Assembly (NCBI GenBank): GCA_902524385.1
Contig: CABZCZ010000007.1
Span: 6,091 to 70,090, forward strand
From: an uncultured Alphaproteobacteria bacterium
GTDB taxonomy: Bacteria; Pseudomonadota; Alphaproteobacteria; HIMB59; GCA-002718135
Length of the DNA: 64,000 nucleotides
Direction of reading: 5' to 3'
In this document: positions 1 through 64,000 of the stretch, piece after piece
How the letters are laid out: the number at the start of each line of letters is the position of its first letter
Position numbering within the stretch: the stretch's first letter is position 1
Made by a program: the position numbers and the translations under genes
Notes under the pieces: generated by a model
The model's database searches: none
Told to the model about the DNA's origin: nothing
The model's input: only the letters and a program-made list of their open reading frames with translations

Positions 1-1
1 T

Positions 2-205
2 GATAGAAATATTTATACTGGCAGTTTTGGTATCATACATTCGAATGGAGATATGCGTTTTAATATAATGATAAGGACACTACTTAATTTTAAAAATGCT
101 ATTGAATTATCTGTCGCTAGTGGAGTAATATTAGGAAGTACAGCAAAAAAAGAATATAATGAAAACTATATAAAAGCCAAATCTCTATTAGATTTGTTTA
201 ATTAA
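2..205 (+). CDS. pabB: 3' end of aminodeoxychorismate/anthranilate synthase component I (chorismate-binding domain); the 5' part is outside the window
   Basis: Own frame-2 translation gives DRNIYTGSFGIIHSNGDMRFNIMIRT...SLLDLFN*. This matches the conserved C-terminal G-x-Y-x-G-x-x-G...IRT block of component I enzymes. The TAA at 203-205 overlaps the next ATG by 1 nt. pabA, pabC and folPBK follow. Confidence 0.65.
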   Translation, partial: DRNIYTGSFGIIHSNGDMRFNIMIRTLLNFKNAIELSVASGVILGSTAKKEYNENYIKAKSLLDLFN

Positions 206-762
206 TGATTTATTTAATCGATCACGAAGACTCATTTACATACAATCTTGCTCACTTATTAGATAGTATAGAGCCAACTATCGTATCTAATTACTATGAA
301 ATTAATTATAAAAAACTTCGTAAAGCTTCAACAATAGTTCTTTCACCTGGGCCTGGTGAGCCAAAAGATTATCCCTTAACTTCAGAGGTTTATAAAAAAT
401 ATAAGGGAAAGAAAAAAATTCTCGGTATCTGCCTAGGTTTTCAACACATAGTGCACTCTGAAGGAGGTAAAATAGTTCAACAAAAAAATATCTTACATGG
501 TTATCAAAGTCGTATAAAAATCATAAATGACAAATCAATTTTTAAAAAAAATGCAGATCTCCTTGGTGGTAGATATCATTCACTTAAATTAGAAGAGCCA
601 TTTATTTCAAAATCAATGACAATAACAATGCGTTGTGCAAAAACAAACGTGGCAATGGCAATTGAAGATGATATTAATAAAGTATATGGTTTTCAGTTTC
701 ACCCAGATTCTTTTTTAACTCCAAATGGAAAATATCTTATTAAAAAAATCATATCACGTTAA
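205..762 (+). CDS. pabA: Class I glutamine amidotransferase, aminodeoxychorismate/anthranilate synthase component II
   Basis: Contains the nucleophile elbow GICLGFQ and the FQFHPDS triad motif. It is 185 aa and directly coupled to the component I gene. Confidence 0.85.
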   Translation: MIYLIDHEDSFTYNLAHLLDSIEPTIVSNYYEINYKKLRKASTIVLSPGPGEPKDYPLTSEVYKKYKGKKKILGICLGFQHIVHSEGGKIVQQKNILHGYQSRIKIINDKSIFKKNADLLGGRYHSLKLEEPFISKSMTITMRCAKTNVAMAIEDDINKVYGFQFHPDSFLTPNGKYLIKKIISR

Positions 763-1474
763 AGATTTAAAAAATGTAAAGTTCAATTCTCTTTGGGGAT
801 ATAATGGTGTTTTCACAACCATAAGGATTTCAGGAAATAAACCAAACTTAGTTTTAATAGATCAACATTTAAAAAAACTAAACAAAGATTCAAATTTCTT
901 TGGTATTAGTTTTAAAGTTTCAAAACAATTTCTTATTAATTTTATAAATACTAATTCTAAAATTAAAAACTATGATCACTTATTAAGAGTTGCAGTTACA
1001 AAAAAATTTATTTCTTTATCTTTGCGAAAAAGAAATAAAGAAGAAAAAAATTTTACTGCTCATATCTGTAGGTACCAAAGAACCTTACCTTCTTTTAAAA
1101 ACTTACAATATAAAAAAATACTTTCTTTACAAAAAAAAATTAATTTACAAAAAGAAGAAATTCTTTTTTATAATAGAAGTAAGATTTTAGAGGGGTCGAC
1201 CACAAACTTAATTTTTGTAAAAAATAATCAATTATTTATTCCGAAGAATTCATATTACTTTGGAATAACTTTATCATATTTAACTAAAACAATTCCATAC
1301 AAGATTAAAAAAATAGATATTCTGATATCTAACTTATATGAATACAGTGAAATACTTCTGGTTGGGTCTGGCAAGGGGGTTGTTAGTATTTCTTCTATTG
1401 ATCAATTAAATTGGTATAGATCCTCTGTTAAGATGTACAAGTCTATATTAAAAGAATATTCAAAAGTTTTATAA
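725..1474 (+). CDS. pabC: Class IV aminotransferase-fold protein, probable aminodeoxychorismate lyase
   Basis: Has GVFTTIRI and EGSTTNLIFVKNNQLFIP blocks typical of the ADCL/BCAT fold. It sits between pabA and folP. The start is uncertain because it overlaps pabA by 38 nt. Confidence 0.6.
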   Translation: MENILLKKSYHVKDLKNVKFNSLWGYNGVFTTIRISGNKPNLVLIDQHLKKLNKDSNFFGISFKVSKQFLINFINTNSKIKNYDHLLRVAVTKKFISLSLRKRNKEEKNFTAHICRYQRTLPSFKNLQYKKILSLQKKINLQKEEILFYNRSKILEGSTTNLIFVKNNQLFIPKNSYYFGITLSYLTKTIPYKIKKIDILISNLYEYSEILLVGSGKGVVSISSIDQLNWYRSSVKMYKSILKEYSKVL

Positions 1475-1475
1475 A

Positions 1476-2294
1476 ATGAAATTGGGTGGACATAATTTTA
1501 AATTTAAAAAACCAACAGTTATGGGCATATGTAATGTTACGCCTGACTCTTTTAGTGATGGCGGAAAGAGTTTTAAGACAAAGGATGCCTTAAATAATAT
1601 CAAGAAAATGACAGAAAATGGGGCAGATATTATTGATATTGGAGCAGAAAGTACGAGGCCTGGCTCTGAACCTCTTACCTATAAGGAAGAAGTTAAAAGG
1701 CTGGATCCTATATTAAAAAAATTACCAAAAAACAAATTTGTTATCTCTGTTGATACAAATAAAATTGAGACACAAGAATATGCATTAAGTATGGGTGTTC
1801 ATATAATTAATGATGTGTTTGGTGGTTCTGAGGATTTATTTTATTTATCCAAAAAATTCAAAACAGGTCTAATCTTAATGCACACACCTGCTCCACCTAA
1901 AACAATGCAATCTAAAATTAACTCTTATAAAAATGTAGTACAGGATATTAAAAAAATTTTTTTAAAAAAAATTAAACAATTAGAAAAATTAAGAATACCT
2001 TCAACTAAAGTATGGTTTGATCCAGGAATAGGTTTCGGCAAAAATTTAAATCAAAATATTGAGATCATGCAAAAAATTGAACAGTTTAAGTTTAAAGGTT
2101 ATGGATTACTGTTGGGCTCTTCAAGAAAAAGTTGGATAAATCTAATTGATCAAAGCAATGCTGATGAAAGATTAGGAGGCTCTATTGCTTCGGCTTTATA
2201 TTGCTATCAAAAGGGCGTTGATATATTTAGAGTTCATGATGTTAAAGAAACTTCACAATCATTAAAAATTTTTAAAAAGTTATGTTTAAGGTAG
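1476..2294 (+). CDS. folP: Dihydropteroate synthase
   Basis: Carries the motifs GICNVTPDSFSDGG, DIGAESTRPG and DPGIGFGK. Confidence 0.93.
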   Translation: MKLGGHNFKFKKPTVMGICNVTPDSFSDGGKSFKTKDALNNIKKMTENGADIIDIGAESTRPGSEPLTYKEEVKRLDPILKKLPKNKFVISVDTNKIETQEYALSMGVHIINDVFGGSEDLFYLSKKFKTGLILMHTPAPPKTMQSKINSYKNVVQDIKKIFLKKIKQLEKLRIPSTKVWFDPGIGFGKNLNQNIEIMQKIEQFKFKGYGLLLGSSRKSWINLIDQSNADERLGGSIASALYCYQKGVDIFRVHDVKETSQSLKIFKKLCLR

Positions 2295-2626
2295 AAATAA
2301 AAAACTTATCAATTAGTGCAAATTTAGGTATCACAGAACTTGAAAGAAAAAAAAAGCAACTTCTCAAAGTTACTCTATCCTTTGACTATAAAGTAAAAGA
2401 TTCTTTAAGTTTAAATAATATCAATAACGTTAAAGATTATTCTGCCATTACAAAATTTCTTAAGACATATATTACAGAATCAAAGTCACACACTCTTGAA
2501 CATTTAATTTCAAAAACATCAAAGTCACTTGAAAAAAAATTTAAAATCAAAAATATAAAAATAAAGATAAATAAAACAGCTGTTGCCAAAAAATATAAAG
2601 CAGAATCAGTAAGTGTTTCAAACTGA
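2282..2626 (+). CDS. folB: Dihydroneopterin aldolase
   Basis: It is 114 aa with LGITELERKKKQ..KVTLSF near the N-terminus. It sits between folP and folK and overlaps both. Confidence 0.75.
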   Translation: MFKVEIKNLSISANLGITELERKKKQLLKVTLSFDYKVKDSLSLNNINNVKDYSAITKFLKTYITESKSHTLEHLISKTSKSLEKKFKIKNIKIKINKTAVAKKYKAESVSVSN

Positions 2627-3113
2627 AACTATCATAGCTCTTGGGTCAAATGTAGGTAATTCAATACTTAATTTACGTAGTGCAGTAAGAGAGTTAAATA
2701 AAATTGGCCATATAAGTAAGTTTGCTAATATTTATATTTCTGCACCATATGGGTATAAATATCAGTCAAATTTTTTTAATACTGCAATTATTTTAAAAAC
2801 AAATCAACAGCCTCTTCAATTAATTAATTCTATTCAGAAAATTGAAAGAAAATTAAAAAAAAATAAAAGAATAGTTAATGGACCAAGAAATATTGACATT
2901 GATATAATTTTTTTTGGAAATAGTAAGTATCATTACAACAATCTAATTATTCCGCATCCAAGAGCCAAAGAAAGAGATTTTGTTTTATATCCTATATTAG
3001 ACATTAAACCCTTTCTTCTCCATCCGGTTGAAAAAAAAACTATTAATCAATTATCTAAAGAATTAACAAATAAATATATTATTAAAAAATTATCCTATAG
3101 AAATTTGATTTAA
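2613..3113 (+). CDS. folK: 2-amino-4-hydroxy-6-hydroxymethyldihydropteridine pyrophosphokinase (HPPK)
   Basis: Carries ALGSNVG, PRNIDIDIIFFG and IPHPRAKERDFVLYP. It has a GTG start in the ORF track. Confidence 0.88.
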   Translation: MFQTETIIALGSNVGNSILNLRSAVRELNKIGHISKFANIYISAPYGYKYQSNFFNTAIILKTNQQPLQLINSIQKIERKLKKNKRIVNGPRNIDIDIIFFGNSKYHYNNLIIPHPRAKERDFVLYPILDIKPFLLHPVEKKTINQLSKELTNKYIIKKLSYRNLI

Positions 3114-3740
3114 CAAATCTTTAAGCTTTTCCTGAGATATTAAGTTACGTTTATTTTTTAAACCTCTTGAAATATCCAAACCAAAAGGTGAAGTTTGTTT
3201 AAGAATATTCGAAACATTTTTCTTATCTATACCACCACCAATATAAACAGGAATATTTTTATTTTTAATAAATTCTATTTGTTTAATACTTTTTTTCAAT
3301 GAGTATTTTTTAATGCTTTTTTTTCTATAAACATTCATATCAAAATAAACCACATCAACAATTTTTTTAATTGACTCAATATAATTTTTATTAAAATTTT
3401 CAGGATTAATAGCAATACCAATTTTTAATCTTTTAAATATATTTTTTATTCTTAATAAGTCCTTTTTTGAAAAATGATATGAACATGAAATTGTCTTTGG
3501 TTTTGTGAAATCAATTTGTTCAATTATTTTATCTAGTGATACATAACGAGTCAAAAGAACTGATTCTATTTTATAATTTTTACATTCTTTAATTAATGAT
3601 TGAATTTTTTTATCACTAGCTGTGTTTGGTCCATTTAAACTTTTACTTGCAAAACCTAATGATTTTATTTTATTTTTATATGCAACTTCAACTGATTTTA
3701 TATTTGTTATGCCACAAATCTTTAGGGGTATTTTTTTCAT
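3090..3740 (-). CDS. trpF: Divergent phosphoribosylanthranilate isomerase (PRAI/TrpF)-like TIM-barrel protein
   Basis: Has an N-terminal KICGIT and a C-terminal IGGGI...PFGLDISRGLK phosphate-binding block. The rest is poorly conserved. Its 3' end overlaps the folK 3' end by 24 nt. Confidence 0.55.
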   Translation of the reverse strand: MKKIPLKICGITNIKSVEVAYKNKIKSLGFASKSLNGPNTASDKKIQSLIKECKNYKIESVLLTRYVSLDKIIEQIDFTKPKTISCSYHFSKKDLLRIKNIFKRLKIGIAINPENFNKNYIESIKKIVDVVYFDMNVYRKKSIKKYSLKKSIKQIEFIKNKNIPVYIGGGIDKKNVSNILKQTSPFGLDISRGLKNKRNLISQEKLKDLLNQISIG

Positions 3741-3792
3741 TAAATTTTATTTTTAAATATTATAAATATATGTAAACTATTTTTTTTTATAT

Positions 3793-5229
3793 ATGTCATT
3801 AAAATTTTATAGAAGAGTAGCGTTTGGTTTATCACTAAATGAGAAACCAGATAAAGATCCTCTTAATTGGGCATTAAATCAACTAGATACTATACCCAAT
3901 CTCTTATGGCCTGGAATAATTCCAACAGAAAAAGAATTAAGAAAAAAATATGGAGAGTGGGTATACGGAGACAGAGAAGTCTTAAGAAAAAAATTTAAAA
4001 ATGACAAACATGCCTATAGAAAAGCAAAAGATGAATTAAGAATCAAAACTGGCGAAAGGTATTTTGAATTAAATGAACATGCTATTCGTCATTATCAAAC
4101 TAAATATTCCAAACAGCCTGTTTTTGAGCGTTTTTGGCTTTTTTGGGGAAATCACTTTGCAATAAGTGAAAAAGATTTTTTGGCAGAGTTTAGCACTGGG
4201 CCTTATCAACGTGAAATTATTAGACCTAATATGGTTAAAACTTTTGAAGAGATGGTGCAGTCGGTTACTACTTCATGGTGCATGATTCACCATCTTGATA
4301 ACTCAGAATCTTTTGGTCCCAATTCTAAAAAAGGAATAGAGTGGCGAGAAACTATAAACGAAAATCATGCAAGAGAACTACTAGAATTACATACTGTTTC
4401 ACCAAATGCTGGATACACTCAGGATGATGTTATTCAGTTAGCCTATATTATGACAGGTTGGGCACACAAATGGGATAGAAAAAATTTAGAGACAGGAGAC
4501 ATATGGTTTGATCAAGAAATGCATCAAAAAGGAGACAAAATAGTTTTAGGAGTTAAATATAAAAATGATGCAAAAAGAGAACTTACAAAAGTAATTCATG
4601 ATTTAGCAACACACCCAATCTGTATCAAATTTGTTTCAACAAAATTATGTAGGCATTTTATTACAGATGAACCAACTGAAGATATGATTAACCCAGTAAT
4701 AGAAGCATGGAACAAATCCAATGGAAGTCTAATTGAAATTCACAAAGCAGTTATTACGCAAGCTTACAAACATAATGAGAGTACACATAAATTTCATCCA
4801 CCAGAAATATGGTTGATGCAACTATCTAGAATGTTTGATTTAAATATTCCTCTTTCTTCTGAAAAAATGAATTATTCTTTCAGTTCAAAGCCAAATAGAA
4901 GACAAAGACAACTATCATGGATACTTAGAGAAATTGGTCATTCACCTTATCGTGCAAAACAACCAAATGGTTGGAGTGATTTTGAGGCAGATTGGGTATC
5001 ACCAGAATTATTATTACGTCGCTTTTGGTTCTCTTCCGTTGAGCTTCCAATACTTGTTAAATCTGGAAACAGATCCCATGATTTTATTTTAGCTTGTCTT
5101 AAAAATAATTTTGAAGATCATGAAAATATGGCATCACTTATTGAAAATTTTAGGTTTGGCACTTTGGATTATGATTTAGGTCAAAAGTATGGAGTCATTT
5201 GTAATTTACCTGGAGTATTGAAAGCATGA
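3793..5229 (+). CDS. DUF1800 family protein
   Basis: It is about 480 aa with a WGNHFAIS block. It is translationally coupled (ATGA) to a DUF1501 protein, the usual partner. The family call is from memory. Confidence 0.7.
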   Translation: MSLKFYRRVAFGLSLNEKPDKDPLNWALNQLDTIPNLLWPGIIPTEKELRKKYGEWVYGDREVLRKKFKNDKHAYRKAKDELRIKTGERYFELNEHAIRHYQTKYSKQPVFERFWLFWGNHFAISEKDFLAEFSTGPYQREIIRPNMVKTFEEMVQSVTTSWCMIHHLDNSESFGPNSKKGIEWRETINENHARELLELHTVSPNAGYTQDDVIQLAYIMTGWAHKWDRKNLETGDIWFDQEMHQKGDKIVLGVKYKNDAKRELTKVIHDLATHPICIKFVSTKLCRHFITDEPTEDMINPVIEAWNKSNGSLIEIHKAVITQAYKHNESTHKFHPPEIWLMQLSRMFDLNIPLSSEKMNYSFSSKPNRRQRQLSWILREIGHSPYRAKQPNGWSDFEADWVSPELLLRRFWFSSVELPILVKSGNRSHDFILACLKNNFEDHENMASLIENFRFGTLDYDLGQKYGVICNLPGVLKA

Positions 5230-6377
5230 ACTGCACAAGAAGAAATTTTTTAATTGGAGGATCAACAACACTATTTCTTTCAGGATATTTTCCAAAAATT
5301 AGTTTTGCTTCAATGCAGAAAAAAAATCTTATTATTATATCACTTCGTGGAGGGATGGATGGTTTAACAGCTGTTCCTGTTATTGGAGATAAACGTCTAA
5401 AAAAATTAAGAAAAAAACTTATTTTGGAAGATGTTCTTAATTTAAATAGTGATTTTGGTCTTCACCCTAAATTAGAAATTTTTCATAAGCTCTGGCAAAC
5501 TAATCAAGCAGCATTTGTACATGCAACCAATATTCCCTACACAGGTAGATCTCATTTTGATGGTCAAAACTTAATGGAAACTGGAGCTCACATTCCATAC
5601 AAAGAAAAAACAGGATGGCTTGGTAGGGGATTATTAGCTTCAAATATTATAGGAAAAGGTTTGGCTATATCATTACCAATGCCACTTTTATTAAGAGGTG
5701 TGCCACAAAATAATAATTTTTTTCCATCACCAGATTTTGTTGAAACGAATTTAATAGATCAAATTTATAATGAATTTAACGGTGAGCATAATGAGCTAAT
5801 TAAATCGACGCTTGATACAATTAGACAAAGACCATTGTCCATGCAAATAGCTACTGACTCTGATGATAGAAAAAAACTTGCTCTTGAAGCTGCCAAACAA
5901 TTAAAAGATCAAAGTGGTCCTAGAGTCGCTGTATTTGATTTAGATGGTTTTGATACCCATGCTGCTCAAGGCGGTGTTGATGGAGCTCATGCCGATGAAC
6001 TTGAAGAGGTAAATAAAATTGTTACAATTTTGCATGAAAATCTGGGCCAAGCGTTTGATAATACTCTAATTTTAACTTTGACAGAATTTGGCCGAACTAT
6101 AAAACAAAATGGAGGCTATGGCACTGAACATGGATATGGAAGTGCAATACTAATGGCTGGTGGCTTACTAAAAAAATCCCAAATTTATACAGATTGGCCA
6201 GGATTGAAAAAGAAAGAATTATTTGAAGGAAGAGATCTAAACTCTACAATTGACTCAAGAGCCATTTATAATTCAGCAATGTCTGTTTGTTTTAATCAAG
6301 ATCCAGAATTTTTGCGTAAAGAAGTTTTTTGGGGAGATGAACTTCCTGATTTGTCTCAAGAATTGTTTAAGATTTAG
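5226..6377 (+). CDS. DUF1501 family protein (alkaline phosphatase/sulfatase-like fold) with a Tat-type signal
   Basis: The N-terminus is TRRNFLIGGSTTLFLSG. It also has GFDTHA and LTEFGRT blocks. Confidence 0.7.
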   Translation: MNCTRRNFLIGGSTTLFLSGYFPKISFASMQKKNLIIISLRGGMDGLTAVPVIGDKRLKKLRKKLILEDVLNLNSDFGLHPKLEIFHKLWQTNQAAFVHATNIPYTGRSHFDGQNLMETGAHIPYKEKTGWLGRGLLASNIIGKGLAISLPMPLLLRGVPQNNNFFPSPDFVETNLIDQIYNEFNGEHNELIKSTLDTIRQRPLSMQIATDSDDRKKLALEAAKQLKDQSGPRVAVFDLDGFDTHAAQGGVDGAHADELEEVNKIVTILHENLGQAFDNTLILTLTEFGRTIKQNGGYGTEHGYGSAILMAGGLLKKSQIYTDWPGLKKKELFEGRDLNSTIDSRAIYNSAMSVCFNQDPEFLRKEVFWGDELPDLSQELFKI

Positions 6378-6403
6378 AAATAAATAATTTTTTTAGTAAT
6401 TTC

Positions 6404-6820
6404 ATGTTAAAAAAGAATATGGTTTCAGAAAATTTTGATAGTCTATTTGAGGCTGCAAAAAAAGTTAGAGAGCAAGCTCATGTTCCTTATTCACATTTTA
6501 AAGTAGGCGCAGCTTTTCTTACTGAAGATAACCAAATTATTTCAGGGTGTAATGTAGAAAATGCGGCATACCCACAATCACAGTGTGCCGAAGCAACTGC
6601 AATTGGCAATATGATATCTAATGGAAGTAAAAAAATTTTAGAAGTCGTGGTTATTGGTTCTGGAGATTTATTATGTTCACCTTGTGGAGGATGTAGACAG
6701 CGATTAAGAGAATTTGCATCATTAGATACTAAAATCCATATGTGTAGTGAAAAAGGGCATATGAAAACTTCAACTCTTGAAGAATTACTTCCAGATTCTT
6801 TTGGTCCAGAAAATCTTTAA
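6404..6820 (+). CDS. cdd: Cytidine deaminase
   Basis: Carries the zinc motifs CAEATAIG and PCGGCRQRL. It is 138 aa. Confidence 0.9.
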   Translation: MLKKNMVSENFDSLFEAAKKVREQAHVPYSHFKVGAAFLTEDNQIISGCNVENAAYPQSQCAEATAIGNMISNGSKKILEVVVIGSGDLLCSPCGGCRQRLREFASLDTKIHMCSEKGHMKTSTLEELLPDSFGPENL

Positions 6821-7650
6821 TGTTTCCATCATCTAAAAAATTTTTAGAAATAACAAATAATAATTCACCCGACGTAGCTATAATTTTAGGAAGTGGTTTA
6901 ACAAATTTTTTTGATGATCAAGATATTATAGAGTCAGTATCATATGAGGAATTAGAAGATTTTCCTCAACCAACTGTAAAAGGACACGCTGGAAAGTTAG
7001 TTTTAGGAAAAATTAATAATTTAAATGTCGTTTGCATGTATGGTAGATCACATATTTATGAAGGACATAATCCACAAAGTTTAGCAGCCCCAATACGTGT
7101 TTTAAAAGATATTGGATCTAAACTTCTAATTGTAACTAATGCTGCTGGAAGTCTTGATGAGAATATGCCAGCAGGTAGTTTAATGGCAATTAAGGATCAT
7201 ATCAATTGGAGTGGCTTTAATCCACTTATTGGTGCCAATGCAGAAAGTTACGGCCCACGCTTTCATGATATGAGTGATGGATACCATAAATTTTATAGAG
7301 AACAATTAATTGATATAGCTAAAAAAACGAATCAAAAATTATACGAAGGAATTTATTGCATGTATTCAGGCCCTAACTTTGAAACTCCAGCTGAAATCAA
7401 TGCCTTAAAAGTAATTGGTGGAAATGCTGTTGGAATGTCAACAGTGCCAGAAGTATTAGTTGCAAATCATTGTAGCCTACCTGTGATTGGAATAAGTGTA
7501 ATTACAAACTTAGCTTCAGGAATGAATAAAACAAAACTGAGTCATCAAGAAACTTTAGAAAACGCAAGCTTAGCAGAGAACAATGTATTAAATTTAATTA
7601 AACAGTTTATACGCGAAGTTCAATTCGATGATTCCTCAAGAAATAATTAG
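6820..7650 (+). CDS. Purine nucleoside phosphorylase (trimeric PNP/MTAP family)
   Basis: Carries HAGKLVLG, GRSHIYEG, TNAAGSL, GPNFETPAE and GMSTVPE. Confidence 0.88.
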   Translation: MFPSSKKFLEITNNNSPDVAIILGSGLTNFFDDQDIIESVSYEELEDFPQPTVKGHAGKLVLGKINNLNVVCMYGRSHIYEGHNPQSLAAPIRVLKDIGSKLLIVTNAAGSLDENMPAGSLMAIKDHINWSGFNPLIGANAESYGPRFHDMSDGYHKFYREQLIDIAKKTNQKLYEGIYCMYSGPNFETPAEINALKVIGGNAVGMSTVPEVLVANHCSLPVIGISVITNLASGMNKTKLSHQETLENASLAENNVLNLIKQFIREVQFDDSSRNN

Positions 7651-8941
7651 AAAAAAAAGAGATAAAAAATCTCTATCAAAAGAAGAAATTAATGAATTTG
7701 TAAAGGGTTTAACAGACGGATCTTTTTCTGATCCTCAAATTGCTGCAATGAGTATGGCCATATTTTCGAATGGCATGATTCCAGAAGAGACAGTTTATTT
7801 AACCGAAGCAATGACAAATTCAGGTGATACAATAAATTGGTCAGACACGGTTGATAGTGAACTTGTTTGTGATAAACATTCAACTGGTGGAGTTGGTGAC
7901 AAAACTAGTATTGTATTAGCACCAATATTAGCTGCATGCGGTTTATATGTTCCTATGATTTCTGGAAGAGGACTAGGTCATACAGGCGGAACATTAGATA
8001 AATTTGATTCAATCCCAGGTTATAATACACAACCTAATTTAGATATGTTTAAGAAAGTAGTTAAAGAAGTTGGTTGTGCCATAATTGGTCAAACATCAAA
8101 CTTAGCACCTGCTGATAAAAAACTTTACTCCATAAGAGATATTGTTGGAACAGTGGAATCATTACCATTAATTACTTCCTCCATTTTATCTAAGAAAATT
8201 GCCTCTGGGCTGAAGTCACTTATTCTCGATGTAAAAGTTGGGAACGGATCTTTTAATAGTACTATAGAAATATCAAGAGAATTATCACAATCTTTAGTTA
8301 GTGTTGCAAAGGGAGCCGGGCTTAAATGCGAAGCTATAATTACAGATATGAATCAAGTCTTAGGAAAAAGTGCAGGTCATACTTTAGAAATGTTAGAGTG
8401 TATAAAGTATTTAAAAAATGAAATTAAAGATTATCGCTTAGAAAAAATCACGAATGAATTAATCTCTTCACTTTTAATGACGGTCCATAAAATTTCTAAA
8501 GAAGATGCTCTTAAAAAAATTGAAGAGGTTCTTTCAAATGGAGCAGCAGCAGAAAAATTTGAAAAGATGACTTCAGCTTTGGGAGGACCAAAAAATATTT
8601 TATCAACTTACGAAACAGATTTGAATAATGAGTCAACAGCTAGAGATATTTTTTCTGATAAAGAAGGTTGGATCGAAAAAATTCATACAAGAGAATTAGG
8701 TTTAATTTTAATAGAGCTTGGCGGTGGACGTAAACAAGTTTCTGATAAAATAAATTATGGTGTAGGATATGATAGTGTTATTTCTGTTGGTGAAAAAATT
8801 GATAGCATGAAACCATTATTGCAATTACACTCAAACCCAGAAGATGATTCAAAAGAATTGGAAGAAAGAATAAAAGATTGTTTTATAATTTCAGATAAAG
8901 AAATAAAAAAATTACCACAAGTTTATGAGTACATTAATTAA
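7628..8941 (+). CDS. deoA: Thymidine/pyrimidine-nucleoside phosphorylase
   Basis: Carries DKHSTGGVGDK, SGRGLGHTGGTLDK and LYSIRD. It is 437 aa. Confidence 0.92.
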   Translation: MIPQEIIRKKRDKKSLSKEEINEFVKGLTDGSFSDPQIAAMSMAIFSNGMIPEETVYLTEAMTNSGDTINWSDTVDSELVCDKHSTGGVGDKTSIVLAPILAACGLYVPMISGRGLGHTGGTLDKFDSIPGYNTQPNLDMFKKVVKEVGCAIIGQTSNLAPADKKLYSIRDIVGTVESLPLITSSILSKKIASGLKSLILDVKVGNGSFNSTIEISRELSQSLVSVAKGAGLKCEAIITDMNQVLGKSAGHTLEMLECIKYLKNEIKDYRLEKITNELISSLLMTVHKISKEDALKKIEEVLSNGAAAEKFEKMTSALGGPKNILSTYETDLNNESTARDIFSDKEGWIEKIHTRELGLILIELGGGRKQVSDKINYGVGYDSVISVGEKIDSMKPLLQLHSNPEDDSKELEERIKDCFIISDKEIKKLPQVYEYIN

Positions 8942-9597
8942 TGAGTACACAAACCAAAATAGATGAAAGCTTAGTAAAATATCTACAAAACGTAGGTTAT
9001 AGAAAAGATAAAATAATTGACGATCTGGCAGATGAAACATCTAAGCTTGGCAGTGTATCTCAAATGCAAATTGCAAAAGAACAAGGTCAGTTTTTAGAAA
9101 TAATCACAAAATTATCGAAAGCAAAATCTTGTCTAGAAGTTGGAAGATTTACTGGCATGAGCACTTTATTTATTGCAAGAGGTCTGTCAGCAGAAGGAAA
9201 AATTATAACAATTGATAATTCAGACAAATTTCTATCATTAGCTAAAAAATATTGGGATCTAGATAATATGAGTTCAAAAATCGAATCTATTATCGGTGAT
9301 GGGGTTGAAATAATGCAAAGTATGATAGACCGTCAACATTCTTATGATTTTATCTTCATAGATGCTGATAAAAATAATTATCCTAATTATTATGAATTAT
9401 CTTTAAGCCTTGTTCCATCAAATGGCATTATAATTATTGATAACATGCTTTGGCATGGTGATGTAGCTGATGAGAAAAAAAATGATTCTCAAACAAATAC
9501 TATAAGAGATTTAAATACAAAAATCCAAAATGATACTCGTGTAGACTTTTCTCTTTTACCGTTATCAGATGGCTTATCCTTTATAAGAAAAAAATAA
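8941..9597 (+). CDS. Class I SAM-dependent O-methyltransferase (family 3, caffeoyl-CoA OMT-like)
   Basis: Has LEVGRFTGMST (motif I) and FIFIDADKNNY. It is 218 aa. Confidence 0.8.
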   Translation: MSTQTKIDESLVKYLQNVGYRKDKIIDDLADETSKLGSVSQMQIAKEQGQFLEIITKLSKAKSCLEVGRFTGMSTLFIARGLSAEGKIITIDNSDKFLSLAKKYWDLDNMSSKIESIIGDGVEIMQSMIDRQHSYDFIFIDADKNNYPNYYELSLSLVPSNGIIIIDNMLWHGDVADEKKNDSQTNTIRDLNTKIQNDTRVDFSLLPLSDGLSFIRKK

Positions 9598-9604
9598 TTA
9601 CATA

Positions 9605-9632
9605 CTTGAATTAATTATAATCATCCCCACAT
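9605..9632 (+). promoter_or_regulatory. Sigma-32 (RpoH)-type heat-shock promoter
   Basis: CTTGAA (9605-9610), a 14-nt spacer, then CCCCACAT (9625-9632). The consensus is CTTGAA-N13-15-CCCCATNT. It lies directly upstream of the Hsp20 gene. Confidence 0.7.
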
Positions 9633-9693
9633 TATAAATGTCAGTATGCCATTGTGGGTGCCGACATTAATACTTGCTTATAAAGGAGTTATT

Positions 9694-10131
9694 ATGACTA
9701 GAAACCTATCCGTTTGGAATTCTCTAAGACCATTCTCTGTTGGATTTGATTCGATCTTCGATGAATTTGACAGAATGTTAGAATCCACTGAACGTTACAA
9801 TACAAACTATCCACCTTACAATATTCATAGAGTTGATGATCACAATTATAAAATTGAAGTTGCTCTAGCTGGATATAGTAAAGAAGACATTGAGATTGAA
9901 TTAAAAGAAAATAATCTTACTGTTAGAAATAAACCAAAAGAAAAAGTGGTTAATGATAATGGTAATGGAGTAATTCACAAAGGAATCTCAACCAGACAGT
10001 TTGAAAGATCGTTCACTATTTCAGAGGACATCAAAGTTAAGGATGCCGAATTAATTAATGGACTTTTAACAATTGATCTGGAGAGAATTATACCAGAAGA
10101 AAAGAAAGCTAGACTTATTTCTATAAAATAG
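9694..10131 (+). CDS. ibpA: Small heat-shock protein, Hsp20/alpha-crystallin family
   Basis: Has an alpha-crystallin domain (YNIHRVDDHNYKIEVALAGYSKEDIEIE...GLLTIDL). I prefer the ATG at 9694, which has AAGGAG 6 nt upstream. The ORF-track start at 9646 would lie almost on the predicted transcription start. Confidence 0.9.
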   Translation: MTRNLSVWNSLRPFSVGFDSIFDEFDRMLESTERYNTNYPPYNIHRVDDHNYKIEVALAGYSKEDIEIELKENNLTVRNKPKEKVVNDNGNGVIHKGISTRQFERSFTISEDIKVKDAELINGLLTIDLERIIPEEKKARLISIK

Positions 10132-10140
10132 TCTTGGATA

Positions 10141-10158
10141 GGGGCCCTCTGAGGCCCC
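10141..10158 (+). terminator. GC-only stem-loop after the Hsp20 gene
   Basis: GGGGCC-ctctga-GGCCCC lies 10 nt after the stop. It is conspicuous in AT-rich DNA, but there is no clear T-run. Confidence 0.5.
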
Positions 10159-10185
10159 ACTTATAATGAATGTCTATTACTTTTA

Positions 10186-10202
10186 ATTAGAATAGTTCTA
10201 AA
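10186..10202. promoter_or_regulatory. ICE-like (Irr-box-like) palindrome 1
   Basis: ATTAGAA-TAG-TTCTAAA has 1 mismatch to the remembered alphaproteobacterial iron control element TTTAGAA-N3-TTCTAAA. Confidence 0.45.
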
Positions 10203-10369
10203 ACTCTTAAATATCTATTTTATAAGATCAAAAATAATTTTTTTTTACAAAAATATTTATTTTTACCTATAAATAAATCTACTTCCGTTCCACGGTGGTT
10301 AGTTTTTATAACATTATAACTCACATTTAATATTACGATTACTAACCACCTATTTTAAAAAATCTTTAA

Positions 10370-10386
10370 ATTAGAATAACTCTAAA
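10370..10386. promoter_or_regulatory. ICE-like palindrome 2
   Basis: ATTAGAA-TAA-CTCTAAA has 2 mismatches to TTTAGAA-N3-TTCTAAA. It lies 184 bp downstream of box 1 and about 204 nt upstream of the 10590 ATG. Confidence 0.35.
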
Positions 10387-10589
10387 TACATACAAAAGAG
10401 CCTGTAAAAACTGGATAAATAAATTAAAAAAATTTGTTTATTAAATTATTATAAAAGCTTCTTAGATCCTTAGTAATAGGACGTGGAGATGAGTAATCTT
10501 TTAAAGGTAAAGGCGCATCTTAACCAAACTAGTTTCAACTTATCTCCACACCTCAAACTAAGAATAATTTACAATTAAGGAAAATAATT

Positions 10590-11969
10590 ATGAAAAAAAT
10601 ATTACTCATTGCTACTGCATTAGTTTTATCGTTTAACTTTTCTAAATCTTTTGCAGATGGTCATGGCCCAGAGATATACGGTCCATATCCAATTACGTTA
10701 AAAGGTTATGAAGGTGATGCTACAAATTCAGTAAAATATACAGGTCAAATGGCTAGACAAGTTTTACACGACAGTTTGAAAAAACTAGTTAAAACTGGTG
10801 ATCTAGATAAGATGATGGCTTACTATAATGGAGAAGATGGTTTAGAGATCATTGCGCCTAAGTCTAAAGACGGTTTTCCTGTTATGCAAACTATGGTTTC
10901 AGAGATTGGTAGTGGAAACTTATCTGGCAAAATGTACAAAGGTGCAATTCCAGGTTGGGGTGGACTATCCGGACCTGAAGCTCTAGAGCATATGATGCAG
11001 AAAGCTAGCGAAATTGGCGGCGATTTTGATCCTTCAACAGGATTTGATTACACTCAATTAATATCTAAGTTTGCTATGGGTGCTGTTTTTTATAACCAAG
11101 GTGTAAATAATTATCTTGGTACAAAAATGGAAATTGGTCAAAAAGAAAATCGTAAGCCATATAAAGAAGGCGCTTATTATACTGGTAAAGAACATAGCTG
11201 GGATGAAGCATTTGGATATTGGGGTGCTCCAGCACACTCTTTAACATTAACAGCAGAACAGAATTATAATGTTGCTAAAATGAAAGATTTAGCTGCTGCT
11301 GATTTTAATAGTGACGGCGTTGTAGATTTATATTCTGAGATGTTATTTGCACATGCTTACTACGCATCAAGTTATGACAAAGGTGGTAAGACTAACTATC
11401 TAGCTACTGTTAACCAAGCATTCATTGATGGCAGAAAAGTTATCAGAGATGCTGGCGGTAGAAATTTAAATTTTTCTGAAAGAACCGAAATGTTAGCAGC
11501 TAGAGATACTATTAGAGAAAATTGGCAAAAAGTTATTGCTGAGTCTGTGTTTAAGTATGCTGGATCTACCTATAAAGATATTGTTGCACTTGAAACAATT
11601 ATGGATGCTAATGGTGATACTGAAGAAGCTTTTAGAAAGTATGCCAAACACTGGGGTGAACTTAAAGGCTTTGCTTTAGCTCTTCAATGTGGACCAGAAG
11701 ATCTAGGTGAAACTGCAGAAAAGATGAATAGAATGATGGGTTTTGGACCAGTTCTATTAAATGCTTCTCAAGTTGTTGGAGTTGACTCAAATGGTAACTT
11801 TATAAAAGATCAAGCTCAAGACTGGGGAGAATTTAAACTTCACATGATTAAAATTCAAAAACTCATGGTTGATGAATTTGGAGTTACTGCAAGAAACAAT
11901 GATCAGTTAGCTGCTATGGAAGAACTTGCCAGCACTATGGGAAGCTCTGATTCTGCAGAAAACGATTAA
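10590..11969 (+). CDS. Secreted/periplasmic protein of unknown function, possibly DUF4856/imelysin-associated, heading the iron-uptake locus
   Basis: Has a signal peptide (MKKILLIATALVLSFNFSKSFA) and a SWDEAFGYWGAP block that I associate, from memory, with DUF4856. AAGGAA lies upstream of the ATG. Confidence 0.4.
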   Translation: MKKILLIATALVLSFNFSKSFADGHGPEIYGPYPITLKGYEGDATNSVKYTGQMARQVLHDSLKKLVKTGDLDKMMAYYNGEDGLEIIAPKSKDGFPVMQTMVSEIGSGNLSGKMYKGAIPGWGGLSGPEALEHMMQKASEIGGDFDPSTGFDYTQLISKFAMGAVFYNQGVNNYLGTKMEIGQKENRKPYKEGAYYTGKEHSWDEAFGYWGAPAHSLTLTAEQNYNVAKMKDLAAADFNSDGVVDLYSEMLFAHAYYASSYDKGGKTNYLATVNQAFIDGRKVIRDAGGRNLNFSERTEMLAARDTIRENWQKVIAESVFKYAGSTYKDIVALETIMDANGDTEEAFRKYAKHWGELKGFALALQCGPEDLGETAEKMNRMMGFGPVLLNASQVVGVDSNGNFIKDQAQDWGEFKLHMIKIQKLMVDEFGVTARNNDQLAAMEELASTMGSSDSAEND

Positions 11970-11980
11970 TTAAATATCAT

Positions 11981-12007
11981 AGTGTGGCTTTGTATAAAGC
12001 CACACTG
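11981..12007 (+). terminator. Stem-loop after the secreted-protein gene (partial terminator or attenuator)
   Basis: AGTGTGGCTTT-gtat-AAAGCCACACT is an 11-bp perfect stem 12 nt after the stop. There is no T-run, so read-through into the downstream genes is plausible. Confidence 0.5.
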
Positions 12008-12025
12008 CTAAACTGGTAAACTGGA

Positions 12026-13036
12026 ATGGAAATTTTGACAGAATATTTATCTAATATTGGTAATCAATTTATTGATCCAAAAAAAAGAGTCTTTGTAGCA
12101 TACATTGGAATCTCAATATTAATTGCATTTTTATGGTTTATCTTATTAAGAAAATATTCTCTTATTGGAGCATTTAGGAAAATTTTTGATAAAAAAATAT
12201 TTTTTTCTAAGTCAGCAAAATCTGACTACAAAGTTTTTCTTATTAATCAATTAATCATGATGACTATTTCACCACTTCTAATTACTCAATTAACAATTGC
12301 TACAGCACTTTACTTTTATTTTCACACCATCGATTGGTTAAGTGTTGGAATGTTTAAAGAAACCCTTCCGATTCTTGTGATAATTGCTTTCACTACTTTT
12401 CAATTTACTATTGATGATTTTAGCAAATATATAGTTCATAGGTTTATGCACAAATGGCCAATTTTATGGTCACTTCATAAAGTTCACCATTCTGCTACCG
12501 TTTTAACACCAATGACTGTTTTTAGAACTCATCCTTTAGAGGGTATAATTTTCTCTCTTAGAAGTTCAATCACACAAGCAATTAGTATTTCTTCTTTTAT
12601 TTTTTTATTTGGTGATTCAGTAAGCTTATATACAGTTCTTGGAGTAAATATTTTTGTATTTATTTTTAATATACTAGGATCAAATTTACGACACTCACAT
12701 GTAGGTATTAGATATTGGAGATGGGTAGAGTATATATTCATTTCTCCAGCCCAACATCAATTACATCATTCTATAGCAAAAGAACACCATGATAAGAACT
12801 TCGGAGCAGCTTTAGCTATTTGGGATTATCTATTTAGATCACTTCATCATTCAGTTGAATTTGAAACTTTAGAACTTGGAATTGAAAAAAACCAAAAAGA
12901 TGAAAGCCATAATTTAAAAGATTTATATATAAATCCATTTATTGAAATTAAAAATTATATTTTAAGAAAGTTTTTAAAAATAAAACTTAAATTTAGCACA
13001 ATTAATCAGAAAAGGAGATCGTTAAATGAAAACTAA
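12026..13036 (+). CDS. Fatty-acid hydroxylase/sterol desaturase superfamily membrane di-iron enzyme
   Basis: Has three His boxes (HRFMHK, HKVHH, HQLHH) and multiple TM segments. It overlaps the start of the Fe3+ SBP gene by 11 nt. Confidence 0.8.
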   Translation: MEILTEYLSNIGNQFIDPKKRVFVAYIGISILIAFLWFILLRKYSLIGAFRKIFDKKIFFSKSAKSDYKVFLINQLIMMTISPLLITQLTIATALYFYFHTIDWLSVGMFKETLPILVIIAFTTFQFTIDDFSKYIVHRFMHKWPILWSLHKVHHSATVLTPMTVFRTHPLEGIIFSLRSSITQAISISSFIFLFGDSVSLYTVLGVNIFVFIFNILGSNLRHSHVGIRYWRWVEYIFISPAQHQLHHSIAKEHHDKNFGAALAIWDYLFRSLHHSVEFETLELGIEKNQKDESHNLKDLYINPFIEIKNYILRKFLKIKLKFSTINQKRRSLNEN

Positions 13037-14045
13037 TTTATTAAATTTTGTATTTTTATTTTTTATATTTATTTTTACTCCGTATTTAAATGCAAAAGAA
13101 ATAAATATTTATTCACATAGACAGCCATTTTTAATTAATCCTTTTTTAGAATTATTTACTGAAGAAACTGGCATTAAGACGAATGTTGTTTATTCTAAAA
13201 AAGGCTTAGCACAGAGACTGAAGGCTGAGGGAGAAAATAGTCCAGCGGATGTTATTCTTACGGTAGATATAGGAAGACTGTATATTTATGATGATCTTGA
13301 TTTACTTTCTCCATTAGATTCAAAACAGTTACAAAATAATATTCCTAATTACCTGAGGAGTCCCGACAATACATGGTTTGGGCTTTCCAAAAGAGCTAGA
13401 GTTATAGTAGTGCATAATGAGAAGATTGCAGAGGGTGACATAACCAGAATTGAAGATTTGGCAGACCCCAAATGGAAGGGAAAAATTTGTTCAAGACCTG
13501 GAAGTCACGTTTACAACCGTGGTATAATGGCATCAGTATTAGCTGCACTTGGTGCAGAGGAAGCTGAAAAATGGGCTAAGGCAATGGTAGCAAACTTTGC
13601 CAAAAGACCTCAAGGTAATGATAGAGCGCAGGTAAAAGCTATTCATGAAGGAGAGTGTGAAATTGCACTAATAAATAATTATTATTATGGAAAACTGAAA
13701 TTTTCAGAAGATCCAGAACAGAGAAAATGGGCAGAAAGTGTAAGATTAGTTTTTCCAAATCAAGCAGAAGGTGACAGAGGGGCTCATGTTAATATTTCTG
13801 GAGGTGGCGTAGCTAAGTTTTCTAATAGTAAAGAAGAAGCTCAAAAGTTGCTTGAGTTCTTAACAAGTGAAAAAGCACAAAAACTTTACGGAGAAATAAA
13901 TTTTGAGTATCCAGCAAATCTGAAAATTGAACCTGGAAAAGAATTACAAAGTTGGGGTAGCTTTAGAGAGGATACTCTTCCAATAATAAAGATAGCAGAA
14001 CTTGCTCCTAATGCCCAAATGATAATTGATCGGGTTGGCTGGTAG
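13026..14045 (+). CDS. sfuA: Fe(III) ABC transporter periplasmic substrate-binding protein (FbpA/SfuA/AfuA type)
   Basis: Has a signal peptide. NIYSHRQPFL, DVILTVD, NNYYYGK and VNISGGGV blocks are typical of ferric-binding proteins. Confidence 0.85.
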   Translation: MKTNLLNFVFLFFIFIFTPYLNAKEINIYSHRQPFLINPFLELFTEETGIKTNVVYSKKGLAQRLKAEGENSPADVILTVDIGRLYIYDDLDLLSPLDSKQLQNNIPNYLRSPDNTWFGLSKRARVIVVHNEKIAEGDITRIEDLADPKWKGKICSRPGSHVYNRGIMASVLAALGAEEAEKWAKAMVANFAKRPQGNDRAQVKAIHEGECEIALINNYYYGKLKFSEDPEQRKWAESVRLVFPNQAEGDRGAHVNISGGGVAKFSNSKEEAQKLLEFLTSEKAQKLYGEINFEYPANLKIEPGKELQSWGSFREDTLPIIKIAELAPNAQMIIDRVGW

Positions 14046-14056
14046 TTTATAACCAA

Positions 14057-15670
14057 GTGAATTTGTATAATTGGAATAGCTCATCTACGTTAGCAACTTT
14101 TCTTGCTCTTTTTATAATTTGTCCAATAGTTGCTATTTTTTACTCCGCATTTTTAGGAGATACCAGTTTATGGCCACATCTATTCTCTACCGTTCTGCCG
14201 AGATATGTTTACAACACAATTGTGCTCATGATCGGAGTAAGTATTCTAAGTATGATCTTTGGTGTTTCTTCAGCATGGGTAGTTACAAGATATAACTTCA
14301 TCGGTAAAAATTTTTTTGAGTGGGCACTATTATTACCTGCTGCAGTACCTGCATATATCATTGCTTATACATATACTGATTTTTTAGAATATGCTGGTCC
14401 ATTACAAAAACTACTAAGGGAAATTTTTAACTGGAATAGTGTTGCCGATTATTGGTTCCCAGAAATACGATCAATGGGCGGAGCTATTTTAGTTATGTCG
14501 TGTGTTCTTTATCCATATATTTATATGATGACTAGAGCATCTTTTTTAACCGTGCCCTTATCTTTTTATCAAACAAGTTTAATTTATGGACGAAGCAGTT
14601 TTTTTTCTGTTGCCCTGCCACTAGCAAGACCGGGAATATTTGCTGGCCTAGCACTTGTATTAATGGAAACAATTTCTGATTTTGGGACAGTTGAATACTT
14701 TGCTTTAGAAACTCTAACCCTTGGCGTATTTAATGTATGGTTGGGAATGAACAGTCTATCAGGTGCAGCACAAATATCTTCAGTTTTATTTATTTTTGTT
14801 GTTGTCCTTTTAACTATTGAATATTTAGCAAGACGTAGACAAAGATATTTTGAAAAAAGTAGTGGTCAAAATATGCTTGAATCAGACACAATTTCATTTT
14901 CTGGAAAGTTACTCTGTTTTTTAATTTGTTTGACTCCAATTACTCTTGGGTTTGTAATTCCTGTGCTCATTCTTTTAAATTTCGTTTTAAGTGGTTTTTC
15001 TATAATTAATTTTAGTGAAGTTATATTTGCTGCAACAACAAGTATATCGCTTTCACTCGCAGGAGCTGCTACTGTCATGCTAGTTTCTATAATTCTAATT
15101 ATTGTATCAAATTATAAATCAAATACTTTTCAAAAAGGATTAATTTTTGTAGCTTCATGTGGTTATGCCCTACCAGGTACTATACTTGCAGTTGGCATTG
15201 TTATCTTTTTTGGATGGTTAAACTCAATAACTAATATTGAGATGGGTTATGTTGCAGGCGGTTTCTTAGTATTAATTTTTGCTTACACAACTAGATTTTT
15301 AGCAGTTGGTAATGCTGCCCTGCGATCAGGAATACTTAAAGTTCATCCAAATGCGGTTGATGCTTCTCAAACAATGGGAAAAGGTTTTCTAAATACAATT
15401 CGAGTAATCGTATTACCGTTAATTTATACAAATATCTTAATAGGAGGCATCCTAGTTTTTGTTGATATTTTAAAAGAACTTCCAATTACTCTACTGCTAA
15501 GACCTTTTAATTTTGAAACTTTAGCTACTTATGTCTATCAATATGCATCCGATGAACTTTTACAAGAATCATCATTTGCTGCTCTAATCATTATTGTGGT
15601 TGGTCTTGGTCCAGTAATATTTTTAAACACAACTCTTCAAAGGGTTTCACAAAAAAAAGAAAGCAACTAA
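14057..15670 (+). CDS. sfuB: Fe(III) ABC transporter permease, duplicated two-domain type (FbpB/SfuB)
   Basis: It is 537 aa with about 12 TM segments and two EAA-like loops. It follows sfuA. It has a GTG start in the track. Confidence 0.85.
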   Translation: MNLYNWNSSSTLATFLALFIICPIVAIFYSAFLGDTSLWPHLFSTVLPRYVYNTIVLMIGVSILSMIFGVSSAWVVTRYNFIGKNFFEWALLLPAAVPAYIIAYTYTDFLEYAGPLQKLLREIFNWNSVADYWFPEIRSMGGAILVMSCVLYPYIYMMTRASFLTVPLSFYQTSLIYGRSSFFSVALPLARPGIFAGLALVLMETISDFGTVEYFALETLTLGVFNVWLGMNSLSGAAQISSVLFIFVVVLLTIEYLARRRQRYFEKSSGQNMLESDTISFSGKLLCFLICLTPITLGFVIPVLILLNFVLSGFSIINFSEVIFAATTSISLSLAGAATVMLVSIILIIVSNYKSNTFQKGLIFVASCGYALPGTILAVGIVIFFGWLNSITNIEMGYVAGGFLVLIFAYTTRFLAVGNAALRSGILKVHPNAVDASQTMGKGFLNTIRVIVLPLIYTNILIGGILVFVDILKELPITLLLRPFNFETLATYVYQYASDELLQESSFAALIIIVVGLGPVIFLNTTLQRVSQKKESN

Positions 15671-16713
15671 TTTTTAAAAATAAAAGCTTGAGATTGATCT
15701 ATCTCAATTTCGACAGCAGATGATTGTTTAGGATTAAATTCTGGAGGCATGTGACTATGAACATGAATAACCTCATTATTGTCATCAAGCACTGAAAGAT
15801 GAACAAAACTGAAAGAACCCATTAATTTTGAGGCCATAACAGTACCTTTTATTCCATTAACCGGTGTTGGTTGTTGTTTTAATTTTACTCCTTGTGGTCT
15901 TACATGTATTTCTACATTTGTATTTTCAAGTTCATTTGGAGCTTTAATTTTTCCTACTGGCGTATCTACAAAAGAGTTATTAACTACTCCATGAAACCTA
16001 TTTGTTTCACCAAAAAATTCAGTCACATATGAATTTTTAGGATTTTTATATAATTCTGCCGGGCTACCAGATTGAATAATATATCCTGAGGTATCCATAA
16101 TATTTATTTGATTAGAAATGAACATAGCTTCAAATGGATCATGAGTAACAATAATCACTGATATGTTAGATTTTTGTAATAAATGCAAAGTATCATCCCT
16201 GACTTCTTCTCTTAAATTCAAATCAAGACTCGAAAATGGCTCATCTAATAAAAGTAAATCAGGTTGAGAAATAATTGATCTTGCTAATGCTACTCTTTGT
16301 TGCTCACCACCACTTAACTCATGGGGAAATTTATTTAGAGAGTTTGGAAGTTTTATTAAATCAATAATATCCTCAATTTTATAATTTGAATTTTTATAAT
16401 TTATGGGATACTCTAAGTTTTGCTTGACTGTTAAATGTGGAAACAAAGCATAGTCTTGAAATAAAAATCCAATTTTTCTCTTTTCAGTTGGTAAATGTTT
16501 TTTTGTACTACTCACCTCTTCTCCATTTATTAAGATTTCACCGGATTGTACTTTTTCTAAACCTGCAATAAGTTTTAATAATGTTGTTTTTCCACTTCCT
16601 GAAGGACCAAGAATACAAGAAATGCTATCCTTGGTTAGATTGAACTCAATATTATTTAAGATTTTTTTATTATTAATCTCATGAGTCAGATTTTTTACTT
16701 CAACAGCTAACAT
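15667..16713 (-). CDS. ABC transporter ATP-binding protein (FbpC/PotA type), convergent with sfuB
   Basis: Has Walker A GPSGSGKTT, the signature LSGGEQQRVALAR, Walker B LLLLDEP and a C-terminal TOBE-like domain. The stops overlap (CTAA). Confidence 0.85.
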   Translation of the reverse strand: MLAVEVKNLTHEINNKKILNNIEFNLTKDSISCILGPSGSGKTTLLKLIAGLEKVQSGEILINGEEVSSTKKHLPTEKRKIGFLFQDYALFPHLTVKQNLEYPINYKNSNYKIEDIIDLIKLPNSLNKFPHELSGGEQQRVALARSIISQPDLLLLDEPFSSLDLNLREEVRDDTLHLLQKSNISVIIVTHDPFEAMFISNQINIMDTSGYIIQSGSPAELYKNPKNSYVTEFFGETNRFHGVVNNSFVDTPVGKIKAPNELENTNVEIHVRPQGVKLKQQPTPVNGIKGTVMASKLMGSFSFVHLSVLDDNNEVIHVHSHMPPEFNPKQSSAVEIEIDQSQAFIFKN

Positions 16714-16735
16714 AACTTTCCTAATACACTAAAAA

Positions 16736-17647
16736 TTAAACGCGAGGAAATTTTTCTAAAACTTCACTTTCCCATTCTAGAAATTTTTTGGATCTATTAT
16801 CTGGACTTGGGTGAGATCCCATAAATTCGGGCATTCTTCCTTCTTGATCTGCCATCATTCTTTGCCATAGTTTGGCAGGTTCTTTAATATTAAAGCCTGC
16901 AAGATTCATAAATCCCATACCTAAATAATCTGCTTCACTTTCCATTTTTCTACTAAAAGGAAGAAAGATACCATATTTAACAACTGAGTTATAAACATTA
17001 CCACCTACATTACCTACTCTAAAAGACTTATTAAGAAGTTCTGCATACCTACTTCGTGATATCCCAATGGTTGCCATTTGTATCATTGAAGCTTGAGTTA
17101 ATTTTTCTACAGTATGTCTTGCAAATGCATGAGCAATTTCATGTCCCATGACTGCTGCAATACCATCGTCATTTTTACATATAGGAAGTATACCTGTATA
17201 AAAAGCGATTTTGCCCCCTGGCATACACCAAGCATTTTTATTTTCTGAATCTATAAGAGCGAACTGCCAATTAAAATTTCCAGCAGGATTTTTTTCACGC
17301 TTATTAAGATAGTACGTATCTAGAGAGGTGTAAATTTCTTTTCCTATTTCTTCAATTTTTTTTGATTCATCTGTGTTATCTAAAAGAATTTTATCTTCTT
17401 TAGCTTTAGATAAAAATCTTGAATATGTTTTTTCAACTTCTTGATTTAGAGATCTTTCATTTGGATAAATCTTTGGTGTGCCAAGGATACCTCCACCCAT
17501 TAAAATTATGGGAAGGTTGCTATCATATAAATTTAACTGACTTCTATTTGTTAGCGGAACTTGTGTACAAGAAGGTAAAAATACAGATCCACATAATGAG
17601 CAGCTTGCTCCAACAATAAAATTTCTTCTATTTGTTTTTGTTTCCAC
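16736..17647 (-). CDS. M48 family zinc metallopeptidase with a Tat/lipoprotein-like leader
   Basis: Has HEIAHAFARH plus a downstream ESEADYLG. The N-terminus is RRNFIVGASCSLCGSVFLPSC. Confidence 0.85.
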   Translation of the reverse strand: METKTNRRNFIVGASCSLCGSVFLPSCTQVPLTNRSQLNLYDSNLPIILMGGGILGTPKIYPNERSLNQEVEKTYSRFLSKAKEDKILLDNTDESKKIEEIGKEIYTSLDTYYLNKREKNPAGNFNWQFALIDSENKNAWCMPGGKIAFYTGILPICKNDDGIAAVMGHEIAHAFARHTVEKLTQASMIQMATIGISRSRYAELLNKSFRVGNVGGNVYNSVVKYGIFLPFSRKMESEADYLGMGFMNLAGFNIKEPAKLWQRMMADQEGRMPEFMGSHPSPDNRSKKFLEWESEVLEKFPRV

Positions 17648-17676
17648 TTATTTATTATATAGGTAATTTCAATTAT

Positions 17677-18657
17677 ATGAAAATTTTTAATACAGTTAAA
17701 AAAGCAGAAATTCATGTTCATCTTGAAGCTACCATTAAACCAGAACTTTGTAAAAAATTTGCTATGCGCAATAATCATGAAATACCAGAAGAAATGTTTG
17801 GATCAAAATATGCATACCAATGGGATGATTTTTATGATTTTATAAAAAAATATGACATTGTCACTTCTGTTATTCATACGCCAGAAGACTATTTTGAATT
17901 AACGTATGAGTATTTAAAAGAATGTGCCGCTAACAAGGTCCTCTATGTTGAAGCGATGATTTCATCAACTCACGCCAAAGCAAAGGGCATGACATATCAT
18001 TCATTTATTGAGGGAGTATATGAAGCTTCTAAAAAAGCTGAAGAGGATTTCGGCATTGTGTCTCGATATATAATGAATGGCATTAGACATCTTGGACCAG
18101 AGTCTGTTCAAAATACAGCTAAAGAAGTCCTTGATAACCCTCATCCATGTTTAGTTGGTTTTGGTTTAGCTGGTGATGAGTTACATTTTCCTCCAAATCT
18201 ATTTGTAAAAACATTTGATATGCTGAAAGAGATGAATTTTCCCATTTCTGTTCATGCTGGTGAATGGGATGGCCCAGAAAATATTCGTAATGCCATAAAT
18301 TTATTACACCCAACTAGATTAGGTCACGGCGTAAGATCAATTGAAGATCCTGATCTTGTAAAAGAGATTATTGAAAAAGATATTATTCTTGAAACTTGTC
18401 CAACGAGTAATATCGCTACAAAGATTTATGAAGATTATGAAAGTCATCCAGTTAAAACATTATTTGATCAAGGTGTAAAAGTCACTGTTAATTCAGATGA
18501 CCCTCCATTTTTTAATGCCACCATTCAAGGCGAATACAAAGTTATGGAAGAATTAGGCTTGAATGAAAAACAACTTACATCACTTACTCAAAACGCCATT
18601 AAGTATTCTTTTTGTGATGAAGAAAATAAAAATAAATTATTATCTAAATTAAGCTAG
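17677..18657 (+). CDS. add: Adenosine deaminase
   Basis: Carries EIHVHLEA, SVHAGE and NSDDPPFF. I prefer the ATG at 17677; the ORF-track start at 17632 would overlap the divergent M48 gene. Confidence 0.88.
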   Translation: MKIFNTVKKAEIHVHLEATIKPELCKKFAMRNNHEIPEEMFGSKYAYQWDDFYDFIKKYDIVTSVIHTPEDYFELTYEYLKECAANKVLYVEAMISSTHAKAKGMTYHSFIEGVYEASKKAEEDFGIVSRYIMNGIRHLGPESVQNTAKEVLDNPHPCLVGFGLAGDELHFPPNLFVKTFDMLKEMNFPISVHAGEWDGPENIRNAINLLHPTRLGHGVRSIEDPDLVKEIIEKDIILETCPTSNIATKIYEDYESHPVKTLFDQGVKVTVNSDDPPFFNATIQGEYKVMEELGLNEKQLTSLTQNAIKYSFCDEENKNKLLSKLS

Positions 18658-19618
18658 ATAGTTTTACTAAAGGTCTTGCGCCGTAGTGCGAAATAATTTC
18701 TGCCGCAGCAATCGAAGCATAGTTTCCGCATTCCTCCATGCTCTTATCTTTTGAATAACCAAATAGAAAGCCAGCTGCAAATAAATCTCCTGCACCAGTT
18801 GTATCAATAACCTTTTCTACTTTTTTTGCAGAGACCTCAGTTACTTCACTTCCAGATACAATTACTGATCCACTACTTCCTTTGGTAATAGCTGCAACAA
18901 TATTTAATGATTTTGCATATTCTAAACCTTCATCAAAACTATCCGTTTCTGCCATAGCTTTGATTTCATCTTCATTGGCAAATAAAATATCAACATTCTC
19001 TGTTATTAATTCTTTAAAAGAGTCACGGTGTCTATCAACACAAAAAAGATCTGAAAGAGTAAAGGCAATTTTTTGATTATCAGCTTTGCAAATATCCACC
19101 ATTTTTTTCATAGCTTTTTTTGCATTTTCATTATCCCACAAATATCCTTCTAAATAAGCAATCTTATGATTTTTAATATCATCCTCTTTAATATCTTCAG
19201 GGCCAATCAATGTTCCTGCGCCCAAAAAGGTACACATTGTTCTTGTTCCATCTTCTTCTACAAATATTGTGCAACAACCTGTTGAAATATCAGGTGATGT
19301 AAAACCTAAAGGAAATTTTAATCCTTCACGAACCATATCTTTTTGAAGATAAATACCTATTTCATCATTTTTTATTTTCCCAATAAAACTTCCATTGCCA
19401 CCAAATGATGTAATACCAAACATAGAATTACCAAGTGACCCACCACCTGCCATTTCTCTGATTGAATAACTATCATGCAAATTATTTTTTAAACCTTCAT
19501 CAATAAGATTCATTGAATCTCTATTTATTTCATGTTTTTCAATTTCGCTTTGATTGGATGGAATAATCGCATCAACCATTGCGTTTCCAATTCCTACTAC
19601 GTCTAATATTTCACTCAT
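18644..19618 (-). CDS. PfkB-family kinase, probable adenosine kinase
   Basis: Has VVGIGNAMVD at the N-terminus and TGAGDLFAAGFLFG in the anion hole. It is convergent with add and overlaps it by 14 nt. Confidence 0.65.
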   Translation of the reverse strand: MSEILDVVGIGNAMVDAIIPSNQSEIEKHEINRDSMNLIDEGLKNNLHDSYSIREMAGGGSLGNSMFGITSFGGNGSFIGKIKNDEIGIYLQKDMVREGLKFPLGFTSPDISTGCCTIFVEEDGTRTMCTFLGAGTLIGPEDIKEDDIKNHKIAYLEGYLWDNENAKKAMKKMVDICKADNQKIAFTLSDLFCVDRHRDSFKELITENVDILFANEDEIKAMAETDSFDEGLEYAKSLNIVAAITKGSSGSVIVSGSEVTEVSAKKVEKVIDTTGAGDLFAAGFLFGYSKDKSMEECGNYASIAAAEIISHYGARPLVKLSSLI

Positions 19619-20499
19619 TTTTGTTTAATTATTATTGGTACAAGTTGTACTATAATGACTCCAATAAATATTGCAAGGCATCCCAGTATTTTTTGTGTGT
19701 CTAAGATTTGATTTAAAAGTATCCATCCTGCAATTGCTGCAAATACAGATTCCATCGATAATATAATTGCAGCTGGTGCAGGATTAGCTTTTTGTTGAGC
19801 AATTATTTGTAATGTATAACCAATTCCCGCAGAGAAAATTCCTGTATATAAAATTTCAAACCATTCAATTTGCATATTCGATAGTTTGGGTTCTTCCCAC
19901 CAAAAAGCTATAATCATAGATAATATAAAAACTATAAAGTATTGAATACTACCAAACAAAAAAGGACTGTTTAGTTCCTTCATAAAAATATCAATACAAA
20001 TAATATGCAAAGCAAAAAACAAGGCGGCTATAAATAAGAGACTATCAGATTGTTGTATGTCAACTGATTGATTTGAAGATAACAAATAAGACCCATACAA
20101 ACAGAGTAATATCGCAATCCATATAATCCAATGAACTTGTTTTTTAATTATAAATCTTGAAATGATTCCAACAAATGGAACATAAAGTGTACTTAGAAAA
20201 GCAGCATTTGATATTAATGATTTTTGAAGTGCATATTGTTGTAGGCCCATACCACCAAATAAAAAGATTCCCGTTGCAATACAAAGATAAATTTTTTTTC
20301 TATCCCGCCAAATTTTTGAAACATTTTTTTGTTCCAGGTAAATAGCAAAGGGGATCACAGTTAAAAAAGCAAAGAAAAATCTTCCAAAGCTAAAGGTAAA
20401 GGGTCCAATGGTACCCATCCCAGTCGTCTGACTAACAAATGCTGTTCCCCATATAAGTGATGCAATAAGCATCATTATATTTGCTCTTGTATGACTCAT
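19615..20499 (-). CDS. DMT/EamA family transporter
   Basis: It is 294 aa with about 10 TM segments and a duplicated EamA-like architecture. Confidence 0.8.
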   Translation of the reverse strand: MSHTRANIMMLIASLIWGTAFVSQTTGMGTIGPFTFSFGRFFFAFLTVIPFAIYLEQKNVSKIWRDRKKIYLCIATGIFLFGGMGLQQYALQKSLISNAAFLSTLYVPFVGIISRFIIKKQVHWIIWIAILLCLYGSYLLSSNQSVDIQQSDSLLFIAALFFALHIICIDIFMKELNSPFLFGSIQYFIVFILSMIIAFWWEEPKLSNMQIEWFEILYTGIFSAGIGYTLQIIAQQKANPAPAAIILSMESVFAAIAGWILLNQILDTQKILGCLAIFIGVIIVQLVPIIIKQK

Positions 20500-20516
20500 A
20501 GAAAATGTATGTAAAT

Positions 20517-22307
20517 TTATTGTTTATCTTTATTAATCCACCAAGATTCAATTACTATCCCGTAAAGTGGAATTTCATCGGGATACTCAAAAAAATCCCA
20601 ATAAGCAATCCTATCTTTGTTACTATGATAGAGTGGGACAACATAGTGACCCCATAATAAGACTCTATCAAGAGCGTGAATTGCAGTAGTTAGTTCTTGT
20701 CTATTTGAGGCATTTATTAGCTTTTCAATTAATGCATCAACTACAGGACTATCAATTCCGGGATAATTTCTACTTCCATCTTTTTTCCCTACCTCGGAGC
20801 CCCAATAAAATTGTTGTTCGTTTCCAGGACTTAGACTCACTCCCCAATATCTCTTAATCATATCAAAATCATAACTTAAAAGACGTTCTTGATACTGTGA
20901 AGTATCAACTGTTCTAACATCCATAGTAATGCCAAGTTTTTTTAAGTTACTTTGATATGCTAAAGCGATTTTTTCATCTGAAGGACTGACAATTAAAAAT
21001 TCAAATTTAAATTCTTGCCCATCTTTGAACAGCTTTCCATTTTCAACATTCCACCCCTCTTTTTCGAGTATCTCTTTTGCTTTCAATAAATTTTTACGAT
21101 CATTTCCACTTCCATCCGTAAGAGGTGGGGTAAATGTTTCCGTAAATACTTCTGCTGGAATTTCATCTTTCCATACATTCAATAATTCTAGCTCATTTTT
21201 TGACGGTAAACCTGAAGAAGCTAATGGTGAGTTATCAAAATAACTATCTGTTCTGACATATGCATTTTGATATATTGTTTTATTAATCCATTCATGATCA
21301 TAGGCATAACTTAATGCAAGTCTTACATTTCTATTATTAAATATGTCACGTCTTGTATTCATTACAAGACCATTCATTCCAACAGGTCTATCGTTATTCA
21401 TTTCTGTAAGTATTACTTTGCCATTCTGGACAGCTTTGAAATCATATTCTGACAACCAACGTTTAACGTTGTATTCTCTTCTAAAGTCGTATTCACCAAC
21501 CTTAAAAGCTTCAACTAAGACATTCGAGTCTTTGTAATAATCATAAATAATTGTATCAAAATTATAGAGACCTTTATTGACAGGTAAATCTTTTGCCCAG
21601 TAATCTTCAACGCGTTTGTATTTTATTTGACGTCCTGCATCGAGACTATCAACTTGGTATGGACCACTGCCTAGAGGAATATCTAAAAATGTTTTTGTAA
21701 CATCAAGATTTTCATAAAACTTTTTTGGAATGATAGGAAGAAAGCCAGCAATAATAAGAGGCAATTCTTTATCTTCATTATTTTCAAAAATCATTTTTAT
21801 TCCATCATTTCCGATCAATTGAGTTTCAACAACTTTGCCATAAGTTTTTTTCTGATTTGGAGTACCTTTTGTTTGAAACGTTTCTAGACTAAATAATACA
21901 TCATCGCGTGTTATTGGTGAGCCATCATGAAAGGTTGCATTTGAATTTAAATAAAAAGTTATAGACGATCTATCTTCAGGCAACTCTACTTTTTCAGCTA
22001 TTAAACCATAGAGAGAGAAAGCTTCATCCCAAACTCTTCTCATTAATGTATCATTGACATACCCAAGTCCAGCAGCTTTAGAACCTTTAAAAGCTACTCT
22101 ATTTAGATTATCAAAAGAACCATATGATCCAAATTTTACAGTACCACCTTTAGGTGCATTTGGGTTTACATAATCTAAATGGGTAAAATTACTGCTATAT
22201 TTTGGTGTGCCATGCATTGCAATTCCATGAACTTTTTCTGCTGAAGCAAACTTTAAAGGTAATAAAAATAAGAAAGCACTAAGTAGTAAGATCGAAAGAT
22301 TTTTCAT
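20517..22307 (-). CDS. ABC transporter substrate-binding protein, family 5 (peptide/opine/YejA-like), orphan
   Basis: It is 596 aa with a signal peptide and family-5 SBP size and blocks. There is no adjacent permease or ATPase. Confidence 0.75.
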   Translation of the reverse strand: MKNLSILLLSAFLFLLPLKFASAEKVHGIAMHGTPKYSSNFTHLDYVNPNAPKGGTVKFGSYGSFDNLNRVAFKGSKAAGLGYVNDTLMRRVWDEAFSLYGLIAEKVELPEDRSSITFYLNSNATFHDGSPITRDDVLFSLETFQTKGTPNQKKTYGKVVETQLIGNDGIKMIFENNEDKELPLIIAGFLPIIPKKFYENLDVTKTFLDIPLGSGPYQVDSLDAGRQIKYKRVEDYWAKDLPVNKGLYNFDTIIYDYYKDSNVLVEAFKVGEYDFRREYNVKRWLSEYDFKAVQNGKVILTEMNNDRPVGMNGLVMNTRRDIFNNRNVRLALSYAYDHEWINKTIYQNAYVRTDSYFDNSPLASSGLPSKNELELLNVWKDEIPAEVFTETFTPPLTDGSGNDRKNLLKAKEILEKEGWNVENGKLFKDGQEFKFEFLIVSPSDEKIALAYQSNLKKLGITMDVRTVDTSQYQERLLSYDFDMIKRYWGVSLSPGNEQQFYWGSEVGKKDGSRNYPGIDSPVVDALIEKLINASNRQELTTAIHALDRVLLWGHYVVPLYHSNKDRIAYWDFFEYPDEIPLYGIVIESWWINKDKQ

Positions 22308-22393
22308 AGATTTACACTAACAATTTAAATGGATTTGATAAAGATGTTCTTAACATTACTACAATTTTAGATTTATTAATATATATCTAAATT

Positions 22394-23311
22394 ATGAAGA
22401 TTTTAAGCTCTGAGATTACACCATATAAAACGTATTTAAATAGACGAAAGTTTATTAAGGGCTCATTGGCAAGCGCCTTGTTGGCAACAGTATCACCATC
22501 AGCTTTTGCTAATCATGATAATAATTCTTTAGTTTATAATAAATATTTAAATGAGAATGATAAACTTAACTCTTACGAAGAAATCACAACGTATAATAAT
22601 TTTTATGAGTTTGGGACTCATAAAAAACATCCGCATTTAAACTCTGGAAATTTTAAACCTAGACCATGGACAATAAAAATAGATGGTCTTGTGAAAAAAC
22701 CTCAAACATTTGACTTAGAAAAAATTTTATCAAATGTAACAATAGAAGATAGAGTTTATCGATTAAGATGTGTTGAAGCATGGTCTATGGTTATTCCTTG
22801 GCAAGGCTTTCAATTATCTGAACTTATAAAAATGGCCGAACCTTTAAGCTCAGCAAAGTATGTTCAGTTTGTAACTGTGTTCAGACCAGAAGAAATGCCA
22901 GGACAACAAAAGAGAACAATTATTTGGCCATATAGAGAAGGGCTTCGAATGGATGAAGCAATGAATCCTTTAACAATATTAGCAACTGGATTGTATGGTC
23001 ATGAAATGCCTAATCAAAATGGTGCACCCATAAGATTAGTTGTTCCATGGAAGTATGGTTTCAAATCAATTAAATCAATTGTGGAAATTAGATTTTTAGA
23101 TACTCAACCTGAAACTTCTTGGGAAACTTTAGCTCCTTGGGAATATGGTTTTTATGCTAATGTTAACCCTAATGTTAATCATCCAAGATGGAGTCAAGGA
23201 ACAGAGAGACGAATTGGAGAGTTTAAAAGAAGAGAAACACTTATGTTTAATGGCTATGAAGAAGAAGTAGCACATCTCTATAAAGATTTAGATTTGACTA
23301 AATTTTATTAA
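22394..23311 (+). CDS. msrP: Protein-methionine-sulfoxide reductase, molybdopterin catalytic subunit
   Basis: Has the Tat signal RRKFIKGS, plus [20 protein letters not shown] and [16 protein letters not shown]. Confidence 0.9.
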
Positions 23312-23314
23312 TGA

Positions 23315-23920
23315 ATGTTTTCAACAAGAAATTTTAATCGCAGTAAACCTGTCTTATTTATTTTAATTCTTTTTCCAAGTCTTCTCTGGGCGTATCAATT
23401 TGTTACTGGAAATCTTGGAGTAAATCCAATTGAAAAACTAATGGATGAGTTAGGTCTAATGGCACTCAGATTAATAATAATAACTCTTATGATTACTACT
23501 CTATCAAATATTAAAGCTTTAAAATCGATAGTTGTATTTCGAAGAATGATTGGACTTTTTGCTTTTTATTATGTCTGTTTACATTTCTCCACTTACATAG
23601 TTTTAGATCATTTTTTAGATATGCAATTTATCATACAAGATATTATAAAAAGACCATTTATAACTTTTGGTTTTATAAGTTTTCTTTTTTTAATCCCGCT
23701 AGCTATCACTTCAACAAACAATATTATTAAACGATTAGGTTTTAAATTATGGAAGAAAATTCATTATTTAATTTACCCTGTAGCAATTCTGGCTAGTATG
23801 CATTTTTATGTTCTAGTTCGCGCTGACAAAACTGAACCAGTCATTTATATGGGAATAATTATCCTCTTGTTACTTCACAGAATATTTAAAAGACTTACTC
23901 GTCCTCAGTTGGCTCAGTAA
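23315..23920 (+). CDS. msrQ: MsrQ haem-binding membrane subunit
   Basis: It is a 201-aa ferric-reductase-like TM protein immediately after msrP. Confidence 0.85.
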   Translation: MFSTRNFNRSKPVLFILILFPSLLWAYQFVTGNLGVNPIEKLMDELGLMALRLIIITLMITTLSNIKALKSIVVFRRMIGLFAFYYVCLHFSTYIVLDHFLDMQFIIQDIIKRPFITFGFISFLFLIPLAITSTNNIIKRLGFKLWKKIHYLIYPVAILASMHFYVLVRADKTEPVIYMGIIILLLLHRIFKRLTRPQLAQ

Positions 23921-25133
23921 CGGGGTTCATTTCCATACCGGCAGGACTAATATTTCGTGGTAAAGGATTGTATTGTGATTCTAGATCTCGCGGTTTAGTT
24001 CTTTGTGTCATTCTATACAAACCAAAAAGTCCTAGTAATCCATGTATTAAAAATAAATAGATATAAAAACCTACTGTTCCCAAAATTTCCATGAAAGTAG
24101 AAACAAATAAAGGTCCGATAATTGATCCAATACCAATAAGTATCCCAAAGGTTGCACTTGCCGATACTATCTCATTAGGTTGTAAGAAGTCATTTGTATG
24201 AGCAACCGTAAGTGAATACATTGGTAAACATGCAACTGAAAAAAGACCAGTAAAAATTAAGAATAATGTTAGCGGCATAAAGTTTGCAAAAACAAAAAAT
24301 AAACTCAAACCAGCAGCCATAAAAGAAACACCAATAAGAATAACACGTCTATCAATTCTATCTGACAAATATCCAATAGGCCACTGCGATAGAGCGCCAG
24401 CTGATGTTATAATCATCATATACAGAGAAATTTCAAATAAGCTTAAATTAATAGATGAAGCATAAATTGCACCGTATCCAAAAACTGCACTATGCGATAA
24501 ACCAGTTGCTAACGCGCCAACAAAACCTAAAGGTGAAACAGTATAAAATTCTCTTAAAGAAAAAAATTTAGGACTTTCTGTATTAGGCTGTTCTGTTGAA
24601 GACAAAAGAATAGGAAGAAGTGCGAATGATAATAAGATTGATACTAAAATAAATAAATCAACTTTAGCTGGATCACCTAAATTTAATAAAAATTGACCTG
24701 CTCCAACAAACACAAATGTAATAATCATATAAACGGAAAGTAACTGACCGCGAGTTTGATTAGTTGATTTTTCATTTAACCAACTCTCCATGATTACATA
24801 AATTCCAGCAAGACTTAAACCAGTTAATATTCGTATAAACATCCATGAATATGGATGAACAAATACTGAGTGTAATAATATAGCAATAGAAGCAAGCGAT
24901 GCTAAAGCGGCAAAAACTCTTATATGACCAACACGTTGTAAAAAAATTGGAATTGTTAATGCACCAGTTAAGTATCCAACGTAATATCCAGCTATAATAA
25001 GCCCCGATGCAAAAAAACTAAAACCTTCTAAAACAGAACGAACACCAATTAGTGTTCCTTGTAAACCATGACCAAGACTAATTAATGCAAAGCCAAAAAA
25101 AAGAGCCCAAGTATTTTGAAGTACCTTAAACAT
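23895..25133 (-). CDS. MFS transporter
   Basis: It is 412 aa with 12 TM segments. Its 3' end overlaps the msrQ 3' end by 26 nt. Confidence 0.8.
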   Translation of the reverse strand: MFKVLQNTWALFFGFALISLGHGLQGTLIGVRSVLEGFSFFASGLIIAGYYVGYLTGALTIPIFLQRVGHIRVFAALASLASIAILLHSVFVHPYSWMFIRILTGLSLAGIYVIMESWLNEKSTNQTRGQLLSVYMIITFVFVGAGQFLLNLGDPAKVDLFILVSILLSFALLPILLSSTEQPNTESPKFFSLREFYTVSPLGFVGALATGLSHSAVFGYGAIYASSINLSLFEISLYMMIITSAGALSQWPIGYLSDRIDRRVILIGVSFMAAGLSLFFVFANFMPLTLFLIFTGLFSVACLPMYSLTVAHTNDFLQPNEIVSASATFGILIGIGSIIGPLFVSTFMEILGTVGFYIYLFLIHGLLGLFGLYRMTQRTKPRDLESQYNPLPRNISPAGMEMNPVTEPTEDE

Positions 25134-25155
25134 CTTCTAAATTTTTATTGAAATT

Positions 25156-25509
25156 TTAGTATTCTTCTTCGCCGTCGTCTTTAGGCTTAATACCTTCGGC
25201 TATTGGATCAATTTCTGTTTCGTCTTCTAATAAAACAGTATCATCCTCAAGATTGTCTTCATTGTCATCTACGTCCAAATTATCGATATCAAGATCATCA
25301 TCTTTTTCTTTTGGTTTTGGAGGAATAGGGTTTGTTAAAGGAGCTGCGTTTGTACTTCCTGGTTTTCTTCCACGTCTTGGTCTGGTTAATGTCGTAACTT
25401 CAATTAATTTACCACATTCTGGACATTCAAGTTCAGTTCTTCCCAAATCATAGTATTGCTTACTACACATTGGACAGATTCTTTTACTACCCCAGGATTC
25501 TTTATACAT
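25156..25509 (-). CDS. TIGR02300 (FYDLN_acid) zinc-ribbon protein with an acidic tail
   Basis: Has CPMCSKQYYDLGR...CPECG followed by a D/E-rich C-terminus. Confidence 0.75.
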   Translation of the reverse strand: MYKESWGSKRICPMCSKQYYDLGRTELECPECGKLIEVTTLTRPRRGRKPGSTNAAPLTNPIPPKPKEKDDDLDIDNLDVDDNEDNLEDDTVLLEDETEIDPIAEGIKPKDDGEEEY

Positions 25510-25510
25510 T

Positions 25511-25672
25511 TTAATTTTCTTTTCTTATAAATATTTTACCACAATAACCACAGACAATTTTGTTCTCATTATTGAAGGTATAATAAACTGCGGGATGTCC
25601 TAAACCATCTTCACCGCCATCGCAAGAGATAGTTTCAGTTTTAGAATCAACTTCAACAATATCATCTGCCAT
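25511..25672 (-). CDS. Small zinc-finger protein (zf-CHCC/COG4391, NDUFS6-like), 53 aa, absent from the ORF track
   Basis: Own translation gives MADDIVEVDSKTETISCDGGEDGLGHPAVYYTFNNENKIVCGYCGKIFIRKEN*. The stop lies 1 nt upstream of the next gene's ATG. Confidence 0.7.
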   Translation of the reverse strand: MADDIVEVDSKTETISCDGGEDGLGHPAVYYTFNNENKIVCGYCGKIFIRKEN

Positions 25673-25716
25673 AAAACTCATATAAAATTTTAACCCAAAA
25701 TGTCTATGTTTTTTAA

Positions 25717-26565
25717 TTAAAGAATTTGAAAATAAACAACCGAAATACCACTCACTATTAAAATAGAAGGTATTATTCGAGATTTTGCATTCTTCTCAAA
25801 TAAGAAAAGCATTCCAATAATTGCAGCAAACACAATGCTTATTTCTCTAATACTAGAGACATAAGCTATTTCTATAAATTGCATACTCCAAACAACAATT
25901 GCGTAACTGCTTGTTGCAAATACACCAGCAGCAATCCCCGATCTAAATGTGTATGTTTCTCTTTTTCGTAAACCATCTTTCGAGATCAAACCAATAATTA
26001 GCAAAGGTATTCCATTAAGTGTGAAAAGCCAGTAAATATAGGAAAAACCATTTTCAGAAAGTCTCACCCCGACTCCGTCAACTAAAGTGTAAGCAGTAAT
26101 TAGAATAGCCGTTGATATTGCGAGAGCAAAACCTCTGAAGTTAAAAGATAAATTTTTAGAATAAGAAATTAAAAATAACCCAATACAAACAATTAAAATT
26201 CCAACGAAACCAGCAACACTAATATCAGAACTTAAAAATAAAATACTAATGATCGCTACAAACAAACATGAATTTCCTCTAGAAATTGGATATATGTAAG
26301 AGAGATCACCGTACCTATATGAGTAGATAACATTTAGTCTGTAGAAGACATGAATGATTACAGTTGCAATCAAAAAATACCAAACCTCTAAAGTTGGAAA
26401 TGGAACAGTAAATGTTAAAGGTAAAAAAATAGTAACTTCTAAGACAGATGTTATACCCATTAACGATAAAGGGTTCTTGCTTGATTTTATTATAGCACTC
26501 CAAACTGCATGACATAGAGCAGAAACAAGAATTAAGATAAAAATAAAATTTACTGACAATGTCAT
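25717..26565 (-). CDS. DMT/EamA-like transporter
   Basis: It is 282 aa with about 9-10 TM segments. Confidence 0.7.
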   Translation of the reverse strand: MTLSVNFIFILILVSALCHAVWSAIIKSSKNPLSLMGITSVLEVTIFLPLTFTVPFPTLEVWYFLIATVIIHVFYRLNVIYSYRYGDLSYIYPISRGNSCLFVAIISILFLSSDISVAGFVGILIVCIGLFLISYSKNLSFNFRGFALAISTAILITAYTLVDGVGVRLSENGFSYIYWLFTLNGIPLLIIGLISKDGLRKRETYTFRSGIAAGVFATSSYAIVVWSMQFIEIAYVSSIREISIVFAAIIGMLFLFEKNAKSRIIPSILIVSGISVVYFQIL

Positions 26566-26579
26566 CAGTAGATAAGAAT

Positions 26580-27473
26580 TTACTTCATGCCTGTCAAAGT
26601 AATTCCTTCAATAAATCGTTTTTGCGCGATTATAAAAGCAACAATAAGAGGAACTGTTACTGTAACTATCGAAGCCATCATAGGACCAAATTCGTCACTA
26701 TCAATTCCACCTCTGAATTCTCTTATACCAAGTGGTGGAGTAAAGAGATCTCTATTTCCTGTTATTACCATACGAGGCCAGAAATAATCATTCCAGTGTG
26801 CAACAACTGAGAATATTGCAAAAGCAAGTAAAGCTGGTATTGCAGTTGGAAGCATTACTTTCCATACAATTGCGTACTCTCCCATGCCATCCATCCTGGC
26901 GGCATCAATTAATTCATCGGGCACAGTCATAAAAAATTGCCGCATTAAAAAAATTCCAAACACTGATATTGTCCAGGGGAGTATTAAGGCGGAATAGGTA
27001 TCAACTAGTCCTGCCTGGGCCAACATAACATATAATGGAAGCGCAATTCCGTGAACTGGTATCAGCAAGCAAAATAAAACCATCGAGAAAACAAATTCTC
27101 GCCCATAAAACCGCAACTTGGCGAGTGCATACGCGCACGGCAAGGCGACTAAAACCTGAATAATAAAGATTGATAAAGTAACTATAACACCATTCATTAA
27201 GTATCTAGGAATAGGAGCTTTTTCAAAAGCAAACCAATAGTTGTATTGATATGGCTTCATTGTACATGTCTCCTCTGAATAGCCAGTTTTAACACATACG
27301 GGAAACGTTTGAGTTTCTTGCGCACCAATAAGACCACCAGAAATTGATTGGATTTCTTGCTGAGATTTTAATGACATTGAAACCATCATATAAAAAGGGA
27401 GCATCACTACGATAGCACCAATAATTAAGATTGCATGCTTCCAACCTTCCCCAATATATTGTTTAGCTTCCAT
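26580..27473 (-). CDS. ABC transporter permease, carbohydrate/glycerol-3-phosphate (UgpE-like) type
   Basis: Has 6 TM segments and an EAA loop (DELIDAARMDGMGEYAIVWKVMLP). Confidence 0.8.
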   Translation of the reverse strand: MEAKQYIGEGWKHAILIIGAIVVMLPFYMMVSMSLKSQQEIQSISGGLIGAQETQTFPVCVKTGYSEETCTMKPYQYNYWFAFEKAPIPRYLMNGVIVTLSIFIIQVLVALPCAYALAKLRFYGREFVFSMVLFCLLIPVHGIALPLYVMLAQAGLVDTYSALILPWTISVFGIFLMRQFFMTVPDELIDAARMDGMGEYAIVWKVMLPTAIPALLAFAIFSVVAHWNDYFWPRMVITGNRDLFTPPLGIREFRGGIDSDEFGPMMASIVTVTVPLIVAFIIAQKRFIEGITLTGMK

Positions 27474-28429
27474 TAATAATGAACCCTTCTCTCAATGATA
27501 TATCTTTGGAAGAAAGTTAATATCAATATAAAACCAATGAAGACAACAGTGATAGCTGCACCGATACTGGTTAAATTTTGTTGAATAGCTTTTTCAAAAA
27601 TTGCATACATCATAACGTAGGTTGTTTTAGATGGACCACCTTTTGTGAGTATTTCAATTGTATCAAAAACTTGAAAGGTTCTAATAGTCGTTATGGTTAC
27701 GACAAATAAAGTTGTTGGACCAAGCATTGGCCATGTCACAAGTTTAAATTGTTCCCAGGTTGATTTAGCTCCATCCATTTCTGCAGCTTGATATAGTTCT
27801 CTCGGTATACCTGTTAATCCAGCTAAATATAAAACCATATTGAAACCAAAGGCTTGCCATATTCCAATAAAACACACAGTCCAAATAGCAGTATTTTTTT
27901 GTTTTAACCAATAAGGAAAGTCCATGTTATTTGCACACGCCACTGCATACCAACTTTGTTCTGAGTCTACCCACGGCAACCAATGAAAACCAAAAATAAA
28001 TTCTCTTGCGCCACCACAACCATTAGCTAAAAAACTATTTACTATTCCAAGAGTTGGGTGAAGAGTGAATTCCCAAGCAATAGCCATTGCAAGAAGCGTC
28101 GCCATAACTGGAAGAAAGAAAATAGTTTTATATATATCAGCGCCAAACCTTAGTGAATTTAAGAGCATAGCAGCGCATAATCCAAGTACAACAGAAATTG
28201 GAACGACAACAATAACATACGTCGCTGTGGCCCAAATCATTTTGACATATGTTTTGCGATTGAACATCTTGTCATAATTTTCTAGTCCAACCCACTCGAA
28301 TGTTTTGTTTCCTAAATTATAGTCAGTAAAAGAAATTCCTCCTGCAAGAAAAAGAGGAAAGATTAAAATAATTATCATCAGTATGATTGCTGGTGCAATA
28401 AACCACAGATGAGCCTTTGAATTATGCAT
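27473..28429 (-). CDS. ABC transporter permease (UgpA-like)
   Basis: Has the EAA loop ELYQAAEMDGAKSTWEQFKLVTWP. It is coupled to the neighbouring permease by a 1-nt overlap. Confidence 0.8.
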   Translation of the reverse strand: MHNSKAHLWFIAPAIILMIIILIFPLFLAGGISFTDYNLGNKTFEWVGLENYDKMFNRKTYVKMIWATATYVIVVVPISVVLGLCAAMLLNSLRFGADIYKTIFFLPVMATLLAMAIAWEFTLHPTLGIVNSFLANGCGGAREFIFGFHWLPWVDSEQSWYAVACANNMDFPYWLKQKNTAIWTVCFIGIWQAFGFNMVLYLAGLTGIPRELYQAAEMDGAKSTWEQFKLVTWPMLGPTTLFVVTITTIRTFQVFDTIEILTKGGPSKTTYVMMYAIFEKAIQQNLTSIGAAITVVFIGFILILTFFQRYIIERRVHY

Positions 28430-28444
28430 TAGTAAATGTTATCC

Positions 28445-29584
28445 TTATCCCATTGCATTATTAAACTGAACCCTCATCCCTGTTTGATTAAATAACAATG
28501 CTTTATTTGAATCTCTTTTGATATTTACACTTGAACCATTTATAATTTGATGTGTAAATTGAGGTAAGCCTCTTACAATTATTTTTTTTGAGTTGTCTTC
28601 TATATTTACATGAAAGTATATATCTGACCCCAAATTTTCTCTGTAAGCAACAGTGCCACTAAATGTATTTTCATTACTTTCATTAGTAATTTCTAAATGT
28701 TCTGGTCGAATTCCAATGTGTAAATCGGAATTAATTTCAGAACTTTTTCTTTTCAGGTTAACATTTAAAAAATTAACAATTCCACTAGAGTCCGAAGATC
28801 CATTAAAAATATTTATTTTAGGACTGCCAACAAATTGAGCAACACTTAATGATGAAGGATTATCATAAACTTCTTGAGGTGTATCCAGTTGTAATAAATT
28901 TCCATCAATCATTACCGCCATACGAGAAGACATTGTCAATGCTTCTGCTTGATCATGTGTTACATAAACAAATGTTGTTTTAAGTGAATTGTGAAGTTCT
29001 GATAATTCGGATCGCATATGCACTCTTAGAGCGGCATCTAAATTTGATAGTGGTTCATCCATTAAGAATGCAACAGGTTCTCTTACCATTGCGCGACCAA
29101 GAGCTACTCTTTGTCTTTGGCCTCCTGATAATTGTCCTGGTTTTCTATCCAGTAGTTCAGAAATCTGAAGTGTTTCAGATGTTTTATTAACTAAGTGATT
29201 GATAGATTCAGTTTTACTTTTTTTGTTTGGAGAAAAATTCCCTATTAAAGGAAGGCGTTCGAAAGCATTATAATCTCTCAGTCTTAGAGGTGTTTCTAAA
29301 TTTCTTCGTACCGTTAAATGTGGATATAAAGCGTATGATTGAAATACCATTGCAAGATCTCGCTCGCTGGCTCTAATTTTATTTACATTCTTATTATCAA
29401 TTAATACATCGCCTGAAGTTTGTTGTTCTAATCCTGCAATGATTCGGAGTAAGGTAGATTTACCACAACCAGATGGACCAACTAATGTTAAAAATTCTCC
29501 ATCTTGTATATCAACATTTAAATTGTTTAATACTTGCGTAGATCCAAATGACTTTGAAATATTTTTAAGTGATATTGTGCCCAC
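28445..29584 (-). CDS. ABC transporter ATP-binding protein (UgpC/MalK type)
   Basis: Has GPSGCGKST, LSGGQRQRVALGRA and FLMDEP, plus a C-terminal regulatory domain. The GTG start is preceded by AAGGGGGGAG. Confidence 0.85.
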   Translation of the reverse strand: MGTISLKNISKSFGSTQVLNNLNVDIQDGEFLTLVGPSGCGKSTLLRIIAGLEQQTSGDVLIDNKNVNKIRASERDLAMVFQSYALYPHLTVRRNLETPLRLRDYNAFERLPLIGNFSPNKKSKTESINHLVNKTSETLQISELLDRKPGQLSGGQRQRVALGRAMVREPVAFLMDEPLSNLDAALRVHMRSELSELHNSLKTTFVYVTHDQAEALTMSSRMAVMIDGNLLQLDTPQEVYDNPSSLSVAQFVGSPKINIFNGSSDSSGIVNFLNVNLKRKSSEINSDLHIGIRPEHLEITNESNENTFSGTVAYRENLGSDIYFHVNIEDNSKKIIVRGLPQFTHQIINGSSVNIKRDSNKALLFNQTGMRVQFNNAMG

Positions 29585-29656
29585 TTAATCTCCCCCCTTA
29601 TTATTATATTTAATCTACAAAATTTTATTAAATTTGAGAATATTATAAATCCAATT

Positions 29657-29683
29657 ATTTCAGTTTTATTTCAATTTTATTAA
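29657..29683 (-). promoter_or_regulatory. Candidate Pho-box-like triple direct repeat (11-bp phase) in the divergent ABC/phnA spacer
   Basis: The minus strand reads TTAATaaaatTGAAATaaaacTGAAAT. Pentamers start at 29683, 29672 and 29661, exactly 11 bp apart. 13 of 16 positions are identical to the SBP-upstream element. Confidence 0.35.
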
Positions 29684-29762
29684 CAAATATTCAAATTATG
29701 ATTGAGTTTAACTAGCAGATAACTATAAATTCTTATTTTTAATGATATATATTATTTAAATC

Positions 29763-31004
29763 GTGTCAGATAATTTAGAAATTAACAAAAGAGAATATCC
29801 AAGCTCTTTCTCGAAAACTGCTATTGTTATATGCCTTGATGGCAGTCAAAAAGAGTATCTCGACGAAGCATCAAAATCAAATCTTACGCCAAATCTTGAT
29901 AAATTAATTGCAAGTGGTGAAAACCTACTAGTTCACAGCGCTATTCCAAGTTTTACAAATCCTAATAATATTTCCATTGTAACTGGGCAGCCAAGTTCTG
30001 TTCACGGTATATGCGGAAACTTTTTCTATACACCTGAGACTGGTGAAGAAGTAATGATGAATGACCCAAAATATATGCGAGCACCAACTATTTTTGAAAA
30101 ATTTTATAATTCCGGTTCTAAAATTGTTCTTGTTACTGCAAAAGACAAGTTGAGAAAACTTTTAGGAAACGGATTAAGTTTTGATGATGAGAGAGCTATT
30201 TGTTTTTCTGCTGAAAAATCTGATCAAGCAACAAAAGATCTCAATGGTATAGATAATGTAAACGATTGGTTGGGGATGCCAGTGCCAGAAGTATATTCTG
30301 AAGGACTTTCTGAATTTGTAATGGCTGCAGGTGTAAAGCTTCTTGAAGAGTTTAAACCAAATATCATGTATTTATCTACTACGGATTATATTCAACACAA
30401 ATATGCACCGGGAAATGAAACAGCAAATAAATTTTATGCAATGTTTGATAAATATATTGGTCTTTTAAACAGGGAGAATGTTTCTATAATCATCACAGCA
30501 GATCACGGTATGAAACCAAAATCAAAAGAAGATGGTTCACCTAACGCAATATTTTTACAAGATTATTTAGATAAAAAATTTGAACCAAACATGGCTAAAG
30601 TCATCCTACCAATTACAGATCCATATGTCGTTCATCATGGTTCACTTGGTTCTTTTGCAACAATTTATTTAGAAGACAAGAGCAAGGTAGATTCAGTTGT
30701 AAATGCTATTAAAGAAATAAAAGATATAGAAGTTGTTTTAACAAAAGATGAAGGATGCTCTACTTATAATTTACCTCCTGATAGAATGGGGGATATCATA
30801 TGTATGTCTTCAGAATTTATGACTATTGGTTCATCGGAAGATAAACACAATCTTTCTGGATTAAATGAACCTTTACGTTCTCATGGAGGACTCCATGAAA
30901 GAGAAGTGCCATTCATATCAAATTTAAAATTACAAAATTTAGATACTAGCAAACAATTATATAACTATGATGCATTTTACTATGCAATTAACGGAGCCTT
31001 ATGA
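29763..31004 (+). CDS. phnA: Phosphonoacetate hydrolase (alkaline phosphatase superfamily)
   Basis: Extended agreement with the remembered PhnA sequence: [69 protein letters not shown] and PLRSHGG. It has a GTG start in the track. Confidence 0.88.
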
Positions 31005-32443
31005 TGCACAAAAAAATGATTAATGAAGCAATGCGTATAGCTGGAGAAAAAGTTACTTCAGATAAAACAATAAATGTTGAGTACCCTTTTACAGGTGAAG
31101 TAATCGGAACGGTCCCAGCCGGTACCGCAGAGCATGCAAGAAAGGCTTTAGATATTGCTGCAAATTATCAGCCTAAACTTACAAGATATGAGAGACAAAA
31201 AATTCTTCAAACTGCTGCTGAAGTACTTGTTAAAAGAAAAGAAGAAATTTCTGATATTATTACTTTAGAGCTTGGTATCTCAAAACAAGATTCTTTATAC
31301 GAAGTAGGAAGAGCTTTCGATGTATTTTCATTAACGGCTCAACTTTGTATTCATGATGATGGTGAAATATTTTCTTGTGATTTAACTCCGCATGGAAAAG
31401 CGAGAAAAATATTTACCATAAGAGAGCCCTTAACTGCAATTTCAGCAATAACTCCATTTAATCATCCTTTGAATATGGTAGCGCATAAAATTGCACCTTC
31501 AATTGCAACAAATAATTGTACTGTATGTAAACAAACAGAATTAACACCTTTAACAGCAATGGTACTCGCTGATGTTTTATATGAAGCTGGCTTACCACCA
31601 GAAATGTTTTCAGTTGTAACTGGATGGCCTCAAGATATTGGATCTGAAATGATCAAGAATCCAAATATTGATCTAATTACTTTTACAGGCAGTGTAGGTG
31701 TAGGAAAATTAATTGCTGAACAAGCTGGATATAAAAGAACAGTTCTTGAGCTAGGCGGTAATGATCCTTTAATTGTTTTAAATGACTTAGATGGTGATGA
31801 TCTTAAAAAAGCTGTTGAGTTAGCTGTTACTGGAGCAACGAAAAACTCTGGTCAACGTTGTACAGCTGTTAAAAGAATACTGGTTCAAGAATCAATTGCA
31901 GATCAATTTGTTGAAATGGCTCTTGAGCGTGCTAAGAAAATTAAATTTGGTGATCCTATGAATATGGAAACAGACTTAGGTACTGTTGTTAATGCTCAAG
32001 CTGCAGAACTTTTTGATAAAAGAGTTTCTATGGCTGAAGAAGACGGTGCAAAAATTTTATATCATCCTGGAAGAAAGGGTGCTTTGTTACCTCCAATAGT
32101 TGTAGATAATGTTGACCCTAAAAGTGAATTAGTTTTAGAAGAAACATTTGGTCCAGTTATCCCAATCATTCGTGTGCCTAATGACGATGAAGCTGTAATG
32201 AAAATATCTAATTCAACTGCATTCGGATTATCATCTGGTGTATGTACAAATAACTTCATGCGAGCAAAAAAATATATTCAAGGTTTAAATGTTGGTACGG
32301 TAAATATTTGGGAGGTTCCAGGCTATAGAATTGAAATGTCTCCTTTTGGAGGAATTAAAGATTCAGGTCTTGGTTACAAAGAGGGTGTTATTGAAGCAAT
32401 GAAAAGTTTTACTAATGTAAAAACCTTTTCGCTACCTTGGTAA
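31001..32443 (+). CDS. phnY: Phosphonoacetaldehyde dehydrogenase (aldehyde dehydrogenase family)
   Basis: ALDH fold with LELGGNDP (Glu) and GQRCTAVKR (Cys). It has an ATGA overlap with phnA, and phnW is nearby. Confidence 0.8.
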
Positions 32444-32500
32444 AATAACTAGTTTTTCTCTAATTTTTTTACTCCTGTGGAAAAATAAGCTTATTTTTTA

Positions 32501-32527
32501 GTAATATTTTCGTAATAAAATTGTAAC
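32501..32527 (+). promoter_or_regulatory. Candidate Pho-box-like triple direct repeat (11-bp phase) upstream of the SBP gene
   Basis: GTAATattttcGTAATaaaattGTAAC, with pentamers at 32501, 32512 and 32523. The proximal repeat ends 53 nt before the ATG. The layout resembles the E. coli pho box (7-nt repeat plus 4-nt AT spacer). Confidence 0.4.
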
Positions 32528-32579
32528 CCTTTGGTGCTACATGTTAGATTAAATAATTATATTCAATCGGGAGGATTAA

Positions 32580-33833
32580 ATGAAAAAATTAATTATAGGA
32601 TTGGCAGCCGTACTAGCCTTTGGTTTTTATGGTTCTGTTAATTCAGCTAAGTCTATTGAAATAGAAGTAGCTTATCCCTATTCAGGGTTATTCGATGTAA
32701 CGTTTCAAGCTATTATGCCGGAGTTTGAAAAAGCACATCCAGATATTCAAGTTAAATTTAGAGCAACTTATGAAAACTATGAAGATGCAACTGCAACAAT
32801 CTTTAGAGAGTCTACTTCAGGTAATTTACCAGATGTAACAATGCAAGGTCTTAACAGACAGGCACCTCTAGTTGACAAAGGTATTGCTAAGTCTTTAGAG
32901 CCATTTATTGCAAAAGAGGCAGCTTTTGAAAAAGATGGTTACCATTCTGCTATGTTAAGTCTTTCAACATTCGGTGGTGAAGTTTATGGATTACCATTTT
33001 CTGTATCAACGCCAGTTGGTTATTATAACATGGATTTATTAGCTGAAGCAGGTGTAGATAGTATTCCAACTAACTGGGACGAAGTTATTGCAGCATGTAA
33101 GAAATTGGAAGCAGCAGGTAAAGGAACTCTATACTTTGGTTGGAACATTACAGGTAACTGGTTCCACCAAGCATTAATGCACACTCAGAACGTTCCAATG
33201 GTTAAGGATGGAGCTGTAAATATGGGTGGTGATGCAGGACTTGCAACGTTAGAGCAAATGAAAGCAATCATGAGCGAATGTAATATGCCGAACTATTCAA
33301 TTGCTGATGGTCAAGCTGCGTTTAACGCAGGTACTCTTGGTATGCAGTTCTGGTCTACTTCTAGCTTGGGTTCAGTTAATGCTGCAAAGGCAGACTTTGT
33401 TTTAAAAACTGCACCATTCCCTGGAATGGCAGGAGTTAACAATGGAACACCAGCAAGATTACCAGCAGGTGGAAACGCTGCAATGTTAGTGTCTACATCT
33501 GATGATCCAGCAAGAGTTGATGCTGCATGGACTTTCTTAAAGTTCATTACATCAGGTATTGGTGCTGCATTAGTTGCTGAAACAACTGGATATGTTCCAC
33601 CGAACAAAGCAGCGAATGAATTATTAGGTGATTTCTATAGTAACAACCCTAATAAACTTACTGCAGTTGAACAACTTCCACTTCTTGCAGATTGGTTTGC
33701 ATATCCTGGAGAAAATGGATTAGCTATTACACAGGTAATCTATGATTATACAGAAGAAATTGCTACAGGCGATGCTGATGATATGGCAGATCTTCAAGAA
33801 GAAATGATGGAAGAAATAAACGATCTTATGTAA
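32580..33833 (+). CDS. ABC transporter substrate-binding protein, family 1 (UgpB-like); ligand unknown (phosphonate, glycerophosphodiester or G3P are candidates)
   Basis: It is 417 aa with a signal peptide and a strong SD (GGGAGG). It is noticeably more GC-rich than its surroundings. Confidence 0.8.
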   Translation: MKKLIIGLAAVLAFGFYGSVNSAKSIEIEVAYPYSGLFDVTFQAIMPEFEKAHPDIQVKFRATYENYEDATATIFRESTSGNLPDVTMQGLNRQAPLVDKGIAKSLEPFIAKEAAFEKDGYHSAMLSLSTFGGEVYGLPFSVSTPVGYYNMDLLAEAGVDSIPTNWDEVIAACKKLEAAGKGTLYFGWNITGNWFHQALMHTQNVPMVKDGAVNMGGDAGLATLEQMKAIMSECNMPNYSIADGQAAFNAGTLGMQFWSTSSLGSVNAAKADFVLKTAPFPGMAGVNNGTPARLPAGGNAAMLVSTSDDPARVDAAWTFLKFITSGIGAALVAETTGYVPPNKAANELLGDFYSNNPNKLTAVEQLPLLADWFAYPGENGLAITQVIYDYTEEIATGDADDMADLQEEMMEEINDLM

Positions 33834-33863
33834 TTTGAGATTATTTATTATTAACTTTTTATT

Positions 33864-33895
33864 ACAGCGGCTTTATAAAAGCCGCTGTTTTATTT
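33864..33895 (+). terminator. Rho-independent terminator after the SBP gene
   Basis: ACAGCGGCTTT-ata-AAAGCCGCTGT followed by TTTATTTT. Confidence 0.8.
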
Positions 33896-33920
33896 TAAAT
33901 TTAAATGGGAGTAAAAATAG

Positions 33921-35000
33921 ATGCCTCTTACAACAACTACAATAGGTGCTTATCCAAAACCTAAACAAACACCGATACAAGATTGGTTTTTGGGGACAAA
34001 ATCAGAAGAAGAGAGAAAAGCTTCAAAAGGATTATTATCAAATTGGTCACCTGGGGCATATGAAAAAGCGTTAGAGTCTGCAGGTGCGGATGCTGAAAAA
34101 TTATTTTTATCAGCAATCAAAGAAGTTATAACTGATCAAGTAAATGCAGGTATTGATGTTCCAACTGATGGAGAAGTTAGACGTGAGAGTTATGTATTAT
34201 ATCAATGTCGATTTTTAAATGGAGTAAGTTTTAAAGAAGTTACACATAAGTCTGTAAGACAAGGTGCGTTCGAAGCTGATCTCCCAACTATTGTTGCACC
34301 AATTTCAAGTAAAGAAATACGCATACATTTAGACTGGAAGAGTGCACAACAATTTACAAAAAATCCAGTTAAAATTACCCTACCTGGACCAATGACAATT
34401 ACAGATTCAATTGCCAACAATTACTATGATGACATGAAAAAACTTGGTTTTGATTTAGCATTAGCACTTAATAAAGAAGTTAAAGCACTTGTAGATGCAG
34501 GTTGTCAGTATATTCAAATTGATGAACCAGTATTTGCTAGAAAGCCCGATGAAGCTCATTCTTACGGTATGGAAAATTTAGAAAGAATGATGCATGGTAT
34601 ACCTAAAGAAGTGCAACGCGTTTGCCATATTTGTTGTGGTTATCCTAACTCATTAGACTCAGAAGGTTATAAAAAGGCTGATCTAGATGCTTATGATAGA
34701 ATTGCATCACTTGTAGATGATTCAACTATTGATGAAGTATCTTTAGAAGATTCACATAGGCATAATGATTTAAATCTTTTAGAAAAATTTACTAAAACAA
34801 AAGTAATTTTTGGATTTATTGATATTGCAAAAAGTAGAATGGAGTCTGTTGAAGAAGTAAGAGTTCGTATCAAAGATTCACTTGAACATATTGATGAACA
34901 CCGTTTAATAGCTGCACCAGATTGTGGTTTAGGTTTCTTTACGCGAGAACAGGCAATTGAGAAAATGACAATTTTAACTAAAGCGGCAAAATCAATTTAA
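33921..35000 (+). CDS. Short cobalamin-independent methionine synthase (MetE C-terminal domain)-like Zn-dependent methyltransferase
   Basis: Has TTTIGAYPKP at the N-terminus and retains Zn-ligand-type motifs CHICCGYP (H-x-C) and APDCGLGF. It is 359 aa (single-domain). Confidence 0.7.
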   Translation: MPLTTTTIGAYPKPKQTPIQDWFLGTKSEEERKASKGLLSNWSPGAYEKALESAGADAEKLFLSAIKEVITDQVNAGIDVPTDGEVRRESYVLYQCRFLNGVSFKEVTHKSVRQGAFEADLPTIVAPISSKEIRIHLDWKSAQQFTKNPVKITLPGPMTITDSIANNYYDDMKKLGFDLALALNKEVKALVDAGCQYIQIDEPVFARKPDEAHSYGMENLERMMHGIPKEVQRVCHICCGYPNSLDSEGYKKADLDAYDRIASLVDDSTIDEVSLEDSHRHNDLNLLEKFTKTKVIFGFIDIAKSRMESVEEVRVRIKDSLEHIDEHRLIAAPDCGLGFFTREQAIEKMTILTKAAKSI

Positions 35001-35004
35001 GGTA

Positions 35005-36117
35005 ATGTGGAATTATTTTAACCCTGTTGAAATTATCTTTGGAGAAAATAGATTTAAAGAAGTACATGATGCTGTTAAAAATAAGAATTACATCATAATC
35101 ACGCATCCAGAAGAAATTTTTAAAAAATACAGTGATGAATTAAAATCTTCATCAAATCCACCACTATCCATTATGACGGATGTTCAGCCTAATCCAGATT
35201 ATAAGGATATTTTAGAGCTACAAAAAAAATTTTCATCAATCAATGAATCGGTAGATTATATTTTAGCTATAGGTGGTGGCTCTGTTACAGACACAGCTAA
35301 AGCAATTGCTGCATTTAAAGATAAACAAGAATATCTAACAGATTTCGTTCGCAATAAGAAAAGTCCTAGAGTTGAAAATCCAATCAAGATTATTGCAATA
35401 CCTACAACTTCAGGAACATCAAGTGAACTTACGTGTTGGGCCACAATTTGGGATAAAGAAAAAAATAATAAATTATCTTTGGCTCATAAATCTCTTTATG
35501 CAGAAAAAACAATTATCGATCCATCTATTATGGTTGATAAGCCTTTAGGCTTGACTATTTCAACTGGTTTAGATGCTCTCTCCCATTCAATGGAAAGTAT
35601 TTGGAATATTAATGCGAACCCAATTTCTGCTTCTCATGCAATACAAGCATCAAAATTAGTACTAGAAAATTTACCACTTCTCGCTAAAGATTTAAAAAAC
35701 GTTGAATTACGCTCAAACATTGCATTGGCGTGTGTTCATGCTGGCTTAGCGTTTTCCAATACGAAAACTGCTATTGCGCACAATCTATCATACCCTGTGA
35801 CACTCAATTACGGTATTCAGCATGGTATTGCTTGTTCATTTACTTTACCCATGATTACTAAAAGTATGGTTGGAATTGATAGTGTAGCAGAAGAAAGACT
35901 AAAGTTAATTTTTAATGATAATCTAGAGAATGCCGCAAATTATCTGAGTGAATTTATGCGTTCTTTAGAGGTTCCTCTTAACCTAAATGAAATAAAAGTT
36001 CCTGTTCAAGAGTGGAATAATATAGTAGATGGTGCGTTTTTAGGGGAACGAGGTAAAAACTTTATTGGCAATAAAGAAGCCTTCATCTCTTCTGCTAAAT
36101 CAATGGGACTTTATTAG
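35005..36117 (+). CDS. Group III iron-containing alcohol dehydrogenase; candidate 2-hydroxyethylphosphonate/phosphonoacetaldehyde oxidoreductase
   Basis: Has NPVEIIFG, GGGSVTDTAK and a His cluster (LDALSHSMES...AHNLSYP). It starts 4 nt after the MetE-like gene. The substrate assignment is inference from context. Confidence 0.75.
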   Translation: MWNYFNPVEIIFGENRFKEVHDAVKNKNYIIITHPEEIFKKYSDELKSSSNPPLSIMTDVQPNPDYKDILELQKKFSSINESVDYILAIGGGSVTDTAKAIAAFKDKQEYLTDFVRNKKSPRVENPIKIIAIPTTSGTSSELTCWATIWDKEKNNKLSLAHKSLYAEKTIIDPSIMVDKPLGLTISTGLDALSHSMESIWNINANPISASHAIQASKLVLENLPLLAKDLKNVELRSNIALACVHAGLAFSNTKTAIAHNLSYPVTLNYGIQHGIACSFTLPMITKSMVGIDSVAEERLKLIFNDNLENAANYLSEFMRSLEVPLNLNEIKVPVQEWNNIVDGAFLGERGKNFIGNKEAFISSAKSMGLY

Positions 36118-36119
36118 TA

Positions 36120-37226
36120 ATGAAAAAAAATTTCAGGTTTTATGATAACAGACAAAAATATTTATTATTTGTCACAACAACAAATGAAAAAAATCAAATT
36201 GCTGATGCGATACGTCCTCACGTAAATAAAATTAAACCTCAAAAACCCGGTTTAAAAATATTTGATGCTGGTATGGGTGATGGTTCCTTACTTATGAATG
36301 TGATGCGTCAGTGCCACGAAGCTAGGCCTAATGTACCTCTATTAGTTTGTACAAAAGAAATAAGTATTGAAGATGTAAGATTAGGTTTAGAAAAATTACC
36401 CGATAGGTTTGTTGAACATAAGAATACTGTTTTTGTTATTTCAAATCTACACTACGCTGAAGCCGCAAACCTAAAATCAAAAAATGAAGTTAAACAGAAA
36501 AAAATTAATTGGAATATTATTAAATTAAAAGGTGACACTTCTCTTGAATTTGCTCAACAATTAAGAAAACAAAATGAATTTTTAGAAAAAAAATGGAATA
36601 TAGAAATTAACAAAAAGTCAGGTAACCATACTTATAAAGAGCCTTCAGTCATGGTTATCTACCGCGAGGATCAAGAATTTAATGTTAATGAATTAATACC
36701 TACCAAAAAAAAATCAGATAATAAATTTGATCTCATCATAGCTTCACAGCCTTATCGGTCAAGAATTTCAGCAGAAAAAAAATCAAAATACGTCATCGAA
36801 CCAATGATAAAAGCGTTAAAACCAAAAGGTAAATTATTAACTATTCATGCTTCAGGAAAAGATCCTGCTAATGAAATAATTTGTAAAATTTGGCCAAAAG
36901 AGATCCCCTTTCCTTCTCTTGGAAATAGTATCATTTCTTATCTTAAGAAAAATTTAGATAAAGATTTATTAAGCAGTTTATCTTTTGGAGAAAAAAGAAT
37001 TATTAAATGTAAACTGAGAGCTCTACCAACAGAAATCACTGGAGGTATAGCGACATCATTAGTTTTTTCTGCTTGGAATGCCTCCATATATGTCAATCAA
37101 ATGGATGATGATAAAGTAATGAAGGTAGAAAAAACAAAAAATTACGAAAAAGTAGTTCAAAAAATTGTTGCTAAAAATAAAGGTCTTTATTTTAACAATG
37201 AAATATTTGTAATCGAAAAAAAATAA
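36120..37226 (+). CDS. Uncharacterised protein with a Rossmann SAM-methyltransferase-like motif I
   Basis: Has LKIFDAGMGDGSLL (a D/E-x-G-x-G-x-G-like motif). No family was recognised. It starts 2 nt after the ADH gene. Confidence 0.4.
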   Translation: MKKNFRFYDNRQKYLLFVTTTNEKNQIADAIRPHVNKIKPQKPGLKIFDAGMGDGSLLMNVMRQCHEARPNVPLLVCTKEISIEDVRLGLEKLPDRFVEHKNTVFVISNLHYAEAANLKSKNEVKQKKINWNIIKLKGDTSLEFAQQLRKQNEFLEKKWNIEINKKSGNHTYKEPSVMVIYREDQEFNVNELIPTKKKSDNKFDLIIASQPYRSRISAEKKSKYVIEPMIKALKPKGKLLTIHASGKDPANEIICKIWPKEIPFPSLGNSIISYLKKNLDKDLLSSLSFGEKRIIKCKLRALPTEITGGIATSLVFSAWNASIYVNQMDDDKVMKVEKTKNYEKVVQKIVAKNKGLYFNNEIFVIEKK

Positions 37227-37229
37227 TTA

Positions 37230-38018
37230 TTATTTAAACCAATTAACTTCTGTTTTTAAAAAATCCTCGGTATGAATAATTAAGGCGTCAGATCGAATTA
37301 TTGCAACATTATAATTTGTATCTGTATTTGCTGTCCCTAAACGATATTCATTTGAAAAGTTAGGTATCAGAGGAGACCAAGTACTTCTTGGGGAGGAAAA
37401 AGTAATACCACAATAAGAACCAGAACTTGTAATGTGCTGATGACCAAAAAAAATATGTTTTATTATCTTATTATTTTTAGTTAAAATTTGTTGAAACTCT
37501 TTTTTTTGTTGTAATCCTATTCCATCACTTTCCTCTTTTACTAATGCTAGTGGATTATGATGCATAAAGATGTACGTATCCGTATTAGTCTTACTTAAAA
37601 TATTATTTAACCATTCTTGCCTCTCTTCACAGTAATGTCCTTGGTGAGTGTTAATCAGATTAGTATCTATAAAAATTAAACGTTTATTATCTATATCCTT
37701 AAAGTATTGAATAAATCCATTTGAATCGGTTTCAATATTAGGAAAGTTTATTTTAAACTCATCTCTGTTATCATGATTACCTATAATTAATTGAGGATTT
37801 AAATTCTTTGGCAGATCTGCTTCATCAATTATTTTTATAAATAACTGATAAGAATCTTTATCACCTAAGTCTGTAATATCACCAGTGATAGCAAATAAAT
37901 CCGCATCACCATGATTATTTTTTATATGACTTAATGCTTTTTTAAATTTACTGACAGGATCTATGCCATGAATCTTATCTATATAAATATGGGGGTCTGA
38001 AAGGTGAATAATTTTCAT
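37230..38018 (-). CDS. Calcineurin-like metallophosphoesterase (class III PDE, CpdA/GpdQ-like diesterase)
   Basis: Motif series: SDPH, GDITD, GNHDN, MHH, GHQH. Confidence 0.8.
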   Translation of the reverse strand: MKIIHLSDPHIYIDKIHGIDPVSKFKKALSHIKNNHGDADLFAITGDITDLGDKDSYQLFIKIIDEADLPKNLNPQLIIGNHDNRDEFKINFPNIETDSNGFIQYFKDIDNKRLIFIDTNLINTHQGHYCEERQEWLNNILSKTNTDTYIFMHHNPLALVKEESDGIGLQQKKEFQQILTKNNKIIKHIFFGHQHITSSGSYCGITFSSPRSTWSPLIPNFSNEYRLGTANTDTNYNVAIIRSDALIIHTEDFLKTEVNWFK

Positions 38019-38038
38019 TATTAAATATAAATTTATAA

Positions 38039-38671
38039 TTAGATCACAGTTTTAAAATAAATATATTTATTAAATTCCTCTTTTAAGTCGATGCTAACTC
38101 TTGCATGTACCTTACCTTGTTTTCCTTGAAACGATTGTTTTTCTGTAACTGGAAACACCCCTTCATGCCAAATGTTTGGATGAATATACAAACCTTTTGA
38201 TCCATCACAATAAAATGCTTTAAAATGTTCTGGTTCAATGTCGTCTGTCGGTAAGGCTAAAGGACAAATAAATGGTTTATTTTCTTCAGGAAAGAAAAGC
38301 TGACCTCCATCAGGATGATAATTTGCATGCCATAGAAATATTTTTGTTGGATCTGAATATTTATCTTTTTGTAATTCTTGATCAGGATTATTGGCATAAC
38401 CCAGTATATATTTTCCATCTACTTCATAATCACTTTTATGTTGGACAGCATTATTTTGTCCATAAAGCACGTCACCTTGCCACCAGGTATCAAAAGAACC
38501 TTCGGTAGTTCCACCTTCATTTCCTGTTCCCTCTTCTATGTCGCGCCATCCTTGTTTTGGCCAAGTAACAATTTCAATATCACTATTTTCAAAACTATCG
38601 ATTAAATACCCATATCCTTTAAGATTTTCATTTGTTGCTTTAACTAAAGGTATTTCAATTTTTATTGTCAT
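38039..38671 (-). CDS. Ureidoglycolate lyase (AllA, PF04115)-like cupin with an insertion
   Basis: Blocks align by eye to E. coli AllA: KGYGYLID (AYGDVIE), YHPDGGQLFFP (RHPLGTQAFIP) and AFYCDGSKGLYIHPNIWHEG (AFITNGEQGVNYHRNVWHH). Confidence 0.55.
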   Translation of the reverse strand: MTIKIEIPLVKATNENLKGYGYLIDSFENSDIEIVTWPKQGWRDIEEGTGNEGGTTEGSFDTWWQGDVLYGQNNAVQHKSDYEVDGKYILGYANNPDQELQKDKYSDPTKIFLWHANYHPDGGQLFFPEENKPFICPLALPTDDIEPEHFKAFYCDGSKGLYIHPNIWHEGVFPVTEKQSFQGKQGKVHARVSIDLKEEFNKYIYFKTVI

Positions 38672-38678
38672 TATTTTG

Positions 38679-39776
38679 TTAGTTTAATGTTAATCCTAAT
38701 TCAGTAACGACTTCTTTTACAGCTTTTATTGTGTCCATCATGTCTTGTTCATCTAAATTACCAATACACCCAATTCTAAAAGTTTCTGCCACTGTTAGTT
38801 TTCCTGGATAAATTAAAAAATCTTTTTCACTAAGAGCATTATAAAATTTCTCAAAGTTAAATTTAGGATCATTAGGTTGTTTAAACGTAATAATAATTGG
38901 TGCTTGCAAATTATCAGGAAGTAGTTGCTCAAATCCCAACTCTTTCATTCCATTACAAATAATTTCACAATTTTTTTTATATCTTTTGCCTCGTCCCTCT
39001 ACACCGCCTTGTTCTTTATGTTCCTCAATCGCTTGATTGAATGCAGCCAATACATGTGTTGGAGGTGTAAATCGCCATTGTTTATTTTTTTCCATTGCTT
39101 GCCATTGATCATATAAGTCTAGACTTAGTGAGTGACTATTGCCTTTTGCATTTTGAATAACTTCATTTTTAACAAGAATGAAACCAACACCTGGCACACC
39201 TTCTAAGCATTTGTTTGATGAAGCGGCTACAGCATCAAAAGTAATTGTTTTAGAACTTAAGGGTAATGCACCAAAGGCACTCATTGCATCGATGAATAAC
39301 GATAAGTTTTTCATTTCAACTAATTTTGCAATCTCTTCAATAGGATTTAAAATACCCGATGTTGTTTCACAATACACAGCAAAGACGTGTGTTAAGTTGT
39401 TTCTATCAATTAACTCTTCAATTTTATTGATGTCATGTACTTCATGTTCAGCAACTTCATATTCAATAAAATCTCTCCCTAAATAAGTGCACATTTTTTT
39501 CATTCTTTGCCCGTAAGCACCATTGATCAGAATCAGAATTTTAGAATCTTTTTGAGTAAGAGAGCTCACCATCGACTCTACAGCAAAAGTTCCACTTCCC
39601 TGCATTGGAACACATTGATATTTATCTTCACCGTCTATTAATTTAACAAGGGAATCTCTAATTGATGCATTGAGATCAATAAATTTTGTATCCCTTGAAC
39701 CCCAATCATGAAGCATAGCCTCTTTTGTTGACATCGATGTCGTGAGAGGACCAGGGGTTAATAATTTTTTATCCAT
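38679..39776 (-). CDS. phnW: 2-aminoethylphosphonate--pyruvate transaminase
   Basis: Class V aminotransferase with LLTPGPLTTS at the N-terminus and 365 aa. It is in the same cluster as phnA and phnY. Confidence 0.8.
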   Translation of the reverse strand: MDKKLLTPGPLTTSMSTKEAMLHDWGSRDTKFIDLNASIRDSLVKLIDGEDKYQCVPMQGSGTFAVESMVSSLTQKDSKILILINGAYGQRMKKMCTYLGRDFIEYEVAEHEVHDINKIEELIDRNNLTHVFAVYCETTSGILNPIEEIAKLVEMKNLSLFIDAMSAFGALPLSSKTITFDAVAASSNKCLEGVPGVGFILVKNEVIQNAKGNSHSLSLDLYDQWQAMEKNKQWRFTPPTHVLAAFNQAIEEHKEQGGVEGRGKRYKKNCEIICNGMKELGFEQLLPDNLQAPIIITFKQPNDPKFNFEKFYNALSEKDFLIYPGKLTVAETFRIGCIGNLDEQDMMDTIKAVKEVVTELGLTLN

Positions 39777-39864
39777 TAAATATTCACTTAATAAATATTA
39801 TTATAAATTTGATCAATCTTATTAAAGTTGGAATTGAATTTATTTTCTAATAAGTTAATTATAA

Positions 39865-40434
39865 ATGAGAATGGAAGAAAATATCGTAGATTATCTCTTA
39901 GATCTTTTGAAAACAAAAGGTGCTGATATTCAATATGGTAATGAGGATGTGACTCAGCTTGAGCACGCACTCCAATGTGCCGAACTTGCTGAAAAACATA
40001 AATTACCAGGACCAACAATTGCTGCAGCATTATTACACGATGTTGGCCACCTTATCTATGAGGACGGCGATCCCATTCATGAAGGGAAAGATGGTCATCA
40101 TGAAAACTTAGGTGCTGATTTTTTAAAAAAATATTTTGGTGAAGATGTTATTTTACCAATTAGAGCACATGTTGATTCAAAAAGATATTTATCAAGTGTT
40201 GAAGAAGGTTATTATGATAGTCTATCAGAAGCATCGAAACTTTCGTTAAAAGTTCAAGGTGGTCCTTTCACAAAAGAAGAAGCAGATGCGTTTATAAGCA
40301 AACCTTTTATGGATGAGGCAGTTGAGCTTAGAAGATTTGATGATTTAGCAAAAATTCTAGATAAAAAAACTCCCGATGTTGAACATTTTCGTCCCTATTT
40401 AGAAGAAGCAAGACAGTCTTTTTTAGCTAAATAA
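39865..40434 (+). CDS. phnZ: HD-domain di-iron oxygenase of the PhnZ/TmpB family (TIGR03276-like)
   Basis: QLEHALQCA, AALLHDVGH, HHEN, AHVDSKRYL, LSEASKLSLKVQGGPF and RRFDDLAK match the remembered PhnZ blocks. It is divergent from phnW. Confidence 0.7.
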   Translation: MRMEENIVDYLLDLLKTKGADIQYGNEDVTQLEHALQCAELAEKHKLPGPTIAAALLHDVGHLIYEDGDPIHEGKDGHHENLGADFLKKYFGEDVILPIRAHVDSKRYLSSVEEGYYDSLSEASKLSLKVQGGPFTKEEADAFISKPFMDEAVELRRFDDLAKILDKKTPDVEHFRPYLEEARQSFLAK

Positions 40435-40440
40435 GCGTAA

Positions 40441-40965
40441 ATGCAATTTAGCAATTATGATTTTATTGACTCTAAGTCATTTGCAGGCAAAATTATATTA
40501 ACTTCTTTTCCAGGTCTTAATTCTAATGGTTTATTTGAAGAAACAATTTTAGCAAACGAATTAGAAATATTTAAAAATAACAATTGTAGTTCTATTACTT
40601 CTTTTGTTGAAGATAGCGAATTTGAAAAATTGTGTGATAAAACTTTGTTTGTCAAAAATATTTATGAACATAAATTACATTGGTACCATTTACCCATTTA
40701 TGACATGGGAGCACCAGATAAAGATTTTAAATATAAATGGGAAACAACAAAAGTTTTATTAAAGAACGAATTGATAGATGGTAAAAATATAGTTTTACAT
40801 TGCCGTGGAGGAAAAGGAAGAGCTGGCACCATAGCTGCTATTTTACTTGTTGAATTTAATTATCAAAAACAAGAAGCTATCGATCTAGTGCGATCAAGAA
40901 GAAAAGGGGCTATTGAATCTAAAATCCAGGAAGATTTTATTTTTTCTTATCGAGCAGTTGATTAA
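40441..40965 (+). CDS. Cys-based (CX5R) dual-specificity/PTP-like phosphatase, cytoplasmic
   Basis: Has the P-loop HCRGGKGRAGT and an upstream DMGAPD general-acid loop. There is no signal peptide. Confidence 0.7.
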   Translation: MQFSNYDFIDSKSFAGKIILTSFPGLNSNGLFEETILANELEIFKNNNCSSITSFVEDSEFEKLCDKTLFVKNIYEHKLHWYHLPIYDMGAPDKDFKYKWETTKVLLKNELIDGKNIVLHCRGGKGRAGTIAAILLVEFNYQKQEAIDLVRSRRKGAIESKIQEDFIFSYRAVD

Positions 40966-42014
40966 AAAGAGACCGTTAAATTAAAAATATTTTCTAGAAT
41001 AAATAAAACAATTAAAGAAATTAATGCTGCAATTATAGGTAGTGTCATCCAACCCAAAGAAATTCTTCCCGCAATTGACCATTGAACCTCTTTGCCTCCT
41101 TTTAAAAGACCAATTCCAATTACGCCGCCAACAACAGCTTGGGAACTTGATACTGGAACCAAAGGTATAGAGGGAAGATTTATAGATTGTAAAAAAGCAC
41201 TTATGCCCTGGGATGCAAATAAAAATAAAACAATAGAATGCGATATAACAACAATAAATGCTGCCACAGGCGTCATTTTTAAAAGATCATTACCAACGGT
41301 AAACATAACTCTTTTCGAGTAAGTAAAAACACCAACGGCTATTGCTAAACCACCCAGCAGAAATAATTGTTCTTTTGAAGAAAAGACAAGTAAATTTCCA
41401 ATAGAAACATCAGTAAATGGCGATATAGGTACGAAGACCCCCATTACATTGGCAATATTGTTTGCACCTAAACTATAAGCACCAAAAGCACCCGCTAAAA
41501 GTAAAGCTGTTCTTGTGTAAGCATCAAGTCTGAGAATATGTAACTTTCTATTAAGTATAACTCTTTTTGTAAAAGTAAATAAACCCATTGCAATAACCCC
41601 TGCAATGATAGGACAGAGTATCCATGTTCCTAAAATAGTAATTAAAACTTGAAGATTAGTTGAAGATCCCGTGTATAAATTCCAACCAACAATTGCTCCA
41701 ACAATCGCTTGCGTTGTTGAAACAGGCAAGCCAACTTTGGTCATTAAATAAACAGATATTCCCGCAGCGACACATGCTGCAAAAGCACCAGGTAATGCAT
41801 TAATAGCACCTAACTTACCTAAAGTTTCTGTTGTACCTGCTCCGCTAATAATTGCACCCAGAATAACAAAGACACTACAAATTATTGCTGCAGTTGTGAA
41901 ACCAACCATTCGCGTCCCAACAGCAGTCCCAAAAACATTTGCTGCATCATTGGCACCAAGTGACCAACCTAAAAAAAGACCACCAAATAAAAAAATTAGA
42001 ATTGTAATTTCCAT
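40962..42014 (-). CDS. pit: Inorganic phosphate transporter, PiT family
   Basis: Has two GANDAANVFGT/GANNIANVMG repeats and LPVSTTQAIVG/VPVSSSQAVVG. Confidence 0.88.
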   Translation of the reverse strand: MEITILIFLFGGLFLGWSLGANDAANVFGTAVGTRMVGFTTAAIICSVFVILGAIISGAGTTETLGKLGAINALPGAFAACVAAGISVYLMTKVGLPVSTTQAIVGAIVGWNLYTGSSTNLQVLITILGTWILCPIIAGVIAMGLFTFTKRVILNRKLHILRLDAYTRTALLLAGAFGAYSLGANNIANVMGVFVPISPFTDVSIGNLLVFSSKEQLFLLGGLAIAVGVFTYSKRVMFTVGNDLLKMTPVAAFIVVISHSIVLFLFASQGISAFLQSINLPSIPLVPVSSSQAVVGGVIGIGLLKGGKEVQWSIAGRISLGWMTLPIIAALISLIVLFILENIFNLTVSF

Positions 42015-42020
42015 TGAAAA

Positions 42021-42683
42021 TTAAACGGAACGTTTAATAGCGTAAATTTGAACCTCGTCAGCTATGTCTTCTGCTTGATCACAAATACGATCAATCTTCT
42101 CTACAAAATATCGAAGATGCATTTTTTGATCTAGAGGTAATTCAGAGTCAAAAATTCTTCTTGCAAGAGAACTAAATTTTATATCAGATTCTTTTTCATA
42201 AAATGTAACTTTATGTGCATTATCTCTAACAGATTTAATATCTCTAAAAAATGATCTTACGGTTAAACATAATGATTCAACACAATTTACAACAGTCTCT
42301 GTTAACTCAATTAAATCTTGGTGAAACTCTTTTGGAAAATTAGGTTTTTGAATAGAGAAGTGATAACAATTCCCTTGGTACATTCCAATTAATTCGTCGA
42401 TGTGTTCTAAAAGTCTTAAAACGTCACTTCTTGCATCTGGGATTAGTGTTTCTTCATAAAGAGTATGCTCAACATCTTTCGTAATCTTGTCTGCCTTACT
42501 TTCCATTTCTTTTACTTTTTCAACCATTTCCTCAAATTTACCGTTGGCGGAATGATTTAGATAAGTTGGAACTATCGATTTAAATACCAAACCAACTTCA
42601 GAGACAATATCAACAAATTCATCAATTTCTCTTTCAAGTTTCTTGGTATCACCAAATAAAGATGCACTTTTTAGTCCAAACAT
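42021..42683 (-). CDS. DUF47/TIGR00153 PhoU-like phosphate-transport regulator partner of PiT
   Basis: It is a 220-aa helical protein immediately upstream of pit, the usual pairing. Confidence 0.75.
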   Translation of the reverse strand: MFGLKSASLFGDTKKLEREIDEFVDIVSEVGLVFKSIVPTYLNHSANGKFEEMVEKVKEMESKADKITKDVEHTLYEETLIPDARSDVLRLLEHIDELIGMYQGNCYHFSIQKPNFPKEFHQDLIELTETVVNCVESLCLTVRSFFRDIKSVRDNAHKVTFYEKESDIKFSSLARRIFDSELPLDQKMHLRYFVEKIDRICDQAEDIADEVQIYAIKRSV

Positions 42684-42722
42684 GGCGTGCTTATAGAACT
42701 TTTCAAAAAAAAATAAAGAAAT

Positions 42723-42749
42723 GTTAAAAATTCGTTACAATTTGATTAA
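42723..42749 (-). promoter_or_regulatory. Candidate Pho-box-like triple direct repeat upstream of the DUF47-pit operon
   Basis: The minus strand reads TTAATcaaatTGTAACgaatttTTAAC, with pentamers exactly 11 bp apart. 14 of 16 positions are identical to GTAATAAAATTGTAAC upstream of the SBP. The proximal repeat lies 40 nt before the ATG. Confidence 0.4.
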
Positions 42750-42805
42750 TATCTTTATCTTTAGGATACATATATTAATGAAAATTTTCAGTATTTAGGA
42801 GTTTT

Positions 42806-43033
42806 ATGACAGATATATCAATTAATAGAATTAAGTGGTTTAGCACCTTTTTAATCTTGTCAGGAATATTATTAACTAACTTAAATGCATATCCATATAA
42901 TATTATTATACATGGAACAGGTGCAGTTGGTTGGTCAGTAGTTGGTTATATGACAAGAGATAAAGCTTTATTAACAAACTTTGGATTACAATTACCTCTT
43001 TTTCTTTTTGGATACGTCTATTTATTTGTTTAG
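42806..43033 (+). CDS. Small hydrophobic protein (75 aa, 2-3 TM), unknown function
   Basis: The ORF has AGGAG 6 nt upstream of the ATG and TM-like segments. No family was recognised. Confidence 0.45.
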   Translation: MTDISINRIKWFSTFLILSGILLTNLNAYPYNIIIHGTGAVGWSVVGYMTRDKALLTNFGLQLPLFLFGYVYLFV

Positions 43034-43041
43034 AAAAGTTA

Positions 43042-44049
43042 TTAGTTTTTAGAATCAATTTGAGAATCTAGAAATTCATTAGCACAATCTTCCCAAGTAA
43101 ATTTCAAAGCTAAATTACGACAATCATTTCTATTCACTTTAAGAGCTTTTTCTACTGAATTACCTAGTCTGTCATCAAGTGTATTTATTTTAGAATCTTT
43201 TAGAATATCTTTTGGTCCAGTAACAGGAAATGCAGCAATTGGTGTCCCGCAAGCAAGAGCTTCAAGTATTACATTCCCTAAAGTATCCGTTTTAGATGGG
43301 AAAACAAATACATCAGCATTCGCATAATATTCTGCAAGTTCATTACCTCGTTTCAACCCAACAAAATTTACGTCAGGATACTTTTTTATATATTTTTGTA
43401 ATTCAGGACCATCACCTACAACTGTTTTATTATAATTTCCTTTTAGTTTTAAAAATTCTTCAATATTTTTTTCAATAGCAACTCTTCCAACATATGTCAG
43501 TTGAATGTCATTATCATTTCTATTTCTTTTATTTGGGTTGAATAATTCAGTATCAACTCCTCTATTCCATACTTTTAAATTTTTGAAATTATATTGCTCT
43601 AATTCTTCGACCATTGAAAGCGATGGAACAAGTACATTTACAGAATTATCATGAAGCCTTCTTAATATTGAATATGTTAAACTTTTAGGAATATAAGCTC
43701 TCTGTTTAATATAATCAGGAAAACGGGTGTGAAAAGAAGAAGTATATCGTAGTTTATTTTTAACACAGTATTTACGACCAGCAAAACCTACTGGACCTTC
43801 AGTCATTATATGAACAATATCAGGATTAAATTCTTTAAAAAATTTTTCTGTAACTTTTTTAGTATTTAAAGAAATTTTAATTTCTTTGTACCAAGGATAA
43901 CTAAAATTATTAAACATCTCAGGATGTAATATTTTAATTTCAAAACCTTTTTTTTCTAGGAGAGGTATAACGCTTTGAAATGTTGTAACTACGCCATTTA
44001 CCTGAGGAACCCACGCATCACTAATTAACGCGATTTTTTTAAGCTGCAT
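43042..44049 (-). CDS. agt: GT4 glycosyltransferase, probable glycolipid (MGDG/GADG) synthase Agt
   Basis: GT-B/GT4 C-terminal block (VFPSKTDTLGNVILEALACGTP). It overlaps the upstream PlcP-like gene by 11 nt. Confidence 0.7.
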   Translation of the reverse strand: MQLKKIALISDAWVPQVNGVVTTFQSVIPLLEKKGFEIKILHPEMFNNFSYPWYKEIKISLNTKKVTEKFFKEFNPDIVHIMTEGPVGFAGRKYCVKNKLRYTSSFHTRFPDYIKQRAYIPKSLTYSILRRLHDNSVNVLVPSLSMVEELEQYNFKNLKVWNRGVDTELFNPNKRNRNDNDIQLTYVGRVAIEKNIEEFLKLKGNYNKTVVGDGPELQKYIKKYPDVNFVGLKRGNELAEYYANADVFVFPSKTDTLGNVILEALACGTPIAAFPVTGPKDILKDSKINTLDDRLGNSVEKALKVNRNDCRNLALKFTWEDCANEFLDSQIDSKN

Positions 44050-44851
44050 CCTCTTTTATTTTTCGTCTTTCTTCTAAAGAAATTAATTTTAATTTTTCTC
44101 TTTCTTTGGGCCAATTAAGAATTGATAAATTTCCAATTTCATCTTCAACGAGTGCTGTGCAACTTTCAATCCAGTCACCATCATTACAATAGAGAACACC
44201 ATTTAATTCTTTTATTTCTGGTCTATGTATATGCCCACACACAACGACATCGGCATTTTCTCTTCTAGCTCTATCAGATACAGCAAACTCAAAGTTACTA
44301 ATAAAGTTCGTTGCATGCTTTGTTTTCTTTTTTAAATATTGAGACAGTGACCAGTAAGATAAGCCCATCTTTCTTCGAATAAAATTAAATACATTATTTA
44401 ACTTTAGTAAATATTCATAAAGTGCTGATCCCACTTTGGCTAACCATCTTGCATTAATGATCACAGCATCAAATTCATCTCCGTGTGTAATCAGTACTTT
44501 CCTTCCATCAGCTAATTGATGCGTATCTTCATTTTTGATTGAAATTTCTCCAAAGGAAAAATTTGTAAAATCTTTTAATACTTCATCATGATTTCCTGGG
44601 ATAAGCACTACCTTAGTTCCATTTTTCGCTTTTTTTAAAACTTTTTGAACCACATCATTATGTTCTTGAGACCAATACATTTTCTTACGCATGCGCCATC
44701 CATCTACAATGTCGCCTACTAAAAATAGATATTCTGAATCTGTTTCCTCTAAGAATTCTAAAAGCATTTTGCTTTTACAGCCACTGGTTCCTAGATGGGT
44801 ATCCGAAATCCAAATTGTGCGGTAAAATTTTTTATTTGTTTCAAATTTCAT
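44039..44851 (-). CDS. plcP: LpxH-like metallophosphoesterase, probable phospholipase C PlcP (phosphorus-stress lipid remodelling)
   Basis: Has IWISDTHLG, VGDIVDGW, GNHD and CGHIHRP. It is paired with a GT4 gene, as described for SAR11 and roseobacter PlcP-Agt. Confidence 0.7.
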   Translation of the reverse strand: MKFETNKKFYRTIWISDTHLGTSGCKSKMLLEFLEETDSEYLFLVGDIVDGWRMRKKMYWSQEHNDVVQKVLKKAKNGTKVVLIPGNHDEVLKDFTNFSFGEISIKNEDTHQLADGRKVLITHGDEFDAVIINARWLAKVGSALYEYLLKLNNVFNFIRRKMGLSYWSLSQYLKKKTKHATNFISNFEFAVSDRARRENADVVVCGHIHRPEIKELNGVLYCNDGDWIESCTALVEDEIGNLSILNWPKEREKLKLISLEERRKIKEDAA

Positions 44852-44937
44852 TAATTAAAGAATTGTTCTTATACATAAAAGTATCATTTTATAATACAAT
44901 TTATTATTATATGTGTGTATTGTAAAAAAATAACAGT

Positions 44938-45435
44938 ATGACGGAGAAAATTTGGTTTAAAAAAAAATCACCCCTTCACGGCTCTGGATTATTTGCAAAA
45001 ACTAATATTAAAAAAGGTCAGAAAGTAATCCAATATATTGGTGATAAAGTTACTAAAAGAGAGGGTGACAAAAGAGCAGATAAACAAATCCGTAAAGCAA
45101 AAAAAGATAAAAATAACGGCATGGTCTATGTTTTTGAACTAAACAAGCGATACGACATAGACGGTGATGTCGATTATAATTTTGCAAAATTTATTAACCA
45201 CTCATGTAATCCTAATTGTGAAGTAGACATCATAGATAATGAAATTTGGATTTCTTCCATTAAACAAATAAAAAAAGGTGCCGAACTTTTTTATAATTAT
45301 GGTTATCCTTTTGATACAGATTTTGTGGATCACATTTGTAAGTGTGGTTCTAGAAATTGTGTGGGTTATATTTTAAGCGATAATGATTGGCCTAAATTAA
45401 AAAAAGAACTCAAAAAGAATAGAGGTAAGCTTTAA
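44938..45435 (+). CDS. SET-domain protein (putative lysine methyltransferase) with a post-SET Cys cluster
   Basis: Has GSGLFA, NHSCNPNC, ELFYNYGY and CKCGSRNCVGY. Confidence 0.85.
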   Translation: MTEKIWFKKKSPLHGSGLFAKTNIKKGQKVIQYIGDKVTKREGDKRADKQIRKAKKDKNNGMVYVFELNKRYDIDGDVDYNFAKFINHSCNPNCEVDIIDNEIWISSIKQIKKGAELFYNYGYPFDTDFVDHICKCGSRNCVGYILSDNDWPKLKKELKKNRGKL

Positions 45436-46391
45436 AAACCGTTTGGTATCAAAACATAATGAATTGATAAAACAATTCCAACAGATACTGTTAATCCAAA
45501 AATCATTTTAAGAAAATCTTTTCCAATTAATGGAAAGACATAGCGAAGTTTGTAATCTTTGTTCATTGTAGAAATCGCAAGTTCTCTTCCACATAATAAA
45601 CCAACAAAGACCCATGTAGTTGACATTGGAATATCATTGTATTGCTTAAAGTAGAGTAGAATGACTGCATAAACAAAATCAATTATAGTTGCTGAACGAG
45701 TATAACGTGTTCCAGTTTTTGAATAGACAACTCGTTGAATGCGTCCACCTCTATCCCAAAAGATATAAAATAAGAGAACACTTAATAAAACAATTATTGC
45801 TATTAATAAATTTACTGGAAGTTCACGAGGAAGAAAAACAGCTATATTCGCAATATCATGACTTAACCAAGTGTACCAAAGAAAACCAGTTGTACACCAT
45901 TGAGCTATTACCCATGGTTTTCTGTGTTTATCTTGAACTTTATCAAATTTTTCATTTATAAAATAACTTACACCAATCCAAACCATATACGCTATCATTG
46001 CTGCCAATCCGTATCCAATTACAGATTTCATCAGAACTTTTTCTAATACGACTGTTGATGCAAAAGCAGACAAAACTAAGAAAGTAGTAGATACTGGAAT
46101 TCCACCTCTTGTAAGAAGTACTAAAATTAATGGAGCACAAGCATGATACCACTGAATAGTTTGATATGGAATTTTATTTAAACGTCCAAAAGTAATATCA
46201 CCATCGTTAATGGTCCATCCATATATAAGTGTAAATGCTAGTACAGCAGAGCCAGCAGTAGCTAACCAGTACCATTTAAAGCGTTGGTTTGAAGCTATAA
46301 ATGTTCCAAGAGTTTGAACAGAGTCGTTTGCGATAACAGAATATGCTGCAAGTCCAAAACCTATAACTGTATAGATTAAAGTTAATTCCAT
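45432..46391 (-). CDS. Divergent PiT/PHO4-superfamily-like permease
   Basis: Shows two-fold internal repeat signatures: ANDSVQTLGTF...GIPVSTTFLV and SHDIANIAVFL...IPMSTTWVFVG. These parallel the PiT GANDxAN...IPxSTT motifs. It is 319 aa. Confidence 0.5.
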   Translation of the reverse strand: MELTLIYTVIGFGLAAYSVIANDSVQTLGTFIASNQRFKWYWLATAGSAVLAFTLIYGWTINDGDITFGRLNKIPYQTIQWYHACAPLILVLLTRGGIPVSTTFLVLSAFASTVVLEKVLMKSVIGYGLAAMIAYMVWIGVSYFINEKFDKVQDKHRKPWVIAQWCTTGFLWYTWLSHDIANIAVFLPRELPVNLLIAIIVLLSVLLFYIFWDRGGRIQRVVYSKTGTRYTRSATIIDFVYAVILLYFKQYNDIPMSTTWVFVGLLCGRELAISTMNKDYKLRYVFPLIGKDFLKMIFGLTVSVGIVLSIHYVLIPNGF

Positions 46392-46575
46392 TTTAAAAAC
46401 CTTATATTTTTTTCAATTAGATTCGAAAGATAATTATTTTTTATGATAAAAAAATAATACTTCTGTAAGAAATATGTAAAATAAGAACCGTAAGTTCTGC
46501 AGGTTATAGCTTTGGGCATAATTAAGCCCTAAAATTCACTTATACAAATCACTATTCAAACTATAAAACTATCAT

Positions 46576-48123
46576 ATGAAGAGTCTTTTTAGATCATTCT
46601 TTACTGTCAGCTTTTATACATTTTTAAGTCGAGTATTAGGTTTTATTCGTGACATATTAATAGCAAGATATCTTGGATCGACAGTCATTGCTGATGCATT
46701 CTTCGTAGCATTTCGTATTCCTAATTTCTTTCGCCGTGTCCTAGCAGAAGGAGCATACAGTGCTGCATTAATCCCTGTTTTCTCTGGTGTTGTTCTCAAT
46801 CCAAAAGATGAACGCGAGGCTTCTGATTTTGTTGAAAACACAACCTCCATGTTACTATTTGCTACGGTCGTTTTAACGATCCTTTTTTTCTTTGGGATGC
46901 CTTATATCATTCAAGTTTTAGCACCAGGTTTTACCGATAATAAAGAGGCCTATGAACTTGCTGTGCATTTTGGAAAAATAATTTTCCCCTATATTATTTT
47001 TATTTCCTTAGCTGCTCACTTTGCTTCAATAAATAATGTTCATGAACGTTTCGCTGCTGGTGCATTTGCTCCTGCGATTTTGAATATAAGTTTTATTCTT
47101 TCATTATTTTTTTTAACACCTTTTGTAACAACTGCAGGTCACGCATTATCGTATGGTGTATTAATAGGAGGAGTTTTACAATTTCTATATTTATACAGAG
47201 CTGTTTTAAATTTCTACCGACCGCGTATTCGCATCCCAGTTTTAAATGAAAAATTAAAAAAGTTTTTCAAATTATTTTTACCTGGCGTTGTTGGTTCAGG
47301 TGTTATTCAGTTAAACATTGTTATTGGCACTATCATCGCCTCTTTTTTACCCGTTGGTGCAATCAGTCATATTTATTACGCAGATCGTCTTAACCAACTA
47401 CCACTTGCTATATTTGGGATAGCACTTGGCATTGTTCTTTTACCAAGTTTATCAAAAGCCATTAAACAATCAGATTTAGACACAACAAATAATATTCAAA
47501 ATAGATCTATTGAATTTTCTTTATTAATTTCTTTACCATCAGCTATAGGATTATTTATTTTGGCCGAACCCATTATCCATATTTTATTTGAACGAGGTGC
47601 ATTTGTAAAAGAAGATACTTTTTATACTGCTAAAGTTCTCAGTTACTTTGCCTTAGGTCTACCTGCTTACATTATAATTAAAGTTTTAGTTTCTTGTTTC
47701 TTTGCAAGAGAGGATACAAGAACACCTCTTTATATCTCAATTGTAAGCGTGATTAGTAATATTGTTTTATCTCTTCTTTTAATTGGATCAATGAGAGAAA
47801 TGGGGATTGCACTTGCCACAGCTATTAGCGCATGGATAAATGCTTTGTTACTCTATGTCTTTTTATTTATGAGAAACCTTATCCAATTTGATGATATTTT
47901 AGTTAAGAATTCATTCAAAATATTTATCAATTCCACCATATTATTTGTAGCAATATATGTATTAAACGGAGCCCTCTTTAATAATATTATTGAGAATTCA
48001 GTATTGTTAAACTCAGCCCTTTTACTTCTAACGATCTTTTTAGCTATAATTATATATTTTGCCTTAGTAATTGTGTTAAAAGTCTTAACCATTAATCAGT
48101 TAAGAGAATATTTAAAAAAATAA
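46576..48123 (+). CDS. murJ: Lipid II flippase MurJ (MviN)
   Basis: It is 515 aa with 14 TM segments. The N-terminal block is [18 protein letters not shown]...[16 protein letters not shown]. Confidence 0.92.
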
Positions 48124-48124
48124 A

Positions 48125-49132
48125 ATGGATAAGCCAAATAAAAGAATTTTATCAGGAGTACAGCCTTCAGGTGATCTTCATTTAGGAAATTATCTTGGTG
48201 CGATAAAAAATTTTGTTACGCTTCAAAAAGAATATGAATGTTTTTTTTGTGTTGTTGATTTACATGCAATCACAGTATGGCAAGATCCTAAAGTATTGGC
48301 AGATAAAACTAGAGAAGTAACAGCTGCCTTTATTGCCTCTGGCATTGATCCAAAGAAAAATAATATTTTTGTTCAATCACAAGTTCCTCAACATGCACAA
48401 CTGGGTTGGTTGTTTAATTGTGTTGCTAGAATGGGATGGTTAAACCGAATGACACAATTTAAAGATAAGGCGGGAAAGAATAGTGAAAATGTATCAGTTG
48501 GTCTTTTTTCCTATCCAACTTTAATGGCCGCAGATATTTTGATTTATTTAGCTACTCACGTACCAGTTGGTGATGATCAAAAACAACATTTGGAACTAAC
48601 TAGAGATATTGCACAAAAGTTCAATAATGATTTTAAGATAGATTTATTTCCTATTCCTGAACCTTTAATTTTTGGTGAAGCAACAAGAGTAATGAGCCTT
48701 CGTGATGGGTCAAAAAAAATGAGTAAGTCTGATCCATCTGATTATTCGAGAATAATGTTAACTGATACAGCAGAAAATATTGTTCAAAAAATTAGAAAAG
48801 CAAAAACAGATCCAGAACCACTACCTGAAAATAAAACTGACTTACAAAAAAGACCTGAGGCTGAAAACTTAATTTCAATCTTTGCATCTTTAAAAGACAC
48901 ATCAGTTGACAATGTAATTAATGAATATTCTGGAAAAGAATTCTCTATTTTTAAGAAGGATTTAGCTGATTTATCTGTCTCAAAATTGGAGCCAATTACA
49001 AGTGAAATGAATAAACTTATGAATGATATTTCGTATATCGATTCTATTCTAAATGCCGGAAAAGATAATGCAACTTCAGTTGCAGAACCTGTTTTACAAA
49101 AAACGAAAGAAATTATTGGTTTTTTGACATAA
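48125..49132 (+). CDS. trpS: Tryptophan--tRNA ligase
   Basis: Has [15 protein letters not shown] (HIGH region) and KMSKS. Confidence 0.95.
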
Positions 49133-49205
49133 AAACTCCCCAAATTTAATATTTTTTTTTATAAAATTCATACTAAAGACATATTAATGACTATATATAC
49201 AGCAT

Positions 49206-49769
49206 ATGTTTATACAAACTGAACAAACACCAAATCCACAAACTTTAAAGTTCCTTCCTGGTAAAGTTGTGATGGAAGAAGGAACTGCTTTTTTTCAAAA
49301 TGTTGAAGAAGGATCTAATTCTCCTTTTGCAAAACGTTTATTTGAATTAGAGGGTGTGGAAGGTGTATTTTTTGGAAGTGATTTTATTACAATAACAAAA
49401 AGTCAATCTTTAGACTGGCAAGTTATGAAACCGTTAGTCCTAGGATCTATTATGGACCACTATAATTCTGGCGATGTAACAATCAACACTCAAAAAAAGA
49501 ATGACGACACTTCTTTAAAGATTGATGAAAATGATACAGATATTGTTAAACAGATTAAAGAACTACTTGATACAAGGGTCAGACCAGCTGTAGCAATGGA
49601 TGGTGGTGATATTGTTTACGACAGTTTTAAGGATGGAGTTGTGTATCTACATATGCAAGGTGCATGCTCTGGTTGCCCAAGCTCTACCGCTACACTTAAA
49701 ATGGGAATAGAAAATATGCTCAAGCATTATGTTCCTGAGGTCCAAGAAGTTAGACCAATTGATGCATAA
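49206..49769 (+). CDS. NifU/Nfu-type Fe-S cluster scaffold (Nfu_N plus NifU C-terminal domain)
   Basis: Has TPNPQTLKF at the N-terminus and ACSGCPSS (CxxC) in the C-terminal domain. Confidence 0.85.
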   Translation: MFIQTEQTPNPQTLKFLPGKVVMEEGTAFFQNVEEGSNSPFAKRLFELEGVEGVFFGSDFITITKSQSLDWQVMKPLVLGSIMDHYNSGDVTINTQKKNDDTSLKIDENDTDIVKQIKELLDTRVRPAVAMDGGDIVYDSFKDGVVYLHMQGACSGCPSSTATLKMGIENMLKHYVPEVQEVRPIDA

Positions 49770-50751
49770 ACTTTTTTTATATCCAGTTCTCATCTTTGGG
49801 CTTGCAGGTGCAATTCCAACTATTGCCTTTGAAGAAAAACCATCAACACTAGAAGTTAAATACAAATTAAATGCAGAATTGGATGAGCTTGTTTTAAACC
49901 ATTGTAAGACTTATGACGCATATACAATTAACAAACTCTATTCAGAAAAAGATATTCTAAAAAACGATATTTTAAATAAATTAAAGAAAAAAAAATTTTT
50001 AGTTAATATTAAAAGTAAACCATTAAATCCAAAGTCATATTCTGGTATTGAAAATAATGTACAAGTTAATTTAGTTACAAATTTATCTGAGGTAGACTTT
50101 CAGCATTTAAGTGAACAAAAACAACAATTCGTTAAAACAGTTCTACCATTAATAATAAGTGAAAACCAAAAAATCTTATCAAACAGAAATAATCTAATTG
50201 TTTTACGTTCGAAGCTTACTGAAAATAATTCATTAAATAGTTTTGAGCTAAACAAATTAAGAAAACTATCAAAAAAATATAAAATACAATTTGATAATGA
50301 GCACAAAATGGAAATTATTGATAAACTTCTCTTAAGGGTTGAAATGATTCCAAACTCTATTGTTTTAGCTCAAGCTGCAATTGAAAGTGGTTGGGGTTCA
50401 TCTAGATTTGCTCAGGAATATAATGCATTATTTGGTGAATATACTTATGATAATACTAAAGGTGTTATTCCACTCGAAAGAGAGAATGGTGAAAGGCATC
50501 TAATCAAAGCTTTCAATTCTTATAACAACAGTGTTGAGTCATATTTTAATAATATTAATTCTCATTATGCCTATGAAGATTTCAGAGATATTAGAAATAT
50601 TATGAGAACAAGAAATAACTTTTCAAATGTTAATTTACTAGTTGATAGATTAAGTACTTACGCAGAAGATGAGAATTATATTAAAACTATAAAACAGGTT
50701 ATTAAAAGTAATAATTTTATTGTTTTTGATCAAAAAACTATTTCTTATTAA
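49762..50751 (+). CDS. Glucosaminidase-domain (Bax/FlgJ-like) protein with a signal peptide
   Basis: Has AQAAIESGWGSSRFA followed by NALFG. I prefer the ATG at 49762, which gives the signal peptide MHKLFLYPVLIFGLAGA. The track start is 49729. Confidence 0.75.
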   Translation: MHKLFLYPVLIFGLAGAIPTIAFEEKPSTLEVKYKLNAELDELVLNHCKTYDAYTINKLYSEKDILKNDILNKLKKKKFLVNIKSKPLNPKSYSGIENNVQVNLVTNLSEVDFQHLSEQKQQFVKTVLPLIISENQKILSNRNNLIVLRSKLTENNSLNSFELNKLRKLSKKYKIQFDNEHKMEIIDKLLLRVEMIPNSIVLAQAAIESGWGSSRFAQEYNALFGEYTYDNTKGVIPLERENGERHLIKAFNSYNNSVESYFNNINSHYAYEDFRDIRNIMRTRNNFSNVNLLVDRLSTYAEDENYIKTIKQVIKSNNFIVFDQKTISY

Positions 50752-51780
50752 TTAAAAATAGAATTGGTGCCCAAACCATCTCCAATTTCCGTCCCTATCT
50801 TTAACAGTACAATTCATTCTTGATCTTCCTTGTGATAATTCTCTTGCAAGTCTAATTTCAATCCTTTCATTAAATTTATAAATTTCTCTTTCAACTTGAC
50901 CTTTACTATCAAATACAAAACAATCTAAAGATTGCGCTTTCTTATCATCAAGAAGAGAAAAACCTATGAATGGTGGGTTTTGTTTAATTGTTGGATTTTT
51001 AGGTATAAAATCATAAACTCCTAAACCTTTAGATGAAGCAGCAAATTTAACTCTGTCTATTTCACCATATCTTTCATTTAAAGAAAATCTTGGCAGATAA
51101 TACATGTTAGATGTTTCATTAATTATTCCGGAATGCTGTCCAAAAGCAACTTTAAATTTAAATTCTTTTACTAATTCAATTATTTCATCTGTTGTTTCCC
51201 CATAAGGAAATGCAAATAAAGTTGGTATTTCTCCAAGTTCTTTAAGAAAAATTTTATTAGATGTTTCTATTTCATTTCTTACTTCCTCTATACTAATATC
51301 AGGCATATGGGCATGTGTATGTGAGTGAGCACCAATTATGACACCTTCTTCTTTAAGCTTTCTTATTTGATCCCAATTAATATATTTTTGATTATTTGAA
51401 ATTGTTCCTGTTGTTACAAATAAGGTTACGGGAATATTATTTTTTTTAAATAAAGGCCATCCAACTTCTAGAAAAGACTTATCAGCATCATCGACACTTA
51501 TACCAATAGTATTTTCTGGAAGATCTCCATCATTAATTATCGTATCAATAATAAAATTTAATGATTTAATTGTATATTTTTCTTTAGTTAGTTCTTCAAT
51601 ATGACTATTAAGTTGATCAATAGTAACACTTGTTGAAGGATATTTAGAAACTCCAAATTTATGATACATAAATACAGTTGCTGAATTTTTTACTTCATTA
51701 GCAAAAGTTGCACCTATTAATAAAAAAGTTAAAGAAATACTTTTTAAAAATAGTAATAGAATGTAGTTATATAATTTCAT
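50752..51780 (-). CDS. Polysaccharide deacetylase (CE4, PgaB-like) family protein
   Basis: Has a signal peptide, plus MYHKF, SVDDADKS and HSHTHAHM NodB-type motifs. Confidence 0.8.
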   Translation of the reverse strand: MKLYNYILLLFLKSISLTFLLIGATFANEVKNSATVFMYHKFGVSKYPSTSVTIDQLNSHIEELTKEKYTIKSLNFIIDTIINDGDLPENTIGISVDDADKSFLEVGWPLFKKNNIPVTLFVTTGTISNNQKYINWDQIRKLKEEGVIIGAHSHTHAHMPDISIEEVRNEIETSNKIFLKELGEIPTLFAFPYGETTDEIIELVKEFKFKVAFGQHSGIINETSNMYYLPRFSLNERYGEIDRVKFAASSKGLGVYDFIPKNPTIKQNPPFIGFSLLDDKKAQSLDCFVFDSKGQVEREIYKFNERIEIRLARELSQGRSRMNCTVKDRDGNWRWFGHQFYF

Positions 51781-52392
51781 ATGTTATTATTTTTAGATAT
51801 TATATCACCAATACCAGAGTTTTGTGTAATTGATGATAACAAAGTAATACTACAGGAGAAAATTATTCAAAATGAAACGGATAGGCTGAGTGATAATATA
51901 ATACAATCTTATATAGAAATAGATAAACGTTTAAATTTAACACAAAATCTTAAAAAAATTTCTACGACAATTGGACCTGGATCATATACAAGTTTAAGAG
52001 TTGGTTCAGCATTTATATCAGGCCTCATGATATCTCGTAAAATCCCTTATCATCCACTATCAATTGAGGACATTTTAAATTTTAATTCAAAAATATCGTC
52101 TAAAAAAAATTTAGGAGTTTTTATAACATCATCTAATAATCAGCAATTTTTATGTTATAAAAATAAAGATAAAGTAATAGAATACAATAAAATCGAAAAT
52201 AACAAATGCTCAATTCCAAAACATATCGAGTTAATTCTTTTTAATAAGACTGAAATTAATGAAAACAACAAACTAGAACAAATTCACTTTTCTTTTTTTG
52301 AAGAATTTTACAAAAATTATAATAATTTAACCTTTAAAAAAAATATTATAATTAAACCAATTTATATATCAAATAATCAATTGCTAAATTGA
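51781..52392 (+). CDS. tsaB: tRNA t6A37 threonylcarbamoyltransferase complex subunit TsaB
   Basis: Has GPGSYTSLRVG. It is 203 aa and followed by rimI, as is usual. Confidence 0.8.
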   Translation: MLLFLDIISPIPEFCVIDDNKVILQEKIIQNETDRLSDNIIQSYIEIDKRLNLTQNLKKISTTIGPGSYTSLRVGSAFISGLMISRKIPYHPLSIEDILNFNSKISSKKNLGVFITSSNNQQFLCYKNKDKVIEYNKIENNKCSIPKHIELILFNKTEINENNKLEQIHFSFFEEFYKNYNNLTFKKNIIIKPIYISNNQLLN

Positions 52393-52871
52393 ATAGTATT
52401 AGTCTAATAAATAAAGAGGAGCTATCTTCAATCATTAAGTTTATGAATGATAATAGTGATGAGTATAATTATTTTAAAAAGATAGGATGGAATCAAAAAA
52501 ATATTGAAAGTCAATTTAACAAAGTAAATAATTATTCTCTTGGATATTTTAAGGCTAATAATCTAGCAGGACTTTTAATTGGTGATGCAATTAAAAATGA
52601 TAAAGATTATGATCTAGAATTGCATATTTTATTTGTATTAAAAGAACAAAGAAGAAAACAAATTGCGACAAAATTATTAAATTATATTGAAACAAATGTA
52701 ATTAAATTTTCACAGATTTTCATTGAAGTTGCTGAAGATAATTTAGATGCAATAAGTTTTTATAAAAAAAACAACTTTGTTTTTTTAAATTTTAGACATA
52801 ATTATTATAGATATAATGATAGAAATGTTCATGCTAAATGTTTTATAAAAAAAATTAATCATGAGTCATAA
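52389..52871 (+). CDS. rimI: GNAT acetyltransferase, ribosomal-protein-alanine N-acetyltransferase-like
   Basis: GNAT motif A region (RRKQIATKLL). It sits after tsaB. It has a TTG start in the track. Confidence 0.7.
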   Translation: MNSISLINKEELSSIIKFMNDNSDEYNYFKKIGWNQKNIESQFNKVNNYSLGYFKANNLAGLLIGDAIKNDKDYDLELHILFVLKEQRRKQIATKLLNYIETNVIKFSQIFIEVAEDNLDAISFYKKNNFVFLNFRHNYYRYNDRNVHAKCFIKKINHES

Positions 52872-54162
52872 GTATATTTATATAAAATCATACGGTTGTC
52901 AGATGAATGTATACGACAGTAATCGTATTAAAGATTTATTTTCAAATAAAGGATATAAAATTACAGACGATGTTTCAAAGGCAGATTTAACTGTTTTGAA
53001 CACTTGTCATATTAGAGAAAAGGCAGTTGAGAAAGTTTACTCTGATATTGGTAGAGTTAAAAAAATTAAAGATAAAAAACAAAACATGAAATTAGTAGTT
53101 GCTGGTTGTGTAGCCCAAGCAGAGGGTCTCGAGATTAAAAAAAGATCACCCTCTGTTGATTATGTCGTAGGACCTCAGTCTTATCACAAACTTCCTGAAA
53201 TGATTGATAGCTCAGAAGAAGTAGAAAATAGTGAGTTCTTACAAAATGAAAAATTTAAAAACTTAATTTTTAATTCTTCAAATTTATCATCTGAATTTTT
53301 ATCTATTCAAGAAGGATGTGACAAATTCTGTTCTTTCTGTGTAGTGCCATACACTAGGGGGCCAGAATTTTCTAGACCAGTTAATGATATTGTAGCAGAG
53401 ACAAAAAAATATGTTTCAAACGGAATCAAAGAAATAATTTTATTAGGTCAAAATGTTAATGCCTATCATGGCATTGCTTCTGATGGAAAATCAAAAGATC
53501 TACCTTATTTGATCAACAAAATAGGAGAAATTGAAGAAATTAAGAGAATTAGATATATGACATCTCATCCTATAGATATGAAAGATTCTCTAATTAATGC
53601 TCATGCCGACAATACAAAACTAATGCCATTTCTTCATCTACCTATTCAATCTGGTTCAGATAAAATTTTAAAAAAAATGAATAGAAAACATACAGTTGAT
53701 GATTATTTAAAAATTGTAGATAAAATAAGAAATGTTCGTCCTGACATTGCTCTTTCATCAGATTTTATTGTTGGTTTTCCAGAAGAAACAGATAAAGATT
53801 TTGAAGATACAATGAAATTTATTGAAAAGGTTAATTTTGTTATTGCTTATTCATTTATTTATAGTCCGAGACCAGGAACACCTGCTCAAAATAAAGATAA
53901 TATTAATATATTAGATAAAAAAGCACGTTTAAGTGCATTGCAATCTTTGCTTACGCAACAACAAATAAATTTTAATAAGTCATTCGTTAATAAAGGCATG
54001 GAAGTATTATTTGAAAAAATTGGAAGACATAAAGATCAATTTATAGGTCGTACAATTTATAATCAAAGTACATTTATCAATTCCAAAAAAGATTTATTAA
54101 ATCAAATTATGAATGTTAAAATTATAAACTCAACTAACTTTGCTCTTGAATGTCAGATATAG
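52861..54162 (+). CDS. miaB: tRNA-2-methylthio-N6-dimethylallyladenosine synthase
   Basis: Has YGCQMN in the UPF0004 domain, the radical-SAM CDKFCSFCVVP motif and a TRAM C-terminus. Confidence 0.93.
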   Translation: MSHKYIYIKSYGCQMNVYDSNRIKDLFSNKGYKITDDVSKADLTVLNTCHIREKAVEKVYSDIGRVKKIKDKKQNMKLVVAGCVAQAEGLEIKKRSPSVDYVVGPQSYHKLPEMIDSSEEVENSEFLQNEKFKNLIFNSSNLSSEFLSIQEGCDKFCSFCVVPYTRGPEFSRPVNDIVAETKKYVSNGIKEIILLGQNVNAYHGIASDGKSKDLPYLINKIGEIEEIKRIRYMTSHPIDMKDSLINAHADNTKLMPFLHLPIQSGSDKILKKMNRKHTVDDYLKIVDKIRNVRPDIALSSDFIVGFPEETDKDFEDTMKFIEKVNFVIAYSFIYSPRPGTPAQNKDNINILDKKARLSALQSLLTQQQINFNKSFVNKGMEVLFEKIGRHKDQFIGRTIYNQSTFINSKKDLLNQIMNVKIINSTNFALECQI

Positions 54163-55109
54163 TAAATAATAACGAAAACCTCGAATTGGAATTAGATGAT
54201 AATACAATCCTAAGTAATTTATTTGGAATTAATGATAGAAACTTATCTCTTATAGAGCAGATTAATAAAGTTAAAATTCAATATCGTGGAAATAAAATTA
54301 AAATTTCAGGTAATAAAAAATCAATTCTTGAAACTAAGAAAACTATTCTTAATTTATTTAAAGAAGCACAAAATGGTGCTGAAATAGATGAGGATAGAAT
54401 AAGAGATAATAAAAGCTTAATATCTATGAATATTAAAACAGATAAACAAATGGATTTATTTATTCAAACTAAAAAAAGAAAAATTATACCAAGAACTGAA
54501 ATACAAAATAATTATCTTCAACTACTAAATACTAAAAATATTACATTTGCCATTGGTCCAGCTGGAACTGGAAAAACTTATTTGGCTGTTGCAAAAGCAG
54601 TTTCAGCCCTTCAAGAAGGAAAAGTAAATAAAATTATTCTATCAAGACCAGCAGTTGAAGCAGGAGAAAAATTAGGATTTCTACCAGGTGATTTAAAAGA
54701 AAAAGTAGATCCTTTTTTGAGACCTATTTATGATGCTTTATATTCAATGCTTCCCTATGAACAGGTAGAAAAAAAATTACTTAATAACACAATTGAAATA
54801 GCACCTATCGCATTTATGAGAGGAAGAACTCTTGAAGATTGTTTTATAATTTTAGATGAAGCTCAAAATACAACAAAAACTCAAATGAAAATGTTTCTAA
54901 CAAGATTAGGTAAAAATAGTCAAATGGTAGTTGTAGGGGATATTACACAGATTGATCTTGTAAGTGAAAAAGACTCAGGGCTAAAGGATGCATTAAAAAA
55001 ATTAAATAAAGTTAACGATATAGGTTTCATTGAGTTATCAGAAAAGGATGTTGTTCGACATGATTTAGTAAAAAAAATTATTAATGCGTATGAAAAATAT
55101 AAAAGTTGA
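54150..55109 (+). CDS. phoH: PhoH-family ATPase (YbeZ)
   Basis: Has Walker A GPAGTGKTYLA and ILDEAQN. Confidence 0.9.
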   Translation: MSDIVNNNENLELELDDNTILSNLFGINDRNLSLIEQINKVKIQYRGNKIKISGNKKSILETKKTILNLFKEAQNGAEIDEDRIRDNKSLISMNIKTDKQMDLFIQTKKRKIIPRTEIQNNYLQLLNTKNITFAIGPAGTGKTYLAVAKAVSALQEGKVNKIILSRPAVEAGEKLGFLPGDLKEKVDPFLRPIYDALYSMLPYEQVEKKLLNNTIEIAPIAFMRGRTLEDCFIILDEAQNTTKTQMKMFLTRLGKNSQMVVVGDITQIDLVSEKDSGLKDALKKLNKVNDIGFIELSEKDVVRHDLVKKIINAYEKYKS

Positions 55110-55566
55110 TTTTTTTTCAGAATCAAAAAAATGGCCAAGGCGTGTACCTTTAATAAAGATTATTACAAAAAAAACTATAAATAAAATGAGCAATTATTTT
55201 AGAAGTGGTCACGAATTTGAACTAAACATAATTTTAACAGATAAATCAAAAATGATAAAACTTAATAAAATCTATAAAAATAAACATTCAGACACAGATG
55301 TTCTTACTTTTATTTCAAAGAATTCAAATAAAAATCTTGGAAAAATTTTATATTGTGATATTTTTTTCTCTATTGATACCATTGAAAAATTTATACATAG
55401 GAATAAAGTTAGTATATATGATCATTTTAACCATTTACTGATCCACAGTTTATTGCATATTAATGGATATGATCATAAAAAAAATTTAGATTCTAAAAAA
55501 ATGAAAAAAGAAGAGATAAAAATTTTAGGATCGTTTGGAATCAATAATCCTTACATAGTTAAATGA
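55084..55566 (+). CDS. ybeY: rRNA maturation endoribonuclease YbeY
   Basis: Has the HSLLHINGYDH zinc motif. Confidence 0.9.
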   Translation: MRMKNIKVDFFSESKKWPRRVPLIKIITKKTINKMSNYFRSGHEFELNIILTDKSKMIKLNKIYKNKHSDTDVLTFISKNSNKNLGKILYCDIFFSIDTIEKFIHRNKVSIYDHFNHLLIHSLLHINGYDHKKNLDSKKMKKEEIKILGSFGINNPYIVK

Positions 55567-56411
55567 ACACTAATAACGTTGATAAAACATCCAGCTGGAA
55601 AAATTGGATAATTAAAAAATTGTTATCTAATGATTCAACAAAAGAAGACATCTTAAATTTTATAGCTAATGACGAAGATGATAAAGATCTTGAAGATGTT
55701 AATGACAATAATGAAAAAAATCTAATTAAGAACATTGTAAATTTGAATGAAAAAAGTGTTGAAGATTTAATGATACCAAGAAGTGAAATAATAGCTCTAG
55801 ATCAAGACAAATCTTATAACGAAATTTTAGAAGTCATCAAAGAAGAGGGGCATTCTAGATTTCCAGTATTCAAAAAAAATATTGATAACGTAATTGGTTT
55901 CTTTCATATAAAAGATTTTATTAAATCATCAGAACATACATTTCAAATGAATGAAATTATAAGAGATGTATTATATGTTGCACCTAAATCACCAATTTTA
56001 GATTTACTTAAAACCATGAGATCATCGAGAATTCATATAGGTCTTGTTGTTGACGGAGTTGGAGGTGTCGACGGATTGGTCACGATAGAGGATTTAGTTG
56101 AAGAAATTGTTGGTGAAATAGAGGATGAACATGATGCTGAAGACGATGAAGAATTAGTTTATAAAAAATCAGATAATTCAATAACTGTGGATGCTAGTTA
56201 TAGAGTGGAAGATTTAGAGGAATTCTTTGCTATTAATATTCCTAGAAATGCCAATGATGAAACTTCTTCTGTAGGCGGTCTAGTATATGAAAAAATAAAT
56301 AGGATACCAAAAAATAATGAAATAATTGATTTTAATGATAAGCTTAGAATCAAGATTGTTAAATCAAACAATAGAAAAATTGAAATAGTTGAAGTAAATA
56401 AAAATAATTGA
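55563..56411 (+). CDS. corC: CBS-pair/CorC_HlyC domain protein (CorC/YbeX)
   Basis: Has CBS repeats followed by a transporter-associated domain. It sits in the conserved phoH-ybeY-corC-lnt order. Confidence 0.85.
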   Translation: MNTNNVDKTSSWKNWIIKKLLSNDSTKEDILNFIANDEDDKDLEDVNDNNEKNLIKNIVNLNEKSVEDLMIPRSEIIALDQDKSYNEILEVIKEEGHSRFPVFKKNIDNVIGFFHIKDFIKSSEHTFQMNEIIRDVLYVAPKSPILDLLKTMRSSRIHIGLVVDGVGGVDGLVTIEDLVEEIVGEIEDEHDAEDDEELVYKKSDNSITVDASYRVEDLEEFFAINIPRNANDETSSVGGLVYEKINRIPKNNEIIDFNDKLRIKIVKSNNRKIEIVEVNKNN

Positions 56412-57859
56412 GTATTTTAATTTATTTAATCTTAGGACTTCTAACATCACTTTTATTTCCTCCATACTTTTTTTTACCATTAGGTTTTATAATTTTCCCT
56501 CTTTTTTGTCTGCTTTTAGATTTAAGTAGAAAAAATAATAGTAACTTAAATATTTTTAAAAACTTTTCATTTTTTGGCTTCGGCTTTTTTATAAGTTATT
56601 TATTTTGGATTAAAAATCCTTTTTTTGTTTTTGAAGAAACTAAAAATTTTTTTTTAATTTTTTTGTTACTAATAATCTTATTATCTTTAATTCTAAGTTT
56701 TGTATTTACAATAATTTCTAAGTTAGGAAAAAATATTCCAATAATTTTTTTAATACCATTCATGTTTACTATTAGTGAATATATAATTTCAGTATTTTTT
56801 TATGGATTTCCATGGTTTACTTTTTCTTTGGTTATTTCTAGTAATGAATACCTGCTTTTTTCATTAAAGTATTTTGGAACTTTAATCTCAAGTTATTTGA
56901 TAATACAGATATTCTGTTTACCTTTTATTTTTTTTACTAAAGTAAAATTAAAAAAGGAAATTGGATATTTTTCATTTTTTATTTTCTTACCATTAATTTT
57001 TTTAATGATCTCAAATTTTAATCTTAAAAAAAATAATTTAAATGCCAACACAATAGATTTAGAAATTTTCCAATTAAATTTTAAAAACGATGATAAATCT
57101 TTAACAACTGAAAAAAAACTAAACACAATAATTAATAATATTCAAGAAAGTAGTGCAGATCTCTTAATATTTGGTGAAAATAATTTCCCCTATCTTTTAG
57201 ATAATCTTGATCTAAAATTTTTAAAAGAATCTTTAAAAGAAAATCAAGTATTGATTATCGGTGCTACAAGATTTGAAAGCGATAAATACTATAATAGTTT
57301 AATTAATATTACTGAATCTAAAGTAACTTACTTTGACAAAATAATACTTGTTCCCTTTGGTGAATTTTTACCCTTTAGAGATTCATTTACTTTTTTAGAG
57401 AGTATTGTTGGTCCAAACAATTATTCAAATGGTAAGGAAGAAAGAATAATTTATTTAAAAAATAATATAAGTTACATTCCTGTAATTTGTTATGAGGTAG
57501 TTTTTTATTGGAAGTTATTAAATAACTTAAATTACAATAGTAATTTTATTATAAATATAACTAATGATTTTTGGTTTGGTAAATATATAGGACCATACCA
57601 GCATTTGTATCTAACTAAAATCAGAGCAGCAGAGTTTAATAAACCAATAATTCGTGTTTCTAATAATGGAATATCTGCGGTGATAAATAATAAAGGTAGT
57701 ATAATAAAAAATACAGAACTAAATAATACAGAAAAATTTAAACATAAATTATTTTTTCAAGAAAATATTAATTTTGTTAATGAACATTTAATACTAAAAA
57801 TTTATTTTTTTATTATCTTTTTTCTAATTAACTTTTATTATTTAAGGAAAAATGTTTAG
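56408..57859 (+). CDS. lnt: Apolipoprotein N-acyltransferase
   Basis: Has N-terminal TM helices and a C-N hydrolase domain (FGE...ICYE...). It has a TTG start in the track. Confidence 0.85.
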   Translation: MSILIYLILGLLTSLLFPPYFFLPLGFIIFPLFCLLLDLSRKNNSNLNIFKNFSFFGFGFFISYLFWIKNPFFVFEETKNFFLIFLLLIILLSLILSFVFTIISKLGKNIPIIFLIPFMFTISEYIISVFFYGFPWFTFSLVISSNEYLLFSLKYFGTLISSYLIIQIFCLPFIFFTKVKLKKEIGYFSFFIFLPLIFLMISNFNLKKNNLNANTIDLEIFQLNFKNDDKSLTTEKKLNTIINNIQESSADLLIFGENNFPYLLDNLDLKFLKESLKENQVLIIGATRFESDKYYNSLINITESKVTYFDKIILVPFGEFLPFRDSFTFLESIVGPNNYSNGKEERIIYLKNNISYIPVICYEVVFYWKLLNNLNYNSNFIINITNDFWFGKYIGPYQHLYLTKIRAAEFNKPIIRVSNNGISAVINNKGSIIKNTELNNTEKFKHKLFFQENINFVNEHLILKIYFFIIFFLINFYYLRKNV

Positions 57860-58508
57860 TAGCAATTATACAAATCGATTATTTGGAAGGACAAGAGGAA
57901 GGAGTAAAAAAAAAATCAATTTAAACAATTATTATGAAGTACTTGTTAAATATAAGTTTCAAAATTTTAATGAAAAATCGGAATATATTTTAGATGTAGG
58001 GACTGGTTATGGCGAAAGCAGTATATTTCTTGCAAAGCAATTTCCAGACAAAGTTGTTTTATCTTGTGAAAAGTATATTGACGGAAATATAATCTTACTT
58101 AAATATGTTCAAAAAAATAATATAAATAATATTCTTTTGCACAATGGCAATGTTCATAACATTATAGAAATTACAAATAAAGAATATTTTAACCTTGTAT
58201 GGATATTTTTTCCTGATCCCTGGCCAAAAAATAGACATGCTAAGAGAAGATTGATAACTAGTGAATTTTTGATAAAACTTCATAAAATTTTGAAAGAGAA
58301 TAGCGAGATATATATAGCTACAGATTCAACAATTTATGTAAGGTTTATTTTAAACTCAATTTACAAATGTAAGAAGTATTTTAATTGGGTTAACCAATCT
58401 GAAATTAATTTAAGCATAAAAGATTATTTCGATATTGAGACAAAATATTATAAAAAAGCAATTAATTCTCAAAGAAAGCCATCTTTATTCATTTTGAGAA
58501 AATTATAA
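57852..58508 (+). CDS. trmB: tRNA (guanine46-N7)-methyltransferase
   Basis: Has DVGTGYGES and FPDPWPKNRHAKRRL. Confidence 0.9.
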   Translation: MFSSNYTNRLFGRTRGRSKKKINLNNYYEVLVKYKFQNFNEKSEYILDVGTGYGESSIFLAKQFPDKVVLSCEKYIDGNIILLKYVQKNNINNILLHNGNVHNIIEITNKEYFNLVWIFFPDPWPKNRHAKRRLITSEFLIKLHKILKENSEIYIATDSTIYVRFILNSIYKCKKYFNWVNQSEINLSIKDYFDIETKYYKKAINSQRKPSLFILRKL

Positions 58509-58548
58509 GCTTGAAATTCTGTAAAATATTAATATACGCGTTAATAAT

Positions 58549-58574
58549 AAGGTGGGTTATCCCACCTTTTTTTT
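58549..58574 (+). terminator. Rho-independent terminator after trmB
   Basis: AAGGTGGG-ttat-CCCACCTT followed by TTTTTT. It ends 7 nt before the nusA ATG. Confidence 0.8.
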
Positions 58575-58580
58575 ATAACT

Positions 58581-60107
58581 ATGGCTAAAAAAAAATATAA
58601 TGTAATTAGAGAAGAAATGCTTCAAGTCGCGTCTAGTGTAGCGCAAGAAAAAAATATTGACCAAGATTCAGTTTTTTCAGCAATGGAACAAGCTTTAGAA
58701 AAAGCTGCAAGAGTTAAATATGGTCAAGAAATTGACATAAGAATTTCTATAGATAGAACTACGGGTGATATTAAGTTAAATTCATATTTAAAGGTTGTTG
58801 AAAGTGTAGATGAAGAACTACAATCCAGACAAATTCTTTTAGAGGATGCTATAAAAACTAATCCAGATATTAATTTAGGAGAATTTATTATAAAAGAATT
58901 ACCACCTATTGAATTAGGTAGAGTTGCTGCACAAAATGCTAAAGGAGTAATAATTCAAAAAGTAAGAGAGGCTGATAAATCTAATCAATATGAAGAATAT
59001 AAAGATAAAGTTGGTGAAATAGCAGTTGGTATAGTGAAAAGAACTGAATTTGGAAATTTAATTATAGACTTAGGTAAGAGTGAAGCAATCATTAAAAGAG
59101 AAGAACTTATTCCAAGAGAAACATTTAAGAATGGAGACAGAGTAAGAGCATACATATACGAAGTAAAAAATGATGTGAAAGGTTATCAAGTTTTCTTATC
59201 AAGAACTCATCCTCAGTTTTTATCAAAACTATTTTTTCAAGAAGTACCTGAAATATATGAAGGTGTGATTGTTGTTAAAAGTGTTGCAAGAGATCCTGGC
59301 TCAAGAGCTAAGATTAGTGTTTTTACTGAGGACTCAACTATTGATCCTGTAGGCGCTTGTGTTGGTATGAGAGGTTCAAGAGTTCAAGCTGTAGTAAATG
59401 AATTACAAGGAGAAAAAATTGATATCGTTACTTGGTCAGATAATCAAGCTACATTCTTAGCTAATGCACTTGCACCTGCGGAAGTGAGTAAAATTTTTTT
59501 ATATGAAGAAAAAAACAAAGTTGAAGTTGTAATACCTGATGACCAACTAAGTTTAGCTATTGGTAGAAAAGGACAAAACGTAAAACTTGCTTCCAATTTA
59601 ACTAGTTTAGAAATAGATATTTTAACTGAAGATGAAGAGTCAGAAAGAAGACAACAAGAGTTTAAAGAAAAAAGTGTTTTATTAGCTGAGACTCTTGACG
59701 TCGAAGATGTTATAGCCCAGTTGCTCGTTACTGATGGCTATACAACTGTTGAGTCTATAGCTACTGAAACTTTAGATAATTTAGAAAAAATAGAAGGTTT
59801 TGATACTACTATAGCTCAAGAAATAATTGATAGGTCCAAAAGCTTTGTAAAAGATAAAGAAGAGTCTGACAAAAAACTGATAGAAGAAAAAATTAATGAT
59901 GAAAAATTGAAAAATTTGAAAGGTATGAACAATAGTATTTTAGCAGAACTTGCAAAATCTAATATCCTTAATGTTAATGATTTTGCAGATTTAGCTACAT
60001 TTGAACTTATTGATAAAGACGAAGGTATTTTAAGGGAATTAGATATTGATGAAGAAATAGCCAATAACATGATTATGGAAGCTAGAAGTTTCTGGTCTGA
60101 AGGATAA
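58581..60107 (+). CDS. nusA: Transcription termination/antitermination factor NusA
   Basis: Has an S1 domain, two KH domains (GACVGMRGSRVQ, AIGRKGQNVKLA) and a C-terminal acidic repeat region. Confidence 0.95.
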   Translation: MAKKKYNVIREEMLQVASSVAQEKNIDQDSVFSAMEQALEKAARVKYGQEIDIRISIDRTTGDIKLNSYLKVVESVDEELQSRQILLEDAIKTNPDINLGEFIIKELPPIELGRVAAQNAKGVIIQKVREADKSNQYEEYKDKVGEIAVGIVKRTEFGNLIIDLGKSEAIIKREELIPRETFKNGDRVRAYIYEVKNDVKGYQVFLSRTHPQFLSKLFFQEVPEIYEGVIVVKSVARDPGSRAKISVFTEDSTIDPVGACVGMRGSRVQAVVNELQGEKIDIVTWSDNQATFLANALAPAEVSKIFLYEEKNKVEVVIPDDQLSLAIGRKGQNVKLASNLTSLEIDILTEDEESERRQQEFKEKSVLLAETLDVEDVIAQLLVTDGYTTVESIATETLDNLEKIEGFDTTIAQEIIDRSKSFVKDKEESDKKLIEEKINDEKLKNLKGMNNSILAELAKSNILNVNDFADLATFELIDKDEGILRELDIDEEIANNMIMEARSFWSEG

Positions 60108-60121
60108 AGTTAGGATTAAAA

Positions 60122-62362
60122 TTGGATAAAGATAAAGGTAATAAAAAAAAGCCGCTAAAACTATCTTCTTCAGGAAGATTGCAAATAAGAAAAAATCTTG
60201 GTCCAGTAGGTGATAAAGCTAGAGGCAGTGGAAGTAAAAAAACAATTCAAATTGTCTTTAAAAATAAAAATAATCAACAGAAAAGCTCATCTACGACTCA
60301 ATCAAATTTTAGAGGATCCTCTAGCTTAAGAACTCCTAGACTAGGTATAAATTCCTCACCACAACCAAATTTTTCTTCTCCTAACAAAACCAGAAATTAT
60401 GAAAATAAAAATAAAAAAAATGTAGATAAAAAGACCCAACAAAAAAAATCAACTCTAAGACCGCTTGAAGATGACTTTAGCAAATCTGATGCAAAAAAAA
60501 TATTAGAACAAGAAGAGCAAGAATTTGATAAATTTCCAAGTCTAGCTAAAATAAAAAGAGCTAGAGAAAAAGAAAGACTAAAGTCAGCAGATGACGACGA
60601 TGATAGCAAAATTTCTAGAGAAATTTCTATTCCAGATTTTATTACTGTTCAAGATTTAGCCAATAGAATGGCAGAGAAAACTGCTGATGTGGTTAAGGTA
60701 CTTATGAAAATGGGGGTTATGGCAAATGCTACGCAATCCCTAGAGTCTGACACAGCTCAATTAGTTGCTGAAGAATTAGGTCATAAAGTAACTGTAATTA
60801 AGGACGATGATGTATTAAATGATATCAAAGATTTTGAAGATCAGGAAGAAAGTCTTGTTAAAAGAGCTCCTGTTGTAACAATCATGGGCCATGTTGATCA
60901 TGGAAAAACCTCTCTACTCGATGCTTTTAGAGAAAGCAACGTTGTGTCTAGTGAGGCGGGTGGTATTACTCAGCATATTGGTGCTTATCAAATCAATAAC
61001 AATAATAAAAAAATTACTTTTATTGATACTCCTGGCCATGCTGCTTTTTCAAATATGAGAGCTAGAGGATCTAAAACAACTGATATAATCATACTTGTTG
61101 TGGCAGCTGATGATGGGATTAAACCTCAGACTATTGAATCTATAGCACATGCAAAATCTGCTGAAGTACCAATAATTGTTGCCATCAATAAAATGGATCT
61201 TCCAGGGGCTGACCCTGATAAGGTTAGGAATGAATTACTTAGTCAGGAAGTAATTGTTGAAAAACTAAGTGGTGAAGTTTTAGATATTGAAGTTTCTGCA
61301 ACCAAAGGAACAAATTTAGATAAATTAGAAGAGGCAATTCATTTACAAGCTGATTTACTTAATCTCAAAGCAAACCCTGATAGAAAAGCCAGAGGTTCTG
61401 TTATTGAGTCAAAACTTGAAAAAGGTCGAGGCTCAGTTGCAACAGTATTAGTACAAAAAGGAACATTAAAAGTTAGTGATATTTTTGTATCGGGATCTGA
61501 GTGGGGAAAAGTAAAAGCTTTAATAGATGATAAAGGTAAAAATATTAAGCAAGCTGAACCATCAGTACCGGTTGAAGTTTTAGGATTTGATTCTAACCCA
61601 TTAGCTGGCGATGATTTTATTGTCGTTGAAAATGAAGGAATTGCAAGAAAAATCGCAGAATTTAGATCAAGTAAACTACAAATCCAAAAAAATACAGTTG
61701 CGAAATCTAACGTTGAGGAAATGTTTGCTCAAATAAATAAAGGAGAAGCAACAAGTCTACCGGTAGTAATTAAAACTGATGTTCAAGGTTCGGCAGAAGC
61801 AATTGAAAATTCAATAACCAAACTCTCGACAGATGAAGTTAAAGTAAATGTTATTTATAAAGGTGTAGGAGCAATTACTGAAAGTGATGTTACTTTAGCT
61901 GGATCAGGAAAGGGTTTCATTGTTGGTTTTAATGTAAGAGCTCTACCTCATGCACGAGATATAGCAAAAAGAGATGGCGTAGATATTAAATATTATTCAA
62001 TAATTTATGAACTTATTGATGATGTAAAAAATCTTTTAACTGGTCTATTAAAGCCTGATATTTCTGAAAATATTACAGGAAATGTCGAGATTAGAGAGGT
62101 ATTTAATATATCAAAAGTTGGAAATATTGCAGGTTGTATGGTTAAAGATGGTTATATTTCTAGAAAATCTCAAATTAGAGTTTTAAGAGATAATATAGTA
62201 ATTCATAAAGGGCAAATAAGTAGCTTAAAAAGGTTTAAAGAAGAAGTATCTGAAGTTAAGTCAGGTTTTGAGTGCGGTGTAATGTTAGACAACTATAGCG
62301 ACATCAAAGTAGGTGATATTATTGAGACATTTGAAGAAGTTTCTAAAAGTAGAAAGTTATAA
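60122..62362 (+). CDS. infB: Translation initiation factor IF-2
   Basis: Has the G domain [17 protein letters not shown] and NKMD. The TTG start has AGGA 8 nt upstream. Confidence 0.95.
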
Positions 62363-62374
62363 TGTTTTATTACA

Positions 62375-62740
62375 ATGGATACCCAAAGGCAAATTAGATT
62401 CGGCGAGCTCATTAGATCATTACTTAGTGATTGTTTGCTAAAAGAGGATTTTTTTGATGAAAATATTAATTCTTCTTCAATTACAATATCATTTGTTAGA
62501 ATGTCTAAAGATTTAAAGATTGCTAATGTATATTTTATGCCGTTAGGGGGTAAAGATAAAACACATATTTTAGAAGTTTTAAAAGATAGAAAATATATTT
62601 TCCAAAAGTTTTTATCAAAGGCAAAAATTAATTCAAAATTTACACCAAAGCTCTCATTTTTTTTAGACGACACTTTCGATGAAGCAGAAAAAATTGAAAA
62701 TCTTTTATTAAATAAAAATGTCTTAAGAGACATTAAGTGA
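62375..62740 (+). CDS. rbfA: Ribosome-binding factor A
   Basis: It is 121 aa with the N-terminus RQIRFGELIR. It sits between infB and truB. Confidence 0.88.
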   Translation: MDTQRQIRFGELIRSLLSDCLLKEDFFDENINSSSITISFVRMSKDLKIANVYFMPLGGKDKTHILEVLKDRKYIFQKFLSKAKINSKFTPKLSFFLDDTFDEAEKIENLLLNKNVLRDIK

Positions 62741-63645
62741 TGATTCCGAAACAAGGTTGGATCAATTTATACAAACCTAAAAATATTACTTCTTTTAAAG
62801 CTATTAATTTTATAAAAAAAAATTTTTTAATTAAAAAAATTGGCCACGCGGGTACATTAGATCCTATGGCTGAAGGTGTATTACCTATTGCTATTGGAAA
62901 AGCAACAAAGCTAATTTCACATATTAATATTATGAAAAAAGAATATGAGTTTACAATAACTTGGGGAGTCCAAACAACAACAGATGATGCAGAAGGCAAA
63001 ATTTTATTTCAATCAAATTATTTACCAACAAAGAAAGAAATAGAAAATAAAATTATTCATTATTTAGGTTATATTAATCAGATACCTCCAAAAGTCTCTG
63101 CAGTTAAAATTGATGGGAAAAGAGCTTATAAATTATTTAGAGATAATGAAGAATTTGAGATTCAACCAAAAAAAGTTTTCGTTGAAAATTTAAGTATTAT
63201 TAAACATTATAATAACAAAACATTATTTAAAATTTTATGTGGAAAAGGATTTTATGTAAGAAGTTTTGCTCGTGATATTGCTTTAGATTTAAATACCTAT
63301 GGTCACATTTCTTCATTAAAAAGATCAAAAGTAGGTAAATTTATTGAAAAAAAATCGATTTTACTGGACGATCTTCTTAAAATAGGACAAAGGCACAAAG
63401 AAATTAATTGTATTTCTCCTACAATTTCTATGCTGGACGACATCTTGGCTTATGAAATTGAAGAGCAAATAGATATTGAAAATTTATCTTATGGGAGATC
63501 AATTAAAATTGATGAAAAAAAAATTATAAATTCTTCATCAATCAACTTAGATAAGAAAAAAATTTTTTTATCTAAAAAAGGAGACGTCGTCTCAATAGGC
63601 AAATTAGATGGTAATTTGTTTAAACCAAATAAAATATTAATATAG
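62737..63645 (+). CDS. truB: tRNA pseudouridine(55) synthase
   Basis: Has [23 protein letters not shown] (catalytic Asp) and [17 protein letters not shown]. Confidence 0.93.
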
Positions 63646-63653
63646 GAGAAACG

Positions 63654-63923
63654 ATGTCGATAACTAAAGAAAATAAAAAAAATCTTATTAATGAATTTTC
63701 TAAAAATGAAAAAGATACTGGATCAGCAGGTGTTCAGATAGCAGTTTTAACAGAAAGAATAAAAAATTTAACTGAACATTTTAAGACTCACAATAAAGAT
63801 AATCATTCAAAAAGAGGACTAGTATCATTAGTGAATAAAAGAAAAAAATTATTAAATTATTTATCTAGAAAAAATAAATCTGAATATTCAGATTTAATAA
63901 AAAAATTAAATATTAGAGGTTAA
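63654..63923 (+). CDS. rpsO: 30S ribosomal protein S15
   Basis: It is 89 aa with [35 protein letters not shown]. Confidence 0.95.
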
Positions 63924-63935
63924 AAAAGAGGAAAA

Positions 63936-64000
63936 ATGAAAATTATGTTTGATGTGAAAAATATAGAAATTGAATGGGCTGGAAGAAAACTGAAATTAGA
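63936..64000 (+). CDS. pnp: 5' end of polyribonucleotide nucleotidyltransferase (PNPase); truncated by the window edge
   Basis: Own translation gives MKIMFDVKNIEIEWAGRKLKL. It follows rpsO, as in most bacteria. Confidence 0.7.
   Translation, partial: MKIMFDVKNIEIEWAGRKLKL

Follow-up and report, generated by a model that had tools for sequence, protein, structure and literature searches.

A PhnZ/TmpB-family HD-domain oxygenase gene paired with phnW, and without a neighbouring hydroxylase gene, in a SAR11 phosphate-acquisition island

The 64-kb stretch of DNA analysed here, which we refer to as the window, has a G+C content of 30.4% and carries a 189-aa open reading frame that had been predicted to encode a PhnZ/TmpB-family HD oxygenase. 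The frame was found as described, with all six of the PhnZ-like blocks attributed to it: QLEHALQCA (residues 31-39), LLHDVGH (56-62), HHEN (78-81), AHVDSKRYL (101-109), QGGPF (131-135) and RRFDDLAK (156-163). Its divergent pairing with phnW across a short spacer was also seen, and phnW adjoins the HD gene in 75 of the 80 loci with at least 3 kb of upstream sequence. The features of the locus are collected in Table 1. A scan of positions 39600-41200 gave 9 promoter-like sites against 8.2 expected, no better than shuffles, and no terminators, and no Rfam family reached its gathering score anywhere in the window.

Table 1. Features of the locus, in order of position in the window
Feature	Coordinates	Strand	Details
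ABC transporter, divergent to phnA	26580..29584	-	permeases 26580-27473, 27473-28429; ATPase 28445-29584
PhnA, phosphonoacetate hydrolase	29763..31004	+	TIGR02335 466.4 bits, cutoff 407.55
PhnY, phosphonoacetaldehyde dehydrogenase (not PhnY*)	31001..32443	+	TIGR03250 798.3 bits, cutoff 635.65
UgpB-like ABC substrate-binding protein, same module as MetE-like protein	32580..33833	+	
MetE-like protein (cobalamin-independent methionine-synthase catalytic domain)	33921..35000	+	
PhpC-type Fe-ADH	35005..36117	+	Pfam Fe-ADH and ADH_Fe_C
368-aa orphan	36120..37226	+	sub-threshold Methyltransf_31 match only (Pfam)
Calcineurin-like metallophosphoesterase, SpdA-like, 262 aa	37230..38018	-	Pfam Metallophos 5.5e-17
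AllA-fold cupin, 210 aa	38039..38671	-	Pfam PF04115 on residues 119-182 only
PhnW, 2-aminoethylphosphonate:pyruvate transaminase	38679..39776	-	NF010006 512.8 bits, cutoff 296
AT-rich divergent intergenic spacer, 88 bp, phnW / HD gene	39777..39864	.	
HD-domain di-iron oxygenase, PhnZ/TmpB family, SAR11 clade	39865..40434	+	189 aa, ATG start
Cys-based DSP/PTP-like phosphatase, 174 aa, HCRGGKGR motif	40441..40965	+	Pfam PTP-SAK 6.1e-13
PHO4-family phosphate transporter and PhoU_div/DUF47	40962..42683	-	PHO4 40962-42014; PhoU_div/DUF47 42021-42683

Each sequence criterion applied agreed with the assignment of the HD protein to the PhnZ/TmpB family. Pfam identified an HD domain (E = 3.1e-8), and a PDB sequence search at E <= 0.01 returned TmpB (6npa, residues 6-180, E = 2e-32, 39.0% identity), PhnZ (4mlm, residues 8-182, E = 6e-29, 36.6% identity) and nothing else. 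Database searches returned 1070 relatives at E <= 1e-10, with identities reaching 97-99%, a number that places the family assignment far beyond chance. The protein is 100% identical to proteins of several Pelagibacterales single-cell genomes, and an exact-sequence look-up returned no record. Against the NCBIfam model TIGR03276 (Phn-HD, 'phosphonate degradation HD-domain oxygenase', a hypothetical equivalog) it was a near miss, scoring 201.4 bits against the curated cutoff of 214.6; a representative of its clade (P0121) likewise fell below the cutoff at 200.9 bits, and the nearest non-SAR11 relatives passed it at 218-235 bits. The 300-bit cutoffs of the TmpB equivalog (NF049941, 156.7 bits) and of the equivalog for PhnZ1, a hydroxymethylphosphonate dioxygenase (NF052439, 153.0 bits), were not reached.

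The ligand set of these oxygenases and their YxxE loop, which gates the substrate through Y24/E27 in PhnZ and Y30/E33 in TmpB, have been defined previously (PMC8177086). The six di-iron ligands of the HD protein (H...HD...H...H...D) are H34, H58, D59, H79, H102 and D159, with H34, H58, D59, H80, H104 and D161 as their counterparts in PhnZ, and the YxxE loop reads Y24-G-N-E27. PhnZ and TmpB both share residues H62, K106, S124, Q131 and R156 with the window protein; outside the ligand set and the loop, residue roles are putative and read from conservation. The ligands, loop and shared residues are kept in 113-115 of 115 SAR11-clade representatives, with the loop Tyr present in all 115 and the Glu (Glu27) in 114. 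This retention among proteins of 68-99% overall identity suggests purifying selection on what is probably an active enzyme. The original prediction had named membership of an HD-hydrolase clade lacking the di-iron ligands as its refutation; all six ligands were found intact. In a neighbour-joining tree of 143 sequences, the SAR11 proteins formed a clade of their own with 100% bootstrap support, and since the deep nodes of that tree have only 0-12% support, we claim no sister group for it.

Each of phnW, phnY and phnA exceeds its equivalog cutoff, and the three genes cluster within 10 kb of one another. The Fe-ADH, with 360.9 bits, is below the TIGR03405 cutoff of 423.7; it is a predicted 2-hydroxyethylphosphonate (HEP) dehydrogenase, as the PhpC-type class runs from HEP to phosphonoacetaldehyde (PMC13576164). 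It is optional, being present in 2 of 10 divergent loci, and its locus count (57) is similar to those of the MetE-like protein (55) and the substrate-binding protein (55). The 368-aa orphan, which has no NCBIfam family and no PDB sequence match at E <= 1, is carried by 67 of 73 loci, though by only 4 of 10 divergent ones, and is thus a conserved yet optional island gene. The metallophosphoesterase (68 of 73 loci; 175.8 bits against the NF050112 cutoff of 400) is a candidate phosphodiesterase or phosphonate-ester hydrolase. The DSP/PTP-like phosphatase gene follows the HD gene after 6 bp; it is the immediate downstream neighbour in 80 of 87 loci, and some loci have a transporter between them. 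The PHO4 and PhoU_div genes form the conserved right-hand anchor of an island that in relatives also holds pstSCA, phoBR, ppk, ppx and GDPD, and in relatives an AEP-type phnS2 ABC transporter stands directly beside the HD gene. Elsewhere in the window, the only other oxygenase-type domain belongs to a membrane FA_hydroxylase (12026-13036), weakly OlsE-like (47 bits) and located 27 kb away in an iron-uptake context; we saw no reason to regard it as a partner of the HD protein.

The cupin next to phnW has the AllA fold without an equivalog-level AllA sequence match. No NCBIfam AllA model gave it more than 33 bits (cutoffs 160-315), and the best of these models (33 bits, cutoff 230) aligned with residues 113-181 alone. 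An AF2 model built from a 42-sequence alignment (pLDDT 85.6) gave Foldseek matches to 2bdr, 1xsq, 1xsr and 1yqc at E values of 3e-9 to 8e-8, with target-normalised TM scores of 0.64-0.71 and 14% identity in the structural alignment; HEPD, MPnS, HppE and 2OG oxygenases were absent among the significant matches. Residues H78, H115, H119, D121, Q124, H164, H169 and H189 are invariant and could bind a metal. The cupin gene adjoins phnW in all 77 loci compared. In L001 the two remain together, with other genes spanning about 7 kb between them and the HD gene, and in L002, L003 and L084 the HD gene is present without either.

The prediction that no PhyH/TauD-type reading frame occurs in the window held up. 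No match to PF05721, PF02668 or 2OG-FeII_Oxy was obtained with Pfam at E <= 1e-3 among reading frames of at least 100 aa lying wholly within the window. With the PhyH and TauD domains of HD fusion proteins as tblastn queries, none was found within about 10 kb of the HD orthologue in 86 other SAR11 loci, and Pfam detected no hydroxylase in the 43 extra gene clusters of these loci (representatives of at least 140 aa). A pbfA gene (Aminotran_3, class-III aminotransferase) was likewise absent from the window and from the extra genes of the 86 loci, which agrees with the published finding that phnZ and pbfA exclude each other from phnWAY and phnWX clusters (PMC8154272). The homology, the intact catalytic residues, the gene context and the missing hydroxylase and pbfA were all obtained directly, and the window is a phnWAY cluster with phnZ and without pbfA, inside a SAR11 phosphate-acquisition island.

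The HD gene without a hydroxylase is real but only moderately new, because the arrangement has already been published for other bacteria. In the 19,425 complete genomes surveyed by Zangelmi et al. (2021), a phnZ homologue was present in 24 of 75 phnWAY clusters and 15 of 1186 phnWX clusters, in no case alongside pbfA, and phnY*Z clusters numbered only 7 (PMC8154272). The premise that a hydroxylase gene normally adjoins the HD gene was therefore overstated, as phnY*Z clusters (7) are fewer than partnerless phnZ clusters (24 + 15), and the arrangement itself is no surprise to specialists. Fusion proteins also occur among the relatives of the HD protein, the partner being a genuine PhnX phosphonatase (TIGR01422, 343.9 bits) in some and PhyH or TauD in others, and the PhnX fusions indicate that linkage to a hydrolytic pathway is recurrent.

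Judged from sequence and context, the HD protein is, on balance, probably a functional PhnZ-type mixed-valent di-iron oxygenase that has no dedicated hydroxylase and acts on pre-hydroxylated phosphonates from seawater. [quoted passage not shown] A pre-hydroxylated environmental substrate such as R-HAEP was one of the alternatives originally offered and is the best supported of them; it is also the published reading of the arrangement, R-HAEP being held to require separate processing (PMC8154272). We infer enzyme activity, substrate identity and phosphate regulation of the HD gene. The mechanism is established for PhnZ and TmpB, and in the SAR11 protein it would run as follows. The substrate, already hydroxylated on arrival from seawater, would bind Fe1 through its 1-OH and phosphonate groups, Tyr24 of the YxxE loop would come off Fe2, and Glu27 would hydrogen-bond to the 2-amino group; the C-P bond would then be cleaved to release orthophosphate and glycine, with the Fe(II)/Fe(III) state restored without an external reductant. 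The HD enzyme would be an accessory branch of a hydrolytic SAR11 phosphonate island and would fill the part taken by the lyase PbfA in other bacteria. In this island, PhnW would turn AEP into phosphonoacetaldehyde, from which PhnY would make phosphonoacetate, and PhnA would split the latter into acetate and phosphate, with 2-HEP joining this route through the PhpC-type Fe-ADH.

The same chemistry might instead serve another substrate, in line with the new substrate that had been the third alternative originally offered, a possibility that we consider unlikely but plausible. Hydroxymethylphosphonate or other 1-hydroxyalkylphosphonates, from marine dissolved organic matter or the products of other microbes, would then be cleaved to phosphate and formate or another acid instead of glycine. 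The separate, fully supported clade with scores below all three equivalog cutoffs fits such a reading, as does the score of P0121, which is slightly higher on the PhnZ1 model (164.7 bits) than on that for TmpB (149.9 bits); for the window protein itself, however, the order is reversed by a small margin (TmpB 156.7, PhnZ1 153), so the models do not discriminate. PhnZ1 of Gimesia maris cleaves hydroxymethylphosphonate as well as R-HAEP (PMC10574752), and the 2-HEP module in the window (PMC13576164) suggests that alkylphosphonates of dissolved organic matter are targeted by the island. Against this stand the near-invariance of the amine-binding Glu27 and the identity of the closest neighbours, which are the AEP genes phnW and, in relatives, that for a phnS2-type AEP-binding protein. 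Because the same Glu is found in TmpB, whose substrate carries a quaternary amine, its presence does not single out a primary amine. It is rather improbable that the HD enzyme is served in trans by a canonical 2OG hydroxylase of PhnY*/TmpA type whose gene lies in another part of the genome. The portion of the genome examined was 64 kb, which leaves room for such a gene, but no hydroxylase lies within about 10 kb in any of the 87 loci, and these SAR11 genomes have all their remaining phosphonate genes packed into this one island. Ocean surveys since 2010-2012 have found phnZ to be 3-6 times commoner than phnY*, and in the GOS metagenomes phnZ occurs in 9.4%, phnY* in 1.6% and phnA in 11.2% of genomes (PMC3266647), which argues that most marine phnZ carriers are without phnY* genome-wide. 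Bona fide AEP-type phnY*Z is also very rare in Tara data (PMC8316502).

A neighbour as the source of the 1-hydroxy substrate, for which the cupin, the Fe-ADH and the orphan had been proposed, found no support. The orphan gene is optional, and the Fe-ADH, being PhpC-type, would make phosphonoacetaldehyde (PMC13576164) and is missing from most divergent relatives. A three-gene oxidative AEP route in which the AllA-fold cupin, alone or with PhnW, supplies the substrate appears very unlikely. The constant cupin-phnW pairing, the position of this pair against the HD gene in 75 of 80 loci, the unassigned function of the protein and its invariant His, Asp and Gln residues are all compatible with it. 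Cupin-fold iron enzymes that act on phosphonates without 2OG do exist, namely HEPD, MPnS and HppE. The cupin's top structural matches (E about 1e-9), however, are AllA ureidoglycolate lyases and include no oxygenase cupin, and we know of no member of the AllA family that is an oxygenase. The cupin also tracks phnW, with the HD gene found apart from or without the pair in the four loci named above. An HEPD-like route from AEP through phosphonoacetaldehyde to 2-HEP (Fe-ADH), then hydroxymethylphosphonate (cupin) and finally formate and phosphate (HD protein) was rejected, since the cupin model resembles AllA and not HEPD, MPnS or HppE, and since the Fe-ADH is present in so few divergent loci and belongs to a class that runs from HEP to phosphonoacetaldehyde (PMC13576164). 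Least plausible of all would be an HD phosphohydrolase or an inactive relic with no oxygenase function. HD-domain proteins are mostly hydrolases (PMC8177086), and the TIGR03276 score is slightly below its cutoff, but the six-ligand set and the oxygenase-specific YxxE loop are kept across an abundant clade with evident purifying selection, and the sole PDB sequence matches at that threshold (E <= 0.01) are two phosphonate oxygenases.

Published estimates of marine phnZ lie more than 10-fold apart, from about 20% of surface genomes, which would make it the top phosphonate catabolic gene, to less than 1% when characterised subtypes only are counted (PMC10574752), and by one count Pelagibacterales contribute 45% of marine phnZ sequences (PMC9381506). 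SAR11 proteins of the type seen here, with intact oxygenase sites, no hydroxylase and a position outside the three characterised subtypes, largely make up this gap. The identity of their substrate would decide whether SAR11 mineralises hydroxylated aminophosphonates, gaining both phosphate and the glycine that its cells need, and how phnZ counts should be read in models of the marine phosphorus cycle. If the clade were to cleave another 1-hydroxyphosphonate (hydroxymethylphosphonate or a 1-hydroxyalkylphosphonate derived from dissolved organic matter) or to draw its substrate from the cupin, as we think it may with a low probability, the gene for oxidative C-P cleavage that is most abundant in the surface ocean would be part of a pathway not yet described, and inventories that equate marine phnZ with 2-AEP catabolism would be mis-assigned.

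The two-gene pathways PhnY*/PhnZ and TmpA/TmpB place the hydroxylase beside the HD gene, an arrangement not found here. PhnZ of the uncultured bacterium HF130_AEPn_1 (4MLM/4MLN/4N6W), an R-HAEP oxygenase, has the same ligands and YxxE loop, full-length homology and equivalents of H62, K106, S124, Q131 and R156, but its gene adjoins PhnY*, whereas the SAR11 HD gene adjoins phnW and no hydroxylase, and the two proteins share 36.6% identity. TmpB of Leisingera caerulea (6NPA), which oxidises (R)-1-hydroxy-2-trimethylaminoethylphosphonate, is the best PDB match and has the same ligands and loop; it differs in that the gene for its partner TmpA (TauD/GBBH-like) is absent from the window and that the 62-79 loop, acidic in the window protein (E66, D67, D69, E73, D76), is Phe-rich in TmpB. 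PhnZ1 of Gimesia maris and PhnZ of Prochlorococcus MIT9301 are marine members of the same family that take 1-hydroxyphosphonates including R-HAEP (PMC10574752), but unlike the window protein they are paired with a methylphosphonate-specific PhnY*. MIOX shares the HD-domain mixed-valent di-iron oxygenase chemistry (PMC8177086) but was not retrieved at E <= 0.01, has no YxxE loop and breaks C-C instead of C-P bonds. The R-HAEP lyase PbfA presumably does the same cellular job beside the PhnW pathway and is mutually exclusive with phnZ (PMC8154272), but it is an unrelated, O2-free PLP enzyme that yields phosphonoacetaldehyde and ammonia, not glycine and phosphate. The phnWAY and phnWX clusters of Zangelmi et al. 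(2021) likewise combine a PhnZ homologue with phnW, phnY and phnA, without phnY* or pbfA, and have been interpreted as processing environmental R-HAEP separately (PMC8154272). The SAR11 island differs from them in that its HD proteins form a distinct clade and in its additional genes, namely those for the AllA-fold cupin, the metallophosphoesterase, the 368-aa orphan, the DSP-type phosphatase and, in a subset only, the PhpC-type HEP module.

The HD protein carries all six motif blocks of the original prediction (residues 31-39, 56-62, 78-81, 101-109, 131-135 and 156-163) and matches the Pfam HD domain (E = 3.1e-8). Its top NCBIfam model was TIGR03276, 'phosphonate degradation HD-domain oxygenase', at 201.4 bits, slightly missing the cutoff of 214.6, while scores against the equivalog models for TmpB (156.7 bits) and PhnZ1, the Gimesia hydroxymethylphosphonate dioxygenase (153.0 bits), were well short of the cutoff of 300. 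A PDB sequence search (E <= 0.01) returned only the di-iron C-P-cleaving oxygenases TmpB (6npa, 2e-32) and PhnZ (4mlm, 4n71 and 4n6w, ~6e-29), both aligned over their full length, and no match to MIOX. In an alignment with PhnZ, TmpB and 115 SAR11-clade representatives (68-99% identical to the HD protein), the di-iron ligands H34, H58, D59, H79, H102 and D159, the YxxE-loop residues Y24 and E27, and H62, K106, S124, Q131 and R156 were the same in PhnZ and TmpB and conserved in 113-115 of the 115 clade members. A review of the HD superfamily supplied both the ligand motif and the loop's function, in which the tyrosine caps Fe2 before substrate binding and the glutamate then hydrogen-bonds the substrate amino group (PMC8177086). 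Because of this conservation, the HD protein is read as an HD enzyme of the oxygenase type, intact and held under purifying selection, and its assignment to the PhnZ/TmpB family is borne out by the full-length matches and the retention of all six ligands and the loop.

With each GTDB species represented by a single genome, a scan for relatives of the HD protein gave 156, the best 80 of which were all from single-cell or metagenome-assembled uncultured Alphaproteobacteria, Pelagibacteraceae or Pelagibacterales, several of them with a 100% identical protein; the G+C content of the window is 30.4%. On these matches, the window belongs to SAR11. Searching a collection of 5.8 billion proteins gave 1070 relatives at E <= 1e-10, those listed being from marine metagenomes, Tara included, with some clusters of more than 1000 member sequences. 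In a 50%-identity library, the SAR11 HD proteins were essentially one cluster (representative P0121, 71% identity), with the next relatives at 54% or less. Phylogenetic placement by neighbour joining (143 sequences, 100 bootstraps) gathered the SAR11 sequences into one clade with 100% bootstrap, apart from PhnZ and TmpB, with all deeper nodes at 0-12%, and the HD protein lies outside the PhnZ (HF130) and TmpB groups.

Among the closest relatives outside SAR11 are fusions of the HD domain to PhyH (P0167, P0190), in P0138 to a TmpA-like TauD domain (NF049936, 365 bits, cutoff 400), in P0131 to a genuine PhnX phosphonatase (TIGR01422, 343.9 bits, cutoff 220), and elsewhere to other HAD hydrolases, a Zn-ADH of the PbfG Pfam type (P0128) or MFS or DUF5690 transporters, although some fusions are possibly gene-calling artefacts. 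Because the fusion partners include both PhyH/TauD and PhnX, the PhnZ-like family is nevertheless tied to hydroxylases and also to the hydrolytic pathway. The relatives with HD domains nearest the SAR11 clade, P0128, P0131, P0133 and P0153, are fused to the Zn-ADH, PhnX, a DUF5690 protein and an MFS transporter; if real proteins, these would be Rosetta-stone links from PhnZ-like oxygenases to the hydrolytic and 2-hydroxyethylphosphonate (HEP) pathways.

The window was compared by tblastn, using its island proteins, with 86 related loci, whose counts are non-independent, the HD protein being at least 85% identical to that of the window in 71 of the 87. The SAR11 island is modular (table), and the predicted divergent pairing of the HD gene with phnW was confirmed, the two lying 88 bp apart. 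In L002, L003 and L084, the HD gene occurs without phnW and the cupin gene, its neighbour being a phnS2-type AEP binding protein, joined in L084 by an aminophosphonate oxidoreductase. Other genes beside the HD gene replace or supplement the phnW-cupin pair in L001, L084 and L002/L003, namely a TIGR03329 'putative aminophosphonate oxidoreductase' (618.8 bits, cutoff 632.8), a choline-kinase/APH-like kinase and a phnS2-type AEP ABC transporter, suggesting that N-substituted aminophosphonates may come in by other routes. Further from the HD gene, a GT4 glycosyltransferase overlaps an LpxH-like metallophosphoesterase; the two resemble plcP-agt, the lipid-remodelling pair with which SAR11 replaces phospholipids under phosphate starvation. 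The DUF4856/FA_hydroxylase/ABC set, 27 kb from the HD gene, has the look of a cluster for iron or lipids, and its link to phosphonates is not evident.

Features of the SAR11 island in gene order, followed by other features (window positions unless a locus is named)
Order	Feature	Position	Strand	Remarks
1	phnA, phnY			
2, optional	UgpB-like binding protein, MetE-like catalytic-domain protein, PhpC-type Fe-ADH	32580-36117	+	Insert-like module; ~55 of 73 loci, absent from many divergent relatives
2, optional	Fe-ADH of this module	35005-36117	+	2 of 10 loci with HD protein <85% identical to the window's
3, optional	368-aa orphan	36120-37226	+	67 of 73 SAR11 loci, flanked by phnA/phnY (or HEP) module and metallophosphoesterase; 4 of 10 loci with HD protein <85% identical
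4	Metallophosphoesterase			
4	AllA-like cupin	38039-38671	-	Directly downstream of phnW, 77 of 77 SAR11 loci
4	phnW	38679-39776	-	512.8 bits (cutoff 296); adjoins HD gene in 75 of the 80 loci having 3 kb or more upstream
5	HD gene	39865-40434	+	189 aa; divergent from phnW
6, optional	EamA and AEP-type ABC transporter			
7	Cys-based dual-specificity/PTP-like (DSP-like) phosphatase	40441-40965	+	HCRGGKGR; starts 6 bp past HD stop codon; 3' end overlaps convergent PHO4 gene by 4 bp; directly 3' of HD gene in 80 of 87 loci, AEP ABC transporter between them in some
8	PHO4, PhoU_div		opposite	
	GT4 glycosyltransferase (weak diacylglycerol glucosyltransferase similarity), LpxH-like metallophosphoesterase	43042-44851	-	68 of 87 loci
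	DUF4856 protein, membrane FA_hydroxylase (weakly OlsE-like), binding-protein/permease/ATPase ABC set	10590-16713		27 kb from HD gene
	Other genes beside HD gene	L001 2835-5173; L084 3753-5168; L002/L003		

As predicted, the window has no PhyH/TauD-type ORF: a Pfam scan of all uncut ORFs of 100 aa or more (10 references and 55 others concatenated into 18 pseudo-proteins) found no PhyH (PF05721), TauD (PF02668) or other 2OG-Fe(II) oxygenase at E <= 1e-3, nor any class-III aminotransferase as a candidate for PbfA, the lyase of (R)-1-hydroxy-2-AEP (R-HAEP). No match at E <= 1e-5 was obtained in the window or the 86 loci by tblastn with three PhyH/TauD domains from natural HD fusions. ORFs of at least 110 aa from these loci lacking a window counterpart formed 43 clusters, and among the 24 representatives scanned with Pfam (at least 140 aa and lacking prior annotation) there was no oxygenase or PbfA-like enzyme. 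These 24 are polyphosphate kinase, Ppx, PstS/PstC/PstA, PhoR/PhoB and glycerophosphodiester phosphodiesterase, as well as a low-molecular-weight phosphatase, aquaporin, homocysteine S-methyltransferases and binding proteins. Because the extra genes are of the ppk/Ppx/Pst/PhoBR type, the HD gene is located in the variable SAR11 phosphate-acquisition island.

The Fe-ADH scored 360.9 bits against the phosphonate-associated model TIGR03405 (cutoff 423.7), a class shown in 2026 to consist of PhpC-type HEP dehydrogenases that supply phosphonoacetaldehyde to PhnX or PhnY/PhnA (PMC13576164). It is accounted for as a predicted HEP dehydrogenase that would not produce a 1-hydroxyphosphonate, and is not supported as a supplier. 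In the cupin, the Pfam Ureidogly_lyase match is limited to residues 119-182 and that to E. coli AllA to residues 113-174. The cupin's AlphaFold model, from 42 homologues (pLDDT 85.6), had AllA ureidoglycolate lyases as its nearest structures (2bdr, 1xsq, 1xsr and 1yqc, E 3e-9 to 8e-8); its further significant matches (E < 1e-3) were function-unknown proteins, HEPD, MPnS and HppE were absent from the structural matches, and JmjC-type 2OG oxygenases came low in the list (E 5e-3 or weaker, TM < 0.33). The cupin is an AllA-fold protein that goes with phnW more than with the HD gene. Its invariant residues include H78, H115, H119, D121, Q124, H164, H169, H189 and R191, and it has ~45 residues more than AllA, among them a loop modelled with low confidence (39-51). 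No description of the cupin was found in the phosphonate literature searched, which makes it a candidate for a new 'phosphonate breakdown factor'. The 368-aa orphan gave no confident Pfam match and matched neither an NCBIfam family nor a PDB sequence, its sole signal being a sub-threshold Methyltransf_31 at residues 189-255.

The survey of 19,425 complete genomes by Zangelmi et al. (2021) placed phnZ homologues in 24 of 75 phnWAY and 15 of 1186 phnWX clusters, with phnZ and pbfA never together and only 7 phnY*Z clusters; PhnW-PhnX does not process R-HAEP properly, and the phnZ association was read as a sign of separate R-HAEP handling (PMC8154272). Among GOS genome equivalents, phnZ was at 9.4%, phnY* at 1.6% and phnA at 11.2% (Villarreal-Chiu et al. 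2012), with 10% versus 3% for phnZ and phnY* as quoted there from Martinez et al. 2010 (PMC3266647). In Tara data, phnZ was the top-abundance phosphonate catabolic gene, with Pelagibacterales making up 45% of marine phnZ (Lockwood et al. 2022, PMC9381506); Murphy et al. (2021) divided phnZ into subclades, the characterised AEP-type being very rare (PMC8316502), and a 2023 review points out the discrepancy, <1% versus ~20% (PMC10574752). A phnZ in SAR11 strain HTCC7211 was listed by Grote et al. 2012 (PMC3448164). Given these surveys, phnWAY clusters with a PhnZ homologue but no partner are a documented pattern. The finding behind the original prediction is real and its location correct, but the missing partner that it starts from is the commoner, published arrangement (24 + 15 clusters against the 7).

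Homology, an intact active site, the context and the lack of a hydroxylase and of pbfA were observed here, and we infer the activity, substrate and regulation of the HD enzyme. It is probable, if not strongly so, that this is a PhnZ-type oxygenase acting on already 1-hydroxylated phosphonates, with R-HAEP as the first candidate: phosphonates would enter the cell pre-1-hydroxylated, and the enzyme would form an accessory branch of the hydrolytic phosphonate island, yielding glycine and phosphate. A different 1-hydroxyphosphonate as the substrate would fit the missed TmpB and PhnZ1 cutoffs but is rather unlikely, the substrate-binding glutamate of the loop being retained. That the hydroxylase is encoded elsewhere in the genome is distinctly unlikely, with phnY* 3-6 times scarcer than phnZ in marine metagenomes. 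Supply by a neighbour, as had been proposed, was not supported and is improbable, the Fe-ADH being PhpC-type, the cupin AllA-fold and phnW-linked, and the orphan optional. That the protein is a hydrolase or an inactive relic is scarcely credible, and the conserved ligands and YxxE loop speak against a degenerate hydrolase.

The value of the result is ecological, as a large share of the marine phnZ signal under dispute probably comes from the SAR11 clade. The arrangement is already known; the SAR11-specific clade is new here. Compared with TmpB (6npa), the HD protein is homologous end to end and has the same ligands, yet scores under the equivalog cutoff, and with PhnZ (HF130) it shares the ligands, the YxxE loop and H62/K106/S124/Q131/R156 at 36.6% identity over 180 aligned columns, against 39.0% to TmpB and 35.5% between PhnZ and TmpB.
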